A stretch of DNA of 60,167 bases from Bacilli bacterium (GTDB taxonomy: Bacteria; Bacillota_I; Bacilli_A; RF39; UBA660). The stretch covers positions 1 to 60,167 of the forward strand of contig JAQWBL010000004.1 in assembly GCA_028706395.1 (NCBI GenBank), read 5' to 3'. The position numbers and the translations under genes were made by a program. The notes under the pieces are model-generated. The model was not told the DNA's origin and searched no databases. It was given only the letters and a program-made list of their open reading frames with translations. Shown piece by piece: positions 1 through 60,167 of this stretch (its first letter is position 1; every line of letters begins with the position of its first letter).

Positions 1-1145
1 ACAAAATTTACTTTTGAATCTTTTCCCTTTTGATTTTCTAAAACTTTATCAGCAAGTGGTCGCATTTTAACAAACCATTGTTTTGATAAATATGGTTCAA
101 CAATTGCATCACTACGTTCAGAATGTCCGACTGAATGAACAATTGGTTCAATCTTAACAATTAGATCTTTATCTTGTAATTCTTTTACTACTTGTTCACG
201 GCATTCAAAACGATCCAACCCATTATAAATACCCGCATTTTCATTCATAGTTCCGTTTGGATCAATAACTCTAATACGTTCAAGATTATGACGATTTCCT
301 ACTTCAAAATCATTAGGATCATGAGCTGGGGTGATTTTAACAACACCAGTTCCAAACTCCGGATCAGCATGATCATCACCAACAATCGGTATTAATTTAT
401 TAACAATTGGTAAAATTACATTTCTTCCGATTAAATCGTTATATCGTTCATCGCGTGGATTAACAGCAACAGCTGTATCTCCAAATAAAGTTTCTGGTCG
501 TGTTGTAGCAATTTCTAAAAAATCATTGGTTCCTTCAATAAAATATTTTAAATGATAAAAAGAACTTTTTTCTTCCTTATAAATAACCTCTTCATTTGAT
601 AAAGCTGTCATTTGAACAGGATCCCAGTTAATAATTCTTTCACCACGATAGATTAAACCCTTATTATATAACTCAACAAAAACATGAGTTACAGCATCAC
701 TTAATCCATCATCTAGAGTAAATCTTTCTTTAGTGTAGTCTAAACTAAGTCCCATTTTTGACCATTGATCCCTTATGTTTTTAGCATATTCTTCTTTCCA
801 ATCCCAAGCATGTTTTAACCATTCTTCACGCTCTATAGAACGCGGATTTATTCCTTGTTCACGTAGTTTCGCATCAACCTTTGCCTGGGTAGCAATTCCG
901 GCGTGATCCATTCCTGGTAACCACAAAGCATCAAAACCATCCATTCGTTTATAACGAATAATAATGTCTTGAAGGGTTGTATCCCAAGCATGACCAAGAT
1001 GAAGTTTCCCAGTTACATTAGGTGGTGGAATAACTATACAAAACGGTTTTTTTGATAAGTCTCCAGACCAAAAATAACCTTTATTATTCCATTCTTCATA
1101 TTTTCCTTCTTCAACTTCTAAATGATTATATTTAGGCTTTAACAT
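1..1145 (-). CDS. valS: valyl-tRNA synthetase, N-terminal ~381 codons (gene runs off the left edge)
   Basis: The minus-strand frame is open to the window edge, so it is absent from the ORF track. From the ATG at 1145..1143 it reads [87 protein letters not shown]. Later blocks are [17 protein letters not shown] and [14 protein letters not shown]. These are the class I HIGH-type motif and typical ValRS blocks. Confidence 0.9.
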
Positions 1146-1878
1146 TTAATTCACCTTCCTTTATAAATTTTACCATATATTTATTTATTTCATCAAAATA
1201 CGGTTTAAATATTTCCTTATTATTAAGCAACTCATAATATTTTTCCATAATCTTATTATTTAATATATATTTAATAGTATATGGATAATTTATATCATAG
1301 ACAAACGATAAGTATGATATAACTCGATCATTATTATTCTTGATAGTGGCATTCTTTATTGTGCTTTTATTATTAAATTGATCAATTACTTCTTTACTTA
1401 TTTCATCATTTGTATCCTTAATCACAATTTCTTTTAGTATAGTAATAAGATACAAAATATCAATTTTATCGGCATCCCTTACAATACATGAATGCATTAA
1501 TTCTTTTTCAGTTAACCCCTCTGCAATCTCAAATTTGTTATGATTTTTAATTGCCGCCTTAATAATATTATCGTATGAATCAGTTTTAATATAATTTCTA
1601 ATTTCACCATTATCAAATAAAACATCAACAGAATAATTAGCATGATCAATTGATTTTGAATCATTATAAGTATTGTAAACCTTTAATTGTTCAAACCTAC
1701 CAAAATCATGAAGTAAACCAATTAATTCTGCAAGTCTCCTATCAGTTTCATCTAGTCCTAAACTTTTAGCAATATTAACGCTTTGTTCCATTACTCTAAA
1801 TGAATGCTCATATTTCAACTTAATGTTTTTGTTTTCTAAATTGTAATTACTAACATATTTTTTAAATTCTTCTATCAT
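1132..1878 (-). CDS. HD-domain metal-dependent phosphohydrolase
   Basis: The 248-aa ORF has HSFRV...[10 protein letters not shown] and a later [10 protein letters not shown], the H...HD...D pattern of the HD superfamily. Its stop overlaps the valS start by 14 nt, so the two are probably co-transcribed. Confidence 0.7.
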
Positions 1879-1890
1879 AAATCCTCCTAT

Positions 1891-1920
1891 AAAAAAACGC
1901 CCTTATAAAACATAAGGACG
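1891..1920 (-). terminator. intrinsic terminator of the T-box leader
   Basis: Minus-strand RNA CGUCCUUA-UGUUUUA-UAAGGGCG followed by UUUUUUU. The 5' arm can alternatively pair with the T-box sequence to form the antiterminator. Confidence 0.7.
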
Positions 1921-2115
1921 TGATGACGTGGTACCACCTTAATTTATAGCAATCAAAAATTACTATATCTCAAATATTTAACGCATATATACGTAATATC
2001 CTAACTATTCAGATATTAATCTCCCTTGCGACTTTCAACATAACTTATTATTAGTTTCCACCAGCCACTAACTCTCTATAAACTCATTATATTTACTCCT
2101 CAAGTTCTTTGATTT
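1891..2115 (-). promoter_or_regulatory. T-box riboswitch leader, presumably Val-specific, upstream of the HD gene and valS
   Basis: The minus strand reads ...AGAGAGUUAGUGGCUGGUGGAAAC... (stem I elements). It then has AAGGUGGUACCACGUCA (plus 1924..1940), which matches the conserved T-box GGUGGUACCRCG. A terminator hairpin and U-run follow. Valine codons GUU and GUC both lie in AUGUUGAAAGUCGCAAG on the 3' side of stem I. The 5' limit is approximate. Confidence 0.75.
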
Positions 2116-2123
2116 CTTTTTTT

Positions 2124-2152
2124 ATTATATAATAACTAAATTATTTAATCAA
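2124..2152 (-). promoter_or_regulatory. sigmaA-like promoter for the T-box/HD/valS unit
   Basis: Minus strand TTGATT (2152..2147), exactly 17 nt of spacer, then TATAAT (2129..2124). It lies just upstream of the leader. Confidence 0.5.
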
Positions 2153-2162
2153 TGCTTTTTTA

Positions 2163-3266
2163 TTATTTACCTAAATATGTAATTCGTGCATATCCATCAC
2201 CCATATGACCAACTCCAAGATCATATAGTGTTCCATCAGGACTTGGCATCTTAATTTGTTCAGTTTTAACATCTGTCCATTTATAACCATTTCCATCTAT
2301 CATTATTGGTGAATTAAATATTTTCCCGGAATAGTGATTAGGTTGATTAGTGTGAACTCTTGAAGCATCAATAGCATTACAACCATTGTGTCCAGAAATA
2401 AAAGATGAACCACCAGCGCCTGATGAAACACCGCCTGAGATATATCCACTTCCGCCACCACCGTAGTAGCCACCGCCACCACCAGCGCCATGGGTTTCAG
2501 AACTATTTCCACCTTTTCCAAAAATACCAGCTTCACCGACACCTTCACTACCGCCACCAGTACCTCCAGAAGTATTTGTTCCACCAGTTGCTAATGGATG
2601 TGCAACCGAACCTTCATTCAATTTTCCATCTTCTCCAATAAGTCCTCCGCCAGCACCACCAACTTTAGTATTGTGCCAATTCGAAGCTCCACCACCACCA
2701 GCAGATACTAAAATTCGGCTATTAAGACTTGCTTCATCATTCCATAATCCACTAACTAAACGAACATCAGTAGCACCACCACCGGCACCGGCTGTTTGTT
2801 CTGTTAATCTTCCAGTAAAGGCATCACCACCACCGTTATATCCACCCAATGGCTTAGTTTGGACTAATTCTCCACCATTATCTCCTTTACCTCCAACATA
2901 AATAAACAAAGATTCATTACTATTTAATTTAATGACACCACTATTATATGCTCCAGCACCACCAAAAACATCATCCCCAGTTGTATCTAAATTGGTTTTA
3001 GTGTTTCCTCCACTAGCACCCCATAATTCAATTTTATAATTACCATCATACTCAGCAACAAATTCTTGAGGAGTACCTGTATAATCAAAGAAATAAACAA
3101 TGTTTTCCATATTATTTAACCTGGTGTATACATCCTTTTTCATTTTATCAAGTAACACTTTACGAGTTGACATCATGCTTAAAATTCCTGTTAATAGCAC
3201 CAAAAACATTAACAGTGCTGTATAAAGAATACCTGTTACCGCAAATCCTTTATTATTTAACTTCAT
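2163..3266 (-). CDS. membrane-anchored glycine-rich repeat protein (Gly_rich / ALK-LTK glycine-rich-domain-like)
   Basis: 367 aa. The N-terminus is MKLNNKGFAVTGILYTALLMFLVLLTGIL, a hydrophobic anchor that looks prepilin-like. Ordered G-rich blocks follow: ELWGASGG, GGAGAYNSG, LFIYVGGKG, GGYNGGGDA, AGGGATDVRL, ILVSAGGGG, GGAGGG, GAGGGGGYYGGGGSG, GAGGSSFISG. Confidence 0.7.
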   Translation of the reverse strand: MKLNNKGFAVTGILYTALLMFLVLLTGILSMMSTRKVLLDKMKKDVYTRLNNMENIVYFFDYTGTPQEFVAEYDGNYKIELWGASGGNTKTNLDTTGDDVFGGAGAYNSGVIKLNSNESLFIYVGGKGDNGGELVQTKPLGGYNGGGDAFTGRLTEQTAGAGGGATDVRLVSGLWNDEASLNSRILVSAGGGGASNWHNTKVGGAGGGLIGEDGKLNEGSVAHPLATGGTNTSGGTGGGSEGVGEAGIFGKGGNSSETHGAGGGGGYYGGGGSGYISGGVSSGAGGSSFISGHNGCNAIDASRVHTNQPNHYSGKIFNSPIMIDGNGYKWTDVKTEQIKMPSPDGTLYDLGVGHMGDGYARITYLGK

Positions 3267-3282
3267 AAAATCATCTCCTATT

Positions 3283-4521
3283 TTAATAAGTAATTACTTC
3301 TAAACTTGGTTTTTCTTGTAATCTATCTTTTTGACCATCAGGTAAAACAATTGTTTCTTTGTCACCGTCAGAAATATAACGAGTTTTTTCCAATATTTTA
3401 AAATTATGTTCAATATCAAACTCAGTACCTAAATTATCATATGCTCTTATTCTTTTTAAAAAAGTTCTATCAAAATTTTTATTAAAAGGTGAACTTTCAC
3501 TTTCCCAACCAACTCTTAAAGTTGCAATTGTTTTATATCCTTTACCTTCATAAGTTCCTTTTAATACATATTGAAAGTTGGGATGACTCGCTTCATAAGG
3601 AGATCCAAACGGAAGGGCAACTATTTTGACATACTTATCACTTATGTTAGTTTCAAGCAGATTATATAACCGACCAATTTCCTTTTGAGTATCAGAATTA
3701 TCAATACTAGTTAAATTCGAATGTCCATAGCTGTGATTGCCAATATCATAACCATTATCAATTAACCATTTAAGTATTTTTTCATTGTATTCTGGTTGTT
3801 CAAACAATCTACCATTTAGAAAAAAAGTGGCTGTAACATTAAAATCTGGATATTTTTTTTTAAAACCTTCTAAAACTCCAACGGCACTATTAGGATCAAT
3901 AATAATATTTCCCTTTTCATCTAATCCAGTAACCCTTATATTATTTTTAAGACCATCATCAAACGTTAATATAATTGGACTTTTACCTACCTCTACATCT
4001 ATTATACCATTAACATAATCATTTAATCTAATCATTCGATAATCTTTTTGATAGTAAAACTCCAAATCACTTTTAAAGGCTTCTAGAGTTCTTTGGTAAC
4101 CATCTTTGTCGACATTTCCTCCAGTATAAGCAGTATCAGCATTTTTTAAATTTTGGATTCCATGATACATCATTATGGGAACGTTCCCTACTTCATTAAC
4201 CCTATACTTTTCATAAAATACTTTGTCCTTTTTACCCAATGATACTATTATAATTAATTTTTGATTTTTTTCTAAAATACTCCCAGGTAAAATATTTTGA
4301 CTAATAACTTTATCTTTACTAATTTCTTTATGATACTCTTTTTTTATTTCAAGTATTAACTTTTTATCTTCAACATATTTTTTTATTTCAGAAATTGATT
4401 TATCTTTCAAATCAATCATTTTGCTATCTTTATTTATAATCCAAAAAACGCTTATTAAAATAATAAATATAATAAGTATTAGTAATCCCACAATCCATTT
4501 TTTATTTTTTCTTATCTCCAT
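3283..4521 (-). CDS. membrane-anchored polysaccharide deacetylase (NodB homology domain)
   Basis: 412 aa. It has an N-terminal TM segment (WIVGLLILIIFIILISVFWII) and a possible PASTA-like module (ISQNILPGSILEKNQKLIIIVSLG). NodB motifs are ILTFDDG and GNHSYGH. Confidence 0.75.
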   Translation of the reverse strand: MEIRKNKKWIVGLLILIIFIILISVFWIINKDSKMIDLKDKSISEIKKYVEDKKLILEIKKEYHKEISKDKVISQNILPGSILEKNQKLIIIVSLGKKDKVFYEKYRVNEVGNVPIMMYHGIQNLKNADTAYTGGNVDKDGYQRTLEAFKSDLEFYYQKDYRMIRLNDYVNGIIDVEVGKSPIILTFDDGLKNNIRVTGLDEKGNIIIDPNSAVGVLEGFKKKYPDFNVTATFFLNGRLFEQPEYNEKILKWLIDNGYDIGNHSYGHSNLTSIDNSDTQKEIGRLYNLLETNISDKYVKIVALPFGSPYEASHPNFQYVLKGTYEGKGYKTIATLRVGWESESSPFNKNFDRTFLKRIRAYDNLGTEFDIEHNFKILEKTRYISDGDKETIVLPDGQKDRLQEKPSLEVITY

Positions 4522-4671
4522 GTAATCACCACTACTATCTATATATTAGAATATCATTTTTCTGTGTCTTTTACAACTTATATATATTTAAAAACCTATA
4601 TCTTTCGATATAAGTTTACAAGTTACCTATTCATAATCTATTCCCTTGAATAAATTATAGTAGGTGATTAT

Positions 4672-4818
4672 ATGTCAATTAATCTAATAAAATTAATAAC
4701 AGGAGTTCTTATCTTTTTATTAATTATAATTATTATTAAAAATCTTTTCAAACTAATTATAATAGCAGCAATTATTTTTTTAATTTTTCACTTTCTTAGA
4801 ATAATAAGGGGTAACTAA
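4672..4818 (+). CDS. possible 48-aa hydrophobic micro-protein
   Basis: AGGTGA RBS 4 nt before the ATG. It reads MSINLIKLITGVLIFLLIIIIIKNLFKLIIIAAIIFLIFHFLRIIRGN. It overlaps the convergent 3' end of the ysxE-like gene by 39 nt. T-rich DNA readily produces such ORFs by chance. Confidence 0.25.
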   Translation: MSINLIKLITGVLIFLLIIIIIKNLFKLIIIAAIIFLIFHFLRIIRGN

Positions 4819-5679
4819 AAAATCGGTTTTATATAGAAAATCCATTTTTTTACTAACTTCCCGACACATATCATATTCACTACCACTAAATTCTATTTTA
4901 TCTGGTAATGAAATTAAAATAAACAATAGTTTTCGTTCCTCTTCCAATAAAGGATAACCCTTTTCATATTGCTTAAGAATCTCTGAAAACTCATATTCAA
5001 GGCTATGTTTCCGATATAATTTATATATATCAAAAATAGGTATACCTTCTTTAGCTTTGCTCCAACTAATTAAATACGAATTTTTATTTTTAATAAAATG
5101 ATCTAGTTCTAAATGATTATGGAGAATAACAAATCGTTGTTTTCTTTTTTCCTTGATTAATTTATACCATTCTTCTATTTCCTGCTTACAAAAACTGAGT
5201 GCTGAATAAATTTTAGAAATATTTCTAATAAGTGTATATTCAGAAGGGCTCATATATACTTTTGTTTCAATATGAGTTGCCATATCATTATAATAACCAT
5301 ATAAATATTCAATATTATTAGTAACATCTTCATACATTTTCTTGTAATCTGATTCATCTACTTCTTTGTAATAAGTCGTTTTACTATGAAGAAGACTAAC
5401 CAAATTTATCATATCAATCATTTTTTGATCAAGCGGCATTTCAACTTCTTCTTGGTATTCCATTATTTCATAATCATCATCTTTAGAACTAATAATGTTG
5501 GGATAATAATTAAAACTTCTAGAATCTAAATAATGATAAATGTCACTATTTTCATCTCGAAGTTTAGGTTTTAAAACATATTTACCTTCTTCGGTTTCAA
5601 TTATTACAGCTTTGCCAACAAAACGGTATCTATTTGCTTTTAAATTATATCTTTCTAGTACATTATTGATTTTTTTCAT
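4780..5679 (-). CDS. ysxE: YsxE/CotS-family spore-coat kinase-like protein
   Basis: 299 aa with a degenerate kinase-like block FVILHNHLELDHFI (CotS family has HGDLxxxN). It overlaps the upstream spoVID-like gene by 17 nt. The spoVID-ysxE-valS order matches Bacillus subtilis. Confidence 0.5.
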   Translation of the reverse strand: MKKINNVLERYNLKANRYRFVGKAVIIETEEGKYVLKPKLRDENSDIYHYLDSRSFNYYPNIISSKDDDYEIMEYQEEVEMPLDQKMIDMINLVSLLHSKTTYYKEVDESDYKKMYEDVTNNIEYLYGYYNDMATHIETKVYMSPSEYTLIRNISKIYSALSFCKQEIEEWYKLIKEKRKQRFVILHNHLELDHFIKNKNSYLISWSKAKEGIPIFDIYKLYRKHSLEYEFSEILKQYEKGYPLLEEERKLLFILISLPDKIEFSGSEYDMCREVSKKMDFLYKTDFLVTPYYSKKVKN

Positions 5680-6397
5680 TTGATACTGATGGAATAATTA
5701 GCTTATCACCGACACTTATTTCGTTAATATTATTGTAGAGTCCTAATTCTTCTTTACTAATTCCATAATTTTGAATTAGTAACTCCAAAGTATCCCCTTC
5801 TCTAACAATATAAATTTTGTAAGTTGTATAAGTTTCACTACTACTATCAAAATTATCAAATAATGAATTGGTTATCTCTTCATTTCTATTACTAACCATC
5901 GAAGTTTCCTCTTCCCTCTCCTTTGTTTCTCTCTTTTCTTCTCTTAATGCTTCAACATATGGCTCTTCAACTTCTAAAACCGGTTCTTCTACATCATAAA
6001 TCTGGTTAATTTTTGGTTCTTCTGTAATGGTTTCCTCTATTAACGGTTCTTCTATTAATGGTTTTTCTTCTAATTGATCAATTAAAACTTCGATATTAAT
6101 CGATAATATATTATTATTAATTATTTCATAATAGAAATCATATATATCAACAACGACATTATCAATTATATATCTTTCATCAATACTAACTTCAAATGGT
6201 ATATTAAAAGAAAAGGATTCAACATTAACACTAGTATCAACCATTTTATAGTCACCACTAATAATAAATTCTCCAGTTACCATATTATCTTTATCAACTT
6301 GTAATGTATGCTCAAGTGAAATACTTGTTATTTCTGATAAATTGGTTTTAAAAATAATCTCTTTTTTAAATGGAATTATTTTATTCAAAAACATCAC
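5663..6397 (-). CDS. spoVID: stage VI sporulation protein D-like (SPOCS/DUF3794-type N-domain, acidic linker, C-terminal LysM)
   Basis: The N-terminal pattern is ITSISLEHTLQVDKDNMVTGEFIISGDY...FNIPFEVSID...DIYDFYYEI...LSINIEVLID. An E/P-rich acidic linker follows. The C-terminal LysM is YKIYIVREGDTLELLIQNYGISKEELGLYNNINEISVGDKLIIP. Synteny with ysxE supports the call. Confidence 0.55.
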   Translation of the reverse strand: MMFLNKIIPFKKEIIFKTNLSEITSISLEHTLQVDKDNMVTGEFIISGDYKMVDTSVNVESFSFNIPFEVSIDERYIIDNVVVDIYDFYYEIINNNILSINIEVLIDQLEEKPLIEEPLIEETITEEPKINQIYDVEEPVLEVEEPYVEALREEKRETKEREEETSMVSNRNEEITNSLFDNFDSSSETYTTYKIYIVREGDTLELLIQNYGISKEELGLYNNINEISVGDKLIIPSVSNEKNQ

Positions 6398-6441
6398 CCT
6401 CTCTGTTTCATTTAATTATATGAAGACATTTCTTAAATATG

Positions 6442-6469
6442 AAAAAAAGTAAAGTTTTTATACTTTACT
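6442..6469 (-). terminator. intrinsic terminator after lonA
   Basis: 8-bp stem AGTAAAGT/ACTTTACT (6448..6455 and 6462..6469) with a 6-nt loop that contains the lon stop codon. A U-run follows on the minus strand (plus A-run 6442..6447). Confidence 0.55.
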
Positions 6470-8797
6470 TAATACTTTTTCTTCATTAATAATATTCATT
6501 ACTTCTTTATAGTTTTTAACAGCAATATAATCTATATTATCTTTTATTTCTTTTGGTATCTCATCTAAATCATTTAAATTACCATAAGGAATAATAATTT
6601 TCTTAATTCCATTACGACTTGCTCCAATACTTTTTTCCTTTAAACCACCAATTGGTAAAATATTACCTCTTAGAGTTATTTCCCCAGTCATAGCTAGATT
6701 AGCAGGAATTTTCTTACTCGTAAAAGCACTTATTAAAGCCGTTGTTAAAGTTATTCCCGCGCTTGGACCATCTTTAGGAATTGCCCCCTCGGGAACGTGA
6801 ATATGAATATCATTTTTAGTCAGTTTTTCATAATCAATTCCAAATTGCTTATAATTTGATTTAATATAACTAAGAGCAATATGAGCACTTTCCTTCATAA
6901 CATCTCCAAGTGAACCAGTAAGGAATAAATTACCAGATCCCTTAAAATAATTTACCTCAATTGGTAAAGTGTCACCACCAAAACTAGTATACGCTAGTCC
7001 GTTAACAACACCAACCTTTGATAATTTATTTATTTCATTAAAATTATATTTAACTTTACCCAAAAACTTAGTTACTAATTTCACAGTAATGCGATATTTT
7101 TCATAATTAACTTTATCCATAACAATATCAGCAACTATTTTTCTAATAATATTTGATAACTGGCGCTCTAACTCACGAACACCTGCTTCTCTAGTATATC
7201 CTCTAATTATATATAACAAGATTTCATCACTAAAATATATTTTTGAACAATCAATACCATGATTTTTACAAATCTTACCAATTAGGTGTCGTTTAGCAAT
7301 ATCTAATTTTTCGTATTCAGTATATCCTGATAAATTAACAATTTCTAAACGATCCTTTAAAGCTTCTGGAATATCTTCGATATAATTAGCGGTTGCAATA
7401 AACATTACATTAGATAAATCGTATTCTTCTTCAATATAATTATCACTAAAGAACTGATTTTGTTCTGGATCCAAAACCTCTAATAAACTACTAGCTGGAT
7501 CACCTCGAAAGTCTTTAGTCATTTTATCAATTTCATCAATCAAGAAAACTGGATTAGTACTTTTAGCTTTTTTAAGTGATTGAATAATCCTACCTGGACT
7601 CGCACCAATATAAGCACGACGATGTCCGATTATTTCAGCTTCATCATGAATCCCACCAACCGACATCTTAACAAAATTACGATTAATAGCTGAGGCGATA
7701 CTAAATGCTAAACTAGTTTTACCAACTCCTGGTGGACCAACTAAACAAATAATTGGACTTTTTAAACTATTAGTCATTTGCTTAATAGCTAAATATTCAA
7801 TAATACGAACTTTAACTTTTTCAAGTCCGTAATGCGAAATATCGAGTTTTTTACGGACATCATTTAAATCTTCATTATCTTTAGTTGTTTCACTCCAAGG
7901 CAAACTAAGTAACCAGTCAATATAATTTCTTACAATATTCGCCTCAGGCGATGTTTGTGAAAGACCTTCATATCTTTTAATTTCACTAGCTAATCGTTCC
8001 TTTATATGTTTTGGAGCTACCAACGATTCGATTTTTTCTTTTAACTTATCGATTTCTTCATCCTTAGATGAAATATCACCAAGTTCTTCTTTAATAGCTT
8101 TAATTTTTTCTCTTAATAAATATTCTTTTTGATTGTTATCTATTTCGTGTTTAACTTTTTGATCAATTGATTTTTCAATATCATATATTTTTTTACCATC
8201 ATTAATATCGGTTAAAATCATTTTAGCGCGGTTTTTAACATCATTGCTATATAGATATTGTTGAATTCTCTCTAACTTTGTTGGTAAGAAAGATGCCAAC
8301 ACATCAGTCATTTCAGACAAACTGTTAATATTTTCAATAATACCTAAAATATTATTACTTATATATGGAATACCTTTAATATATTCTTCAACTTCACGAT
8401 ATAGTTTATTAGTTAAAATTGCCTCTTCGCTTTTATCAATCACAGTATCTAAAAGTTCTACAACAATAGCTTCTAAAATATCTGAACCTTTTTCTAAATT
8501 TAAATATTCAAGGACTTTCCCACGGCGACTACCTTTTATAACAACCCTAACATTGCCATTTGGTAGCTCTATTTTATGAATTATTTTAGCAATAACCCCA
8601 ATTCGTGGTAGATCACTTATTTTGGGAAATTCTTCCAATAAGTTTTCCTGACTTACGACTAGGACATTATTATCATGAAATAATTCTGATACATCTATAA
8701 CACTTTTACTTACCGTATTATCAAATTCTAACCGAATCTCATTATTCGGTAATAAGACAATACCTTTAAGTAGTACTACTGGTAAATTCATTTTCAC
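6458..8797 (-). CDS. lonA: ATP-dependent Lon protease
   Basis: 779 aa. Walker A is GPPGVGKTS and Walker B is FLIDEIDK. The C-terminal protease block is PKDGPSAGITLTTAL, with the catalytic Ser in DGPSAG. The start is GTG at 8797, or ATG at 8791, after a GGGAGGTG RBS. Confidence 0.95.
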   Translation of the reverse strand: MKMNLPVVLLKGIVLLPNNEIRLEFDNTVSKSVIDVSELFHDNNVLVVSQENLLEEFPKISDLPRIGVIAKIIHKIELPNGNVRVVIKGSRRGKVLEYLNLEKGSDILEAIVVELLDTVIDKSEEAILTNKLYREVEEYIKGIPYISNNILGIIENINSLSEMTDVLASFLPTKLERIQQYLYSNDVKNRAKMILTDINDGKKIYDIEKSIDQKVKHEIDNNQKEYLLREKIKAIKEELGDISSKDEEIDKLKEKIESLVAPKHIKERLASEIKRYEGLSQTSPEANIVRNYIDWLLSLPWSETTKDNEDLNDVRKKLDISHYGLEKVKVRIIEYLAIKQMTNSLKSPIICLVGPPGVGKTSLAFSIASAINRNFVKMSVGGIHDEAEIIGHRRAYIGASPGRIIQSLKKAKSTNPVFLIDEIDKMTKDFRGDPASSLLEVLDPEQNQFFSDNYIEEEYDLSNVMFIATANYIEDIPEALKDRLEIVNLSGYTEYEKLDIAKRHLIGKICKNHGIDCSKIYFSDEILLYIIRGYTREAGVRELERQLSNIIRKIVADIVMDKVNYEKYRITVKLVTKFLGKVKYNFNEINKLSKVGVVNGLAYTSFGGDTLPIEVNYFKGSGNLFLTGSLGDVMKESAHIALSYIKSNYKQFGIDYEKLTKNDIHIHVPEGAIPKDGPSAGITLTTALISAFTSKKIPANLAMTGEITLRGNILPIGGLKEKSIGASRNGIKKIIIPYGNLNDLDEIPKEIKDNIDYIAVKNYKEVMNIINEEKVLSKV

Positions 8798-8838
8798 TTA
8801 TAATACACCTCCCGGTAAATTGGTGTTTATTATAATAT

Positions 8839-8875
8839 AAAAGATGATAAAAGTCTACCTTAATTATCATCTTTT
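8839..8875 (-). terminator. possible terminator after ligA
   Basis: 12-bp arms AAAAGATGATAA/TTATCATCTTTT with a 13-nt loop. On the minus strand the 3' arm ends in UUUU. Confidence 0.35.
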
Positions 8876-8917
8876 TATAGTTCATTTCTTGTAACTAAAG
8901 TAGTAAAAAATGCTTTA

Positions 8918-10924
<2,007 letters not shown>

Positions 10925-10965
10925 TCACAGCCACTTTTTTATATAAAGAAAATAGATAAATATTT

Positions 10966-11823
10966 CTACTTATCTAATTCTTTTACAAGTTCTAAAATTT
11001 CTTTTTTATAAACGGGATTATCAAATGCATATGCAATATTTGCTTTTAAAAATCCAACTTGATTTCCAGTATCATACCAAGTTCCATCAAGAATACAAGC
11101 ATAAAAATCTTGTTTATTTATCAAAGTCTCCATTGCATCAGTCAAACAATATTCACCGTTTTTAGCTTCAACTTTCTCAATTTCATCAAATATTTCAGGC
11201 TTTAAAATATACATTCCAAGACTCGCACTAGTGCTTTTAACCGTTCCAACAGCAGGTTTTTCAACCATCTTTTTAATTTTTAAACTATCGCTATTATAAT
11301 AATCCATTATGCCATACTTAAAAATTTCTTCTTTGGGAACTTCTTGAACCCCTACCACATTACAATCATATTTTTCATATGTATCAATCAATTGCTTTAA
11401 AGCAGGTATCGATGATTTAATTAAATTATCGCCATAAAGAACAGCAAATGGCTCATCACCCACAAATGTTTTAGCAAGTGATATTGCATGCGCGGTCCCC
11501 AATGGTTCTCCTTGTCTAATAAAATGAAAATTACCCATATTAGTTATTTCTTTAACCATTGATAATTGTTCCATTTTACCACTTTTTTCAAGTCTTGCCT
11601 CTAGTTCATAATTAAGATCAAAATAATCTTCAACTGTTTTTTTACTTGAACTAGTAACAAATAAAATTTCCTCGATTCCACTTTTAATTGCGTCTTCAAC
11701 AATAAGGTGAATAATTGGTTTATCGATTATCGGAAGCATTTCCTTAGCATTTGACTTGGTAATTGGTAAAAACCTTGTACCCATCCCTGCAATTGGAATA
11801 ACAGCCTTTCTAATCTTTAACAT
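10966..11823 (-). CDS. galU: UTP--glucose-1-phosphate uridylyltransferase
   Basis: 285 aa. The N-terminal block AVIPIAGMGTRFLPITKSNAKEMLPIIDKP is typical of GalU/GtaB. Confidence 0.9.
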   Translation of the reverse strand: MLKIRKAVIPIAGMGTRFLPITKSNAKEMLPIIDKPIIHLIVEDAIKSGIEEILFVTSSSKKTVEDYFDLNYELEARLEKSGKMEQLSMVKEITNMGNFHFIRQGEPLGTAHAISLAKTFVGDEPFAVLYGDNLIKSSIPALKQLIDTYEKYDCNVVGVQEVPKEEIFKYGIMDYYNSDSLKIKKMVEKPAVGTVKSTSASLGMYILKPEIFDEIEKVEAKNGEYCLTDAMETLINKQDFYACILDGTWYDTGNQVGFLKANIAYAFDNPVYKKEILELVKELDK

Positions 11824-11824
11824 T

Positions 11825-11989
11825 TTATTTCTCCTTTCTTAATGCATCATAGGTAAACCAGAATAATAATATAGCCACAACAAATATGACAATCCAGAAT
11901 ACTGGATTATTATGATGTTCGAAAATAAACTCACGAAGTGGTTCAATAACTTTTTCTAACCATTTGTATAGTTTTTCAAAAATATTCAT
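11825..11989 (-). CDS. possible 54-aa single-pass membrane micro-protein
   Basis: ATG at 11989. It reads MNIFEKLYKWLEKVIEPLREFIFEHHNNPVFWIVIFVVAILLFWFTYDALRKEK. It fills the pcrA-galU gap exactly, and its last codons carry the galU RBS. It is below the size cut-off of the ORF track. Confidence 0.45.
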   Translation of the reverse strand: MNIFEKLYKWLEKVIEPLREFIFEHHNNPVFWIVIFVVAILLFWFTYDALRKEK

Positions 11990-11995
11990 CGTTTA

Positions 11996-14080
11996 TCATC
12001 CTTTCTTTATACTCTTATGACCTTTCATTAACTTTTTAAGACCGTGTTGCCTAGAAAAGGCAATTGTTAATATTTCTCTATCAATACCAACAATAAGTCC
12101 TTTACCAAAAACATCATGCATGACACTATCACCTATTTTATATTCAGCTGTCTTATCAATATAATCACTAAAATCATTAGTTGAAAATTGCGGATTATAA
12201 TCATCAATTTCTAAGTTTTCTTCATTTATTTCACCAATAAAACGACTAGGTAAATTTTGACTGGTTAATCCATAAATAGTTCTTCTCCTTGAATTTACTA
12301 ACCATAACTTTTCTTTAGCACGGGTTACAGCAACATAACATAATCGGCGTTCCTCTTCAATCTCATCAAGACTATCGCTTGAATTACTATGCGGAAAAAT
12401 AGTTTCCTCAAGTCCAACAATAAAAACATAATCAAACTCTAATCCTTTAGCAGAATGAATCGTCATTAAAGTTACTGCATCTTTATTATTTTTATATTCT
12501 TCAACATCAGCCACCAAGCTTATCTCGTATAAAAATTCTTCTAAAGATATTATACCATTTCTTTCCTCAAATTCTTTAGTAATTGTTTTAAATTCCTCAA
12601 GGTTTTCTAATCTAATCTCTGATTCGATAGTTTTTTCGTTAAGTAATTCTTGGCGCATTCCACTTTTATCTAAAACATAATCAACCAATTCAGTTAATGT
12701 CATATTCTCAGTTTTAAGTTTTATATCTTCAATAATTTTTTTAAACTCTAATTCCTTACCACTTTCGATTGCACCATATAAAGAAGTTTCTTCATCAATT
12801 GCTTTATTTGATAATCTTTCAATAGTTTTATCACCAATTCCTCTTTTAGGAACATTAATAACTCTTAAAAAATTAATATTATCAGCTTCATTATATATAA
12901 CCTTTAAGTAAGCAATTAAATCTTTAATTTCTTTACGATTATAAAAATAAACACTTCCAACGACCTTATAAGGAAGACGAACCTTTAAGAAAGCTTCTTC
13001 TAAATTTCTCGATTGAGCATTAGTTCTATATAAAACTGCAATATCCCCACCACTAATTCCTTCATTTATTAACTCAGTAGCCTTTTCAACAACAAATGAT
13101 GCTTCATCCTTTTCACTAAATGATTGATGATAGACAACTTTTGATCCGTCATTATTGTCAGTCCATAAATTTTTATCTTTCCTTTGACTATTATTTTTAA
13201 TAATATCATTGGCCACATTTAAAATATACTTAGTCGAGCGATAATTCCTTTCAAGTAATATTACTTTAGGATTTTTATAATCCTTTTCAAAATTCAAGAT
13301 ATTTCTAAAATTCGCACCCCTAAACGAATAGATAGATTGCGATTCATCACCAACAACACAAATATTTTGATATTTCGCACTTATTAATTTAGTTAATAAA
13401 TACTGTGCTTCATTAGTATCTTGATATTCATCAATAAGAATATACTTATATTTTTCTTGATATTCTTTTAAAATATCAGGATACTTCTTAAACAATACTA
13501 AAGGTAACATTAATAAATCATCAAAATCTAATGAATTACCTTCAAACAATCTTTTTTCATACCTTCTAAATATTTCTAAAACTTTTTCATCAAATTCTGT
13601 ATGCACGAATTTACTATAACCCTCCGCATCAATTAACTCATTTTTATTACTACTAATAATATTTTTAATTGATTTAGGATTATAAACTTTAGGATCAAGA
13701 TTTAATTCTTTCATCACCTTTTTAATCATCGTTAAAGAATCAGAACTATCTAAAATAGTAAAGTTTCTTTTATAACTCAATTTTTCACAGTGTTCTTTTA
13801 TAATCAACAATCCAAAAGAGTGAAAAGTTGATATTTGAATTTCATGAGCCATTGGACCTAAAATATTTATAACCCGGCTTTTCATTTCTTTAGCCGCTTT
13901 GTTTGTAAACGTAATGGCCAAAATTGAACCAGGATGAACATTTTTTTCAGTAATTAAATATGCAATACGAGTTGTTAAAACTTTTGTTTTACCACTACCT
14001 GCGCCAGCTAGCACCAATAATGGCCCTTCTGTGGTCGTTACCGCTTCAAGTTGTTGTTCATTTAAATTATCTAGTTTCAT
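11996..14080 (-). CDS. pcrA: ATP-dependent DNA helicase PcrA (UvrD family)
   Basis: 694 aa. Motifs are AGAGSGKTKVLTTR (Walker A), ILIDEYQDTN, VGDESQSIYSFRGA and TIHSAKGLEF. The pcrA-ligA linkage is conserved. The stop is TGA. Confidence 0.95.
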   Translation of the reverse strand: MKLDNLNEQQLEAVTTTEGPLLVLAGAGSGKTKVLTTRIAYLITEKNVHPGSILAITFTNKAAKEMKSRVINILGPMAHEIQISTFHSFGLLIIKEHCEKLSYKRNFTILDSSDSLTMIKKVMKELNLDPKVYNPKSIKNIISSNKNELIDAEGYSKFVHTEFDEKVLEIFRRYEKRLFEGNSLDFDDLLMLPLVLFKKYPDILKEYQEKYKYILIDEYQDTNEAQYLLTKLISAKYQNICVVGDESQSIYSFRGANFRNILNFEKDYKNPKVILLERNYRSTKYILNVANDIIKNNSQRKDKNLWTDNNDGSKVVYHQSFSEKDEASFVVEKATELINEGISGGDIAVLYRTNAQSRNLEEAFLKVRLPYKVVGSVYFYNRKEIKDLIAYLKVIYNEADNINFLRVINVPKRGIGDKTIERLSNKAIDEETSLYGAIESGKELEFKKIIEDIKLKTENMTLTELVDYVLDKSGMRQELLNEKTIESEIRLENLEEFKTITKEFEERNGIISLEEFLYEISLVADVEEYKNNKDAVTLMTIHSAKGLEFDYVFIVGLEETIFPHSNSSDSLDEIEEERRLCYVAVTRAKEKLWLVNSRRRTIYGLTSQNLPSRFIGEINEENLEIDDYNPQFSTNDFSDYIDKTAEYKIGDSVMHDVFGKGLIVGIDREILTIAFSRQHGLKKLMKGHKSIKKG

Positions 14081-14103
14081 TTTACCACCTATTTAATCAT
14101 AAC

Positions 14104-14132
14104 ATAAAAAGACTTACATTATAAGTCCTTTT
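14104..14132 (-). terminator. possible terminator after the 14143..14817 gene
   Basis: Imperfect hairpin AAAAGACTTA/TAAGTCCTTTT with one bulge, followed on the minus strand by a U-run. Confidence 0.35.
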
Positions 14133-14142
14133 ACTATATATT

Positions 14143-14817
14143 TTAATCTTTGAAATGAGTAATAATGTTTTTTAAGACATTTATTAATTTAATAATATTT
14201 TCAGGATTATCGACATCCCTATACAATTTGTTGATTTCTATTTGAATAGATGGGATTTTTGTATTTAATGATGTATTTTTGGTAATTGTTCTAGTTCCTT
14301 GTGCTGTAAAAATTTGATCAAAACCAATATTCATTATACTTTGTTCTTCGAAAAAATGTTTAATAATCATTGGTATAGAATTATGGTTATTTAAATTATT
14401 ATCAAAATCAGTTCCTAAATCAATATCTAAAAATTTATCTTCACTCATACCATGAATATCAAAAAATAATTTTATATTTTCTTTATTAATAATATTAATA
14501 ATTTTATTTTTATAATCGTGAGCAGTTCCATTTTCATCATAATTAAAATCGTATCCATCATTTTTGTTTTTATATATAATGTGACATCCCGTTAAGTTAT
14601 GAAGAATCTTTACTAGCCCGCCTGTTAATAATTCAGCACTTTTATATTTACCATCACGAAAATTTTGAACAGTATGAGGAGCTGACAAAAGAATTGGGAT
14701 TGTCCCTTTTATATAAGTAAAGGAAGTTGTTTTAGTTAAATCCCCATTATATCCATTATCAGAAAATTCTTTTTCATAGTCTAATATTGCTTTATATATT
14801 TCGTTATTATCAACCAC
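14143..14817 (-). CDS. putative zinc amidohydrolase of the N-formylglutamate amidohydrolase / PghP-like fold
   Basis: 224 aa. SAPHTV...SAELLTGG and FFDIHGMS resemble the H...E...H metal-ligand pattern of this fold. The assignment is tentative and based on motifs only. Confidence 0.35.
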   Translation of the reverse strand: MVDNNEIYKAILDYEKEFSDNGYNGDLTKTTSFTYIKGTIPILLSAPHTVQNFRDGKYKSAELLTGGLVKILHNLTGCHIIYKNKNDGYDFNYDENGTAHDYKNKIINIINKENIKLFFDIHGMSEDKFLDIDLGTDFDNNLNNHNSIPMIIKHFFEEQSIMNIGFDQIFTAQGTRTITKNTSLNTKIPSIQIEINKLYRDVDNPENIIKLINVLKNIITHFKD

Positions 14818-14830
14818 TAATTCACCACCA

Positions 14831-15502
14831 TTATCTTGTTTTCCTGTGTTCCTTTTCTACAACCGGTACAATAGCTTTAGCCAAAACTTGCCTTAATATG
14901 CTTTTATCACCAGATTTCGCGCTTGCAACACATCCTTCAATAAGAAGTTTTTTGTCATCTTTCGACCACCTACTATATTCAAAAGTGTAATCAGTCATCT
15001 TTAATTTAGTATTAATATATTCCATATATTGTCTAAAAAACTCCCTTTGAACGCGACCATTTCCTTCTCTAAATGGATGAATAATATCTATTTCACCGTA
15101 ATAATAGGCAAGATAATCAAGTAACGAATCTTCATCAACCACTTTTCTTAAATCTTTTTTCATTTGCAAAAGTGTGTATTCTAAATATTGACCAACAAAC
15201 TCTGGTCGACAAAATGGAATCCCACTTTTTTGAATATTCTCATTCCTTATTTCACCAGCAAAGTCATATAAATCTTCAAACACATATCTATGAATACTTA
15301 AATAATGATCTAAATCAAAATTACCTGTAAACTTTCTTAAATATATTTTAGATAATTTGAAAGTTGAAAATCCTCGATCAACATCTTCTAATAATTGTTT
15401 ATCTTTTATGCCTAACTTATTAATTAATACATCAGTTCCTGGATAACAATAAAGGGATTCAAAATTAATAACCTTGTCCCATCTATCGTAATCGTTTTTC
15501 AT
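14831..15502 (-). CDS. Fic-domain protein (AMPylase-type toxin-like)
   Basis: The canonical Fic motif is present as HPFREGNGRVQREF (HPFx[DE]GNGR). The N-terminal YCYPGTDVLINKLGI block is typical of short Fic toxins. I prefer the ATG at 15502, which follows an AAGGAAG RBS, over the TTG at 15538 given in the track. Confidence 0.85.
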   Translation of the reverse strand: MKNDYDRWDKVINFESLYCYPGTDVLINKLGIKDKQLLEDVDRGFSTFKLSKIYLRKFTGNFDLDHYLSIHRYVFEDLYDFAGEIRNENIQKSGIPFCRPEFVGQYLEYTLLQMKKDLRKVVDEDSLLDYLAYYYGEIDIIHPFREGNGRVQREFFRQYMEYINTKLKMTDYTFEYSRWSKDDKKLLIEGCVASAKSGDKSILRQVLAKAIVPVVEKEHRKTR

Positions 15503-15686
15503 TATACTCTTCCTTATTTTTAGCTTTATGAAGTTCAACTAATCTTTTCAAAAAACTATGTGATGTTTTATTTTTCATTATTGATTCTTTTATTTCATTT
15601 ATTTCTTCTTCATTATGATAAGTTTCTTCAGTTTCCACATTAGCAACTGATTCATTAATTGCCTTATCAATATCCTTTTCTGACAT
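15483..15686 (-). CDS. small acidic protein, candidate class I Fic antitoxin
   Basis: 67 aa with a strong GAGGTGA RBS. It overlaps the Fic start by 20 nt. Size and position match VbhA/FicA-type antitoxins. The closest approaches to the inhibitory [ST]xxxE[GN] motif are TYHNEE and SVANVET, both imperfect. Confidence 0.5.
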   Translation of the reverse strand: MSEKDIDKAINESVANVETEETYHNEEEINEIKESIMKNKTSHSFLKRLVELHKAKNKEEYNEKRLR

Positions 15687-15718
15687 ATAATCACCTCTAT
15701 ATTATTATAACATGACTG

Positions 15719-16393
15719 CTATCTTTTAAATATTGTTTTTTGACGACCACGTTCATTTATATCATCTATTTTACTTTCAAATTCATCTTTAGAAAAAGCA
15801 TCTTTTTTAAGTTCTTCATCATTTAGGTTTGTTGTTTTTCTTAAAACATGAAGATGACGAGTTAAACCATCACCATTATCTTTACAATAATTTGCATATA
15901 TATCTAATCTTTTTTGATTTCTAATATTAAATATTTCATAGTATAAATCAAATGTCTTATAATTAAATTCACTTAAGATACCAATCATATTGTAAATATT
16001 ATTATCAACTTTATTATTAGTGATGGGATTGTCTAAACTCACATTAATCTTTTTAAAAAAATTCCCACCACAATAAGACTTAATATCAATTAGTATTTCT
16101 TCTCTATCGTGTTCCTTTCCAACCGTTATATATGTTTGATCTTCATTATAGACAGAGTTAATAATGGTATACATTAATTCTTTATTAGTAGTTGGTAAAT
16201 ACATCATAATATAAGCAGCATCATCCATTTCATGACCAGTACAACACATAAAAGTCTCAATATTATTATTCCATAATTTCAATAACAATGCTTCTAATTC
16301 AATACTACCTTCAGAAAAAACCTTTGCATAGTATTCCTTGTTTTTCATTACTTCCTTAATATTTAACTGCTTTCCAAATTGATAATTATTCAC
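15719..16393 (-). CDS. hypothetical protein, no recognisable family
   Basis: 224-aa ORF with a GTG start preceded by a GGGGGTG RBS. It is first in the minus-strand run upstream of the Fic pair. It contains FMCCTGHEMDD, but I recognise no motif. Confidence 0.55.
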   Translation of the reverse strand: MNNYQFGKQLNIKEVMKNKEYYAKVFSEGSIELEALLLKLWNNNIETFMCCTGHEMDDAAYIMMYLPTTNKELMYTIINSVYNEDQTYITVGKEHDREEILIDIKSYCGGNFFKKINVSLDNPITNNKVDNNIYNMIGILSEFNYKTFDLYYEIFNIRNQKRLDIYANYCKDNGDGLTRHLHVLRKTTNLNDEELKKDAFSKDEFESKIDDINERGRQKTIFKR

Positions 16394-16544
16394 ATTAGCA
16401 CCCCCAATTATTTAAGTGTTATAATAACATCTAATTAATAAAAAGTAAAGTAATCATTATAATCATATTTTATATCCGCTTTATCATGGCACCCATAAAA
16501 ACATAATGAATATAATAACAGTGAAATAAAAGGAGGAATTTATT

Positions 16545-17543
16545 TTGAAAAAAATTATTATATCAATTTTTATTGTTTTATTAATTGCATTAGGAACCTT
16601 TTTTGCTTTAAAAGATAAAAATAAAGACTTAACCAAAGTAAAAGTTGCAGAAGTTACTCACAGTATTTTTTATGCCCCACAGTATATAGCGCATTCTTTA
16701 GGTTATTTTGAAGAAGAAGGATTAGATGTCGAATTAATATTAGTACCTGGTGCTGATAAAGTAGCCGCTGCTGTTTTATCAGGCGATGTTAATATTGGTT
16801 TTTGTGGTAGTGAAGCATCAATATATATTTACAATGAAGGTGAAGCAGATTATTTAATTAATTTTTCAGGATTAACTAAAAGAGATGGTAGCTTTATAGT
16901 ATCTAGGAAAAAAATTGATAATTTTAAACTTAGTGACATGAAGGGATTGGATGTTATAGGTGGTCGAAAAGGTGGAATGCCAGAAATGACATTTGAATGG
17001 GCACTTAAGACTGATGGCATTGATCCTAAAAGAGACGTTAACATTGACACAAGTATTGCTTTTGCCGCAATGGCAGGATCATTTATTGGTGGAAATGGCG
17101 ATTTTGTTACCCTATTTGAACCTTTAGCACTTCAAATAGAAAAACAAGGATATGGTTATGTTGTTGCTTCTGTTGGCGAACTTGGTGGTTCTGTTCCTTA
17201 TACAACTTACAGTGCCAAGAAAAGTTATATAGAGAACAATAAAACAACAATTGAAGGCTTTACAAGAGCAATTCAGAAAGGCTTAGATTATGTTCATAAC
17301 AATACTGCTGAAGAAATTGCCAAACACATAATCGATTATTTCCCTGACACATCAATTAATGATGTTACTAAAGTGGTAGACAGATATAAAAGTATTGATT
17401 CATGGTACAAAACAACCAAAATCGAAGAAAAAGATTTTGAACATGTTCAAGAAATAATGGAATCAGCAGGAGAATTAAACAAAAAAGTTCCATATAATAA
17501 ATTAGTTGATGTAAGTTTTTCCACAGAAAATAATAATGAATAA
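16545..17543 (+). CDS. ABC transporter substrate-binding protein (NMT1/THI5-like, NitT/TauT family)
   Basis: 332 aa with a TTG start after AGGAGG. It has an N-terminal anchor or signal. HSIFYAPQYIAHSLGYFEEEGLDVEL is typical of NMT1/THI5-type binding proteins. Confidence 0.75.
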   Translation: MKKIIISIFIVLLIALGTFFALKDKNKDLTKVKVAEVTHSIFYAPQYIAHSLGYFEEEGLDVELILVPGADKVAAAVLSGDVNIGFCGSEASIYIYNEGEADYLINFSGLTKRDGSFIVSRKKIDNFKLSDMKGLDVIGGRKGGMPEMTFEWALKTDGIDPKRDVNIDTSIAFAAMAGSFIGGNGDFVTLFEPLALQIEKQGYGYVVASVGELGGSVPYTTYSAKKSYIENNKTTIEGFTRAIQKGLDYVHNNTAEEIAKHIIDYFPDTSINDVTKVVDRYKSIDSWYKTTKIEEKDFEHVQEIMESAGELNKKVPYNKLVDVSFSTENNNE

Positions 17544-18123
17544 AATATTAAATATTGAAAACTTAAAGAAAATTTATCATACTAAGCAAGGTGAAATATT
17601 AGCGGTTGATAACTTTTCTTTTAATTTGTACGAAGGAGAGTTTGTGGCCATTGTCGGCCCAAGCGGATGTGGAAAGTCAACTATTTTATCAATTTTATGT
17701 GGTTTAGAGAAAGTATCAGAGGGAACCGTTAATTTTAATGATAATTCTATGATTGGTTATATGCTACAACAAGATAATTTATTTAATTGGAGAACAATTT
17801 TAAATAATTGCTTACTTGGTTTAGAAATAAAAAATGAATTAACAAAAGAAAATATTGATTATGTCATAAAATTATTAAATACTTATGGACTTGGTGATTT
17901 TATGAATAATTATCCAAATAGTTTATCAGGTGGAATGAGACAAAGGGCGGCTTTAATTAGAACATTAGCTACTAAACCAGATATTCTTTTATTAGATGAG
18001 CCTTTTTCAGCACTTGATTATCAAACTAGGTTAGCCGTATCAGATGATGTTTATAAGATTATTAAAAAAGAGAAAAAAAGTGTCATAATGGTCACCCATG
18101 ATATAAGTGAAGGTATACTCTAA
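17536..18123 (+). pseudogene. ABC transporter ATP-binding protein, 5' portion of a gene split by insertion
   Basis: Walker A GPSGCGKST, Q-loop, signature LSGGMRQR, Walker B LLLDEPFSALD and H-loop VTHDISE are all present. The frame then leaves the family consensus and stops after GIL. The missing C-terminus is found in frame at 30087..30263. Confidence 0.9.
18106..18112. repeat. left copy of the 7-bp direct repeat AGTGAAG (attL core candidate)
   Basis: Left junction gatatAAGTGAAGgtatac versus right junction cctatGAGTGAAGccataag. The identical core is AGTGAAG. Confidence 0.75.
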
Positions 18124-18130
18124 ATAAATA

Positions 18131-18159
18131 TTAAAAAAAGGATAATTATATTATCCTTT
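18131..18159 (-). terminator. intrinsic terminator after pgm, at the left end of the element
   Basis: 9-bp stem AAAGGATAA/TTATCCTTT with a 5-nt loop. A 7-nt U-run follows on the minus strand. Confidence 0.6.
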
Positions 18160-19518
18160 GATCACTTTATTAATTAACTCAAAATATTCTTCTTTGATTT
18201 TTTCAAGTAATTCCTCACTATTAGCTTCAAATCTAACTGTTAAGTTAGGAGTTGTATTAGAAGCCCTAACTAATACCCAAAACTCATCTTTTTCAATTCT
18301 TACACCATCAATATCTTTAAATGGTATTTTTTTGTGTTGTAATATTTCTTTAATCTGATCTATTACTTTAAATTTTTTTTCATCAGCAACAGAAACCTTG
18401 ATTTCATCAGTTGAATAATACTTATCAATTCCTTCTGATAACTCACTTATTGTTTTGCCTGTTGTTGATAATACTTCGACCATTCTAAGACCAGCATAAA
18501 TGCCATCATCAAAACCTGGAAATTTATCTTTAAAAAAGATATGTCCTGAATATTCACCGCCAAATTCAACATTTTCTTGGTGAAGTCTTCTATATACATA
18601 TGAATTTCCTGTACGATTCATAATATGCTTAAGGCCTAATTTATCGATTTCATTAATTAATGATTTCGAACATTTTACATCATAAAGAGCTGTTTTATTT
18701 TTCATATTTTTGCTTAAATAACGATACATTATAATCATATATAAATCACTATTAATAACATTACCTAAATTATCAACAAGCCCGATACGGTCCCCATCTG
18801 CATCTAAAGCAAGTCCTAAATCGTAGTTTAGTTCAACCACCTTTTTTTGAAGATCAACCAAGTTTTCAGGAACTGATGGATCTGGATGATGATTTGGAAA
18901 AGTCGGATCACTTTTTGCATAGATTAACTCATATTCAATTGGTAATGAATCAAGAATGTCCTTGATAACCACTGATGTTGTCCCATTTCCACAATCAACA
19001 ACTATTTTGATTTTTTCATTTCCTAAATCAAGAGATTTTTTAATAAGGTCAACATAATCATTTTTAATATCATAGTAATTTATAGTTCCATCTCCATCTA
19101 TAAATTCCCCTTTAATTGTAAAATTATAAAAGTCGGTAATTTCTTTCCCCAGAGCATTGCCAATTTCATTAAATGATAACTTAAATCCATTGTGATCGCT
19201 AGGATTATGGCTTGCAGTAATCATTATTCCTGACCATATATTTAAATATGTTCTAGCATAATAAAACATTGGGGTTGTAACAAGTCCTAGATCGGTAACA
19301 TTGATACCAGTACTAATAATCCCTTTAATTAAAGAATCTCTTAAAGACGGCGAAGACAAACGATTATCATAACCAACCAAAGCTTCAGTCTTACCAACAC
19401 TGGTAATATATGTCCCAAAACTACGACCTAATATAAAAGCCATATCTTCATTAATATCAATTGGATAGATTCCTCTGATATCATAAGCTCTAAAAATTAA
19501 TGGATTTATTTTACTCAT
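18151..19518 (-). CDS. phosphoglucomutase/phosphomannomutase (alpha-D-phosphohexomutase family)
   Basis: The active-site Ser loop is TASHNPSDHNGFK, the metal loop is DADGDR and the sugar loop is GGEYSGH. I prefer the start MSKINP at 19518, 10 nt after AAGGAG. It overlaps the pgi stop as ATGAGTAA. Confidence 0.9.
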   Translation of the reverse strand: MSKINPLIFRAYDIRGIYPIDINEDMAFILGRSFGTYITSVGKTEALVGYDNRLSSPSLRDSLIKGIISTGINVTDLGLVTTPMFYYARTYLNIWSGIMITASHNPSDHNGFKLSFNEIGNALGKEITDFYNFTIKGEFIDGDGTINYYDIKNDYVDLIKKSLDLGNEKIKIVVDCGNGTTSVVIKDILDSLPIEYELIYAKSDPTFPNHHPDPSVPENLVDLQKKVVELNYDLGLALDADGDRIGLVDNLGNVINSDLYMIIMYRYLSKNMKNKTALYDVKCSKSLINEIDKLGLKHIMNRTGNSYVYRRLHQENVEFGGEYSGHIFFKDKFPGFDDGIYAGLRMVEVLSTTGKTISELSEGIDKYYSTDEIKVSVADEKKFKVIDQIKEILQHKKIPFKDIDGVRIEKDEFWVLVRASNTTPNLTVRFEANSEELLEKIKEEYFELINKVIKG

Positions 19519-20713
19519 TACCATCAAGCTCCTTTAAAACTAGTTTTTTATATTCATTCACTCCTGGTTGATTAAATGGTTCAACTTCAAGCAAATAAGC
19601 ACCAGCTGCGGCCGCTATTTCAAAAAAATAAATTAGCTGACCTATATTAAATGGTGTTAACGCATCAAGTGATATAAAATTACTACAAACTTTGTTTTTC
19701 ATATGAGAAGTTGCCACTTGATTAGCAACAATTTTATTTATTTCATCTAATTCTTTATTGTATTTAGGTATAACAAGTTCATTGTTACATTCAATATTAA
19801 TTACTGTTTCAAATAATATTTGGCTACCATCTTGATAAAATTGTCCTAAAGAATGTAGATCACCCGTATTAATAGAAGCAATTGGCAAAATGCCTTTACC
19901 TTCTTTTCCTTGAGTTTCCGCAAGTACTTGTTTAATACTTTCGACTAATGACAATAATTTAGGTTCATAAATGGTAATTGATTCAACCTTCTTATCCTCT
20001 TTGTATAAAAGATCTCTAATAACAGCGTAATCAAATGCCATTTGTTTATTTAAGGCCTTCGCTCCAATAATCATTTCATTTATATCCACACCTGCTACGG
20101 CAATTGGTAAAAGACCAACAACAGTCATAACAGAATATCTTCCACCAATATTGCTTGGTAAAACAAACGATTTATAATTTTTTTCATTAACTAATTGTCT
20201 CAGACTGCCTTCTTTTGCATCGGTTGTTACAATAATTCTTTTGCTAAGTTCTTCAGCACTATATCTTTTACTAAGCTTATTATATAAATATTCAAAATAT
20301 AAATTTGTTTCAAAAGTTGTCCCAGATTTAGAAATCACATTAATAATAACTTCTTTATCGTCAATATATTTTATTAATTCTTCTAGATAAGTCGATGATA
20401 ATGATGATCCTAAAAAGATTATTTCAGGATTGCTTTTTTTAAAGTATGGTTTAAATGCATCAATAACAGCCTTCGCCCCTAATGATGAACCTCCTACACC
20501 AATAACAAGAAAAACGTCACAATTACTACGAATATAATCACTTGTTTTTAAAACATCTTCTAAAGTTTCAGGAGTAATGCACTTACCTAAATCATACCAA
20601 TCATTCATTGATGTACCTGTTTCTAGTAGATTAATAATTTTATTTATTTTGGGTTGATAATCCAAAATATTATTAAATGGTTTCATATAAGTACTAAAAT
20701 CAAATTTAATCAT
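19511..20713 (-). CDS. pgi: glucose-6-phosphate isomerase
   Basis: VIGVGGSSLGAKA, SKSGTTFET and NIGGRYSV are hallmarks of the short bacterial PGI. I prefer the ATG at 20713 (MIKFDFS...). It overlaps the stop of the giant ORF as ATGATTAA. Confidence 0.9.
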   Translation of the reverse strand: MIKFDFSTYMKPFNNILDYQPKINKIINLLETGTSMNDWYDLGKCITPETLEDVLKTSDYIRSNCDVFLVIGVGGSSLGAKAVIDAFKPYFKKSNPEIIFLGSSLSSTYLEELIKYIDDKEVIINVISKSGTTFETNLYFEYLYNKLSKRYSAEELSKRIIVTTDAKEGSLRQLVNEKNYKSFVLPSNIGGRYSVMTVVGLLPIAVAGVDINEMIIGAKALNKQMAFDYAVIRDLLYKEDKKVESITIYEPKLLSLVESIKQVLAETQGKEGKGILPIASINTGDLHSLGQFYQDGSQILFETVINIECNNELVIPKYNKELDEINKIVANQVATSHMKNKVCSNFISLDALTPFNIGQLIYFFEIAAAAGAYLLEVEPFNQPGVNEYKKLVLKELDGNE

Positions 20714-23700
20714 TCTTTTCACCTATCTTTACTATAACGACGTGTGTTTTTTTATCGTTAACTAATTCTATATAATTATTTTTAGTGGATTTATCATCAA
20801 TTATAATCTCATCTTTTGGTTCTTTTAACTTAACCTTGATTTCATAAATAGTATCCTTATAACGATATGTTATTGCAAAATTTTTCCACTTAGTTGGAAC
20901 ATTAGGGTTAATATATAGTTTGTTACCTCTTAAATTAAAACCAATAATATCTATAAGGGCAACACGATAGAACCAGCCACTAGTACCCGTATACCAACTC
21001 CAACCACCTTGACCCGCAAAGCTTTCGTTGCTATAAATATCTGCCACAAAAACATATGGTTCAACTTTATATTTTAGGGCATCCTCTTTAGTTTTAGTAC
21101 GATTAATTGGATTCATCATTTGATAGTGATCGAATGCTAAATCGTTCTTTCCGATTTTTAGTAGAGCTTGAATATACCAAGCAACCGCGTGAGTATATTG
21201 CCCTCCATTTTCCCTAATACCTTTTGGATAATCCATAATATATCCCGGATTATCTTTATTTTTAGAGAAAGCCGGTGTTAAAAGCTTAATAATTTTTAAA
21301 TCATTATCAACCAATTTAGTTTCAACCGAATCAATCATCGTACCAATTTGTTTAGAATCAGCAACACCCGATATAATTGCAAAACTTTGTGATAATAAAT
21401 CTATTGAACATTCTTCGTTAGTACTTGATCCAACTGGATGACCATTATCAAAGAAGGCTCTTAAATAATATTTACCATCCCAAGCAACATTTCTTAAAGA
21501 TTCTTTTAGTTTTTGATTAAAATCTTTATACACACTTAAATCAATATTAGCGTCATATCTTTTGCCAAAAACCATAAATTCATTAATCAATTGATACAAG
21601 AAGAAACCTAACCAAACACTGGTTCCTTTTCCGCCCGCACCTATTTTGTTCATTCCATCATTCCAGTCACCACCACCCATTAAAGGTAGACCATTGTGAC
21701 CGAGTTCATTCATGGCTTTATTAATTATTAATTGACAACGTTCATAAAGAGTTGATGTTTCCTCACTAACCTTATAATCAATTAACTTTTCATGTTCATG
21801 TGGTTCAAGTGAAAAACCGGTAATAAATGGAACTTGTTCATCTAAAATACTGAAATCTTCAGTAATCTTTAAATATTCACTAATTGCGTAGATTAACCAC
21901 AAATAATCATCTTTGTATAATGAACGCAATCCAATATCTAATTTAGGATGCCACCAATGAAGAACATCTCCTTCTTTAAATTGATGAGCAGCATTAAATA
22001 ATATTTGATTTCTTGTAATACTTGGATCAACACTACATACATTCATAGAATCTTGTAATTGATCACGAAATCCAAAGGCTCCACCAACTTGATAAAATCC
22101 GGCGCGAGCTTGCAATCTAGAAGCAATACTTTGGTATAAGGCCCACCCATTTATCATGTAGTCAAAACTATCATCTGGTGTTTTTATTTGAACAGTAGTT
22201 AATATATTATTCCAATGACTTTTTACATTTTCTAACTCTTCATTAACTTTAGCAACATCTTGATATTTTGTAACTAACATATCTAAATTATCTTTTGTAG
22301 CACTACCTAAAGTAAAGACCAATTCTTTTTCTTCTTTTTCTTCTAGATAGAAATCAACCTCAATTTCTTTAACTAATAAATTATTAATTAAAGCATTATC
22401 AATTTTTTCAGTACTCGACATATAGGCATATAAATGATTAAACTTTTGACTATAAACATTTCTGATGCTTAAATAATTATTATCTTGATTAAATTCACTT
22501 AATAAATATCGTCCTGTTTTTTCCTCAGTAAACCCAAGATTAGGATTAATCCAAAACTTCAAAATAATTCGTTGTTTACGAGCAGAATTGTTTTTTAAAT
22601 TCATCTTATAAAACTTAACATTATCTTCTTTAGCAACAAACTGAATTAAATTAAGATTAATATGTTTAAAGTTTCCAATATATTCACTATAGCCAAATCC
22701 AAATTTAACGTGACTGAAATTGATTTTCATATCATTAATTTTAAATCCTTCAGAATAATCATTAACTAAAGCATCATTTGTCCATGAAGTTAATTTATAT
22801 TCCCTACTATTGCCAGCATAAGTAAATCCACAGTTATTGTTAGTAACAACCGTTCCAAAGTTTTTATTAGAAATAACATTGCTCCAAGCGGCTGGGGTAT
22901 TTTGATCAACTATTATATATTCTTTACCATTATTAATAAAACCACCAAATTCATTAAAAAACTTTATTTTGTTTTTATCATACACAATTGGTAAACTAGG
23001 AACTTCATTTTCATTATTTTTAGTTTTTACAGTATTTAATTTTTGAAGTTCATCAATATAATACTGCAATGAATTATGAAGGGTGCTATCAATTTTTAAT
23101 CTTGCAACCGTTTTTAATAACACATAATCTTCTTCACTAATAGTTTTTCTATTTAAAACAAAGATTGAACCAGGGGTATTAAAGAAATCATTAATAGCAT
23201 ACATATGATATTTTTCATTTTCAATTTCCTTAGCAATTACTTTTGATTGTTCTTCATCTTCACTGTTGATTATAACCAAGTCAACAAAAATGGCCTTACT
23301 CTTATAATATTCAAAAGCATGTAATAATTCTTTAACTAAACTTAAATCACTTAAATCTTTTACATCTAGTAAAATTATGGGACGATCTCCAGATATTCCA
23401 AAACCCCATAAATTAGTTTGATTTAAAGTGTTTTTAGTTAAATTATTAATAACTTCATCACTTACAACAATATAATTTGTTTGAAGTAAATAATTAAGCA
23501 TAGTATTATACAAACGACGGTCATTACTACTCATATTAACCATTTTATTACTAGCATTACTCATAATAATTGCTGTTTCAAATCCTTTTTCATTTATAAC
23601 TTGTTTATTGCAATATGTTCTAACGATATTTAAAACATGTTCCCTAGATCTACCAAAACCAGTTATTAAATAAACCGTTTTTTCACTATCTTTAGGTACC

Positions 23701-26700
23701 AAAAGCTTATTTCTTAAACTAATAATTGGATCTAATGTTGTTCCAACATAATTACGTAGTTTTTCATGAATTGCTTTAGGATTATTAGTATTACGACCTC
23801 TTCCAATAAAATTATCTCGATTTGTTTCATACTCAAAAGAACCAATTGGATCTTCAATTAATAATCGGCTTATCATGTAATAATTCGTATCAGAATTTCT
23901 TAATTTTCTTTTCATAATAATAGAATCGGTATTTTCATCGTATTCACTATAAACAAACATATTATTAAATACTGGATGCCCAATATCATCAGAATTAAGA
24001 CCTAAAATAGGTTCAGTATAAGTTGTTAATTCCAACTCCTTATCTTTATTTCCATTATTTTTAAAAGTTATCTTTCTTATCTCCGCATTATGTGATTTGG
24101 TTACCACAATTTCTGTAGTCGTAATAACATCCCTATCAGCTCTAACAAATTTTATATTATCAAGAGCATAAACAATTTCATATTTCCTTGGTTTAACATT
24201 AATTGGAGCATATGTATTAGACCAAACTTTTTTCGTTTGCAAATCCTTAATATAAACAAATTGTCCATAATCTCTTTCAGTAACCTTACGATATCTATTT
24301 AATCTGATTTGGTAGTATTTACTATACCCGTTTCCACGATCATTAATAATCACACTATACTTAGAATTTGATAAAACAGACAATTCGGGTAGTTTTGATA
24401 TTTGATTATAAACCCTAATATCATTAACAAACGGTTCTTTCTCGTAAGTATATTTTTTATATCTCATAGTTTCATAATTAATATGTGGTCTTAATTGGAC
24501 TTTTTCTTTTATCAACATGTCCACAGCTTGATTACGAATATCTTTATAAAAATAAGATTGAATAACACCATCAGTTAAAAAGTTGGTCAGACTTCCTAAA
24601 ATCATCCCTTGATGATGGGCATAATATGACACGACTGGAACTTCATCCAAGCAATCATATGATTCATATAATCCATATTTACCAAACATATTAAGTGGTT
24701 TAAATTTTTTAATATTTTTAACAACTTCTTTAGGAAACAAAGGTAGTGCCAAAAGGGAACTATATGGCGATATGACAACCCTTTCACTAGCTTCCTCACG
24801 AAGTCTTAACTGTGGAATTCCAAACGCTTTATATTTATAATTTTGAGCATCATCCAACTCGTTATAAGCAGACTCAGAAATCCCCCATGGATACTTCTTA
24901 TTATATTTTTTCATATAATCGCATTGAACATAATGCGCAAAATGATAAGCTTCATCAATTATTGTGTTAGCGTAACTTGGCATAAATAGAAGTGGCATAT
25001 AGTACTCAAAAAAAGTACCAGACCACGATGATAAACCTTTTTTATTTTTATAAGCAATTAAAGTTTTATCAAGCCCAAACCAATGCTTACTAGGAACATC
25101 GCCTTTAGCAATTGCTAAATAACTTAAAATACGACTTTCACTCATAAACTTATTATAATTAAATGGTTCTAAACGGCCTTGATCAACATGGTAACCAACA
25201 CTAAATACGTCAGTATCTGTATATAAATAATTAAATTCCGTTTTATTAATTAATCTTTCAATTATCCTTAATAATTCAAGGCGTCCGTGTTTTTCAACAA
25301 ATCCTTTTGCTACCATTAGAGAGGCTACAAAGTTACCACTATCAACACTTGAAATAAAATGTGGGTACATGACTTCTAAAGTTTTAATATTGTACCAATT
25401 ATATAGATGACCATGCCACTTATCTAGTTTCTTAACAGATGAAACAATTTTTTCAAGTAATTCAAGAGCTTTATCAACACTTATTAATTTTAATTCGCAC
25501 GCTGAAATAACGGATACTAAAGAAAGTCCGATATTAGTTGGGGACGTTTTTATATCCGGTTTAACATCTCTATTTTCTTGATAATTATCAGGAATTAAAT
25601 AATTATTTTCTTCAATTAAATGGTCCTCAAAATAACTCCAAGTATTCTTAGCTAGATTATTTAATGATTCAATATCTTCCTCTTCAACCTGATCTTTATC
25701 TTGTACTAAATCTTTACTAATTAAATAAACAATAACTGGACCCAGCATAAAAATAAAGGAAATAACAAGTTTTAATACTTGATGTTCATTAGAAAATAGA
25801 GACCAGACAATTAAAATAAGGGCAACAATTATATTAATCCAAAATTGTTTAACTGTATTCCATAAATTTGTCTTAACTAACTTTGCAGCATCGTCTGCTG
25901 TAACCCAATTAAGTAAATGCTTTTTACTAATAGTCATTCGGTATATTGAACGAATAAACGAATTTAAATATAAATAAGCATTATAGGGAATTGTTGATAA
26001 TTCAGTAACCGCTCTTAAAATAAGAGCCCTATAACCAAACACTAGTATTCGATAGTATTTTAAAGAACTAAAACTAGAACGACTAATTACAAAGTTTTCG
26101 ATTACCTGAATAATTATTGGTAAGATATATATTAAAATAACAAACAATAACCACCAATTAGGATCCACAATATTACTATTAAGCGCAATAAAAAGAATTA
26201 TTAATAAAAAAACATTAATTAATCCGCGTCTAATATTATCGATGATTTTCCACTTACCTAATAAACTGATGGGATTTTTTTCTTTTTTTCCAGATTCATT
26301 TCGAACCCTATTTCCGACCCATCCAATTACTTGCATATCTCCTCTCGCCCATCTTGAACGTCTAGAAGCATCTACTAAAAATTTAGATGGAAAGCCATCA
26401 ATTAAATCAATATCAGTTACATTACCGGCGCGAAGATAATTACCTTCAACTAAATCATGACTTAGTATTAAATTATTTGGGAACCGATTTTTTAAAACTT
26501 GTTGATAAACATTCAAATCATAAATTCCTTTTCCATAAAAAGATCCTTCTTTAAAAACATCTTGATAGAAGTTTGGAAAAAGATTACTATATGGATCAAA
26601 CCCACCAATCCCTGCATATATTTGTGAAAACAACGACTTATTACTTGCTTCAACTTCTAAAGTAATTCTAGGTTGTAATATCCCATATCCGGCAATAACC

Positions 26701-28370
26701 TTAGTCTTTGATTCATTTAAAATAGGTCTATTCAAAGGATGAGCCATAGTCCCAACTAGTTTTAAGGCACTGTTTAGTACCAACTCCGTATCCACATCTA
26801 AAGTAATTACATATTTAATCTTATGATTAAAATTATGAAAGGTATGAACTTTAAACCATTCTTCTTGTTCTTCTAAACTCTTGTTACCTAATAATAAATC
26901 ATTAAAGTGAAGTAGGGCGCCCCTTTTTCGTTCGAAACCTAACCAAGTTCCCTCACCCTTATTATACTTACGACGGCGATAGACAAAATTAAAAATATTT
27001 TTACCATACAATTTATTTAATCTTTCAGCTTCTGCAACACCAGAAGAAATAATATCAGGATCACTTTTATGATTTTCTTCACTATTTTCAAAAGCATCAG
27101 CTAATAATGTAAAATATAAATTTTTGGATTTATTAATTAAATAATATTTTTCTAAACTAGCAAAAACTTGCTTAATCTTTTCGTCATTTTTAACAATTGT
27201 TGGAATAACAACCATTGTTTTATAATTAGACGGTATCCCCTTAGAAAAATCTAATTTAGCCAATGGTTTTGCTTTAAAAAATCTCAAAAATATATTTTGC
27301 ACAATAATATTTACTATCTCACTAATAGGAATTAGGAGTACTATAAAACCTAGTAATCGATAACTAGTTAATAAGCCTGATAAATAATAACTTAAAGCCG
27401 CTGTTATACCAAATACAATTACTAAATAAATTATAACTTTTAATGAACTATAATCCTTTTTCTTTAAAAGTCCATCACTGATATTATTATACTCATCCAA
27501 AATGTCTTTTACTAAAGTATCAGCTGTAACATTTCTTTTTCTTGCACGTTTGAGCAAATGCTGACGAATTAAATTTTTAGTATCAAGCGTCATCTTCGAA
27601 TATAATTTATCTTCTTGAAGTAACTTTTCAACATCATTAACTTTTTCAAAAATATTTTCCATAACAAAAACACTAGTTTCTTTAAAACTAACAAAAATAT
27701 TATTAATAACTATATTAGACTCAGTAGTTTTTAAATGTTCTTCATTAATAATGTCAATCATTACTTTGTTATTATTTTCTAATATACTATTGAATTGTTT
27801 AAAAACATCATTTGTGTATTCGCCCAATTCTTTAAGTTGCTCATTAAAATAAACAATACTATAACCAGACATTTTATTTAAGTTTATATATTTTTTCAAA
27901 TTTATTTCTTCATTATTTAAAACCTTTTTCTTTAGTTTATTAATAATACTCTTAACTTCTTTTTTATCCCGTAACTTAGATGATTCATCTTCACAAATAA
28001 TCGATACTTCTTTTAATAATAATATTTTAATAACCAAAGGTATAATTGCTAATTCCTTATATTTTAAGTTATAACCTGATTTTTTTTGATAATCGATTAC
28101 TTCTTTAATAATAATGTTTTCATTAATCTTATAATTATATTTTTCTAAAATGGTTTTAAAAACATCATACATATCTAAATATTTACTAGTATAACTATAT
28201 GCCTTTTTATCTTTAGTAAACTTTTTTATAGAGTCCTTTTGTTCAACTAATAAATAGTAATTATCTATTATCCATTCATTAACAATGCCTACAAAAAAAT
28301 GATTATTAATCATTTTAATTAATTTATTATAATGTTTTCTTATCTTATTAAATTCATTACCGCTTATCAT
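20706..28370 (-). CDS. cyclic beta-1,2-glucan synthase-like giant protein (TM segments + GT84-like glycosyltransferase + glucoamylase-like middle domain + GH94 phosphorylase-like C-domain)
   Basis: 2554 aa.
- GT region: VVIPT..., ITLDVDTE, ILQPRI, LSHDLVEGNYLR (26442..26462 encodes SHDLVEG) and RRSRWARGDMQ, flanked by TM helices.
- Middle region: SPTNIGLSLVS and WGISESAY, glucoamylase-like.
- C-terminus: FRDQLQD, GGGDWNDGMN (DWND at 21657..21668), GGQYTHA and GGWSWYTGTSGWFYR, typical of GH94. Confidence 0.8.
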   Translation of the reverse strand: MISGNEFNKIRKHYNKLIKMINNHFFVGIVNEWIIDNYYLLVEQKDSIKKFTKDKKAYSYTSKYLDMYDVFKTILEKYNYKINENIIIKEVIDYQKKSGYNLKYKELAIIPLVIKILLLKEVSIICEDESSKLRDKKEVKSIINKLKKKVLNNEEINLKKYINLNKMSGYSIVYFNEQLKELGEYTNDVFKQFNSILENNNKVMIDIINEEHLKTTESNIVINNIFVSFKETSVFVMENIFEKVNDVEKLLQEDKLYSKMTLDTKNLIRQHLLKRARKRNVTADTLVKDILDEYNNISDGLLKKKDYSSLKVIIYLVIVFGITAALSYYLSGLLTSYRLLGFIVLLIPISEIVNIIVQNIFLRFFKAKPLAKLDFSKGIPSNYKTMVVIPTIVKNDEKIKQVFASLEKYYLINKSKNLYFTLLADAFENSEENHKSDPDIISSGVAEAERLNKLYGKNIFNFVYRRRKYNKGEGTWLGFERKRGALLHFNDLLLGNKSLEEQEEWFKVHTFHNFNHKIKYVITLDVDTELVLNSALKLVGTMAHPLNRPILNESKTKVIAGYGILQPRITLEVEASNKSLFSQIYAGIGGFDPYSNLFPNFYQDVFKEGSFYGKGIYDLNVYQQVLKNRFPNNLILSHDLVEGNYLRAGNVTDIDLIDGFPSKFLVDASRRSRWARGDMQVIGWVGNRVRNESGKKEKNPISLLGKWKIIDNIRRGLINVFLLIILFIALNSNIVDPNWWLLFVILIYILPIIIQVIENFVISRSSFSSLKYYRILVFGYRALILRAVTELSTIPYNAYLYLNSFIRSIYRMTISKKHLLNWVTADDAAKLVKTNLWNTVKQFWINIIVALILIVWSLFSNEHQVLKLVISFIFMLGPVIVYLISKDLVQDKDQVEEEDIESLNNLAKNTWSYFEDHLIEENNYLIPDNYQENRDVKPDIKTSPTNIGLSLVSVISACELKLISVDKALELLEKIVSSVKKLDKWHGHLYNWYNIKTLEVMYPHFISSVDSGNFVASLMVAKGFVEKHGRLELLRIIERLINKTEFNYLYTDTDVFSVGYHVDQGRLEPFNYNKFMSESRILSYLAIAKGDVPSKHWFGLDKTLIAYKNKKGLSSWSGTFFEYYMPLLFMPSYANTIIDEAYHFAHYVQCDYMKKYNKKYPWGISESAYNELDDAQNYKYKAFGIPQLRLREEASERVVISPYSSLLALPLFPKEVVKNIKKFKPLNMFGKYGLYESYDCLDEVPVVSYYAHHQGMILGSLTNFLTDGVIQSYFYKDIRNQAVDMLIKEKVQLRPHINYETMRYKKYTYEKEPFVNDIRVYNQISKLPELSVLSNSKYSVIINDRGNGYSKYYQIRLNRYRKVTERDYGQFVYIKDLQTKKVWSNTYAPINVKPRKYEIVYALDNIKFVRADRDVITTTEIVVTKSHNAEIRKITFKNNGNKDKELELTTYTEPILGLNSDDIGHPVFNNMFVYSEYDENTDSIIMKRKLRNSDTNYYMISRLLIEDPIGSFEYETNRDNFIGRGRNTNNPKAIHEKLRNYVGTTLDPIISLRNKLLVPKDSEKTVYLITGFGRSREHVLNIVRTYCNKQVINEKGFETAIIMSNASNKMVNMSSNDRRLYNTMLNYLLQTNYIVVSDEVINNLTKNTLNQTNLWGFGISGDRPIILLDVKDLSDLSLVKELLHAFEYYKSKAIFVDLVIINSEDEEQSKVIAKEIENEKYHMYAINDFFNTPGSIFVLNRKTISEEDYVLLKTVARLKIDSTLHNSLQYYIDELQKLNTVKTKNNENEVPSLPIVYDKNKIKFFNEFGGFINNGKEYIIVDQNTPAAWSNVISNKNFGTVVTNNNCGFTYAGNSREYKLTSWTNDALVNDYSEGFKINDMKINFSHVKFGFGYSEYIGNFKHINLNLIQFVAKEDNVKFYKMNLKNNSARKQRIILKFWINPNLGFTEEKTGRYLLSEFNQDNNYLSIRNVYSQKFNHLYAYMSSTEKIDNALINNLLVKEIEVDFYLEEKEEKELVFTLGSATKDNLDMLVTKYQDVAKVNEELENVKSHWNNILTTVQIKTPDDSFDYMINGWALYQSIASRLQARAGFYQVGGAFGFRDQLQDSMNVCSVDPSITRNQILFNAAHQFKEGDVLHWWHPKLDIGLRSLYKDDYLWLIYAISEYLKITEDFSILDEQVPFITGFSLEPHEHEKLIDYKVSEETSTLYERCQLIINKAMNELGHNGLPLMGGGDWNDGMNKIGAGGKGTSVWLGFFLYQLINEFMVFGKRYDANIDLSVYKDFNQKLKESLRNVAWDGKYYLRAFFDNGHPVGSSTNEECSIDLLSQSFAIISGVADSKQIGTMIDSVETKLVDNDLKIIKLLTPAFSKNKDNPGYIMDYPKGIRENGGQYTHAVAWYIQALLKIGKNDLAFDHYQMMNPINRTKTKEDALKYKVEPYVFVADIYSNESFAGQGGWSWYTGTSGWFYRVALIDIIGFNLRGNKLYINPNVPTKWKNFAITYRYKDTIYEIKVKLKEPKDEIIIDDKSTKNNYIELVNDKKTHVVIVKIGEKND

Positions 28371-28467
28371 CTTTAACCACCTCTACTTTTTTATCTTACT
28401 ACTTATATAGTATATCACATAATCATTCAAATTAAAACTTTATAACCTTGACTTTCAAAGCACTTTA

Positions 28468-29934
28468 TCAATCATAAAGCTTAACTTCTATCATTATAGG
28501 ACAACCATTCATTTTATTCTTTTCATCATTTTTTATGATAATATATTCAACAAATTGATTTAAAAAATCACGCCTTTCAAAATTTGTTAACATTTCAAAA
28601 TGATCACTGAGATTAATCAAAATATTTTCAACATTTTGATGATTGATTCTTTTAATATTTTCCAACCGTTTTAATCTCTCACTCATTACCTTATTTTTCA
28701 AATTAATTTCTTTTATCATAAATTGCATTTGAACATTAGAAATGCTATTATCCATAAATAACTGTATTATTTCTTCTTCTTTAACTTTATTTTTACGAAT
28801 ATTTTTTTTCAAGTCATTAATTTCAAGATTTTCTTTATTATCAAGACAAATATCAAAACTGTCGATTACATCAAAACCACTTATTGTTTTCAAATATTTA
28901 AGAAAAGCTTTTTCCATCTTTATATGGCTTACACCACTTCCTTCACACATTCCAAGTTCCCGATTACGACATCTATATCCATAATATATTTTATTGTTTC
29001 TCTTAGTTCTTTGAGTTGTTAACAGGGTATTACAGCAACCACATACAATTGTTCCACAAAAATAAACATCATCCTTTGGTTTATTAGTACGAAGTTTTAA
29101 ATTATTTTTTAGATGTTTTTCTTGAACTAATTTATATGTTTCATCATCTATCAAAGGACTATGATTCCCATTATATTCTTGATAATCCTCCCTATTCAAA
29201 TGATATCTGATTTTGCCAATATAAGTTGAATTAGATAAGATAAGTTTTATTGTTTTTGAAGTCCATTTAGTAATTTTATTTCCTATTTTAGATCGCTTTG
29301 TCAATACTTTTGAAGCATTAAGCGCTCTAGCAATATCGGAAAAAGAATTTCCATCGAGATACATGCTATAAACTCGCTTAACAATAGTTGCTTCATCTTC
29401 ATTTACAATTAATTCATTACTTCCTTTTTCACGATTATATCCATATGGAGGAGTTGAGCTACATAAAGTCTTCCCCATCTTCGCTTTACCAGCAAAACCA
29501 TCTTTGATGCGATTAATAATAGCTTTTCTTTCATATTGCCCAAAAGCACTTTGAATAATCGTAAATAGCCAATCACTAGGATTATCTGATTCTATTTTTC
29601 TTCCTGTACTATCAATTAATTCACAATTAAAGTTATTAAATATATTTAATAAAGTAGCCGTATCAACAACATTTCTGGATAATCTATCAAGTTTAGTAAT
29701 TAAAACCTTATTTATTTTTTGGTTCTTTATATCGTCTAACAATTGTTTAAGCATTGGTCGTTCTGTATTTTTACCACTTATTCCAGCATCATTATATATC
29801 TTATATATGATCCAATTATTTTTATTAGCCAGGTTTGTTAGTAGATCTATTTGTTGGGGAATTGAATAACCAAATTCCTTTTGATCTTCAGTCGATACTC
29901 TGACATAAATCCCAACCTTTAAACTATTGTTCAA
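28468..29934 (-). CDS. large serine recombinase (resolvase domain + recombinase domain + zinc ribbon + coiled coil)
   Basis: 488 aa. The N-terminus is KVGIYVRVSTEDQ, carrying the catalytic Ser. It also has DRLSRN, the Cys cluster CGTIVCGCCNTLL...YRCRN...CEG and a long C-terminal helical region. The start is TTG at 29934. No in-frame ATG lies between it and the upstream stop. Confidence 0.9.
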   Translation of the reverse strand: MNNSLKVGIYVRVSTEDQKEFGYSIPQQIDLLTNLANKNNWIIYKIYNDAGISGKNTERPMLKQLLDDIKNQKINKVLITKLDRLSRNVVDTATLLNIFNNFNCELIDSTGRKIESDNPSDWLFTIIQSAFGQYERKAIINRIKDGFAGKAKMGKTLCSSTPPYGYNREKGSNELIVNEDEATIVKRVYSMYLDGNSFSDIARALNASKVLTKRSKIGNKITKWTSKTIKLILSNSTYIGKIRYHLNREDYQEYNGNHSPLIDDETYKLVQEKHLKNNLKLRTNKPKDDVYFCGTIVCGCCNTLLTTQRTKRNNKIYYGYRCRNRELGMCEGSGVSHIKMEKAFLKYLKTISGFDVIDSFDICLDNKENLEINDLKKNIRKNKVKEEEIIQLFMDNSISNVQMQFMIKEINLKNKVMSERLKRLENIKRINHQNVENILINLSDHFEMLTNFERRDFLNQFVEYIIIKNDEKNKMNGCPIMIEVKLYD

Positions 29935-30025
29935 CTTTGTAACCTTTTTGAAGCATTCTAGGAATTGAAGTCCTTAATAAAAATGCAATAATTCTAGTCT
30001 GCTGTTCTTTAGTTAACCATATCAT
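29924..30025 (-). CDS. possible 33-codon upstream ORF overlapping the recombinase start
   Basis: AGGTGA RBS, then ATG at 30025. It reads MIWLTKEQQTRIIAFLLRTSIPRMLQKGYKVEQ. Its stop lies 11 nt inside the recombinase ORF in another frame. Confidence 0.3.
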   Translation of the reverse strand: MIWLTKEQQTRIIAFLLRTSIPRMLQKGYKVEQ

Positions 30026-30086
30026 AACATCACCTAATTAATCTTATGCAAAAACTTAATATATTATCATACTAATTAAACCTATG

Positions 30087-30093
30087 AGTGAAG
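30087..30093. repeat. right copy of the 7-bp direct repeat AGTGAAG (attR core candidate)
   Basis: See the left copy. Here the repeat is followed in frame by the ATPase C-terminus. Confidence 0.75.
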
Positions 30094-30263
30094 CCATAAG
30101 TATGGCCGACCGAATTATCGTCTTGACCAAGAGGCCTGGTACAATTAAAAGTATCTATAATATTGAATTAACAGATAAATCATCACCAATTGAAAATAGG
30201 AAAGCAAAAGAATTTGCATATTACTATGATTTAATTTGGAAAGAAATTGATTTTCATGTATAG
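30087..30263 (+). pseudogene. ABC transporter ATP-binding protein, 3' portion of the split gene
   Basis: The in-frame reading is SEAISMADRIIVLTKRPGTIKSIYNIELTDKSSPIENRKAKEFAYYYDLIWKEIDFHV*. This is the usual continuation after the H-loop in NitT/TauT-type ATPases. There is no start codon or RBS of its own. Confidence 0.85.
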
Positions 30264-31047
30264 CAAAGAACATATTAAATATTTAAAAAAAATAAAACAA
30301 GAAAAGGTTCTTGTTCTGTTTATTCAAATCTTTTTATCTATACTTTTTTTTGTAATTTGGCAATTGCTCGCCAATTTTGAACTCATTAATACTTTTGTTT
30401 CTTCAAGTCCTACGAGAGTTGTTGATACGCTTATAACATTACATCAAACAAATAATTTATATCAACATATTTTTACAACAGTCTATGAAACAGTTATTAG
30501 CTTTACCCTTGGAACAATCATTGGAATAATTATTGCAACAGCTTTATGGTGGAATAAATTTATTTCTAAAATTCTAGAACCATATCTTATAATATTAAAT
30601 AGTTTACCAAAGGTAGCGCTAGGACCAATTATTATTATATGGATAGGTGCGAAAACCGGTTCAATTATTGTTATGGCACTACTTATTTCAGTTATCGTTA
30701 CTATTATTAATGTGTTACAAGGTTTTAATGAAACCGATCCTGTAAAAGTAAAATTAATGAAATCACTTGGAGCCAGTAAAGGTCAAACATTTTTCAAGCT
30801 TGTGTTACCTAGTAGTTTCAATAACATTATAAGTGCATTAAAAATAAACGTTAGTATGTCTTTAATTGGAATTATAATGGGAGAATTTTTAGTATCAAAA
30901 AAAGGTATCGGTTATTTAATAATGTATGGTTCGCAAGTCTTTAACTTAGACTTAGTAATAACTGGGGTAATAATACTTGCAATCGTATCAGCAATTATGT
31001 ATTATATTGTCTACTATATAGAAAAAAGACTAGTCAAAAATGATTAG
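30256..31047 (+). CDS. ABC transporter permease (NitT/TauT family)
   Basis: Multi-TM protein with the EAA-like loop LMKSLGASKGQTFFKLVLPSS. The probable start is ATG at 30256, which overlaps the ATPase stop (ATGTATAG). Confidence 0.85.
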   Translation: MYSKEHIKYLKKIKQEKVLVLFIQIFLSILFFVIWQLLANFELINTFVSSSPTRVVDTLITLHQTNNLYQHIFTTVYETVISFTLGTIIGIIIATALWWNKFISKILEPYLIILNSLPKVALGPIIIIWIGAKTGSIIVMALLISVIVTIINVLQGFNETDPVKVKLMKSLGASKGQTFFKLVLPSSFNNIISALKINVSMSLIGIIMGEFLVSKKGIGYLIMYGSQVFNLDLVITGVIILAIVSAIMYYIVYYIEKRLVKND

Positions 31048-31075
31048 TCTTTTTAATAATATACACACTAAATAA

Positions 31076-31507
31076 TTATTGATTAAATAGTTTATTTAAA
31101 TAGGATTGTAAATCAGTTGAATTAATAATTTTAAAATACTTTTGATTAACAAATAAGAAGTTGTCTCTTATTTCAAAAATGCCTAATGCCTTTGCACTTT
31201 TTTCATCAATTAACTCTAAATAGTAAACATCTTTAAAATTGGTACTTATATTAAGAACTGTATTCAAATCAATATTAAAATCAACAACAAATTTGTGACT
31301 ATCATTAGGATTTAATTTCTTTATAACATTTCCTTTTTTTATATTCATATAATAATCACAAGATTTTACATCCATATTTACAATAGAAATAATACTACTA
31401 TTTTCATAATAATGACCACATTTTATCTTATCATTATTTATAATTAGGAAACCAACAATAATTGCTATCACGAATAATAAAATCGAAATAATTTTTTTAC
31501 TTTTCAT
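31076..31507 (-). CDS. hypothetical membrane-anchored or secreted protein
   Basis: 143 aa with the N-terminal hydrophobic segment IISILLFVIAIIVGFLII. It is the last gene of a three-gene minus-strand unit and overlaps the upstream ORF by 11 nt. Confidence 0.55.
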   Translation of the reverse strand: MKSKKIISILLFVIAIIVGFLIINNDKIKCGHYYENSSIISIVNMDVKSCDYYMNIKKGNVIKKLNPNDSHKFVVDFNIDLNTVLNISTNFKDVYYLELIDEKSAKALGIFEIRDNFLFVNQKYFKIINSTDLQSYLNKLFNQ

Positions 31508-32087
31508 ATTTTGATATATACCTTTCTCGATCGTATTCTTTTCGATTTTTTATAGCATTTGTATATTTATATAGTTTTTCTTCTTCTTTCAGATTTGACG
31601 TACCATCGATACTAAAGTTAAAATCATTAATATCTAGTTTTATGTTTCCATCAATAGTTGCTAATAAAATTTCACCATCTTCCTGAGCGAAGGCAAAAAA
31701 AACATATATTTCGTTTTTTTGTGGAAAACCATTATCATCAAATAATATTAACTTATTATTTTCATATCCACCATTTTTTGAAACAATTGTTTTTTCGATT
31801 AAATTACCTTTTAAATTTTTTAGTACTCTTATCCCATACCTTGTGTATGGAATTTCCGGTAAACTTTCATTAAAGAAAGTCCCAATTACATTTTCCACTT
31901 TTCCAACAAAAATATAATCTACCAAACCAGAAAATTTTTGTAAATCATTACTATCGGCTATCGAGTTAGAATAAGACATTCCTTTTTCATTATTATTTGT
32001 GTAAACAATGTTATTTTCAACACATAAGTTTGTTCCAATTATTGTTAAAAATAATAAACCAATAAAGATTAATTTTTCTTTTTTCAT
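31497..32087 (-). CDS. hypothetical secreted protein
   Basis: 196 aa with the N-terminal signal-like segment LIFIGLLFLTIIGTNLC. Its start lies 1 nt after the stop of the protease gene. Confidence 0.55.
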   Translation of the reverse strand: MKKEKLIFIGLLFLTIIGTNLCVENNIVYTNNNEKGMSYSNSIADSNDLQKFSGLVDYIFVGKVENVIGTFFNESLPEIPYTRYGIRVLKNLKGNLIEKTIVSKNGGYENNKLILFDDNGFPQKNEIYVFFAFAQEDGEILLATIDGNIKLDINDFNFSIDGTSNLKEEEKLYKYTNAIKNRKEYDRERYISKYEK

Positions 32088-32088
32088 A

Positions 32089-32616
32089 TTATTTTCCCCA
32101 ATGACAATTATATGTCGCTATATCATGACTACCTATGTTTGTTTGCGAATAATTTCCTTGTCTCATTACTGTATTATGACCCACTACATTTCTTTCATCT
32201 AAGCCAAGAGCATGACCAAATTCATGAAGTATTGTGTAGGTTCTTTGATAAGAATTCATGGATTTAAAATAATAATTATTGTAAGCAATTACAGAAGCAA
32301 GGAAATTGGTATATCCATATATATTATCTACTTGACTATAATTTGCTATCCTAACATCATAATCGGAAACCAATGTTGGGAAAATGGATACCAAACCTAA
32401 ATTAGACCATTTTACAGCCTCATTAGCAACACTGTAAATAGATTCGTTTTTATATGTAATTTTTTGTTTACCAGTCCAGTCAGTTTGTGCAAAAGTATAA
32501 GGTATAGTGTATGCACAATCAGTTACTCTTATTGTTGGAGCTGCATTTACAATGCTTGAGGAAATCATCATGAATAAAATTATAGTACCAAAAAATAATT
32601 TGATAATTTCTTTCAT
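32089..32616 (-). CDS. small secreted zinc metalloprotease (metzincin-like, snapalysin/matrixin-related)
   Basis: It has a signal peptide (LFFGTIILFMMISSSIVNA) and the zinc motif HEFGHALGLDE, followed by NTVMRQG, a possible Met-turn. I prefer the start at 32616 (MKEII...), which follows an AAGGGTGA RBS. Confidence 0.7.
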   Translation of the reverse strand: MKEIIKLFFGTIILFMMISSSIVNAAPTIRVTDCAYTIPYTFAQTDWTGKQKITYKNESIYSVANEAVKWSNLGLVSIFPTLVSDYDVRIANYSQVDNIYGYTNFLASVIAYNNYYFKSMNSYQRTYTILHEFGHALGLDERNVVGHNTVMRQGNYSQTNIGSHDIATYNCHWGK

Positions 32617-32841
32617 AAAATCACCCTTCATTAAAATATTTTTTTACATCGAACAACAAAACATTTATTCTAATAACATCTCCTCCCTACTCTGTTATCA
32701 TGGCTATCTATATATTTTAATATTATTATAGCACTTCAAAATTGATTTTACAAATTTCTTTAATCAATTTATTTTTTCTAAGACATATACAATTTAAGAA
32801 AAAAGTGTTAAGCATATTATATCTTAGGAGGTGGATATTAT

Positions 32842-33009
32842 ATGAAAGAAAAAGAAATGGAAAAGGATGTAAAAAAACATCCCGCTAAAAAGGAAAATTG
32901 CGTAACTATAAATGTTTATGTAAAATGCGAAAAAGAAAACCCTTATTGTTGCGAAGAAGATAACAACACTTGTGTTGATATTAATGTGTATACTGAATGT
33001 GACAAATAA
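32842..33009 (+). CDS. 55-aa Cys-rich peptide with an internal tandem repeat
   Basis: AGGAGGTGG RBS 7 nt before the ATG. It reads MKEKEMEKDVKKHPAKKENCVTINVYVKCEKENPYCCEEDNNTCVDINVYTECDK. A strong terminator follows. It is below the track cut-off. Confidence 0.6.
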   Translation: MKEKEMEKDVKKHPAKKENCVTINVYVKCEKENPYCCEEDNNTCVDINVYTECDK

Positions 33010-33022
33010 CTGAGCCTATGAT

Positions 33023-33047
33023 AGAGAACCAATGGTTCTCTTTTTTT
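33023..33047 (+). terminator. intrinsic terminator after the Cys-rich micro-ORF
   Basis: 8-bp stem AGAGAACC/GGTTCTCT with a 3-nt loop, followed by TTTTTTT. Confidence 0.7.
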
Positions 33048-33132
33048 ATATTAAGAACATAATGTTTAATAGACAAGTTATAAAAAAAAGTGTAAAATAA
33101 ATATATACACAAATAAACGCAGGAGGATTTTT

Positions 33133-33804
33133 ATGAATTGGTTTTTATTTTATTACTCACTATTTATGATTTATTCATTTTTCGGTTGGGTATTTGAAAC
33201 ATTTTTTGTTAGTCTAGGTAAAAAGAAATTTGCCAATAGAGGTTTCTTAATTGGACCATATTGTCCGATATATGGACTATCAGCTGTTTTTATAATTTTA
33301 TTAGCAAGTAAATATAAAGAAAATTTTTTATTATTATTTATAATAATTATGTTGATAGCCGCTATTGTGGAATACTTAACAAGTTACATTATGGAAAAAG
33401 CATTTCGTGCGAGATGGTGGGATTATTCTACTCAAAGATTTAATCTTAATGGAAGAATTTGCTTACAAAATCTGATATTCTTTGGATTACTTGGTTCTTT
33501 TATGATTTACATATTAAATCCTCCACTTACTAATTTTATTAATAACTTAGACATTAAAACAGTAACAATATTAACGATTATCGTAGGTTTTATATTTATT
33601 GTTGATGTTGTTGTCTCATTTAAAGTTATTAGAAAAATTAAAACAACTGCTGAAGTATTAAAAAAAGACTATACAGATGAGATTACTGAAAAAGTTAAAG
33701 AAATTTTATTATCAAAATCTTTATTAACAAAACGTTTAATAAAAGCTTTCCCTAATATTAAATCGATTAATGTTCGAATTGGTAAAAAGAATAAAAATAA
33801 ATAA
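33133..33804 (+). CDS. multi-pass membrane protein (DUF1113 / putative ABC-transporter type IV family)
   Basis: 223 aa. YSFFGWVFETFFVSL and IGPYCPIYG are characteristic of this family. Confidence 0.6.
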   Translation: MNWFLFYYSLFMIYSFFGWVFETFFVSLGKKKFANRGFLIGPYCPIYGLSAVFIILLASKYKENFLLLFIIIMLIAAIVEYLTSYIMEKAFRARWWDYSTQRFNLNGRICLQNLIFFGLLGSFMIYILNPPLTNFINNLDIKTVTILTIIVGFIFIVDVVVSFKVIRKIKTTAEVLKKDYTDEITEKVKEILLSKSLLTKRLIKAFPNIKSINVRIGKKNKNK

Positions 33805-33833
33805 AAACAAAACCTGCTTAAGCAGGTTTTTTA
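33804..33833. terminator. bidirectional terminator between the membrane-protein gene and rbfA
   Basis: Stem AACCTGC/GCAGGTT with loop TTAA, flanked by an A-run on the left and a T-run on the right. Confidence 0.65.
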
Positions 33834-34166
33834 GTTATTAAGTTCATTAATAATATTTTCAATTTTACTTCCGTACTCAATAGACTCATCATAAACAAAA
33901 GTAATTTCAGGAATATATCTCATATCGACACGATCATGTAATTCACTTCTAATAAAACCTTTGGCTTTATTTAATGAAGCCATTGTTTCGTCCCTTTTAT
34001 CATCGTCTAATACTGTAACATAAACTTTTGCAAAACTTAAATCATTAGTTAACTTAACATCAGTTACAGTCACAAATTTAATGTTTTTATCTTTTACTTC
34101 TGTTGATAAAATATAGCTAATCTCTTGAAGAAGAATATTTGCTAATCTACTTATTTTAATACTCAT
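33831..34166 (-). CDS. rbfA: ribosome-binding factor A
   Basis: 111 aa. VTVTDVKLTNDLSFAKVYV is the typical RbfA block, and the gene lies directly after infB. Confidence 0.9.
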   Translation of the reverse strand: MSIKISRLANILLQEISYILSTEVKDKNIKFVTVTDVKLTNDLSFAKVYVTVLDDDKRDETMASLNKAKGFIRSELHDRVDMRYIPEITFVYDESIEYGSKIENIINELNN

Positions 34167-34173
34167 ATTTCAC

Positions 34174-36267
34174 CTATTTCTTTATTTCGACCATTTCAAA
34201 AGCTTCAATAACATCTCCAACTTTTAAATCGTTATAATCTTCGATTGTAATTCCACATTCATATCCCTTTTTAACTTCTTTAGCAGAATCTTTTTCACGT
34301 TGAATACTTTGAATTTGACCAGTGTAAATAACAATTCCATCACGGATAATTCTAACTTGTGAATTTGACTTAATAAGACCATCTATAACATATGAACCAG
34401 CAATTGTTCCAACTTTTGAAAATTTAAATAATTGACGTACTTCTGCACTACCAATAACCTTTTCTTCATATGTTGGTTCAAGCATACCTTTCATAGCTGC
34501 TTCCATTTCTTCAACGGCTTTATAAATGATATCATATAATCTTATTTCCACATTATTATCTTTTGCATAATTTCTAATTTCATTACTTGGTCTAACATTA
34601 AACCCAATAATTATAGCATCGGCTGCTTTAGCGAGTAAAATATCGCTTTCGGTAATTGCACCAACACTACTTCTTGTTACTTTAACACGAACTCCTTCAA
34701 CATCAATTCTTTCAAGAGTAAACTTAACTGCTTCCGCACTACCGTTTAAATCAGCTTTAACAATTACATTAACAGTTTTTACACCATCTTGAATTTTAGA
34801 AAATATATCATCAAGAGTGACTGCTTCTTTTATGTTACTAGTATTGTCTTGTTGTTTTCTTTTACGTTCTTCAGCAATACATCTAGCTTCTTTTTCTGTT
34901 TCAAAAGCCATGAATTTATCACCCGCAACAGGAACTTCTGATAAACCGGTAATGAAAACGGGTTGTGAAGGTGATGCTTCCGTTATTTCTTGACCATTTT
35001 CATTTTTCATAGTTCTTACTTTACCAAAACAAGTTCCAACAACAACTGGATCTCCAATTCTTAATGTTCCATTTTGAACAATAAGAGTTACTACTGATCC
35101 TGTATGTTTGTCTAAACGTGATTCAATAACAGTTCCGCTGGCATAACGATTTGGATTTGCGCGATAATCTTGCATCTCAGAAATTAATAAAATACTTTCT
35201 AGTAATTCACTTATTCCGTCACCCTTAAGAGCAGATATTTGATTATATAAAGTTTCTCCACCCCAAGTATCTGGCATTAATCCATATTCTGATAATTCAG
35301 TCATTATTCTTTCTGGATTAGCACCTGGTTTATCAATTTTATTAATAGCAACAATAATTGGTACATTAGATGCTTTAGCGTGATCAATTGCTTCTTTGGT
35401 CTGAGGCATAATTCCATCATCAGCCGCAACAATAATTATAACAATATCGGTTACACTCGCACCACGAGCACGCATTTCAGTAAAAGCTTCATGCCCAGGA
35501 GTGTCAATAAAAGTAATTAAACGATCATTACATTTTGTTTGATAAGCTCCTATGGTTTGAGTAATACCACCAGCCTCACCAGCCGCTATATTAGCTTTTC
35601 TAATTGTATCAAGCAATGTTGTTTTCCCATGATCAACATGTCCCATAATAGTAACAATTGCTGGTCTTGGAACTAAGTCCTTGGGATCATCAATAATTTC
35701 AAATTCTTCAAAATTACAAATATCAGCTGTTTCTTCACGTTTTAATTCTTTATTATAATCAAGTGCTAAAACCTCAGCACTTTCAAAACTAATACTATTA
35801 TTAACATTAGCCATAATTCCTAAAGTGAATAATTTTTTAACAATTTCTGCAGAACTAACACCTAATGCTTCAGCAAATTCTTTAACAGACATATTTTCTT
35901 TATATAGAACAACATTATCATTTGTAACAGAAACATTAGAAGTTAATTTTTCTTTATTTTTATACATTTTCTTTTTTTGACTCGCTAATTCTTCCTTCGA
36001 ATTAACAGGTGTTGTTTTTTTCTTTATTACCTTACGATTCTTACTAGTTTCCTCAACTTTAATTTTATTAGTATCAACAAGTTCTAAAGTCTCTTCATCA
36101 TCAACATCTAATTCAATAATATTATCTAGTTCAATAATAGCATCTTCAGATAACATGTCATCTTTATTAGTCACCTCAATCCCTAGACCAAGGCAATAAT
36201 TAAGTATTTCCTCTTCCGTTTTATTCATTTCTTTAGCGTATTCTTGCACACTCATCATATCGGTCAC
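34174..36267 (-). CDS. infB: translation initiation factor IF-2
   Basis: 697 aa. The GTPase motifs are [20 protein letters not shown] and NKIDK. Confidence 0.97.
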
Positions 36268-36274
36268 CTCTTTC

Positions 36275-36538
36275 TTATTTAATCATTTCTCGTAGCTCCT
36301 CAAAAAGCACATTTGGTACATCTACTTCTAAATGCTTATTTAATATTTTGTTCTTATATGCTTTCTCAATAACATTAATATCTTTTTTAAGATATGCTCC
36401 GCGTCCATTTTGTTTACCAGTTAGATCAATTACCACTTTATTTTCAGGGGTTCTAACAATCCTGATAAGTTCAGATTTTGGTAATTGTTCTTTCGTAACA
36501 ATACATCTACGCATTGGGATTTTTTTTGGTTTCATCAA
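36275..36538 (-). CDS. ylxR: YlxR (RnpM) family RNA-binding protein, DUF448
   Basis: 87 aa. It has MRRCIVTKEQLPKSELIRIV and GRGAYL, and lies between nusA and infB. Confidence 0.85.
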   Translation of the reverse strand: MMKPKKIPMRRCIVTKEQLPKSELIRIVRTPENKVVIDLTGKQNGRGAYLKKDINVIEKAYKNKILNKHLEVDVPNVLFEELREMIK

Positions 36539-36546
36539 AATCCTCC

Positions 36547-37680
36547 TTATTCTATAATATTTATTCCTTCTTCTTTGGCTTGTTCATAAGTTTTTATATC
36601 AAGTCGATAATGTGTCAAACGAGCAGCTAAACGCACATTTGATCCTTTTTTACCAATTGCAAGTGGTAGGTTTTCATTATTAACAACAACCATAGCACCT
36701 TTATTTGCTTCATCAGTTATAAAAACTCTAACATCCTTAGCAGGGCTTAATGCATTAGCAATAAATTTCGATGGATCTTTTTCATATAAAATAACATCTA
36801 TCTTTTCACCATTTAATTCATTGATAATACGATTAATACGGCTTCCTCCTTCACCAATACAAGCTCCAACAGCATCAACACTTGGGTTTTCAGAGTATAC
36901 AGCTATTTTAGTACGATTTCCAGCCTCACGTGCAACACTATAGACAAGGATAATTCCTTCTTCAATTTCAGGTATTTCTAATTCAAATAAACGTTTTACA
37001 AATCCATAATGATTACGTGATAGTAAGATTACTGTTCCTTTTGAATTGCTTTCAACTTTAGTTACATACACTCTAATATTTGACCCCATTTTGATTTCTT
37101 CACTTGGAATAATTTCTGTTTTTGGTAAGATCCCTTGGATTTTTCCAAAATCAATATAATAATTACGAACATCTTCCATAGCTACAATTCCACTAACCAT
37201 TTCATCTTGTTTGTCGCCATACTCTTCATTAATTATATTTCTTTCTGCTTCACGAATTTTTTGAATAACTACTTGCTTAGCAGTAGCAGCTGCAACACGT
37301 CCAAAATCCTTTGGAGTTACTTCTTCTTCAATTGTTTCACCAAGTTCAATATTTGGGACAATCATTCTTGCCTGTTCAAGAGTTAAATGTATTCTTTCAT
37401 CAAATGGTAATTTAACCTTTTCAATTATATCTTCTCCATCAAAAGTCTCATCAACAACGATTTCAACTTCACTTTCTGGATCAACAACAGTTTTAAAAGA
37501 ATATACTTTAATATCACCAGTTTCACGATTAATATCTACTCTAACGTTAGATAATGATTTATAATTCTTTTTATATGCTGAAGTAAGTGCGAGCTCAAGA
37601 GCATCAAAAATTATATCTTCTTTTACACCTTTTTCCTTCATCAATAATTCAAGTGCACTATTAAATGCTTTGATATCCAT
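36547..37680 (-). CDS. nusA: transcription termination/antitermination factor NusA
   Basis: 377 aa with an S1-like domain and two KH regions (GACIGEGGSRI, AIGKKGSNVRLA). Confidence 0.95.
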   Translation of the reverse strand: MDIKAFNSALELLMKEKGVKEDIIFDALELALTSAYKKNYKSLSNVRVDINRETGDIKVYSFKTVVDPESEVEIVVDETFDGEDIIEKVKLPFDERIHLTLEQARMIVPNIELGETIEEEVTPKDFGRVAAATAKQVVIQKIREAERNIINEEYGDKQDEMVSGIVAMEDVRNYYIDFGKIQGILPKTEIIPSEEIKMGSNIRVYVTKVESNSKGTVILLSRNHYGFVKRLFELEIPEIEEGIILVYSVAREAGNRTKIAVYSENPSVDAVGACIGEGGSRINRIINELNGEKIDVILYEKDPSKFIANALSPAKDVRVFITDEANKGAMVVVNNENLPLAIGKKGSNVRLAARLTHYRLDIKTYEQAKEEGINIIE

Positions 37681-37681
37681 T

Positions 37682-37936
37682 TTATTCTCTTCCCCTCTCT
37701 TTAGAACATACGTCTAAAATATAACTTTCTTCAATAAAATCATTTTCATCCAAAATTGGACTAATAAGATTATTAACAAAAACGCAATCATCAATATCAA
37801 CAATTCCTTCTTTATCAATAACAATTCTTAAAAATTGATGATTATCTTCTTTTTCATACTTTACTTCATCTAATTGATAGCCATTTTCATTCATAACATT
37901 TTCAATTAATTCTCTTACCTTTTCTTCTATTTTCAT
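37682..37936 (-). CDS. rimP: ribosome maturation factor RimP, short form (N-terminal domain only)
   Basis: ATG at 37936 after GGAGGA. The sequence MKIEEKVRELIENVMNENGYQLDEVKYEKEDNHQFLRIVIDKEGIVDIDDCVFVNNLISPILDENDFIEESYILDVCS aligns with the RimP N-domain. It ends where other RimPs read LEVSSPG. The nusA ATG follows 1 nt after the stop. Confidence 0.7.
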   Translation of the reverse strand: MKIEEKVRELIENVMNENGYQLDEVKYEKEDNHQFLRIVIDKEGIVDIDDCVFVNNLISPILDENDFIEESYILDVCSKERGRE

Positions 37937-37956
37937 AAATTCCTCCATCTGTACGA

Positions 37957-37978
37957 AAGAGTGGGTCGCCCCACTCTT
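37957..37978 (-). promoter_or_regulatory. GC-rich 9-bp hairpin in the rimP 5' leader
   Basis: AAGAGTGGG-TCGC-CCCACTCTT, ending 10 nt upstream of the rimP RBS. It has no U-run, so it does not look like a terminator. Confidence 0.35.
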
Positions 37979-38083
37979 CCTTTCTAGAAACATTATAGCA
38001 TAATTCTTGCTTTTTGGAAACTTTAAGATGAATATATATATTAATTTTATTATTTTTGATATAATTATATTGGAGATGATAAA

Positions 38084-38785
38084 ATGTTAGACTCATTTAA
38101 TAACAAAAAAAGTAAAAAAATATTAATTGGAGTAGGTGTTTTTTTCTTATATTCTTTAGTAACATTATTCAAAGGTTATCCACTACAGTTACTCGGAATA
38201 AAAGAATTAAGTCAAACTATGTCTTTATTATATTCATTAGTTATTTCTTTATTATTATTATTTACCATTATTTTTATTTATAGAGATAAACTTAAATTTA
38301 ATTTTAGAGATCTTTTGCTTAATCACAAAACATACTTTGAAAAGTATTTAAAATATTGGCTTTTAGCACTTTTTGCTATGGCCTTGCTGAACTTAATTAT
38401 ATTAAATTTTGTACCAAATGATCTTCCTACAAATGAAAAAGCTATTAGAGAAATTTTTGCTGTCAATCCATTTATGGTTTTTGTGTCAGCCGTCTTAATA
38501 GCGCCCGTTTTAGAAGAATTAGTCTTCCGTCAAAGTTTTAGAAATGTCTTTAAAGACGATATAGTATTTGTTGTTGTTTCAGCACTTGTGTTTGGTTCAT
38601 TTCATGTTATTGGATCATTTACTGAACTTATTGATTTTATTTATATTATTCCTTATAGTATTCCTGGCATTGCTTTCGCCCTTATGCTTAAGGAAACAGA
38701 CAACGTCCTAGTACCAATGGGATTCCACTTTTTACATAACGGAGTTTTAATTGCTCTACAATTTTTATTACTTATACTAGGATAG
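38084..38785 (+). CDS. CPBP family intramembrane glutamic endopeptidase (CAAX protease-like)
   Basis: 233 aa, multi-TM. The family motifs are EELVFRQ, FGSFH and HFLHN. Confidence 0.8.
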   Translation: MLDSFNNKKSKKILIGVGVFFLYSLVTLFKGYPLQLLGIKELSQTMSLLYSLVISLLLLFTIIFIYRDKLKFNFRDLLLNHKTYFEKYLKYWLLALFAMALLNLIILNFVPNDLPTNEKAIREIFAVNPFMVFVSAVLIAPVLEELVFRQSFRNVFKDDIVFVVVSALVFGSFHVIGSFTELIDFIYIIPYSIPGIAFALMLKETDNVLVPMGFHFLHNGVLIALQFLLLILG

Positions 38786-38795
38786 GAGTGAAAGG

Positions 38796-39674
38796 ATGAA
38801 GAAAAAATTGTTAATTACAATAGGAATTATTATTTTAGTTTTTTTAACAGTTTTCGCCTATGCCCATTTTCTAGGAACAAAAGGATTAGTTGTTAAAGAA
38901 ATAAAAATAACAGACAATACAATACCAAATAGCTTTCATGGTTTTAAAGTTGTTCATTTAAGTGATATTCACTATGGACGAAGCGTTAAAGAAAAACAAA
39001 TTAAATTAATTGTTGATAAAATTAATATTCTAAAACCAGATATCGTTGTTATAACTGGTGATTTACTGGATAGGGATAAAGAATTAACTAGTGAACAACA
39101 AAAGATTCTAACAGAACAACTAAAAAAAATCGAAGTAACAATTGGTAAGTATATTATTGCCGGGAATCATGATTATGATAACGGTATAGATAAATGGCAA
39201 ACCTTAGTTCAAAATAGCGATTTTATTAATTTAAATGACAACTATCAGTTAATTTATAATAATGGTATTACTCCAATATTAATTAACGGAATGAGCTCAA
39301 ACTTACATAATCACATGACAATTGAAAAAAAGTTGGAAAATCATTTTAATTTCTTAAAAGAATTTGAAAAGCCAAATAATGAAACAATAAAACCAGCTTA
39401 TAATATAATGATTATACATGAACCGGATTATGTGGATGAATTCAAATATGATAATTTCAATTTAATATTAGCTGGTCATTCTCACAATGGACAAGTAAGA
39501 CTACCTTTTATTAATAAATTAGTTACGCCTATTGGTGCTCAAAAATATCACAGAGAACAATATAATTTAGAAAATACAAAGATGTATATTTCAAGTGGTT
39601 TAGGAACATCTACACTTGATGTAAGGTTATTTAATAAACCATCAATAAATTTTTATCGATTAACAACTAAATGA
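38796..39674 (+). CDS. membrane-anchored metallophosphoesterase (YkuE-like)
   Basis: 292 aa with an N-terminal TM segment. The motifs are HLSDIHYG, GDLLD, GNHD and GHSHNGQ. Confidence 0.8.
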   Translation: MKKKLLITIGIIILVFLTVFAYAHFLGTKGLVVKEIKITDNTIPNSFHGFKVVHLSDIHYGRSVKEKQIKLIVDKINILKPDIVVITGDLLDRDKELTSEQQKILTEQLKKIEVTIGKYIIAGNHDYDNGIDKWQTLVQNSDFINLNDNYQLIYNNGITPILINGMSSNLHNHMTIEKKLENHFNFLKEFEKPNNETIKPAYNIMIIHEPDYVDEFKYDNFNLILAGHSHNGQVRLPFINKLVTPIGAQKYHREQYNLENTKMYISSGLGTSTLDVRLFNKPSINFYRLTTK

Positions 39675-39686
39675 AAAATACTAAAA

Positions 39687-40061
39687 TTAATTAGTATTTT
39701 TTAATTGATAAAATCCATGAATATTACAATAAGTATATACTATGAAATTATCACTTTTTACATTAAACTTAGCAACCGGTTCATCATTTGGTTTTAGTAA
39801 CACTTTTTGAACGCGATCTTCTTCAACAACTGCAATCCACTCAATATAATGTGCATCAATCATCGGATGAATCGTTTTACCAATTTGAACAGTTACTTCA
39901 TTTCCTTCCTTTTCAACAAATGGAATATGTTTTTCATAAGTATTTTCTTCAGTACTTATTGCAATTTCTGTCATTTCTTCTCCGCAACAGACTAATGTTC
40001 CACCACCATCGTTGATTAATTCAACAATATTTCCACAAATCTCACATCTAAATAATCTCAT
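39687..40061 (-). CDS. dfx: desulfoferrodoxin (2Fe superoxide reductase)
   Basis: 124 aa. The N-terminal desulforedoxin-like Cys pattern is CEICGN...VCCG. The C-terminal SOR ligands are HIPF, HPM...H and CNIHG. Confidence 0.85.
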   Translation of the reverse strand: MRLFRCEICGNIVELINDGGGTLVCCGEEMTEIAISTEENTYEKHIPFVEKEGNEVTVQIGKTIHPMIDAHYIEWIAVVEEDRVQKVLLKPNDEPVAKFNVKSDNFIVYTYCNIHGFYQLKNTN

Positions 40062-40112
40062 TTTAACCTCCTTATGATTACATTATATCATAATCAATTA
40101 AATTGTAAATAA

Positions 40113-42731
40113 TTACACACCAGTATTTTTATGGTGTTTTTTTAACCATATTTTTCTTACCCAATCAACTGGAATTACCGTAAGTGAAATTAATATTACT
40201 AAAATAAGTTCATATGCATTAAGCCCAATTACTCTAAAAAGAGTACCTCCATAATATATAATACAGACTTGAATAACCGTTATTAATAACATTATAAACA
40301 TAAAGCCTCGATTACGAGTAATATTAGCAATAACATTAAGTCGATGAGTTCTTGCATTAAAACAGTTAAATATTCCAATAAAGATAAAGAGTGCGAAAAA
40401 GGCTGTCATTAGATGTAATCCATTTGTATCATCAATGAAAATTATTTTCATAATAGGCAATTTAATAAATAATAAACACAGAATAAATGAATACAAACCA
40501 GTAAACACAATTTGACCAAACATATATCTATTAATTATGTTTTCGTTACGTCTTTTAGGTGCTTCATCCATATACTCCTTTAAAGCAGGTTCTCCAGCAA
40601 ATGCAAGAGCCGCAAGCGTGTCCATAACCATATTCACCCATAGCATCTGAACAACGGTGATAGGGTCCTCTATTCCAATAAATGGGCCAATAATAGAAAT
40701 TCCAACAGCGCACATATTAATAGTTAACTGTAATATAATAAACTTCCTAATATTTTTGAAAATGGTTCTTCCATATAATATAGCTTTTGATATTGATTCA
40801 AAATTATTATCCAAAATAACTATATCCGAGGCTTCTTTGGCAACCTCTGTTCCACTTCCCATCGCAATACCAACATCGGCCTTTTTAATGGCTGGGGCAT
40901 CATTAACACCATCCCCTGTCATTCCAACTACTAAATTTAATTCTTGAGCAATTCGAACCAGACGACTTTTATCACTAGGAAGTGCTCTTGAAACAACTCT
41001 TATTCGTTTTAAATTTTCTTTTAAATATTGATCTGACATTCGAGATAATTCATCACTATTAATAATTAACGAATTAGAATCTAATAAATCTATTTCACTA
41101 GCAATTGCTGATGCTGTCCTTTTAGCATCACCAGTTATCATTACAACTTGAATACCAGCTTTTCTCACTTGATCAAGAGATTCCTTAACACCTTCTCTAA
41201 CTTCATCTCTTATACCAATAATTCCAACTAAAGTTAAATTTCTTAATTCCATGTTTTTTTCAACTTCACTATTTGTTGTGGCAATCGCAATAAATCTAAT
41301 ACTTTTTTCAGACAGTTGATTCATTTTATTTAATAATCTACTTTTATTCATAAATGGTTTTTTATTACCCGACTCATCATAGCAATAATGACACTTATCA
41401 ATTATAATTTCAGGCATGCCTTTAACCAAAGTAACATTATAATCTCCTTTTACTTTAGTCATTGATAATTTAGTTTTACTATTAAAAGGTATTTGTTTTT
41501 CTTTTCTAATATTGACATTACTTTTATTAGAACTAACGTACTCAAGAAGCGCCCGGTCAGTTGCATTACTTCCAATCGCCATCTTTTTTTCATTATCATA
41601 AGTAGCACTATTGTTATATTTTAATGATATATCCAATAGTTCGAATAATTTACTAGTACCAAATGAAAGATTACTAGAATATTCTTTAGAATTGCCATCA
41701 ATAAAATTTACAACTTGTAACTTTCCTTTAGTAAGGGTACCCGTCTTATCCGTAAATAAAATATTTAAACTACCAAATGTTTCTATCCCTAGTAATTTTC
41801 TAACTAAAATATTATCTTTTAGCATCTTTTTCATGTTTCTTGATAAGACCAAAGTAATCATCATTGGTAATCCTTCAGGAACAGCCACAACTATTACTGT
41901 TACCGCTAAGGTTATTGCATGTAAAAGATGACCAACCATTAAGTGGTGATTACTAAACATTGTCTTAATTGCACTACTATCAAAACCATTTTTAATTAAA
42001 ATTGCATCAAATAAATATGATGTAGCAACTAAGAAAGCACCCACATAACCTAATTTACTAATCGTTTTAGCAAGTTTTCGAAGGCGATGTTTTAATGGCC
42101 CTTCCCTTTTTTCATCTTGAAGTTCTAGCCCAATACTACCATAAACAGTTTTATCACCAACACTGGTCACTAACATAAGTGCTTCGTTTGCGCAGACAAC
42201 ACTACCGCGCAATACTTTATTATCATTAATATCTCTTGTTACTTCTTTAGATTCACCATTTAAAGCTGAATCATCAACTTCGATACTACCTTTAATGATA
42301 ATACCATCAGCTGGAACTTTGTCTCCTGCTTGCAATAAAGAAACATCATTTTGAACAATGTCATCCATTGAAATTTCTGTTAACATACCATTTCGATATA
42401 CTCGACAATTGATTTTAGAAGCTTCTTCCTGAAGTTTTTTAAATGAAGCTTCACTTCCATATTCGGATAAAGTTGATATTAGTGATGCTATAAAAATGGC
42501 AATTGCGATACCTACTGTTTCATACCAGTCAAAACTTCTAAGTAAAAATAAAGTTTTAACCGCAAGAGCAATTAATAATATTTTCGTCATAGGTTCCCCT
42601 AAACTTTCAACAAAAAGTTTAACAAAGGAATTTTGTTTTTTTATACTTATTTTATTACTCCCATTTTTAAGTCGTGATTCAATAACTTGTTTATCTGTTA
42701 GTCCAATTTCTCTTATATTCACTATTATCAC
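40113..42731 (-). CDS. P2-type cation (probably Ca2+) transporting ATPase
   Basis: 872 aa. The motifs are PADG, PEGLP, DKTGTLT, MITGD and GDGVNDAPA. Confidence 0.85.
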   Translation of the reverse strand: MIIVNIREIGLTDKQVIESRLKNGSNKISIKKQNSFVKLFVESLGEPMTKILLIALAVKTLFLLRSFDWYETVGIAIAIFIASLISTLSEYGSEASFKKLQEEASKINCRVYRNGMLTEISMDDIVQNDVSLLQAGDKVPADGIIIKGSIEVDDSALNGESKEVTRDINDNKVLRGSVVCANEALMLVTSVGDKTVYGSIGLELQDEKREGPLKHRLRKLAKTISKLGYVGAFLVATSYLFDAILIKNGFDSSAIKTMFSNHHLMVGHLLHAITLAVTVIVVAVPEGLPMMITLVLSRNMKKMLKDNILVRKLLGIETFGSLNILFTDKTGTLTKGKLQVVNFIDGNSKEYSSNLSFGTSKLFELLDISLKYNNSATYDNEKKMAIGSNATDRALLEYVSSNKSNVNIRKEKQIPFNSKTKLSMTKVKGDYNVTLVKGMPEIIIDKCHYCYDESGNKKPFMNKSRLLNKMNQLSEKSIRFIAIATTNSEVEKNMELRNLTLVGIIGIRDEVREGVKESLDQVRKAGIQVVMITGDAKRTASAIASEIDLLDSNSLIINSDELSRMSDQYLKENLKRIRVVSRALPSDKSRLVRIAQELNLVVGMTGDGVNDAPAIKKADVGIAMGSGTEVAKEASDIVILDNNFESISKAILYGRTIFKNIRKFIILQLTINMCAVGISIIGPFIGIEDPITVVQMLWVNMVMDTLAALAFAGEPALKEYMDEAPKRRNENIINRYMFGQIVFTGLYSFILCLLFIKLPIMKIIFIDDTNGLHLMTAFFALFIFIGIFNCFNARTHRLNVIANITRNRGFMFIMLLITVIQVCIIYYGGTLFRVIGLNAYELILVILISLTVIPVDWVRKIWLKKHHKNTGV

Positions 42732-42810
42732 CTATAAAATACTATTAGGTAATAACTTTATCTACCACATTAATAAATCGACAAAAAAAACAGTATCAAA
42801 TTATACTGTT

Positions 42811-43563
42811 TTAATTTTCTTTTTCTTTTTGAATTTTATAATTTATTTTTAGCAGTAATTTTCTCGGTAATATTCTTGTCATAAATACACCAAGTTTTAT
42901 AAAAAATCCTGGAATAATAATTAATTTTCTTTTCATCATTTTATTAATTGCATATTCTGCAACAACTTTACTTTCCATAGCTTTAACTGAAAATTGCACT
43001 CCTGCAACATTATTAAAATTAGTATTAACCGGTCCTGGACATAAAGCACCAATATATACATTACTACCTTCATGACGAAGTTCTTCATAAATAGCTTCTG
43101 TAAGTTTTAATACATACCCTTTAGTTGCATAGTAAGTAGCCATAAGCGGTCCTGATAAGAAAGCAGCTGTTGATGCTACATTTAATATATAACCACTATC
43201 TCGTTCTTTAAAATCCTTTAAAAACATCTTTGTAAGTGTATGAACGGCTTTAATATTTAAATCAATCATATCCAGTTCACGATCTAAATTAGTTTCACTA
43301 AAATCACCAAAAACACCAAAACCAGCATTATTAATAAGAATATCAATTTTTTCTTTCTTAACTCTATTATATAATTTCATACAATTAAAAGTACTTGATA
43401 TATCCATTGAAATTATTTTGACGTTATCTCCTAATTCTTTTTTTATTGCTTCTAAGTTTTTTTTATCACGAGCAACAAGTATTAACTCATAACCTTTATC
43501 ATAAAGGACTCGCGCCATATCAGCACCGATACCTGAACTAGCCCCCGTAATTAAAGCCTTCAT
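42811..43563 (-). CDS. short-chain dehydrogenase/reductase (SDR)
   Basis: TGASSGIG, NNAG and YYATK are present. I prefer the ATG at 43563 after a GGAAGGTG RBS over the upstream GTG. Confidence 0.8.
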   Translation of the reverse strand: MKALITGASSGIGADMARVLYDKGYELILVARDKKNLEAIKKELGDNVKIISMDISSTFNCMKLYNRVKKEKIDILINNAGFGVFGDFSETNLDRELDMIDLNIKAVHTLTKMFLKDFKERDSGYILNVASTAAFLSGPLMATYYATKGYVLKLTEAIYEELRHEGSNVYIGALCPGPVNTNFNNVAGVQFSVKAMESKVVAEYAINKMMKRKLIIIPGFFIKLGVFMTRILPRKLLLKINYKIQKEKEN

Positions 43564-43877
43564 ACTATCAACACCTTCCACTACTATAATTATATAGCAT
43601 ATTTATTCATAAAACAACTTTATATTATAATTAAGTAATTTATTCGTAGGTATACCAATTATTATTTTGATTATATTTCACTTACTAAATTTCCATGATT
43701 TTTATATAAACTTATTGTGTTTATTGTTCAATTATATGTACTTTATAAGAACGGTTATTATCCTTTTTCTATGGAAATCCTTTATATTTTAAACTTATAC
43801 CTTCTATATTTGATTATTCGAAAGTTGGTGAAATATTTTTAAAAAAGAAAAAAACTTAGGCTTTTAACAGCTATTAT

Positions 43878-44522
43878 CTACTCAACATTTTCTATTAGAG
43901 TTATTCTTTTATCATCAAACTGGTATATATAATCTGCCAGAAGCTTAACATCATCTTTAATATGAGTGGAAATAATAATTATTTTATTTTCCTCTTTCAA
44001 CTTTAAAAATATTTCCCTTAATTTAATAACTGTTTTTTCTTCTATCCCATTAAATGGTTCATCAAAGATCATCAAATCAGGGTTTTCCATTAATACTTGT
44101 GCAATACCAAGTTTTTGTTTCATACCATAAGAATAAAAAATGTAGTTTTTGTTCATTTCTTCTGTTAGATTAACCATTTCTAATGTTTTTTCGATATCTT
44201 CTTTAGTTAAGTTAGATTGAACTTTTGCTAAAAGACTTAAATTTTCTAACCCTGACAATTCGGGCAAAAAGGATGGTGAGTCAATTAATGCACGAGTTGA
44301 TGGCGGAAAATCACCATTTTTTATTATATCAATTCCATCTATTAGTATTTCACCTGCGTCTGGTTTATAAAAACCACATAATAGTTTTAAAAAAACACTT
44401 TTACCACTACCATTTCTACCTACTAAAGCATAGATGTTGCCAGGTTCAAAATTAATATTAATATTTTCAAGAACTGGTACTTTCTTAAAACTTTTTGATA
44501 CATTTTTAACTTCTATTTTCAT
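43878..44522 (-). CDS. ABC transporter ATP-binding protein (small ABC-2 / immunity-type)
   Basis: 214 aa. It has Walker A GRNGSGKS, a degenerate signature YSYGMKQK and Walker B LMIFDEPFNG. Confidence 0.85.
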   Translation of the reverse strand: MKIEVKNVSKSFKKVPVLENININFEPGNIYALVGRNGSGKSVFLKLLCGFYKPDAGEILIDGIDIIKNGDFPPSTRALIDSPSFLPELSGLENLSLLAKVQSNLTKEDIEKTLEMVNLTEEMNKNYIFYSYGMKQKLGIAQVLMENPDLMIFDEPFNGIEEKTVIKLREIFLKLKEENKIIIISTHIKDDVKLLADYIYQFDDKRITLIENVE

Positions 44523-44530
44523 AATTCCTC

Positions 44531-45187
44531 CTAAATTTTTTCATAAATATTATAATATCTTTTTTTAAATATTCTATAAAAAAGACCAACTAAAATTAAA
44601 AGACTGAGTAATAAAATATATAGATAAGTTTTTAAGCTTACAACTGTAATAGGAAATATTAATATCACTAAAAAAAGCATACAAATTATAACAATACTCG
44701 TGGTATAACTCTTTAAAAAAGTTAACACGAGTAAACTTATAAAAATAAATATTAAAGAAAGTAAAATATCAGTTGGATAATATAAAAACATTTGAAAATT
44801 TAGATAATTAATATTACCAATAAAAGATATTATAATATAGAATATACACTTATATATGAATACATACCCTATAATTAATATTGTTTTAACTATTATCCAT
44901 TTTTTTAAAGATCCCCTTAAAAATAAATTTTGAATACCTAATTTAAAACTTTCCATAAATATATATAATGATGAAATAATGGCAAATGACCAATTTAAGC
45001 CATATAAAAACAATTCAACGGGCAAAGATTTATCATCATAAGTAAGACCCAAGATAGCTCCTGGTGTTAAACTTTGATTGTTTGTTAATTTAAAAATAAC
45101 CATCACAGCAATTAATACTATTAATTGAATTAAAAATAATTTAATTATTTTAGTTTTCAAAATATTAAGTTCGTTTTGAAAAATCAT
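44531..45187 (-). CDS. multi-pass membrane protein (putative ABC-2 permease component)
   Basis: 218 aa, about six hydrophobic segments. It overlaps the upstream ORF by 4 nt. Confidence 0.55.
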   Translation of the reverse strand: MIFQNELNILKTKIIKLFLIQLIVLIAVMVIFKLTNNQSLTPGAILGLTYDDKSLPVELFLYGLNWSFAIISSLYIFMESFKLGIQNLFLRGSLKKWIIVKTILIIGYVFIYKCIFYIIISFIGNINYLNFQMFLYYPTDILLSLIFIFISLLVLTFLKSYTTSIVIICMLFLVILIFPITVVSLKTYLYILLLSLLILVGLFYRIFKKRYYNIYEKI

Positions 45188-45939
45188 GAAATTACTCCTT
45201 TTAATTTAATTTTTTTTAAGACAAGTGAATTAAATAATTTGAAAATTGATAGTAATATAATTATATATACCCCAAACATAAGAATTTCTATAATAACTGA
45301 ACTATAATTTAATTTAATAATATATTTGCTCGGGTTTAAAAAGATAGGAAAAACCGTACTTATCTCGGTCATTATTATAGTAGGATTTAAATACCAATAA
45401 TAAAAAGCAATGTTTATTATTATTAAAATTGGTGTTTTTAACAACTGAATTAATGTTGAATTAATTAAACAAATCATCAAAGTAATAGAATAAACTTTAA
45501 TTAAAACTATCATTAAGCGAATTATATTAGGAAAATTATCATTAAAAGTGCTTTCTATTTTCAAACGATATCCACTAAAATTCATTAAAATTAAATTAAT
45601 TATTAACGCAGTTAAAAAGATAAAACTATAAGAAATAATAACTGATTTAAAATAACTAGATAAATATTGTTTATGATTTTTTAAGCGATTAAAATACGGA
45701 AAATTTCTACTGAACTCATTATATAAGTTTATAATTAATATCAAAGGAATAAAAAAATTTGTTGCTAGTATATACCAAGAAGATGAATACCCAATAATAA
45801 GTAGGTCTATATAGCTAGCTTTTGCATTACTAGAAAAAAACATATAAATTGAGAGAATCAAAATTAATCCCGTTAGTAATTTGAATAATAACGAATTAAC
45901 AATTTTCATTGAAAAATTATAAATAAAATTATTTTTCAT
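45184..45939 (-). CDS. multi-pass membrane protein (putative ABC-2 permease component)
   Basis: 251 aa, multiple hydrophobic segments. It overlaps both neighbours. Confidence 0.55.
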   Translation of the reverse strand: MKNNFIYNFSMKIVNSLLFKLLTGLILILSIYMFFSSNAKASYIDLLIIGYSSSWYILATNFFIPLILIINLYNEFSRNFPYFNRLKNHKQYLSSYFKSVIISYSFIFLTALIINLILMNFSGYRLKIESTFNDNFPNIIRLMIVLIKVYSITLMICLINSTLIQLLKTPILIIINIAFYYWYLNPTIIMTEISTVFPIFLNPSKYIIKLNYSSVIIEILMFGVYIIILLSIFKLFNSLVLKKIKLKGVIS

Positions 45940-46831
45940 TTTGGATAATCACCTTCTCTTTATTATTATAAGACATTAAAACAATTATCAAGCTAGAAAG
46001 AAAAAGAAATAGACTGTAACCAAATTCAAAGAGAATAGTTGATGAGGATTCATAATTCCAAAAACTATAAAATAGTAATTCTGGAATCATAAAATTTTTA
46101 AAAGTAATTGCAAGAATAGTAAAAATTATAACTTCAAAGCACAATCCTAATATAAAGAAAGTAATAAAGGAAGCAAATATTGCTAAAATTTTATTAATAC
46201 CTTTATTTGCAAAAAACAAAGCAATATTTGCAATGAATAAGTTATACAAAAACAAACTAATTGTATAAAAGGTTAGAAAATATATTGGTGTTTCTAAAAA
46301 AAGATCAGAAACATAAGTTGTATCTTGTTTCAACGCATATGATGGATCAAATGTTCCCGTAATAATATACAAAATAAAGAAGGAGGTAATCAATGAAATA
46401 GGAATAACAAGAACAAATGCATAACTTTTAACAATTTCTTTAAAAACTATTTTGGAATATTTTTCTCTTAATAATAAATTTTTAAGGTAACCACTTTTAA
46501 ATTTAGAATGAATTACCCAAATAGTCATTATAATTATCAAAAATGGTGTGACTAAATCTAACATTCTTAATGTACTAGATATCTTATTTTGAAAAAAGGC
46601 GTTAACTACATCTGTTTGATAGGGTTCATATTCTTTTAAATTTTCACATTCTTTTCGGACATATTCATGCATTGAATCATGTGGCTGTTCTTGACAATAT
46701 TGTTGAAAATCAGTATATTGCTTTCGATGGTTGCTGTAAAATTTTAAATAATTTACGCTTTCAAATGTTATCCAAATAAAAATACAAGAAAATATTATTA
46801 TTGGTATTAAATTAATTTTTAGTTTTGTCAT
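45929..46831 (-). CDS. multi-pass membrane protein with a large first extracytoplasmic loop (ABC-2 permease-like)
   Basis: ATG at 46831 after GGAGG. TM1 is followed by a loop of about 70 aa containing 3 Cys, then about 5 more TM segments. Confidence 0.55.
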   Translation of the reverse strand: MTKLKINLIPIIIFSCIFIWITFESVNYLKFYSNHRKQYTDFQQYCQEQPHDSMHEYVRKECENLKEYEPYQTDVVNAFFQNKISSTLRMLDLVTPFLIIIMTIWVIHSKFKSGYLKNLLLREKYSKIVFKEIVKSYAFVLVIPISLITSFFILYIITGTFDPSYALKQDTTYVSDLFLETPIYFLTFYTISLFLYNLFIANIALFFANKGINKILAIFASFITFFILGLCFEVIIFTILAITFKNFMIPELLFYSFWNYESSSTILFEFGYSLFLFLSSLIIVLMSYNNKEKVIIQNEK

Positions 46832-46886
46832 AAATTCCTCCAACTATTATAGAAAATGTGTATTATTTAATTAATTCACTTTTTTA

Positions 46887-47333
46887 TTAGTCTACTATCC
46901 ATTCGCCCCAATAACTAGTTGGAGTCAAATATGAAGAAACTGTTCTAAAATCTATCATAGTATTACCAGGAGAATAACCATAACTTAGAGAACTTGTAGA
47001 TGTTATATTTTTAGTTTGATTTTTTTTGTTAAATACTGTAACTGGAGCATAACCTGTCTCACCCAAATAATTATGCCCTAACACCTCGACCTGAATATCT
47101 CTAAAAGGAAATAACCAATTGGATGCGTGGTCCTCTTTAGCACTGTCGACAGTTATCAATTTCTGGACACTATAATTTTGTTTGTATTCCATAAAAGCTA
47201 TACTATTTGTTAAAGTAGGTATTTTAATATTAATAAAAATCATTGAGTTTTGTGCGAATACCCCCGTAGCTGAAAATATGGCTGTAATAATAAAAAGAGA
47301 AAATAATATTTTGATTTCTTTCAAAATCATCAC
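46887..47333 (-). CDS. small secreted protein of unknown function
   Basis: 148 aa. The signal peptide is LFSLFIITAIFSATGVFA|QNS. It is the first gene of the cluster. Confidence 0.55.
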   Translation of the reverse strand: MMILKEIKILFSLFIITAIFSATGVFAQNSMIFINIKIPTLTNSIAFMEYKQNYSVQKLITVDSAKEDHASNWLFPFRDIQVEVLGHNYLGETGYAPVTVFNKKNQTKNITSTSSLSYGYSPGNTMIDFRTVSSYLTPTSYWGEWIVD

Positions 47334-47570
47334 CCTTTCATTGTTTTTTTTACAACAAACAACTTACTTCTTACTACTAATACACATTTTACCACACCAT
47401 AATTGTAACAATAGTAATTTTGAAAGTCAATTATATTAAATAAAAGATGTTAATTACTAATTTAAAACTTTAATTTTTTTAATTTAACCTATATTTATTA
47501 ATCTTTTACACTTTCCCTTTTACGCAATTTACTATTTAACTAATCATATAGTAGAATTTTTAAAATTAAT

Positions 47571-47599
47571 AAAAAAAAGAAGAAAATTATTCTTCTTCT
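47571..47599 (-). terminator. intrinsic terminator overlapping the rplQ stop
   Basis: Minus-strand GAAGAAGAA-UAAUU-UUCUUCUU followed by a long U-run (plus A-run 47571..47578). Confidence 0.6.
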
Positions 47600-47934
47600 A
47601 CTAATTTTAAAATTACCATTAAAGCGTCATCTCCACGACGTTCATTTAATTTTAAAATTCTTGTGTATCCACCATTACGATTAGCATATTTAGGCGCTAA
47701 AACGTCAAATACTTTTTTTGTTGCAACATTATCATTTTGTAGGAAAGCTAATGCTTTTCTTCTAGATACTAATGTTCCATTTTTTCCATATGTAACCATT
47801 TTATCTAAAAACTTACGAACTTCTTTAGCTCTTGTTTCAGTAGTTGTAATTTGTTCATTCATAATTAAGTCTTTAGTTAAATTAGCTAACATACTTCTTC
47901 TATGTTTATTATCTCTTCCTAATTTTCTATACAT
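47587..47934 (-). CDS. rplQ: 50S ribosomal protein L17
   Basis: 115 aa, [19 protein letters not shown]..., located after rpoA. Confidence 0.95.
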
Positions 47935-47947
47935 GATATCCTCCTAC

Positions 47948-48901
47948 CTATTGATCTTCATCACGGAATTTAAGGCCCATTTCTCTGATTTTTTCAGTTA
48001 CTTCTTTTAATGATTTTTTACCTAAATTACGTATTTTCATCATTTCTAATTCTGATTTTTCTGTTAAGTCTCCTAGTGTATTAATATTAGCTCTTTTTAA
48101 GCAATTGTAAGCACGAACTGAAAAATCTAAATCATCAATTGATGTTTCCAATTTCTTAAGTTTACTATCTTCTTTCTTAGCAGTCATGACACCTGTCATA
48201 TCTGTAATTTCACTTAATTCAGTTAAAACATTTAAGTGTTCAATTAAAATCTTAGAAGATAATGCAAGTGCATCTTCTGGTCTCATTCCACCGTTAGTAT
48301 ACACATTAAGAGTTAATTTGTCATAACTATCATCTTGTCCCACACGAGCACTTTCAACTTCATAATTAACACGATCAATTGGTGAATATAAAGCATCAAT
48401 TGGAATATATCCGATTTTGCTATCTTCAACATTAATCTTGTTTTCATTTGATGGAACATATCCACGGCCATTAGATACGATTATTTCCATATCTAATTTC
48501 CCGCCTTTTGATACAGTAGCAATAACTTGATCTTTATTAATAATTTCGATATCAGCATCTAATTCAATATCAGCTGCCGTTACAACTTGTTCTTTCGATA
48601 CTGATAATCTAATTATTTTTGATTCTTTTGAGTGGTTTTTAACAACAATATTTTTTAAATTTAAAATAATTGTTGTAACATCTTCGACGACACCTTCAAT
48701 TGTTTGAAATTCATGCATTACTCCATCAATTTTAACAGCTGCAATTGCACTACCTGGTAAACTAGATAGCATTACTCTTCTTAATGCATTTCCAATTGTT
48801 GTACCAAATCCTCTTTCCAAAGGCTCTAATTCGAATTTTCCATAATTATTATTTTCCACATACTCAGTTATTTTATATGTTGGTTTTTCAAAGTTTAACA
48901 C
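47948..48901 (-). CDS. rpoA: DNA-directed RNA polymerase alpha subunit
   Basis: 317 aa. It has EPLERGFGTTIGNALRRVMLSSLPG and the C-terminal domain SVRAYNCLKRANI. Confidence 0.97.
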   Translation of the reverse strand: MLNFEKPTYKITEYVENNNYGKFELEPLERGFGTTIGNALRRVMLSSLPGSAIAAVKIDGVMHEFQTIEGVVEDVTTIILNLKNIVVKNHSKESKIIRLSVSKEQVVTAADIELDADIEIINKDQVIATVSKGGKLDMEIIVSNGRGYVPSNENKINVEDSKIGYIPIDALYSPIDRVNYEVESARVGQDDSYDKLTLNVYTNGGMRPEDALALSSKILIEHLNVLTELSEITDMTGVMTAKKEDSKLKKLETSIDDLDFSVRAYNCLKRANINTLGDLTEKSELEMMKIRNLGKKSLKEVTEKIREMGLKFRDEDQ

Positions 48902-48925
48902 TCTAACACACTCCTTTTCTTTATA

Positions 48926-49309
48926 TTAACCACGTGGACGTTTTGGTGGACGGCATCCGTTATGTGGTATTGGTGTTACATCTGTTATAGAAGTAATTTC
49001 TAAACCAGCAGTTTGTAATGAACGAATAGCTGTTTCGCGACCAGATCCTAATCCTTTTACAAATACTTCTACTTTTTTCATACCAACTTCTGCAGCAGCT
49101 TTTCCTGCAGCTTCAGCTGACATTCCAGCAGCAAATGGTGTTGATTTTTTACTTCCTTTAAAACCTAAAGTTCCAGCTGATGCCCAACTAATTGCATTTC
49201 CTTCTTTATCACTAATTGTTACAATTGTGTTATTGAATGTTGAATGAATAAAAGCATTTCCTTCTGGAACATTCTTTTTTACTTTTCTTTTTCTTGGTTT
49301 ATAAGCCAT
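48926..49309 (-). CDS. rpsK: 30S ribosomal protein S11
   Basis: 127 aa, with [13 protein letters not shown]-type and [13 protein letters not shown] blocks. Confidence 0.97.
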
Positions 49310-49335
49310 TAGTTACCCTCCTTTTTAATTAAAAA

Positions 49336-49701
49336 TTATTTTTTCTTATTAGCAACTACTTTTCCTTTTCCTTTACGAGTTCTAGCATTACGATTTGTTC
49401 TTTGTCCTCTTACTGGTAATCCACGACGATGACGTGTTCCTTCATAAGAGTTAATTTCCATTTTTGTTTTAATGTTCATGCTTGTTTCACGTCGTAAATC
49501 ACCTTCAGTAATTTGTTTTTCGACTTCATCACGGATAAGCGTTAATTCATCATTACTTAACTCACTTACCTTTTTGTTTCCATCAACATTAACTGTTTTT
49601 AAAATTGTTTTTGATAAATTTTTTCCAATACCAAAAATATAAGTTAAAGATATTTCTACTCTTTTATTATCTGGTATGTCTACACCTTTAATTCGTGCCA
49701 T
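49336..49701 (-). CDS. rpsM: 30S ribosomal protein S13
   Basis: 121 aa, [26 protein letters not shown]. Confidence 0.97.
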
Positions 49702-49714
49702 AAAACACCTCCTA

Positions 49715-49828
49715 TTATCCTTGTCTTTGCTTATGTTTTGGGTTAGAGCAAATTACATGTACTCTTCCCTTACGTCTGATAATTTTACATTTATCACATA
49801 TTTTTTTGACTGATGGTTTTATTTTCAT
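49715..49828 (-). CDS. rpmJ: 50S ribosomal protein L36
   Basis: 37 aa, read by hand as [37 protein letters not shown]. It is below the track cut-off and lies between infA and rpsM. Confidence 0.93.
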
Positions 49829-49839
49829 ATAAATCCCTC

Positions 49840-50058
49840 CTAATTTTTTCTATAGGTTATTCGCCCACGTGTTAAATCGTATGTTGAGAGTTCTATAGTT
49901 ACCTTGTCACCTGCTGAAATGCGAATGTGATTCATTCGGATTTTACCAGAAACGTGGGCTATCACTATATGCTTATTTTCAAGTTCTACTCGAAATACTC
50001 CCCCTGGTAAAAGTTCTAAAACTTTACCTTCGACTTCTATTGTATCTTCTTTGGCCAT
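49840..50058 (-). CDS. infA: translation initiation factor IF-1
   Basis: 72 aa, [28 protein letters not shown]. Confidence 0.97.
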
Positions 50059-50062
50059 CGTA

Positions 50063-50809
50063 TCACCTCTTCGTTAAAATTTTAAATCCTTCTTTTGTTA
50101 CTAAGACTGTATGTTCAAAATGCGCTGACGGAGAATCATCTCCAGTGACAACGGTCCATTCGTCATCTCCCATAAATACTTCGCGTGTCCCTAAATTAAT
50201 CATTGGTTCAACAGCGATTACCATGCCTTCTTTTAAGATTGGACCAGTTCCTTGTACTCCATAATTAGGTACGTCGGGCATTTCATGAAGTTGAGTTCCA
50301 ACACCATGGCCAACCAGTTCTCTAACAACGCCCAAATTGAATTTTTTAATGTATTTTGATATTGCATAACCAATATCACCGACACGAGCTCCTGCTTTTA
50401 TTACATTTAATCCCTCATAAAGAGATTGTTCTGTATGTTCTAAAAGCATTTTTTTTTCGGTACTTATTTCTCCTACTGGATAAGTCCAAGCGGAATCCCC
50501 ATGGTATCCCTTGTAGCAAGCCCCAATGTCAATAGATATTATATCACCTTTTTGTAATTTACGGTTACTAGGAATTCCATGAACAACTTCTTCGTTTATA
50601 GATGTACAAATTGATGCGGGATATCCATCATAATCTTTAAAAGATGGAGTTGCGCCTGATTTGATTATAAATTTATAAGCTAGTTCATCTAATTCTTTAG
50701 TTGTAATACCTGGTTTAATATAAGGTTCTAAATGCCTATGAGTCTCGCCGACAATTCTACCCGCGATTTCCATTAATTCTATCTCATATGGTGTCTTAAT
50801 ACTAATCAT
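50063..50809 (-). CDS. map: type I methionine aminopeptidase
   Basis: The start [13 protein letters not shown] at 50809 overlaps the adk stop (ATGATTAG). The metal ligands lie in the DIGA, HGVG and EPM contexts. Confidence 0.93.
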
Positions 50810-51470
50810 TCTTATCACCATTATCTAATATATTAATTATTTGTTCAAAAGTGTGTTCTTTGCTTATTGAACTATCTATTTCATAAAGTTTATTTTGTTT
50901 TTTATAATACTCTATTAGTGGAACCGTTTCAGTTTTATATACTTGAAATCTTTTTTCAAAAACTTCTTTAGTATCATCATCCCGTTTAACTAATAAACCA
51001 TTACATTTATCACATATACCCTCTACTTTTGGTTTCGTTCCATCATACATGTAATTATATACAGTTTGACAATTACTACAAGTTAATCTTCCAACGATTC
51101 TTTTATATGCTTCTTCTATTGGTAAATTTAGATAGAAAACATAATCAATTTGACTTTTACTATCTTCTAATATTTTATCATAAAGAATAGCTTGATTAAC
51201 AGTTCTTGGAAATCCATCCAATATATAACCATTAATACAATCATTGTTACGCAGTCTTTTAAGTAATAGTTCAATAATAAGTGTATCACTTACCAAATTA
51301 CCTAAATCAATTTCCTTTTGAATTTGATGTCCTAAATCACTACCAGTTGCTATTTCATTTCTTAAAATAGATCCAGTTGAAATATGAGGAATGTTATATC
51401 TTTCAGAAATTATTTGCGATTGTGTCCCCTTACCAGCTGCTGGTGGGGCAACGAAGATTATATTTTTCAC
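50802..51470 (-). CDS. adk: adenylate kinase (Zn-lid type)
   Basis: 222 aa. The P-loop reads PPAAGKGTQ and the lid is CSNCQTVY...CDKCNG. Confidence 0.95.
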   Translation of the reverse strand: MKNIIFVAPPAAGKGTQSQIISERYNIPHISTGSILRNEIATGSDLGHQIQKEIDLGNLVSDTLIIELLLKRLRNNDCINGYILDGFPRTVNQAILYDKILEDSKSQIDYVFYLNLPIEEAYKRIVGRLTCSNCQTVYNYMYDGTKPKVEGICDKCNGLLVKRDDDTKEVFEKRFQVYKTETVPLIEYYKKQNKLYEIDSSISKEHTFEQIINILDNGDKND

Positions 51471-52732
51471 TTTCTTCGACCTCTACGTGTACGAGTAAAT
51501 GTACGACTTGTTAGTTGACTATCAATACTTTTATATGTTTCAAGTGCGACACCAATAACAATTAATACTCCAGTACCACCAATTGATACAGAAGATGGCA
51601 GATTTGAAATAAGACTAAATATAATTGGAAGACCTGCGATAATTGCAAGTGCCAGTGCACCAACAATTGTTAAACGATAAAGTGTTCCATTTATATAGTT
51701 GATTGTTTCTTCTCCTGGTCTTACACCGGGAACATATCCACCATTTTTTTGTAAGTTTTCAGCCATTTCTTTTGGTTTTAATTGTAAAAATGTATAAAAA
51801 TATGAGAATCCAACAATTAATAAAATGTATAGAATAAAGCCAGTTGGACTATCCATTGCTACATAATTTTCTATAAACTCACCATATTTAGGATTTTTAA
51901 TAAGTCCTACAAAAATAGCCGGAATTGATAATAATGATGATGCGAAAATAACAGGTATTACTCCAGCAGAATTTAATTTAAATGGAATATAATTTTGTTT
52001 TCCTAATGTACTTGTAGATTTATTAGCATATTGAATTTGAATTCTTCTTTCAGCTGTTTGCTCAAAAATGATTCCAATTACAATAAGTAAGTAAATAACG
52101 ATAAAGACAATAAACATAACTATTCCCCACACAGATCCACTTTCAGTGAAACTTTGAAATGCTTGATAAAACATTGAAGGAAGACTTGCAATAATACCAG
52201 TCATGATAATTAATGATATACCATTTCCAATTCCTTTAGTAGTGATTTGATCACCCATCCAAAGTAATAAAGCGGTACCTGCTGTTAGAACAGTAGCAAA
52301 TTGCATGTATTCTAATACAGTTCCTGTCTTAATAAAAGCAAATGACATTATATAACCTTGAATAAAGGCTAAAACAATACCAACTACTCTAGTGATTTTA
52401 TTTATTTTAACTCTACCTGTATGTCCTTCTTTAGCTAAATCTGCTAAATAAGGAATTATATCCATTTGCGCTAATTGGATGATAATTGATGCAGTGATAT
52501 AAGGCATAACCCCAAGTCCAAAAATTGAAAATTGAGCCATTGCCCCTCCACCCATAACATTAATTAATTCCAAAAAGCCTAAACTATTTGTTCCTAATTG
52601 TGCTGAATCAACACCAGGAACAATAATTGTTGTACCTAATTTAAATACGAATAAGGAAAAAAACGTAAAAATTATTTTCTTTTGTAAATCCTTATTCTTG
52701 GGATTAAATATTTGCTTAAAGTTTGCAAACAC
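51467..52732 (-). CDS. secY: preprotein translocase subunit SecY
   Basis: 421 aa, 10-TM pattern, in the canonical position between rplO and adk. Confidence 0.95.
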   Translation of the reverse strand: MFANFKQIFNPKNKDLQKKIIFTFFSLFVFKLGTTIIVPGVDSAQLGTNSLGFLELINVMGGGAMAQFSIFGLGVMPYITASIIIQLAQMDIIPYLADLAKEGHTGRVKINKITRVVGIVLAFIQGYIMSFAFIKTGTVLEYMQFATVLTAGTALLLWMGDQITTKGIGNGISLIIMTGIIASLPSMFYQAFQSFTESGSVWGIVMFIVFIVIYLLIVIGIIFEQTAERRIQIQYANKSTSTLGKQNYIPFKLNSAGVIPVIFASSLLSIPAIFVGLIKNPKYGEFIENYVAMDSPTGFILYILLIVGFSYFYTFLQLKPKEMAENLQKNGGYVPGVRPGEETINYINGTLYRLTIVGALALAIIAGLPIIFSLISNLPSSVSIGGTGVLIVIGVALETYKSIDSQLTSRTFTRTRRGRRK

Positions 52733-52733
52733 T

Positions 52734-53177
52734 TTAGATCACCTCTGCTTTTCCACCTAATTTTTCTATTTTTGATAGTGCTGTATCAGAAAATTTATGT
52801 GCTTTAACATGTAATTTTTTTTCTAAAGTACCATTTCCCAATACTTTTATTCCATTTAATTGTTTTTTAACTAAACCCATTTCTTTTAATAATTCTGGTG
52901 TAACAATTGCTCCATCTTCAAAATTATTTAAATCACTTAAATTAATAACAGCGTAAACTGTTTTAAATGGTGCATTAGAAAATCCTCTTTTAGGAAGTCT
53001 TCTAAATAATGGTGTTTGACCACCCTCAAATCCTGGTCTAACTCCTCCACCACTTCTAGCATTTTGTCCCTTTTCACCTTTTCCACTTGTTTTTCCTAAA
53101 CCGCTTCCTGGTCCACGTCCAACTCTTTTACGAGTTTTGGTAGAACCTGGATTTGGATATAAATTATGTAATTTCAT
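52734..53177 (-). CDS. rplO: 50S ribosomal protein L15
   Basis: The start [22 protein letters not shown] at 53177 lies 1 nt after the rpsE stop. Confidence 0.93.
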
Positions 53178-53178
53178 A

Positions 53179-53685
53179 TTATATAATCTCCTCCACTTTC
53201 TTACCACGTAGGGCTGCAATTTGTTCAACAGTTTTTTGTGATTTTAAGGCATTAAGGGTTGCATGTGCCATATTGATTTTAGTGCTTGAACCAAGTGATT
53301 TAGATAAAATATCTTTAATTCCAGCCATTTCTAATACTGAACGAACAGGTCCACCTGCTTTAACTCCAGTACCTTTTAATGCTGGTTTTAATAATACTTT
53401 ACTAGCTCCTTGAACTCCAAGTGCTTCATGAGGGATTGTTCTTTCATCAACAATAGCTACTTTAATAATGTTTTTAGTTGCTGCTTGAACAGCTTTCTTA
53501 ATAGCATCTGGTACTTCATTAGCTTTACCAACGCCTAGTCCAACTAGACCTTTGCGATCGCCAACTACTACTAGTGCTGAGAAACGGAAATTACGACCAC
53601 CTTTTGTTACCTTTGTAACACGACCGATGTGGATTACTTCTTCATCGTATTGCTTAGGGCGTGGTTCTCTTCTTTTGTATTCCAT
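53179..53685 (-). CDS. rpsE: 30S ribosomal protein S5
   Basis: 168 aa, with [21 protein letters not shown]. Confidence 0.97.
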
Positions 53686-53697
53686 TCATTAACCTCC

Positions 53698-54060
53698 TTA
53701 GAATTTTAATCCATTTTGACGTGCAGCTTCAGCTAATTCTTTTACACGTCCATGATATAGGTATCCACCTCTATCAAATTTTACTTCAACAATTTTTGCT
53801 TCTTTTGCTCTCTTAGCAAGTAATTCTCCTACTTTAATAGCAGCTTCTGTATTGCCACCATTTTCAAGTTTTAATTCTTTATCAATAGAAGAAGCACTTA
53901 CTAATGTTACTGCATTTTCATCATCAATGATTTGTGCAAAAATATTATTGTTTGATCTAAACACATTAAGTCTTGGTATACTAGGTGTTCCACTTAATTT
54001 ACTTCTAACTCTTTCATGTCTAGCTTTTCGTACTTCATTACGAGATACTTTTTTTATCAT
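53698..54060 (-). CDS. rplR: 50S ribosomal protein L18
   Basis: 120 aa, with [15 protein letters not shown] and [16 protein letters not shown]. Confidence 0.97.
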
Positions 54061-54084
54061 AGTAAATCTCTCCTTTACTTTCGA

Positions 54085-54618
54085 TTACTTAGCAGCTTTT
54101 TTACCAGCTTTACGGATAACAACTTCGTCTTTATAACGAATTCCTTTACCTTTATAAGGTTCTGGTTTTCTAATCTTGCGAATATTTGCTGCGAATTCTC
54201 CGACAAGACATTTATCAATACCTTTTATAACTAATTGAGTATTACTTGGGGCTTCAACAGAAATTCCTGCTGGTATTTCCATTTCCACTGGATGTGAGAA
54301 ACCAGCTGCAACTACTAATGTATTACCTTTTAATGTAAAACGGTATCCTACACCAATTGCTTCTAATTTTTTCTCAAAACCTTGAGTTACTCCTTCAATC
54401 ATATTACTAATGTTAGCATTTGCTGTTCCATGAAAGTTTTTAAAATTTTCATTACGAGCAACAACTTTTAATTCAGTTTCATTGATTTCAACTGTAATAT
54501 TGCGATTAATCTCGGTAGAAAGTTCACCTTTGGGACCTTTAACACTTACAATATTACCGTTAACTGATACTGTAACATTTTCTGGTATTGTTATTATTCT
54601 ATTTCCAATACGACTCAT
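54085..54618 (-). CDS. rplF: 50S ribosomal protein L6
   Basis: 177 aa, MSRIGNRIITIPENVTV. Confidence 0.97.
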   Translation of the reverse strand: MSRIGNRIITIPENVTVSVNGNIVSVKGPKGELSTEINRNITVEINETELKVVARNENFKNFHGTANANISNMIEGVTQGFEKKLEAIGVGYRFTLKGNTLVVAAGFSHPVEMEIPAGISVEAPSNTQLVIKGIDKCLVGEFAANIRKIRKPEPYKGKGIRYKDEVVIRKAGKKAAK

Positions 54619-54633
54619 ATAATCTCCTACTTT

Positions 54634-55032
54634 CTACCAAATGTATGCTAATACTTCGCCACCAAGAGATTTTTCTCTAGCTTGTTTATCAGTAACAACA
54701 CCACTTGATGTTGAGATGATTGCAATTCCTAGACCACTTAAAACTTTTGGTAAGTCTGTTGATTTAGCATAAACTCTTAATCCTGGTTTTGAAATTCTCT
54801 TTAAACCAGTAATTACACGTTCTTTATTTTGTCCATATTTTAAATTTAGGACAATTATATTTTGAATATTATTTTCTTTGATTTGATAATCACTTATAAA
54901 TCCTTCTTCTTTTAATATTCTTGCTATTTCTAACTTTATTTTTGAAGCGGGTACTTCAACTTCTTTATATCGCATTTGATTTGCATTACGAATTCTTGTA
55001 AGCATATCTGCAATTGGATCATTAACTACCAT
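54634..55032 (-). CDS. rpsH: 30S ribosomal protein S8
   Basis: 132 aa, [13 protein letters not shown]. Confidence 0.97.
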
Positions 55033-55050
55033 AAATATCCTCCCTTCAAT

Positions 55051-55236
55051 TTACCAGCTTGATTTTTTAACGCCTGGTATTTGTCCTTTATATGCTAGTT
55101 CTCTAAAACAAATACGGCAAATTCCATATTTTTGTAAAACCGCATGTGGTCTTCCACATCTTTTACAACGCGTATATTCACGTACTTTGAATTTTGGTTT
55201 TCTACTAGCTTGTATAACTTTGCTTTTTTTAGCCAT
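55051..55236 (-). CDS. rpsN: 30S ribosomal protein S14 type Z (zinc-binding)
   Basis: 61 aa from [16 protein letters not shown], with CKRCGRP...CRIC. Confidence 0.93.
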
Positions 55237-55255
55237 AATATCCTCCTTTTTAGAG

Positions 55256-55795
55256 TTACTTCTTAAACGGCATACCAAAGCCTTTTAAGAGATCGTACGA
55301 TTCTTCGTTTGTTTTTGCAGTTGTTACAAAAACAATATCCATACCACGTACTTTAACAACATTATCATATTCTATTTCTGAAAAAATTAATTGTTCTGTT
55401 AGTCCTAATGTATAATTTCCACGTCCATCAAAAGCTTTTGATGATATTCCTCTAAAGTCCCTAACACGAGGTAATGTAATACTAATTAATTTATCTAAAA
55501 AGTTGTACATATTTTCTCCTCTTAGGGTTACTTTACAACCAATTGCTTGACCTTCTCTCAATTTAAATCCAGCAATCGCTTTTTTAGCTTTAGTTGTAAC
55601 TGGTTTTTGTCCAGTAATTGCTTCAAGATCTCTTAATGCTCCTTCAAGCATTTTTGAATTATGAGATGCATCACCAACACCAATATTAACAACTATTTTA
55701 TCTATTTTAGGCACTTCCATAACAGATTTATAATTATACTTTTCCATTAAACTAGGTATGATTTCTTTATTATATTTTTCTTTTAGGCGGTTCAC
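55256..55795 (-). CDS. rplE: 50S ribosomal protein L5
   Basis: The GTG start at 55795 lies 7 nt after AAGGAGG and gives (M)[13 protein letters not shown]. The longer TTG start in the track would contain that RBS. Confidence 0.93.
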
Positions 55796-55813
55796 TATAT
55801 ACCCTCCTTCCAA

Positions 55814-56122
55814 TTAATCAATACTCTCGTTTGATTTTTTACTTATTCTTATTTTTTTATTGTTTTTATCGATTGTATGTCCTATTCTGGTTCTTTTTTT
55901 AGTTTTAGGATCAAGAATCATAACATTAGAAGCATGAATTGGAGCTTCCATTTCAATAATACTACCTGGTGTTTGTCCGTCTGATTTTTTATGTCTTTTA
56001 ATAATATTAACATTCTCAACCACAACTTTATTATCATCACGTAATATCTTTGTTATTTTTCCTTCTTTTCCTCTATCTTTACCAGCAATAACAACAACTT
56101 TATCTCCTGTTTTAAAGTTCAT
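55814..56122 (-). CDS. rplX: 50S ribosomal protein L24
   Basis: 102 aa, with KTGDKVVVIAGKDRGKEG. Confidence 0.95.
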   Translation of the reverse strand: MNFKTGDKVVVIAGKDRGKEGKITKILRDDNKVVVENVNIIKRHKKSDGQTPGSIIEMEAPIHASNVMILDPKTKKRTRIGHTIDKNNKKIRISKKSNESID

Positions 56123-56132
56123 GTTCTACCTC

Positions 56133-56501
56133 CTATAACACTTCTTTAGCAAGTGATATAATTTTCATATAATTTTTTTCACGCAGTTCACGTGCAACTG
56201 GTCCGAAAATACGAGTTCCAACAGGACTTTTATCATCTTTAATAATAACGCAAGCATTATCATCAAACTTAATATAAGATCCATCTTCTCTCCTTAGACC
56301 AAATTTGCTTCTAACAATTACAGCCTTTACAACTTTTCCTTTTTTTACTGTACCATTAGGAGTTGCTTTCTTTACAGTTCCAACAACTATATCACCAATA
56401 TTTCCCGTTCTAACATGACTTCCACCTAATACACGAATAACTCCAAGTTCACGTGCACCAGAATTGTCAGCTACTTTTAAACGGCTTTCTTGTTGAATCA
56501 T
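56133..56501 (-). CDS. rplN: 50S ribosomal protein L14
   Basis: 122 aa, [16 protein letters not shown]. Confidence 0.97.
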
Positions 56502-56529
56502 ATATTAATCCTCCTTTATCAGTTTTCAA

Positions 56530-56790
56530 CTATATAATAATTGATTTTTCTAAAATTTCTGCTAAACGATAATGTTTTGATCTTGATATTGGTCTTGTTT
56601 CAACTATACGAACTTTATCTCCTACTTTTGCTTCATTCTTTTCATCATGAACAGCATATTTTTTAGAGTTTTTAACACGCTTACCGTATAATTTTGCATT
56701 CTTGTAAGTTTCTACCAACACTGTTATCGATTTATCATTTTTATCGCTTACAACTTTTCCTATTAATTCATGAGTTCTTTTATCTTTCAT
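56530..56790 (-). CDS. rpsQ: 30S ribosomal protein S17
   Basis: 86 aa, with [17 protein letters not shown]. Confidence 0.95.
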
Positions 56791-56800
56791 AATGCCCTCC

Positions 56801-56995
56801 TTAATTTCCTAGTTCACGTTCGCGTAGTATGGTTTTCATACGAGCTACTAATTTTCTTAATTCTCTTATTCTAGAAGGCTTTTCAAGATTCCCAGTAGCT
56901 TGGCTGAAACGTAAATTAAATAATTCTTCTTTATATTCTTCGATTTTTTTTGTGATTTCTTCGCTTGAAAGATTTCTTATTTCATCAATTTTCAT
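56801..56995 (-). CDS. rpmC: 50S ribosomal protein L29
   Basis: The start [14 protein letters not shown] at 56995 overlaps the rplP TGA stop by 11 nt. Confidence 0.93.
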
Positions 56996-57416
56996 TAGCT
57001 TCACCACTTTCCTTTTTTACAAATTTACATTTGATTGGTAATTTGTGCATTGCTAAACGTAATGCTTCACGTGCAACATCTTCACTAACTCCATCTATTT
57101 CAAACATAATTTTTCCTCTTTTAACAACAGCTACCCATTTATCTGGTTGCCCTTTACCTTTACCCATACGAGTTTCTAAAGGAATGCTAGTTAATGATAA
57201 GTGTGGGAAAATGTTAATCCAAACTTTTCCTCCTCTTTTCATATAACGAGTCATTGCAACACGCGCAGCTTCAATTTGTTGTTGAGTAATCCAAGCACCT
57301 TCCATTGCTTTTAATCCGTATGAACCAAAATGTAATTCAACATTACCTTTTGCTTCGCCTTCATAACTAATACGGTGTGGCTTACGATACTTTGTCTTTT
57401 TTGGTATTACTGCCAT
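56985..57416 (-). CDS. rplP: 50S ribosomal protein L16
   Basis: 143 aa, with [11 protein letters not shown]. The stop is TGA. Confidence 0.95.
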
Positions 57417-58071
57417 CTGTATTACCTCCCTTATTTTTCTTTTCAGGAAGGATTTCTCCTTTATATATCCATACTTTTACACCGATTTTACCAAAAGTTG
57501 TATCAGCTTCTTTATGAGCATAATCTACATCTGCTCTTAAAGTATGAAGTGGAATCATTCCTTCTGTATAACCTTCAGTTCTTGCCATATCAGCACCACC
57601 TAAACGTCCTGCTACTGAAGTCTTAATTCCTTTTGCTCCTGCTTTCATTGTGTTTCTAATTGCTCTTTTTTGAGCAACTCTAAATGAAACACGGTTTTCA
57701 ATTTGTTTTGCAATGTCCTCTGCTACTAAAGCAGCATCAATATTAGGATTTTTAATTTCCATAATTGAAATTTGAACATTTTCATCTACTAATTTAGCTA
57801 ATTTTTTTCTAGTTTTTTCAATTTCTTCCCCACCGTGACCAATTACAACACCAGGTTTAGCAGTGTTAATAATTACTTCGGTTTTGTTAGGTGTTCTTTC
57901 AATTAGAACACTTGAAACTGCTGCGTCTTTGAACTTCTTTTCTAAAAATTCACGGATTTTAATGTCGTTAACTAGAAATTTAGAAAAATCTTTATTTCCA
58001 GCATACCATTTTGATTGCCATGTTTTATTAATACCTATTCTAAGTCCAATCGGACTAACTTTCTGACCCAT
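57382..58071 (-). CDS. rpsC: 30S ribosomal protein S3
   Basis: 229 aa, [18 protein letters not shown]. The basic C-terminal tail overlaps the rplP start by 35 nt. Confidence 0.95.
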
Positions 58072-58087
58072 CAGTTACCTCCTTTGC

Positions 58088-58423
58088 CTATTTTTCATCA
58101 CTTACAATTATTGTAATATGACTTGTTCTTTTCTTAATTGGATCCACGTGTCCACGAGAACCAAATCTCATTCTTTTCATTGTTTGACCTTCGTCAACTA
58201 ATGCAGTTTTAACATATAAGTTTTCTTTTTTTAATTCTAAATTATTTTCAGCATTTGCTACAGCTGAAGTTAATACTTTATGAATTAGACGTGCAGCTTC
58301 TTTATTTAAATTCTTTAAAATAACATCTGCATCAGATACGCTCTTACCACGTACCAAATCTATAACTAAACGAGCTTTACGAGGTGCTATTCTAACACTT
58401 TTTGCAATCGCTTTCGCTTCCAT
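58088..58423 (-). CDS. rplV: 50S ribosomal protein L22
   Basis: 111 aa, with VRIAPRKARLVIDLVRGK. Confidence 0.97.
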   Translation of the reverse strand: MEAKAIAKSVRIAPRKARLVIDLVRGKSVSDADVILKNLNKEAARLIHKVLTSAVANAENNLELKKENLYVKTALVDEGQTMKRMRFGSRGHVDPIKKRTSHITIIVSDEK

Positions 58424-58445
58424 TTTAGTCCTCCTCCCTGGCTAA

Positions 58446-58718
58446 TTATTTTTTCTTCTTGTCATCGCCATGTCCACCAAATTTACGAGTTGGTGCGAAT
58501 TCACCTAATTTGTGTCCAACCATATCTTCCGTTACATAAACAGGAATAAATTCTTTACCATTATGAACAGCAAATGTGTGTCCGATAAATTCAGGATAAA
58601 TCGTTGAACGGCGAGACCATGTTTTAATGACTTCTTTTTTCCCAGAACCACTGATTCTTTTTACTTTATCCATTAAATGACTATCAATAAAAGGTCCTTT
58701 TTTTAAACTTCTTGCCAT
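58446..58718 (-). CDS. rpsS: 30S ribosomal protein S19
   Basis: 90 aa, [12 protein letters not shown]. Confidence 0.97.
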
Positions 58719-58735
58719 TTAAACCATCCTTTCAA

Positions 58736-59566
58736 TTATTTTTTACGACGACGAACAATTAATTTGTTTGAAGCTTTTTTCGTGTCGCGAGTTTTTAAAC
58801 CAAGAGCTGGTTTACCCCATGGAGTAACAGGTCCTTTACGACCAATAGGTGCACGACCTTCTCCACCACCGTGAGGGTGATCATTAGGGTTCATTACAGA
58901 ACCACGAACTGTTGGTCTAATACCTAAATGTCTTTTACGACCAGCTTTACCTAAGTTAATTAATTCGTGATCTTTATTTCCAACTTCACCAATAGTTGCA
59001 CGACAAGTTCCTAAAACTTTACGAACTTCTCCACTTCTTAAGCGAAGTAATGTGTATTTTCCTTCATGTCCTAATATTTGAACTGACGAACCAGCTGAAC
59101 GAGCCATTTGAGCTCCTTTTCCTGGTTTTAATTCAACATTATGAACCATTGTTCCTTCTGGAATATTTTCAAGTGGTAAACTATTTCCAATTTTGATATC
59201 AACGTTTACTCCACTTTCAATTTTGTCTCCTACGTTTAAATTATTAGGAGCGATGATATATCTTTTTTCACCATCTTTATAATTTATTAAAGCTATATTT
59301 GCTGTTCTGTTGGGATCGTATTCAATTGAAGCAACAGTTCCTTCAACACCGTCTTTATCTCTTCTAAAATCAATAATACGATATTTTCTTTTAGCACCGC
59401 CACCGCGATGTCTAACTGTGATTCTACCATGATTATTACGACCACCTGATTTTTTTAATGTTACAACCAATGATTTTTCAGGAGTTGTTTTTGTAATTTC
59501 TGTATTTTGTACAGTTGTCATCCCACGAGTACCATTAGTTATAGGTTTATATGTTTTAATCGCCAT
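58736..59566 (-). CDS. rplB: 50S ribosomal protein L2
   Basis: 276 aa, with [14 protein letters not shown]. Confidence 0.97.
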
Positions 59567-59583
59567 ATTAATCCTCCTTCAAA

Positions 59584-59868
59584 TTATTGAAGTTCAATTG
59601 AACTTCCTTCACTTAATTTAACCATTGCTTTTTTGACTTTATTAGTCTTACCGTAGTAACGACCAACTCTTTTTTTCTTTGGTTTAACATTGATAATATT
59701 TACACTATCAACTTTAACATTAAAAATCTTTTCAACAGCTTGTTTGATTTGTACTTTATTAGCCCTAATATCAACACTAAATGTGTAAGTATTATTATTT
59801 GTAGCTAAAGTACTACTTTTTTCAGTAATAATTGGTGCTTTAATAATATCTCTATAATTACTCATCAT
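59584..59868 (-). CDS. rplW: 50S ribosomal protein L23
   Basis: 94 aa, with [12 protein letters not shown]. Confidence 0.95.
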
Positions 59869-60167
59869 TAGACAAGCACCTCCTCTATAGCTTTTACTGC
59901 ATCAACAGTAATAACCATTTTATCAGCACTGATGATATCAAGTGTGTTTATTTCATCAGCTTGTAACAACATAATATTTGTTAAATTTCTTGTAGCAAGA
60001 ATTAAATTATCACTTAACTCTTCAACAACAATTAATGTTTTTACATTAGTAATTCCTAATTTTTCTAATGTTTGAATCATATCCTTTGTTTTTAAACTTT
60101 CAACATTAAAGTTTTCAACAATAATTAATTCACTATTAATCGCTTTGTACGCAAGCGCTGATTTAAG
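59868..60167 (-). CDS. rplD: 50S ribosomal protein L4, C-terminal part (gene runs off the right edge)
   Basis: The frame stays open to the window edge. The C-terminal sequence ...[45 protein letters not shown] and the position before rplW support the call. Confidence 0.85.

Follow-up and report, generated by a model that had tools for sequence, protein, structure and literature searches.

In the window, by which we mean the whole 60,167-nucleotide stretch analysed here, a NitT/TauT-type ABC ATPase gene is interrupted by an insert of 11,981 bp (18113..30093). We consider this insert best explained, with a probability of about 0.6, as a non-phage element of the gin/skin type that intervenes in a gene and is capable of excision, and the departure of which would restore a transporter operon. 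A skin-style intervening element had been flagged as an alternative by the sequence-only reading, and it is now the better supported explanation. The locus comprises the following features:

16507..16516 (+), sigma-A-like extended -10 of the ABC operon, TGAATATAAT
16545..17543 (+), substrate-binding protein (SBP, NMT1/THI5-like), first gene of the interrupted operon
17536..18112 (+), ABC ATPase 5' part, residues 1-192, through the H-loop THDISE
18106..18112, attL core AGTGAAG
18113..18129, element-side attL arm GTATACTCTAAATAAAT
18140..18156, hairpin GGATAATTATATTATCC, overlapping the pgm stop (-8.7 kcal/mol)
18151..19527 (-), pgm, phosphoglucomutase/phosphomannomutase (PgmG-like)
19511..20722 (-), pgi, glucose-6-phosphate isomerase
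20706..28370 (-), cyclic beta-1,2-glucan synthase (Cgs) homologue, 2554 aa
28409..28421 (-), promoter-like extended -10 of the cgs operon, TATGTGATATACT
28468..29934 (-), large serine recombinase (LSR), 488 aa, catalytic motif VGIYVRVSTEDQ with Ser14
29924..30025 (-), conserved micro-ORF, 33 aa, MIWLTKEQQTRIIAFLLRTSIPRMLQKGYKVEQ, between recombinase and right junction
30038..30048 (-), CATAAGATTAA motif just upstream of the micro-ORF Shine-Dalgarno
30049..30086, element-side attR arm, including the conserved GTATGATAAT at 30063-30072
30087..30093, attR core AGTGAAG
30094..30263 (+), ABC ATPase 3' part, residues 193-248
30256..31047 (+), ABC permease, last gene of the interrupted operon
Predicted excision junctions: attB, CATGATATAAGTGAAGCCATAAGTATGG; attP, CCTATGAGTGAAGGTATACTC

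The insert holds four minus-strand genes (pgm, pgi, the Cgs homologue and the recombinase) and the micro-ORF, and the same heptamer stands at its two junctions. Left unjoined, the ATPase ORF (17536..18123) runs to VTHDISE and then stops after GIL. When 17536..18112 and 30094..30263 are joined in silico, an intact 248-aa ATPase is obtained, which aligns continuously with NitT/TauT-family ATPases and whose Pfam ABC_tran and NitT/TauT/Ssu-like NCBIfam matches span the junction. The permease ORF is listed from a TTG at 30247; its start is likely the ATG at 30256, which would give an 8-nt overlap with the stop of the joined ATPase, as in relatives. Apart from the micro-ORF, the sequence-only reading had been correct on this anatomy, as well as on the exact restoration of the gene and on the recombinase type. 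It had also been right in seeing no phage or conjugation genes, and no transfer functions were found. Two relatives, L103 and L084, narrow the shared att core to CTGA, and the attL crossover dinucleotide probably lies inside TGA. Arms homologous to the element-side attL arm are found in L100, L103 and L092, a cargo-less family member.

The empty site that had been proposed as a check was found, in exact form, in L087 and L088. These genomes are fully syntenic with the window at about 90% nucleotide identity, their blastn alignment jumps from 18117 to 30084, and their ATPase is intact (97% amino-acid identity). Together with the recurrence of the junctions in independent assemblies (L083/L100, L081, L084-86), this shows that the insert boundaries are not due to chance. 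The empty site of L087 lies amid occupied relatives at roughly equal distance, and many intact ATPase homologues (75-97% identity) point to a patchy presence of the element. The recombinase at the same site is 79% identical in L083/L100, 65% in L081 and 60% in L084-86 and L103. The window belongs to a metagenome-assembled genome, and a false joining of unrelated DNA during assembly or binning had to be considered. However, architecture and junction positions are identical in at least four independent assemblies (NCBI, Logan, JGI, ENA) of different species, and the GC content of the element (about 0.28) equals that of its flanks, with uniform composition over both junctions; we regard an artefact as extremely improbable.

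The recombinase is intact: all three LSR domains are found, Ser14 and the motif around it line up with the catalytic Ser12 motif in the TP901-1 integrase, and its dN/dS against L083 is 0.137. Its best NCBIfam match is XisF (NF041201), at 154 bits, which is far under the family cut-off of 375, so it is not an XisF equivalog. CcrB, CcrC and CcrA are weak NCBIfam matches, and SprA (9dxh) is among the solved-structure matches. No relative above 35% identity was present in IMG/VR.

Excisionase-like genes had been reported as absent, and here the micro-ORF was overlooked. Preceded by a Shine-Dalgarno AGGTGA, it overlaps the recombinase start by 11 nt, an arrangement that indicates translational coupling. 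It is found in the window, L083, L081, L084, L092 and L096, and in about 25 of the 28 family loci examined, with a length of 33-45 aa. Its core, KIxLSKxxQxKMxEFFxxTSIPRM, is apparently better conserved than the recombinase, and a 45-aa variant matches phrog_30936. Conservation, position and the precedent of GirX (see below) make it a candidate recombination directionality factor or accessory protein. Most family members have a CATA-type -10-like motif where the window has CATAAGATTAA; the -35 region upstream of the window micro-ORF is not a good sigma-E match.

Selection on the interrupted gene was assessed mainly between genomes that both carry the element. For the ATPase 5' half, window against L100 (both split), dN/dS is 0.035 at dS 0.53. 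The 3' half has a dN/dS of 0 in an occupied pair (58 codons, dS 0.94) and values of 0.035-0.098 against L081 and L084; its protein sequence is the same in the window, L083 and L087, at dS 0.8-0.9. The permease (0.047 against L083) and the SBP (0.11 against L100, also split) behave similarly. These ratios indicate strong purifying selection on both split halves between two occupied genomes, and on the recombinase too. Element and flanks have co-diverged between the window and L083/L100: dS lies at 0.74-0.87 in the element genes and at 0.39-0.94 in those flanking it. As the element values equal or exceed those of the flanks, there is no sign of recent arrival in the window sub-lineage.

Selection on the halves could be explained without excision if the fragments were functional as two polypeptides, namely a 195-aa N-terminal product and a 59-aa C-terminal peptide starting at an ATG made by the junction (30084). 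Such an in-frame ATG exists in the window, L083, L081 and L084. However, it has no Shine-Dalgarno in the window or L081, and by our reading the junctions of L130 and L151 contain no in-frame ATG. Moreover, the 3' fragment and permease have no evident promoter, one weak consensus match being all that a promoter scan gave, and the conservation of recombinase and micro-ORF would be left unexplained. We consider this arrangement very unlikely. A fixed relic, in which excision ability is gone and the ATPase is a permanent pseudogene, would fit the absence of a canonical annotated excisionase and the failure to find excision products (an attP circle or a same-species attB allele). The search for a circular form suggested earlier was carried out as an attP scan of JGI metagenomes and gave chance matches only, and no joined ATPase more than 97% identical was present in the protein collection. 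Against a relic stand the precise empty site of L087 among its occupied relatives and the fact that recombinase, micro-ORF, the two att arms and the two ATPase halves are all conserved. Its probability is, in our view, small.

The insert had been read as a minimal integrative element with a polysaccharide-synthesis module as cargo; the anatomy stood, but a foreign origin of the module is not supported. In L090, L091, L093, L094 and L104, cgs-pgi-pgm is chromosomal, without recombinase, and in two recombinase-free relatives it directly adjoins the intact ABC operon. Whether or not a genome has the recombinase, its cgs is preceded by the conserved motif TATGTGATATACT. By this comparison the cargo is native to the host lineage. 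The Cgs homologue has Glycoamylase and GH94 domains and matches the Agrobacterium/Brucella synthase structures 8rf9/8rf0 over its whole length (1341 bits), as well as the cyclization-domain structure 8wy1 (339 bits). Its homologues number 985 at E <= 1e-50, and the 120 matches listed have identities of 49% or more and lengths of roughly 2,100-2,570 aa. On the pgm strand, the hairpin GGATAATTATATTATCC is followed by a T run and is the probable terminator of the cargo operon; it also faces the truncated ATPase ORF. In deeper phylogenies, Cgs and flank trees are incongruent.

The element is not an isolated one. Species-representative genomes were surveyed for relatives of the recombinase, and of the best 80, 30 sit between a 3' half with permease and a 5' half with SBP, always in the same orientation; these include almost every relative with an identity of at least 37%. 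Both ATPase halves are visible in the locus at 10 of these 30 sites (elements of 2.4-6.5 kb). No intact ATPase copy was found next to the recombinase at any of the 30, and the halves seen there contain no stop codon or frameshift. The family is apparently undescribed and widespread, occupying the same ATPase codon in about 30 uncultured gut Bacilli species. Its elements measure 2.4-12 kb and their cargo varies, including, as read from ORF sequences, ParA/ParB-like and XRE-like sequences, a small resolvase and an IS-type transposase. The recombinases of L096 and L117 are 95% identical for host ATPases 64% identical; elsewhere in the family, elements are clearly horizontally mobile, so some of the selection measured on the halves may stem from periods in which the gene was whole. 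Unrelated recombinases target the same ATPase codons in Anaerocolumna and probably in C. difficile.

The family data bear on the possibility of a selfish or mobilisable element of the SCC or IME type, for which the conserved ATPase codon would serve as attB and which would knock out a dispensable importer. Excision would then be rare and for transfer alone, and the halves would be conserved through uninterrupted history or exchange with empty alleles. The recent horizontal spread, the diverse cargo, the patchy presence, the incongruent Cgs and flank trees, the vegetative-type promoter of the ABC operon and the targeting of its codons by unrelated recombinases all argue for it. In the window sub-lineage, however, the recombinase, at 78% amino-acid identity, has moved further apart than the host genes, at 96%, and halves, permease, SBP and operon promoter are fully preserved in an occupied pair at dS 0.5-0.9; the halves seen at the 30 family sites are undamaged. 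Every contig of the window species (2 of 2) and of the L083 species (4 of 4) is occupied, transfer functions were not found, and, as the cargo is a host core operon, loss of the element would be costly. A selfish element is a possible but doubtful explanation.

We favour a gene-intervening element. Its recombination module consists of the recombinase and the coupled micro-ORF, the candidate directionality factor, and its two att sites have a TGA-containing core in common, within the Ser-Glu codons after the ATPase H-loop. The family has cargo slots to both sides of the recombinase, with variable content, and in the window sub-lineage the downstream slot has taken up the native cgs-pgi-pgm operon together with the promoter and terminator that belong to it. 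The element might operate as follows. In the integrated state, the ATPase breaks off after the H-loop, and 12 kb of genes on the opposite strand separate the 3' fragment and permease from the operon promoter, so the importer would be off; cyclic-glucan synthesis would stay chromosomal. Expression of micro-ORF and recombinase would lead to attL x attR recombination, the 11,981 bp would leave as a non-replicating circle, and the ATPase gene and the SBP-ATPase-permease operon would be rebuilt. Such a circle would lack any means of replication, so that dividing cells would lose cgs-pgi-pgm upon excision. As to what triggers it, our first guess is a conditional programme like those of gin and skin, which might run in the mother cell. 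Sporulation seems to occur in the lineage, given a GerA operon in L091 and a textbook sigma-E-type promoter (TCATATT-N13-CATATAAT) at the SpoVID-like gene of the window. The YsxE-like and SpoVID-like genes noted earlier are present, though both score under curated cut-offs. The interrupted ATPase gene is not among the known sporulation genes, and the sigma-A-like, vegetative-type extended -10 of its operon is kept in split and intact genomes alike. Against the favoured explanation count these two points, the failure to find excision products, the poor sigma-E match of the -35 region upstream of the window micro-ORF, the loss of cgs-pgi-pgm that excision would bring to dividing cells, the horizontal mobility seen elsewhere in the family and the incongruent Cgs and flank trees.

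The arrangement had been thought to match no described class of element, but related ones exist. SCC cassettes share with the insert a serine recombinase, cargo with neither phage nor conjugation genes, and site-specific insertion into a conserved chromosomal gene. They differ in lying at the 3' end of rlmH, which is not destroyed, whereas the ATPase gene is split mid-way; in using CcrAB or CcrC without a directionality factor, where the insert has its candidate micro-ORF; and in carrying foreign resistance genes rather than native cargo. Compared with Agrobacterium/Brucella Cgs/NdvB, this cargo is Firmicute-type, with a 2554-aa Cgs in an operon with pgi and pgm. The fdxN element of Anabaena heterocysts is the home of XisF, which excises it from a metabolic gene during development and requires XisH and XisI; phylum and developmental programme differ from those considered here.

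Elements of the skin, skinCd and SPbeta type measure 14-134 kb. In these, as proposed for the insert, a large serine recombinase rebuilds a split gene by excision, and a small directionality factor sets the direction, for which the insert has a candidate counterpart. They are prophages or remnants in mother-cell genes, whereas the insert has no phage genes and a non-sporulation target. Our comparators were skin of B. subtilis (SpoIVCA, sigK) and skinCd of C. difficile (PMC5025042), and SPbeta, with SprA/SprB, in spsM (PMC4191935, PMC5499854). A further comparator is gin, a non-prophage gene-intervening element already described in gerE of Bacillus cereus ATCC 10987, with the large serine recombinase GirC and the tiny, 42-aa directionality factor GirX (PMC5595907). 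As judged from its published description, gin and the insert are both non-prophage intervening elements with a large serine recombinase and an accessory ORF of about 40 aa, and both have a short core common to the two junctions and a precisely restorable frame. The insert differs in that it targets the ATPase of an ABC importer, with a promoter of vegetative type, and not a sporulation regulator, its micro-ORF overlaps the recombinase start, its cargo is a 10-kb native metabolic operon, and its family spans about 30 uncultured species.

The sequence-only reading had described an ABC transporter ATPase gene split by an 11,981-bp insert, with a short repeat at both ends and a precise rejoining of the two halves, and this observation was confirmed overall. 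On re-reading, the ATPase ORF (17536..18123) follows the family consensus until VTHDISE, after which come GIL and a stop. Joining the two halves in silico restores the frame exactly and gives a continuous 248-aa ATPase, with Pfam ABC_tran and NitT/TauT/Ssu/Sao-type NCBIfam matches that span the junction. The start of the downstream permease gene overlaps the ATPase stop, as had been noted.

Features of the split locus
Upstream of the ATPase 5' half: NMT1/THI5-type substrate-binding protein (SBP) gene (Pfam/NCBIfam)
17536-18112: ATPase gene, 5' half
18106-18112: AGTGAAG core, left copy (sequence)
18113-30093: insert, or element
29924-30025, minus strand: micro-ORF, 33 aa, between the recombinase gene and the right junction
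30087-30093: AGTGAAG core, right copy (sequence)
30094-30263: ATPase gene, 3' half

The empty site, which was to be looked for in relatives, was found in L087/L088 (about 90% nucleotide identity); these are syntenic with the window on both sides of the element, over more than 10 kb each. Their alignment reaches window position 18117 and picks up again at 30084, which makes it an empty site at the identical position, and their ATPase is uninterrupted and 97% identical to the joined protein. As for an empty allele in the same species, the protein collection contained no joined ATPase of more than 97% identity, and the 90% cluster of protein P0121 has a single member. The same element occupies the same site in independent assemblies of other species (recombinase identity 79% for L083/L100, 65% for L081, 60% for L084-86/L103); an assembly artefact, in any case a weak explanation, is thereby excluded.

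Comparison with two of these relatives, L103 and L084, narrows the shared core to CTGA, which would place the crossover in the TGA of Ser/Ala-Glu codons. The 7-bp core was confirmed, and inspection by eye pointed to a CCAT...ATGG symmetry in the empty site (attB) and to a partial symmetry in the circle junction (attP). The predicted junction sequences are CATGATATAAGTGAAGCCATAAGTATGG for attB and CCTATGAGTGAAGGTATACTC for attP. A scan of JGI metagenome contigs for the circular junction, using the pattern ATGASTGARGN{2,3}ATAYWCTRAAT, gave 19 matches, all judged to be due to chance: each was without recombinase, pgm or ATPase context, and the nearest (L270) is on an unrelated, eukaryotic-looking contig.

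Selection on the split locus was estimated between the window and L083/L100, both occupied, unless another pair is named.

dN/dS and dS between the window and L083/L100
SBP: dN/dS 0.11, dS 0.39
ATPase 5' half: dN/dS 0.035, dS 0.53
ATPase 3' half (58 codons, zero amino-acid changes): dN/dS 0, dS 0.94
Permease: dN/dS 0.047, dS 0.66
Recombinase: dN/dS 0.137, dS 0.84

The dS of element genes (0.74-0.87) is comparable to that of flanking genes (0.39-0.94), which argues that element and flanks diverged together. For the ATPase 3' half, dN/dS was 0.035 against L081 and 0.098 against L084; for the 5' half it was 0.09 against L092, whose element is cargo-less. The sigma-A-like promoter of the ABC operon, TGAATATAAT, is kept in the split genomes. 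Judged from these ratios, the interrupted ATPase gene does not appear to be dead, but to be kept functional with the element persisting in the germ line; the proposal that the locus is a dead relic is a weak one. Equally weak is the proposal of an ATPase made of two polypeptides, the second translated from an ATG at the junction. A C-terminal fragment of 56 residues without a ribosome-binding site would not be selectable alone, so that regular rebuilding of the gene would be the simplest explanation. The empty L087 and the occupied window and L083 are roughly equidistant (dS 0.3-0.7), and the cyclic beta-1,2-glucan synthase homologue (cgs) operon is missing from the ATPase locus of L087, as it would be in an occupied genome after excision. 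Taken together, these two points make loss by precise excision the most parsimonious history for this empty site.

The insert carries pgm, pgi, a cgs gene of 2554 aa and a large serine recombinase (LSR) of 488 aa, all on the minus strand. Together with the micro-ORF they fill nearly the whole insert (gaps of 38, 97 and 61 bp), and GC content is equal within and outside it. The LSR has the resolvase (PF00239, 121 bits), recombinase (PF07508, 75.7 bits) and zinc-ribbon (PF13408, 28.1 bits) domains. Its catalytic motif, IYVRVSTEDQ, is intact, and Ser14 aligns with the catalytic Ser12 motif of TP901-1 integrase. In a 20-sequence alignment Y10, R12, S14 and Q18 are invariant, as are the zinc-ribbon cysteines C298, C301 and C322, C293 being nearly so. 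A sigma-70 promoter scan of the recombinase region gave a match count not above the shuffled expectation. Capsid, tail, terminase, lysis and repressor genes are absent from the insert, in line with the earlier description, and PHROG matches within it are confined to the integrase and the micro-ORF family. A phage origin was considered and rejected, a scan of IMG/VR with the family alignment having returned no recombinase relative above 35% identity.

The cgs product matches the Agrobacterium/Brucella structures 8rf9/8rf0 over its full length, as well as the cyclization domain 8wy1. Its Pfam domains are Glycoamylase, GH94 supersandwich and GH94 catalytic, the N-terminal glycosyltransferase region being recognized via the 8rf9 match only. 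By domain make-up, this giant would be of the cyclic beta-1,2-glucan synthase type.

At the other end of the insert, the recombinase had been correctly placed, but a conserved micro-ORF had been overlooked. It is translationally coupled to the recombinase, whose start it overlaps by 11 nt, and its Shine-Dalgarno sequence is good. At the same position, homologues of 31-51 aa occur in L083, L081, L084, L092 and L096, and in almost every other member of the family. They share the core KIxLSKxxQxKMxEFFxxTSIPRM, which looks better conserved than the recombinase. A Pfam search of the micro-ORF gave nothing significant; for the 45-aa variant there is a match to phrog_30936, whose function is unknown. 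GirX, the directionality factor of the non-prophage gin element, is only 42 aa long and has no known motif (PMC5595907), a precedent for a directionality factor of such a small size. By analogy, we regard the micro-ORF as a candidate directionality factor, the only candidate in the element. A paper on a directionality-factor 'virtual pulldown' mentions neither GirX nor SprB.

To place the element in a wider context, one genome per species was scanned with the 20-sequence recombinase alignment, and the best 80 loci were retained. At 30 of these, the recombinase is flanked on one side by the 3' ATPase fragment with the permease and on the other by the 5' fragment with the SBP gene, in identical orientation at all 30 sites. 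Among the best 80, these loci account for nearly every relative with at least 37% identity. The search for the element at other loci, suggested at the outset, thus places it in a family of about 30 species at the same codon. At none of the 30 loci does the recombinase adjoin an intact ATPase gene; both halves are visible at ten, where the element measures 2.4-6.5 kb. Relatives no more than 36% identical are, with few exceptions (L138, L139), unassociated with the ATPase gene. Hosts are mostly labelled 'Bacilli bacterium' and include Clostridium sp. CAG:914. The family is widespread in uncultured gut Bacilli and apparently undescribed so far.

Cargo varies, according to our own reading of the ORF sequences. 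L092 has a 69-aa Cys-rich ORF alone (2003-2212), L096-99 have Peptidase_S51, and other members carry ClpP-like, small resolvase, XRE-like, ParA/ParB-like, IS-type transposase, collagen-like and membrane proteins or enzymes. The cgs-pgi-pgm cargo was seen at only three species-level loci among those listed. The L092 ORF has a repeated ECCVCINxY motif and is oriented opposite to the recombinase.

Parts of the family are clearly mobile between hosts. Within the Peptidase_S51/ClpP-like branch, the recombinases of L096 and L117 are 95% identical and their host ATPases only 64%; across L096, L117, L113, L121 and L122, the values are 80-95% for the recombinase and 55-64% for the ATPase halves. Such identities indicate recent horizontal transfer among diverged hosts. 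This movement, and the incongruence of the deeper Cgs and flank trees, would suit an ordinary mobile cassette disrupting a dispensable importer. In the window branch, however, element similarity at shallow depth is not above that of the host (recombinase about 78%, ATPase 96%), the recombinase having diverged further than the host genes. Moreover, the few contigs available per species are all occupied or all empty, and the split operon is preserved in full. For these reasons the mobile cassette is ranked second.

The same codons are interrupted outside this family. In an Anaerocolumna MAG (L069, 10590-13470), a homologous ATPase is split there, with core GAAGCAAT, by a 2.85-kb insert containing only a 555-aa LSR (24% identical to that of the window, in opposite orientation) and a small ORF. 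This LSR is an unrelated recombinase targeting the same post-H-loop site. In Clostridioides difficile CD160 (L050, 5980-6579), an ATPase homologue stops at the same codon, THDIGEA being followed by LCIKVQL and a stop. Its C-terminal part was not found within 10 kb, and the genes downstream (aminotransferase, AbgT, M20 peptidase, MarR, eutQ/eutH) are all ordinary. The truncation may reflect a large insertion, or else an old scar, at this hotspot. The use of these codons by unrelated recombinases, in Anaerocolumna and probably in C. difficile, suggests that a conserved ABC motif is a recurrent integration hotspot.

The sequence-only reading had interpreted the insert as a minimal integrative element with a polysaccharide-synthesis module as cargo. 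Its sequence observation stood, and its interpretation was supported in part: the cargo operon is native to the lineage, not foreign. In the clade of the window, homologues of Cgs some 2550 aa long are common, and cgs-pgi(-pgm) is chromosomal in recombinase-free relatives, with the same extended -10, TATG(A/G)TATA(C/A)T, upstream of cgs in all cases.

Chromosomal cgs operons in recombinase-free relatives
L093: beside UDG and ParB
L094: beside a class II aminoacyl-tRNA synthetase gene
L104: about 5 kb from PcrA
L089/L090 (GCA_964465805.1) and L091 (GCA_028703405.1): tail-to-tail with an intact ABC operon

The native location and shared -10 argue that the cargo slot of an LSR mini-element acquired an operon from the lineage of its host. 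The adjacency of cgs and ABC operons in L090 and L091 is striking: DtxR-FeoAB-cgs-pgi-pgm is followed by the permease, ATPase and SBP genes on the other strand. Their outer flanks pair with those of occupied genomes, through the arc operon for L090 and L081 and through TsaEBD for L091 and L084. Capture by mis-excision at a pseudo-site next to pgm was considered, as it would explain why cgs-pgi-pgm lies directly beside the permease in these relatives. It was ruled out by the element-side attL arm, since the window, L100, L103 and the cargo-less L092 all have homologous sequences there; an intact arm implies that the cargo entered between it and the recombinase. Models by an inversion series or by duplication need at least three steps. 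On whether the window layout or cgs beside an intact operon came first, the Cgs, ABC-gene and PcrA/LigA trees conflict, and dS is saturated. In L081 (11602-19493) the cgs homologue is broken into two ORFs, of 2107 and 483 aa, whose homology overlaps; the cause is a frameshift or else an error of assembly.

The proposed mechanism is as follows. In the integrated state, the ABC promoter would yield the SBP and a truncated ATPase of 195 aa, ending three codons beyond the junction. The transcript would then run into the pgm terminator hairpin, and 12 kb of opposite-strand genes would separate the 3' fragment and permease from the promoter. Expression of the micro-ORF-recombinase operon would lead to attL x attR recombination, giving a non-replicating 11,981-bp circle and a rebuilt SBP-ATPase-permease operon. 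A bolder reading, given a probability of about one in four, is that the family is a programmed genome-rearrangement switch outside the classical sporulation genes. Excision by the micro-ORF and recombinase in a defined cell state would then turn a nutrient importer on and, in the cgs branch, at once remove the only operon the cell has for cyclic-glucan synthesis. The two physiological states would thus exclude each other at the DNA level, and the module would have made a core chromosomal operon into excisable cargo.

There are hints of an excision programme in the mother cell. Genes for a YsxE-like and a SpoVID-like protein, both under curated cut-offs, are present in the window, and the SpoVID-like gene (5663..6397, minus strand) is preceded by TCATATT-N13-CATATAAT (6398-6460, minus strand), a textbook sigma-E-type promoter, which suggests that the lineage may have a mother-cell sporulation regulon. 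In one relative a GerA operon adjoins the ABC operon. A CATA-type -10-like motif lies just 5' of the micro-ORF Shine-Dalgarno in most family members, and ACATTAT-N13/14-CATATAYT is found upstream of the micro-ORF in four. Against such a programme, the -35 region before the micro-ORF of the window itself is a poor match, and the promoter of the target ABC operon is of the vegetative type.

Other features of the window were also recorded. Between the permease and a CmpB-like gene, a 1.7-kb block (31054-32767) with three minus-strand ORFs (143, 196 and 180 aa) is missing from the close relatives L087 and L083, and looks like a separate small insertion. These ORFs had no Pfam or PADLOC match and weak PHROG ones (phrog_5482; phrog_10840 and a metallo-protease-like family). 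A Fic-domain gene (14831-15538) lies upstream of the ABC operon and scores 181 bits against PDC-S04, a candidate defence family of PADLOC. A defence-system reading of the neighbouring ORFs was dropped, the Fic gene being the only PADLOC match. A 367-aa ORF (2163-3266) has a strong match to the ALK/LTK glycine-rich domain (PF12810, 165 bits), unusual in bacteria.

These observations would add a transporter gene to the sporulation and heterocyst genes split by intervening elements, in a large family from uncultured gut Bacilli where annotation is likely to treat the interrupted ATPase as a pseudogene. The natural series, which runs from cargo-less elements to ones with small cargo and on to a native operon of 10 kb, illustrates how a recombinase module can engulf host core genes and make them excisable or transferable. 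Dozens of diverged recombinase/att/micro-ORF sets also offer testable matched integrase/directionality-factor pairs for genome engineering.

The window element is best described as a member of a family of LSR and micro-ORF intervening elements in an ABC ATPase gene, one branch of which has captured the cyclic-glucan operon of its host lineage. Its recombinase has XisF as best NCBIfam match, with a score far under the family cut-off. It resembles SCC cassettes in consisting of recombinase and cargo only, but, unlike them, splits its target gene and carries native cargo. With the gin, skin and SPbeta gene-intervening elements it shares an LSR and precise gene reconstitution, and its micro-ORF would be the counterpart of their tiny directionality factor (PMC5595907, PMC5025042, PMC4191935, PMC5499854); unlike in that class, the target is the ATPase of a NitT/TauT-type ABC importer and not a sporulation (mother-cell) gene.
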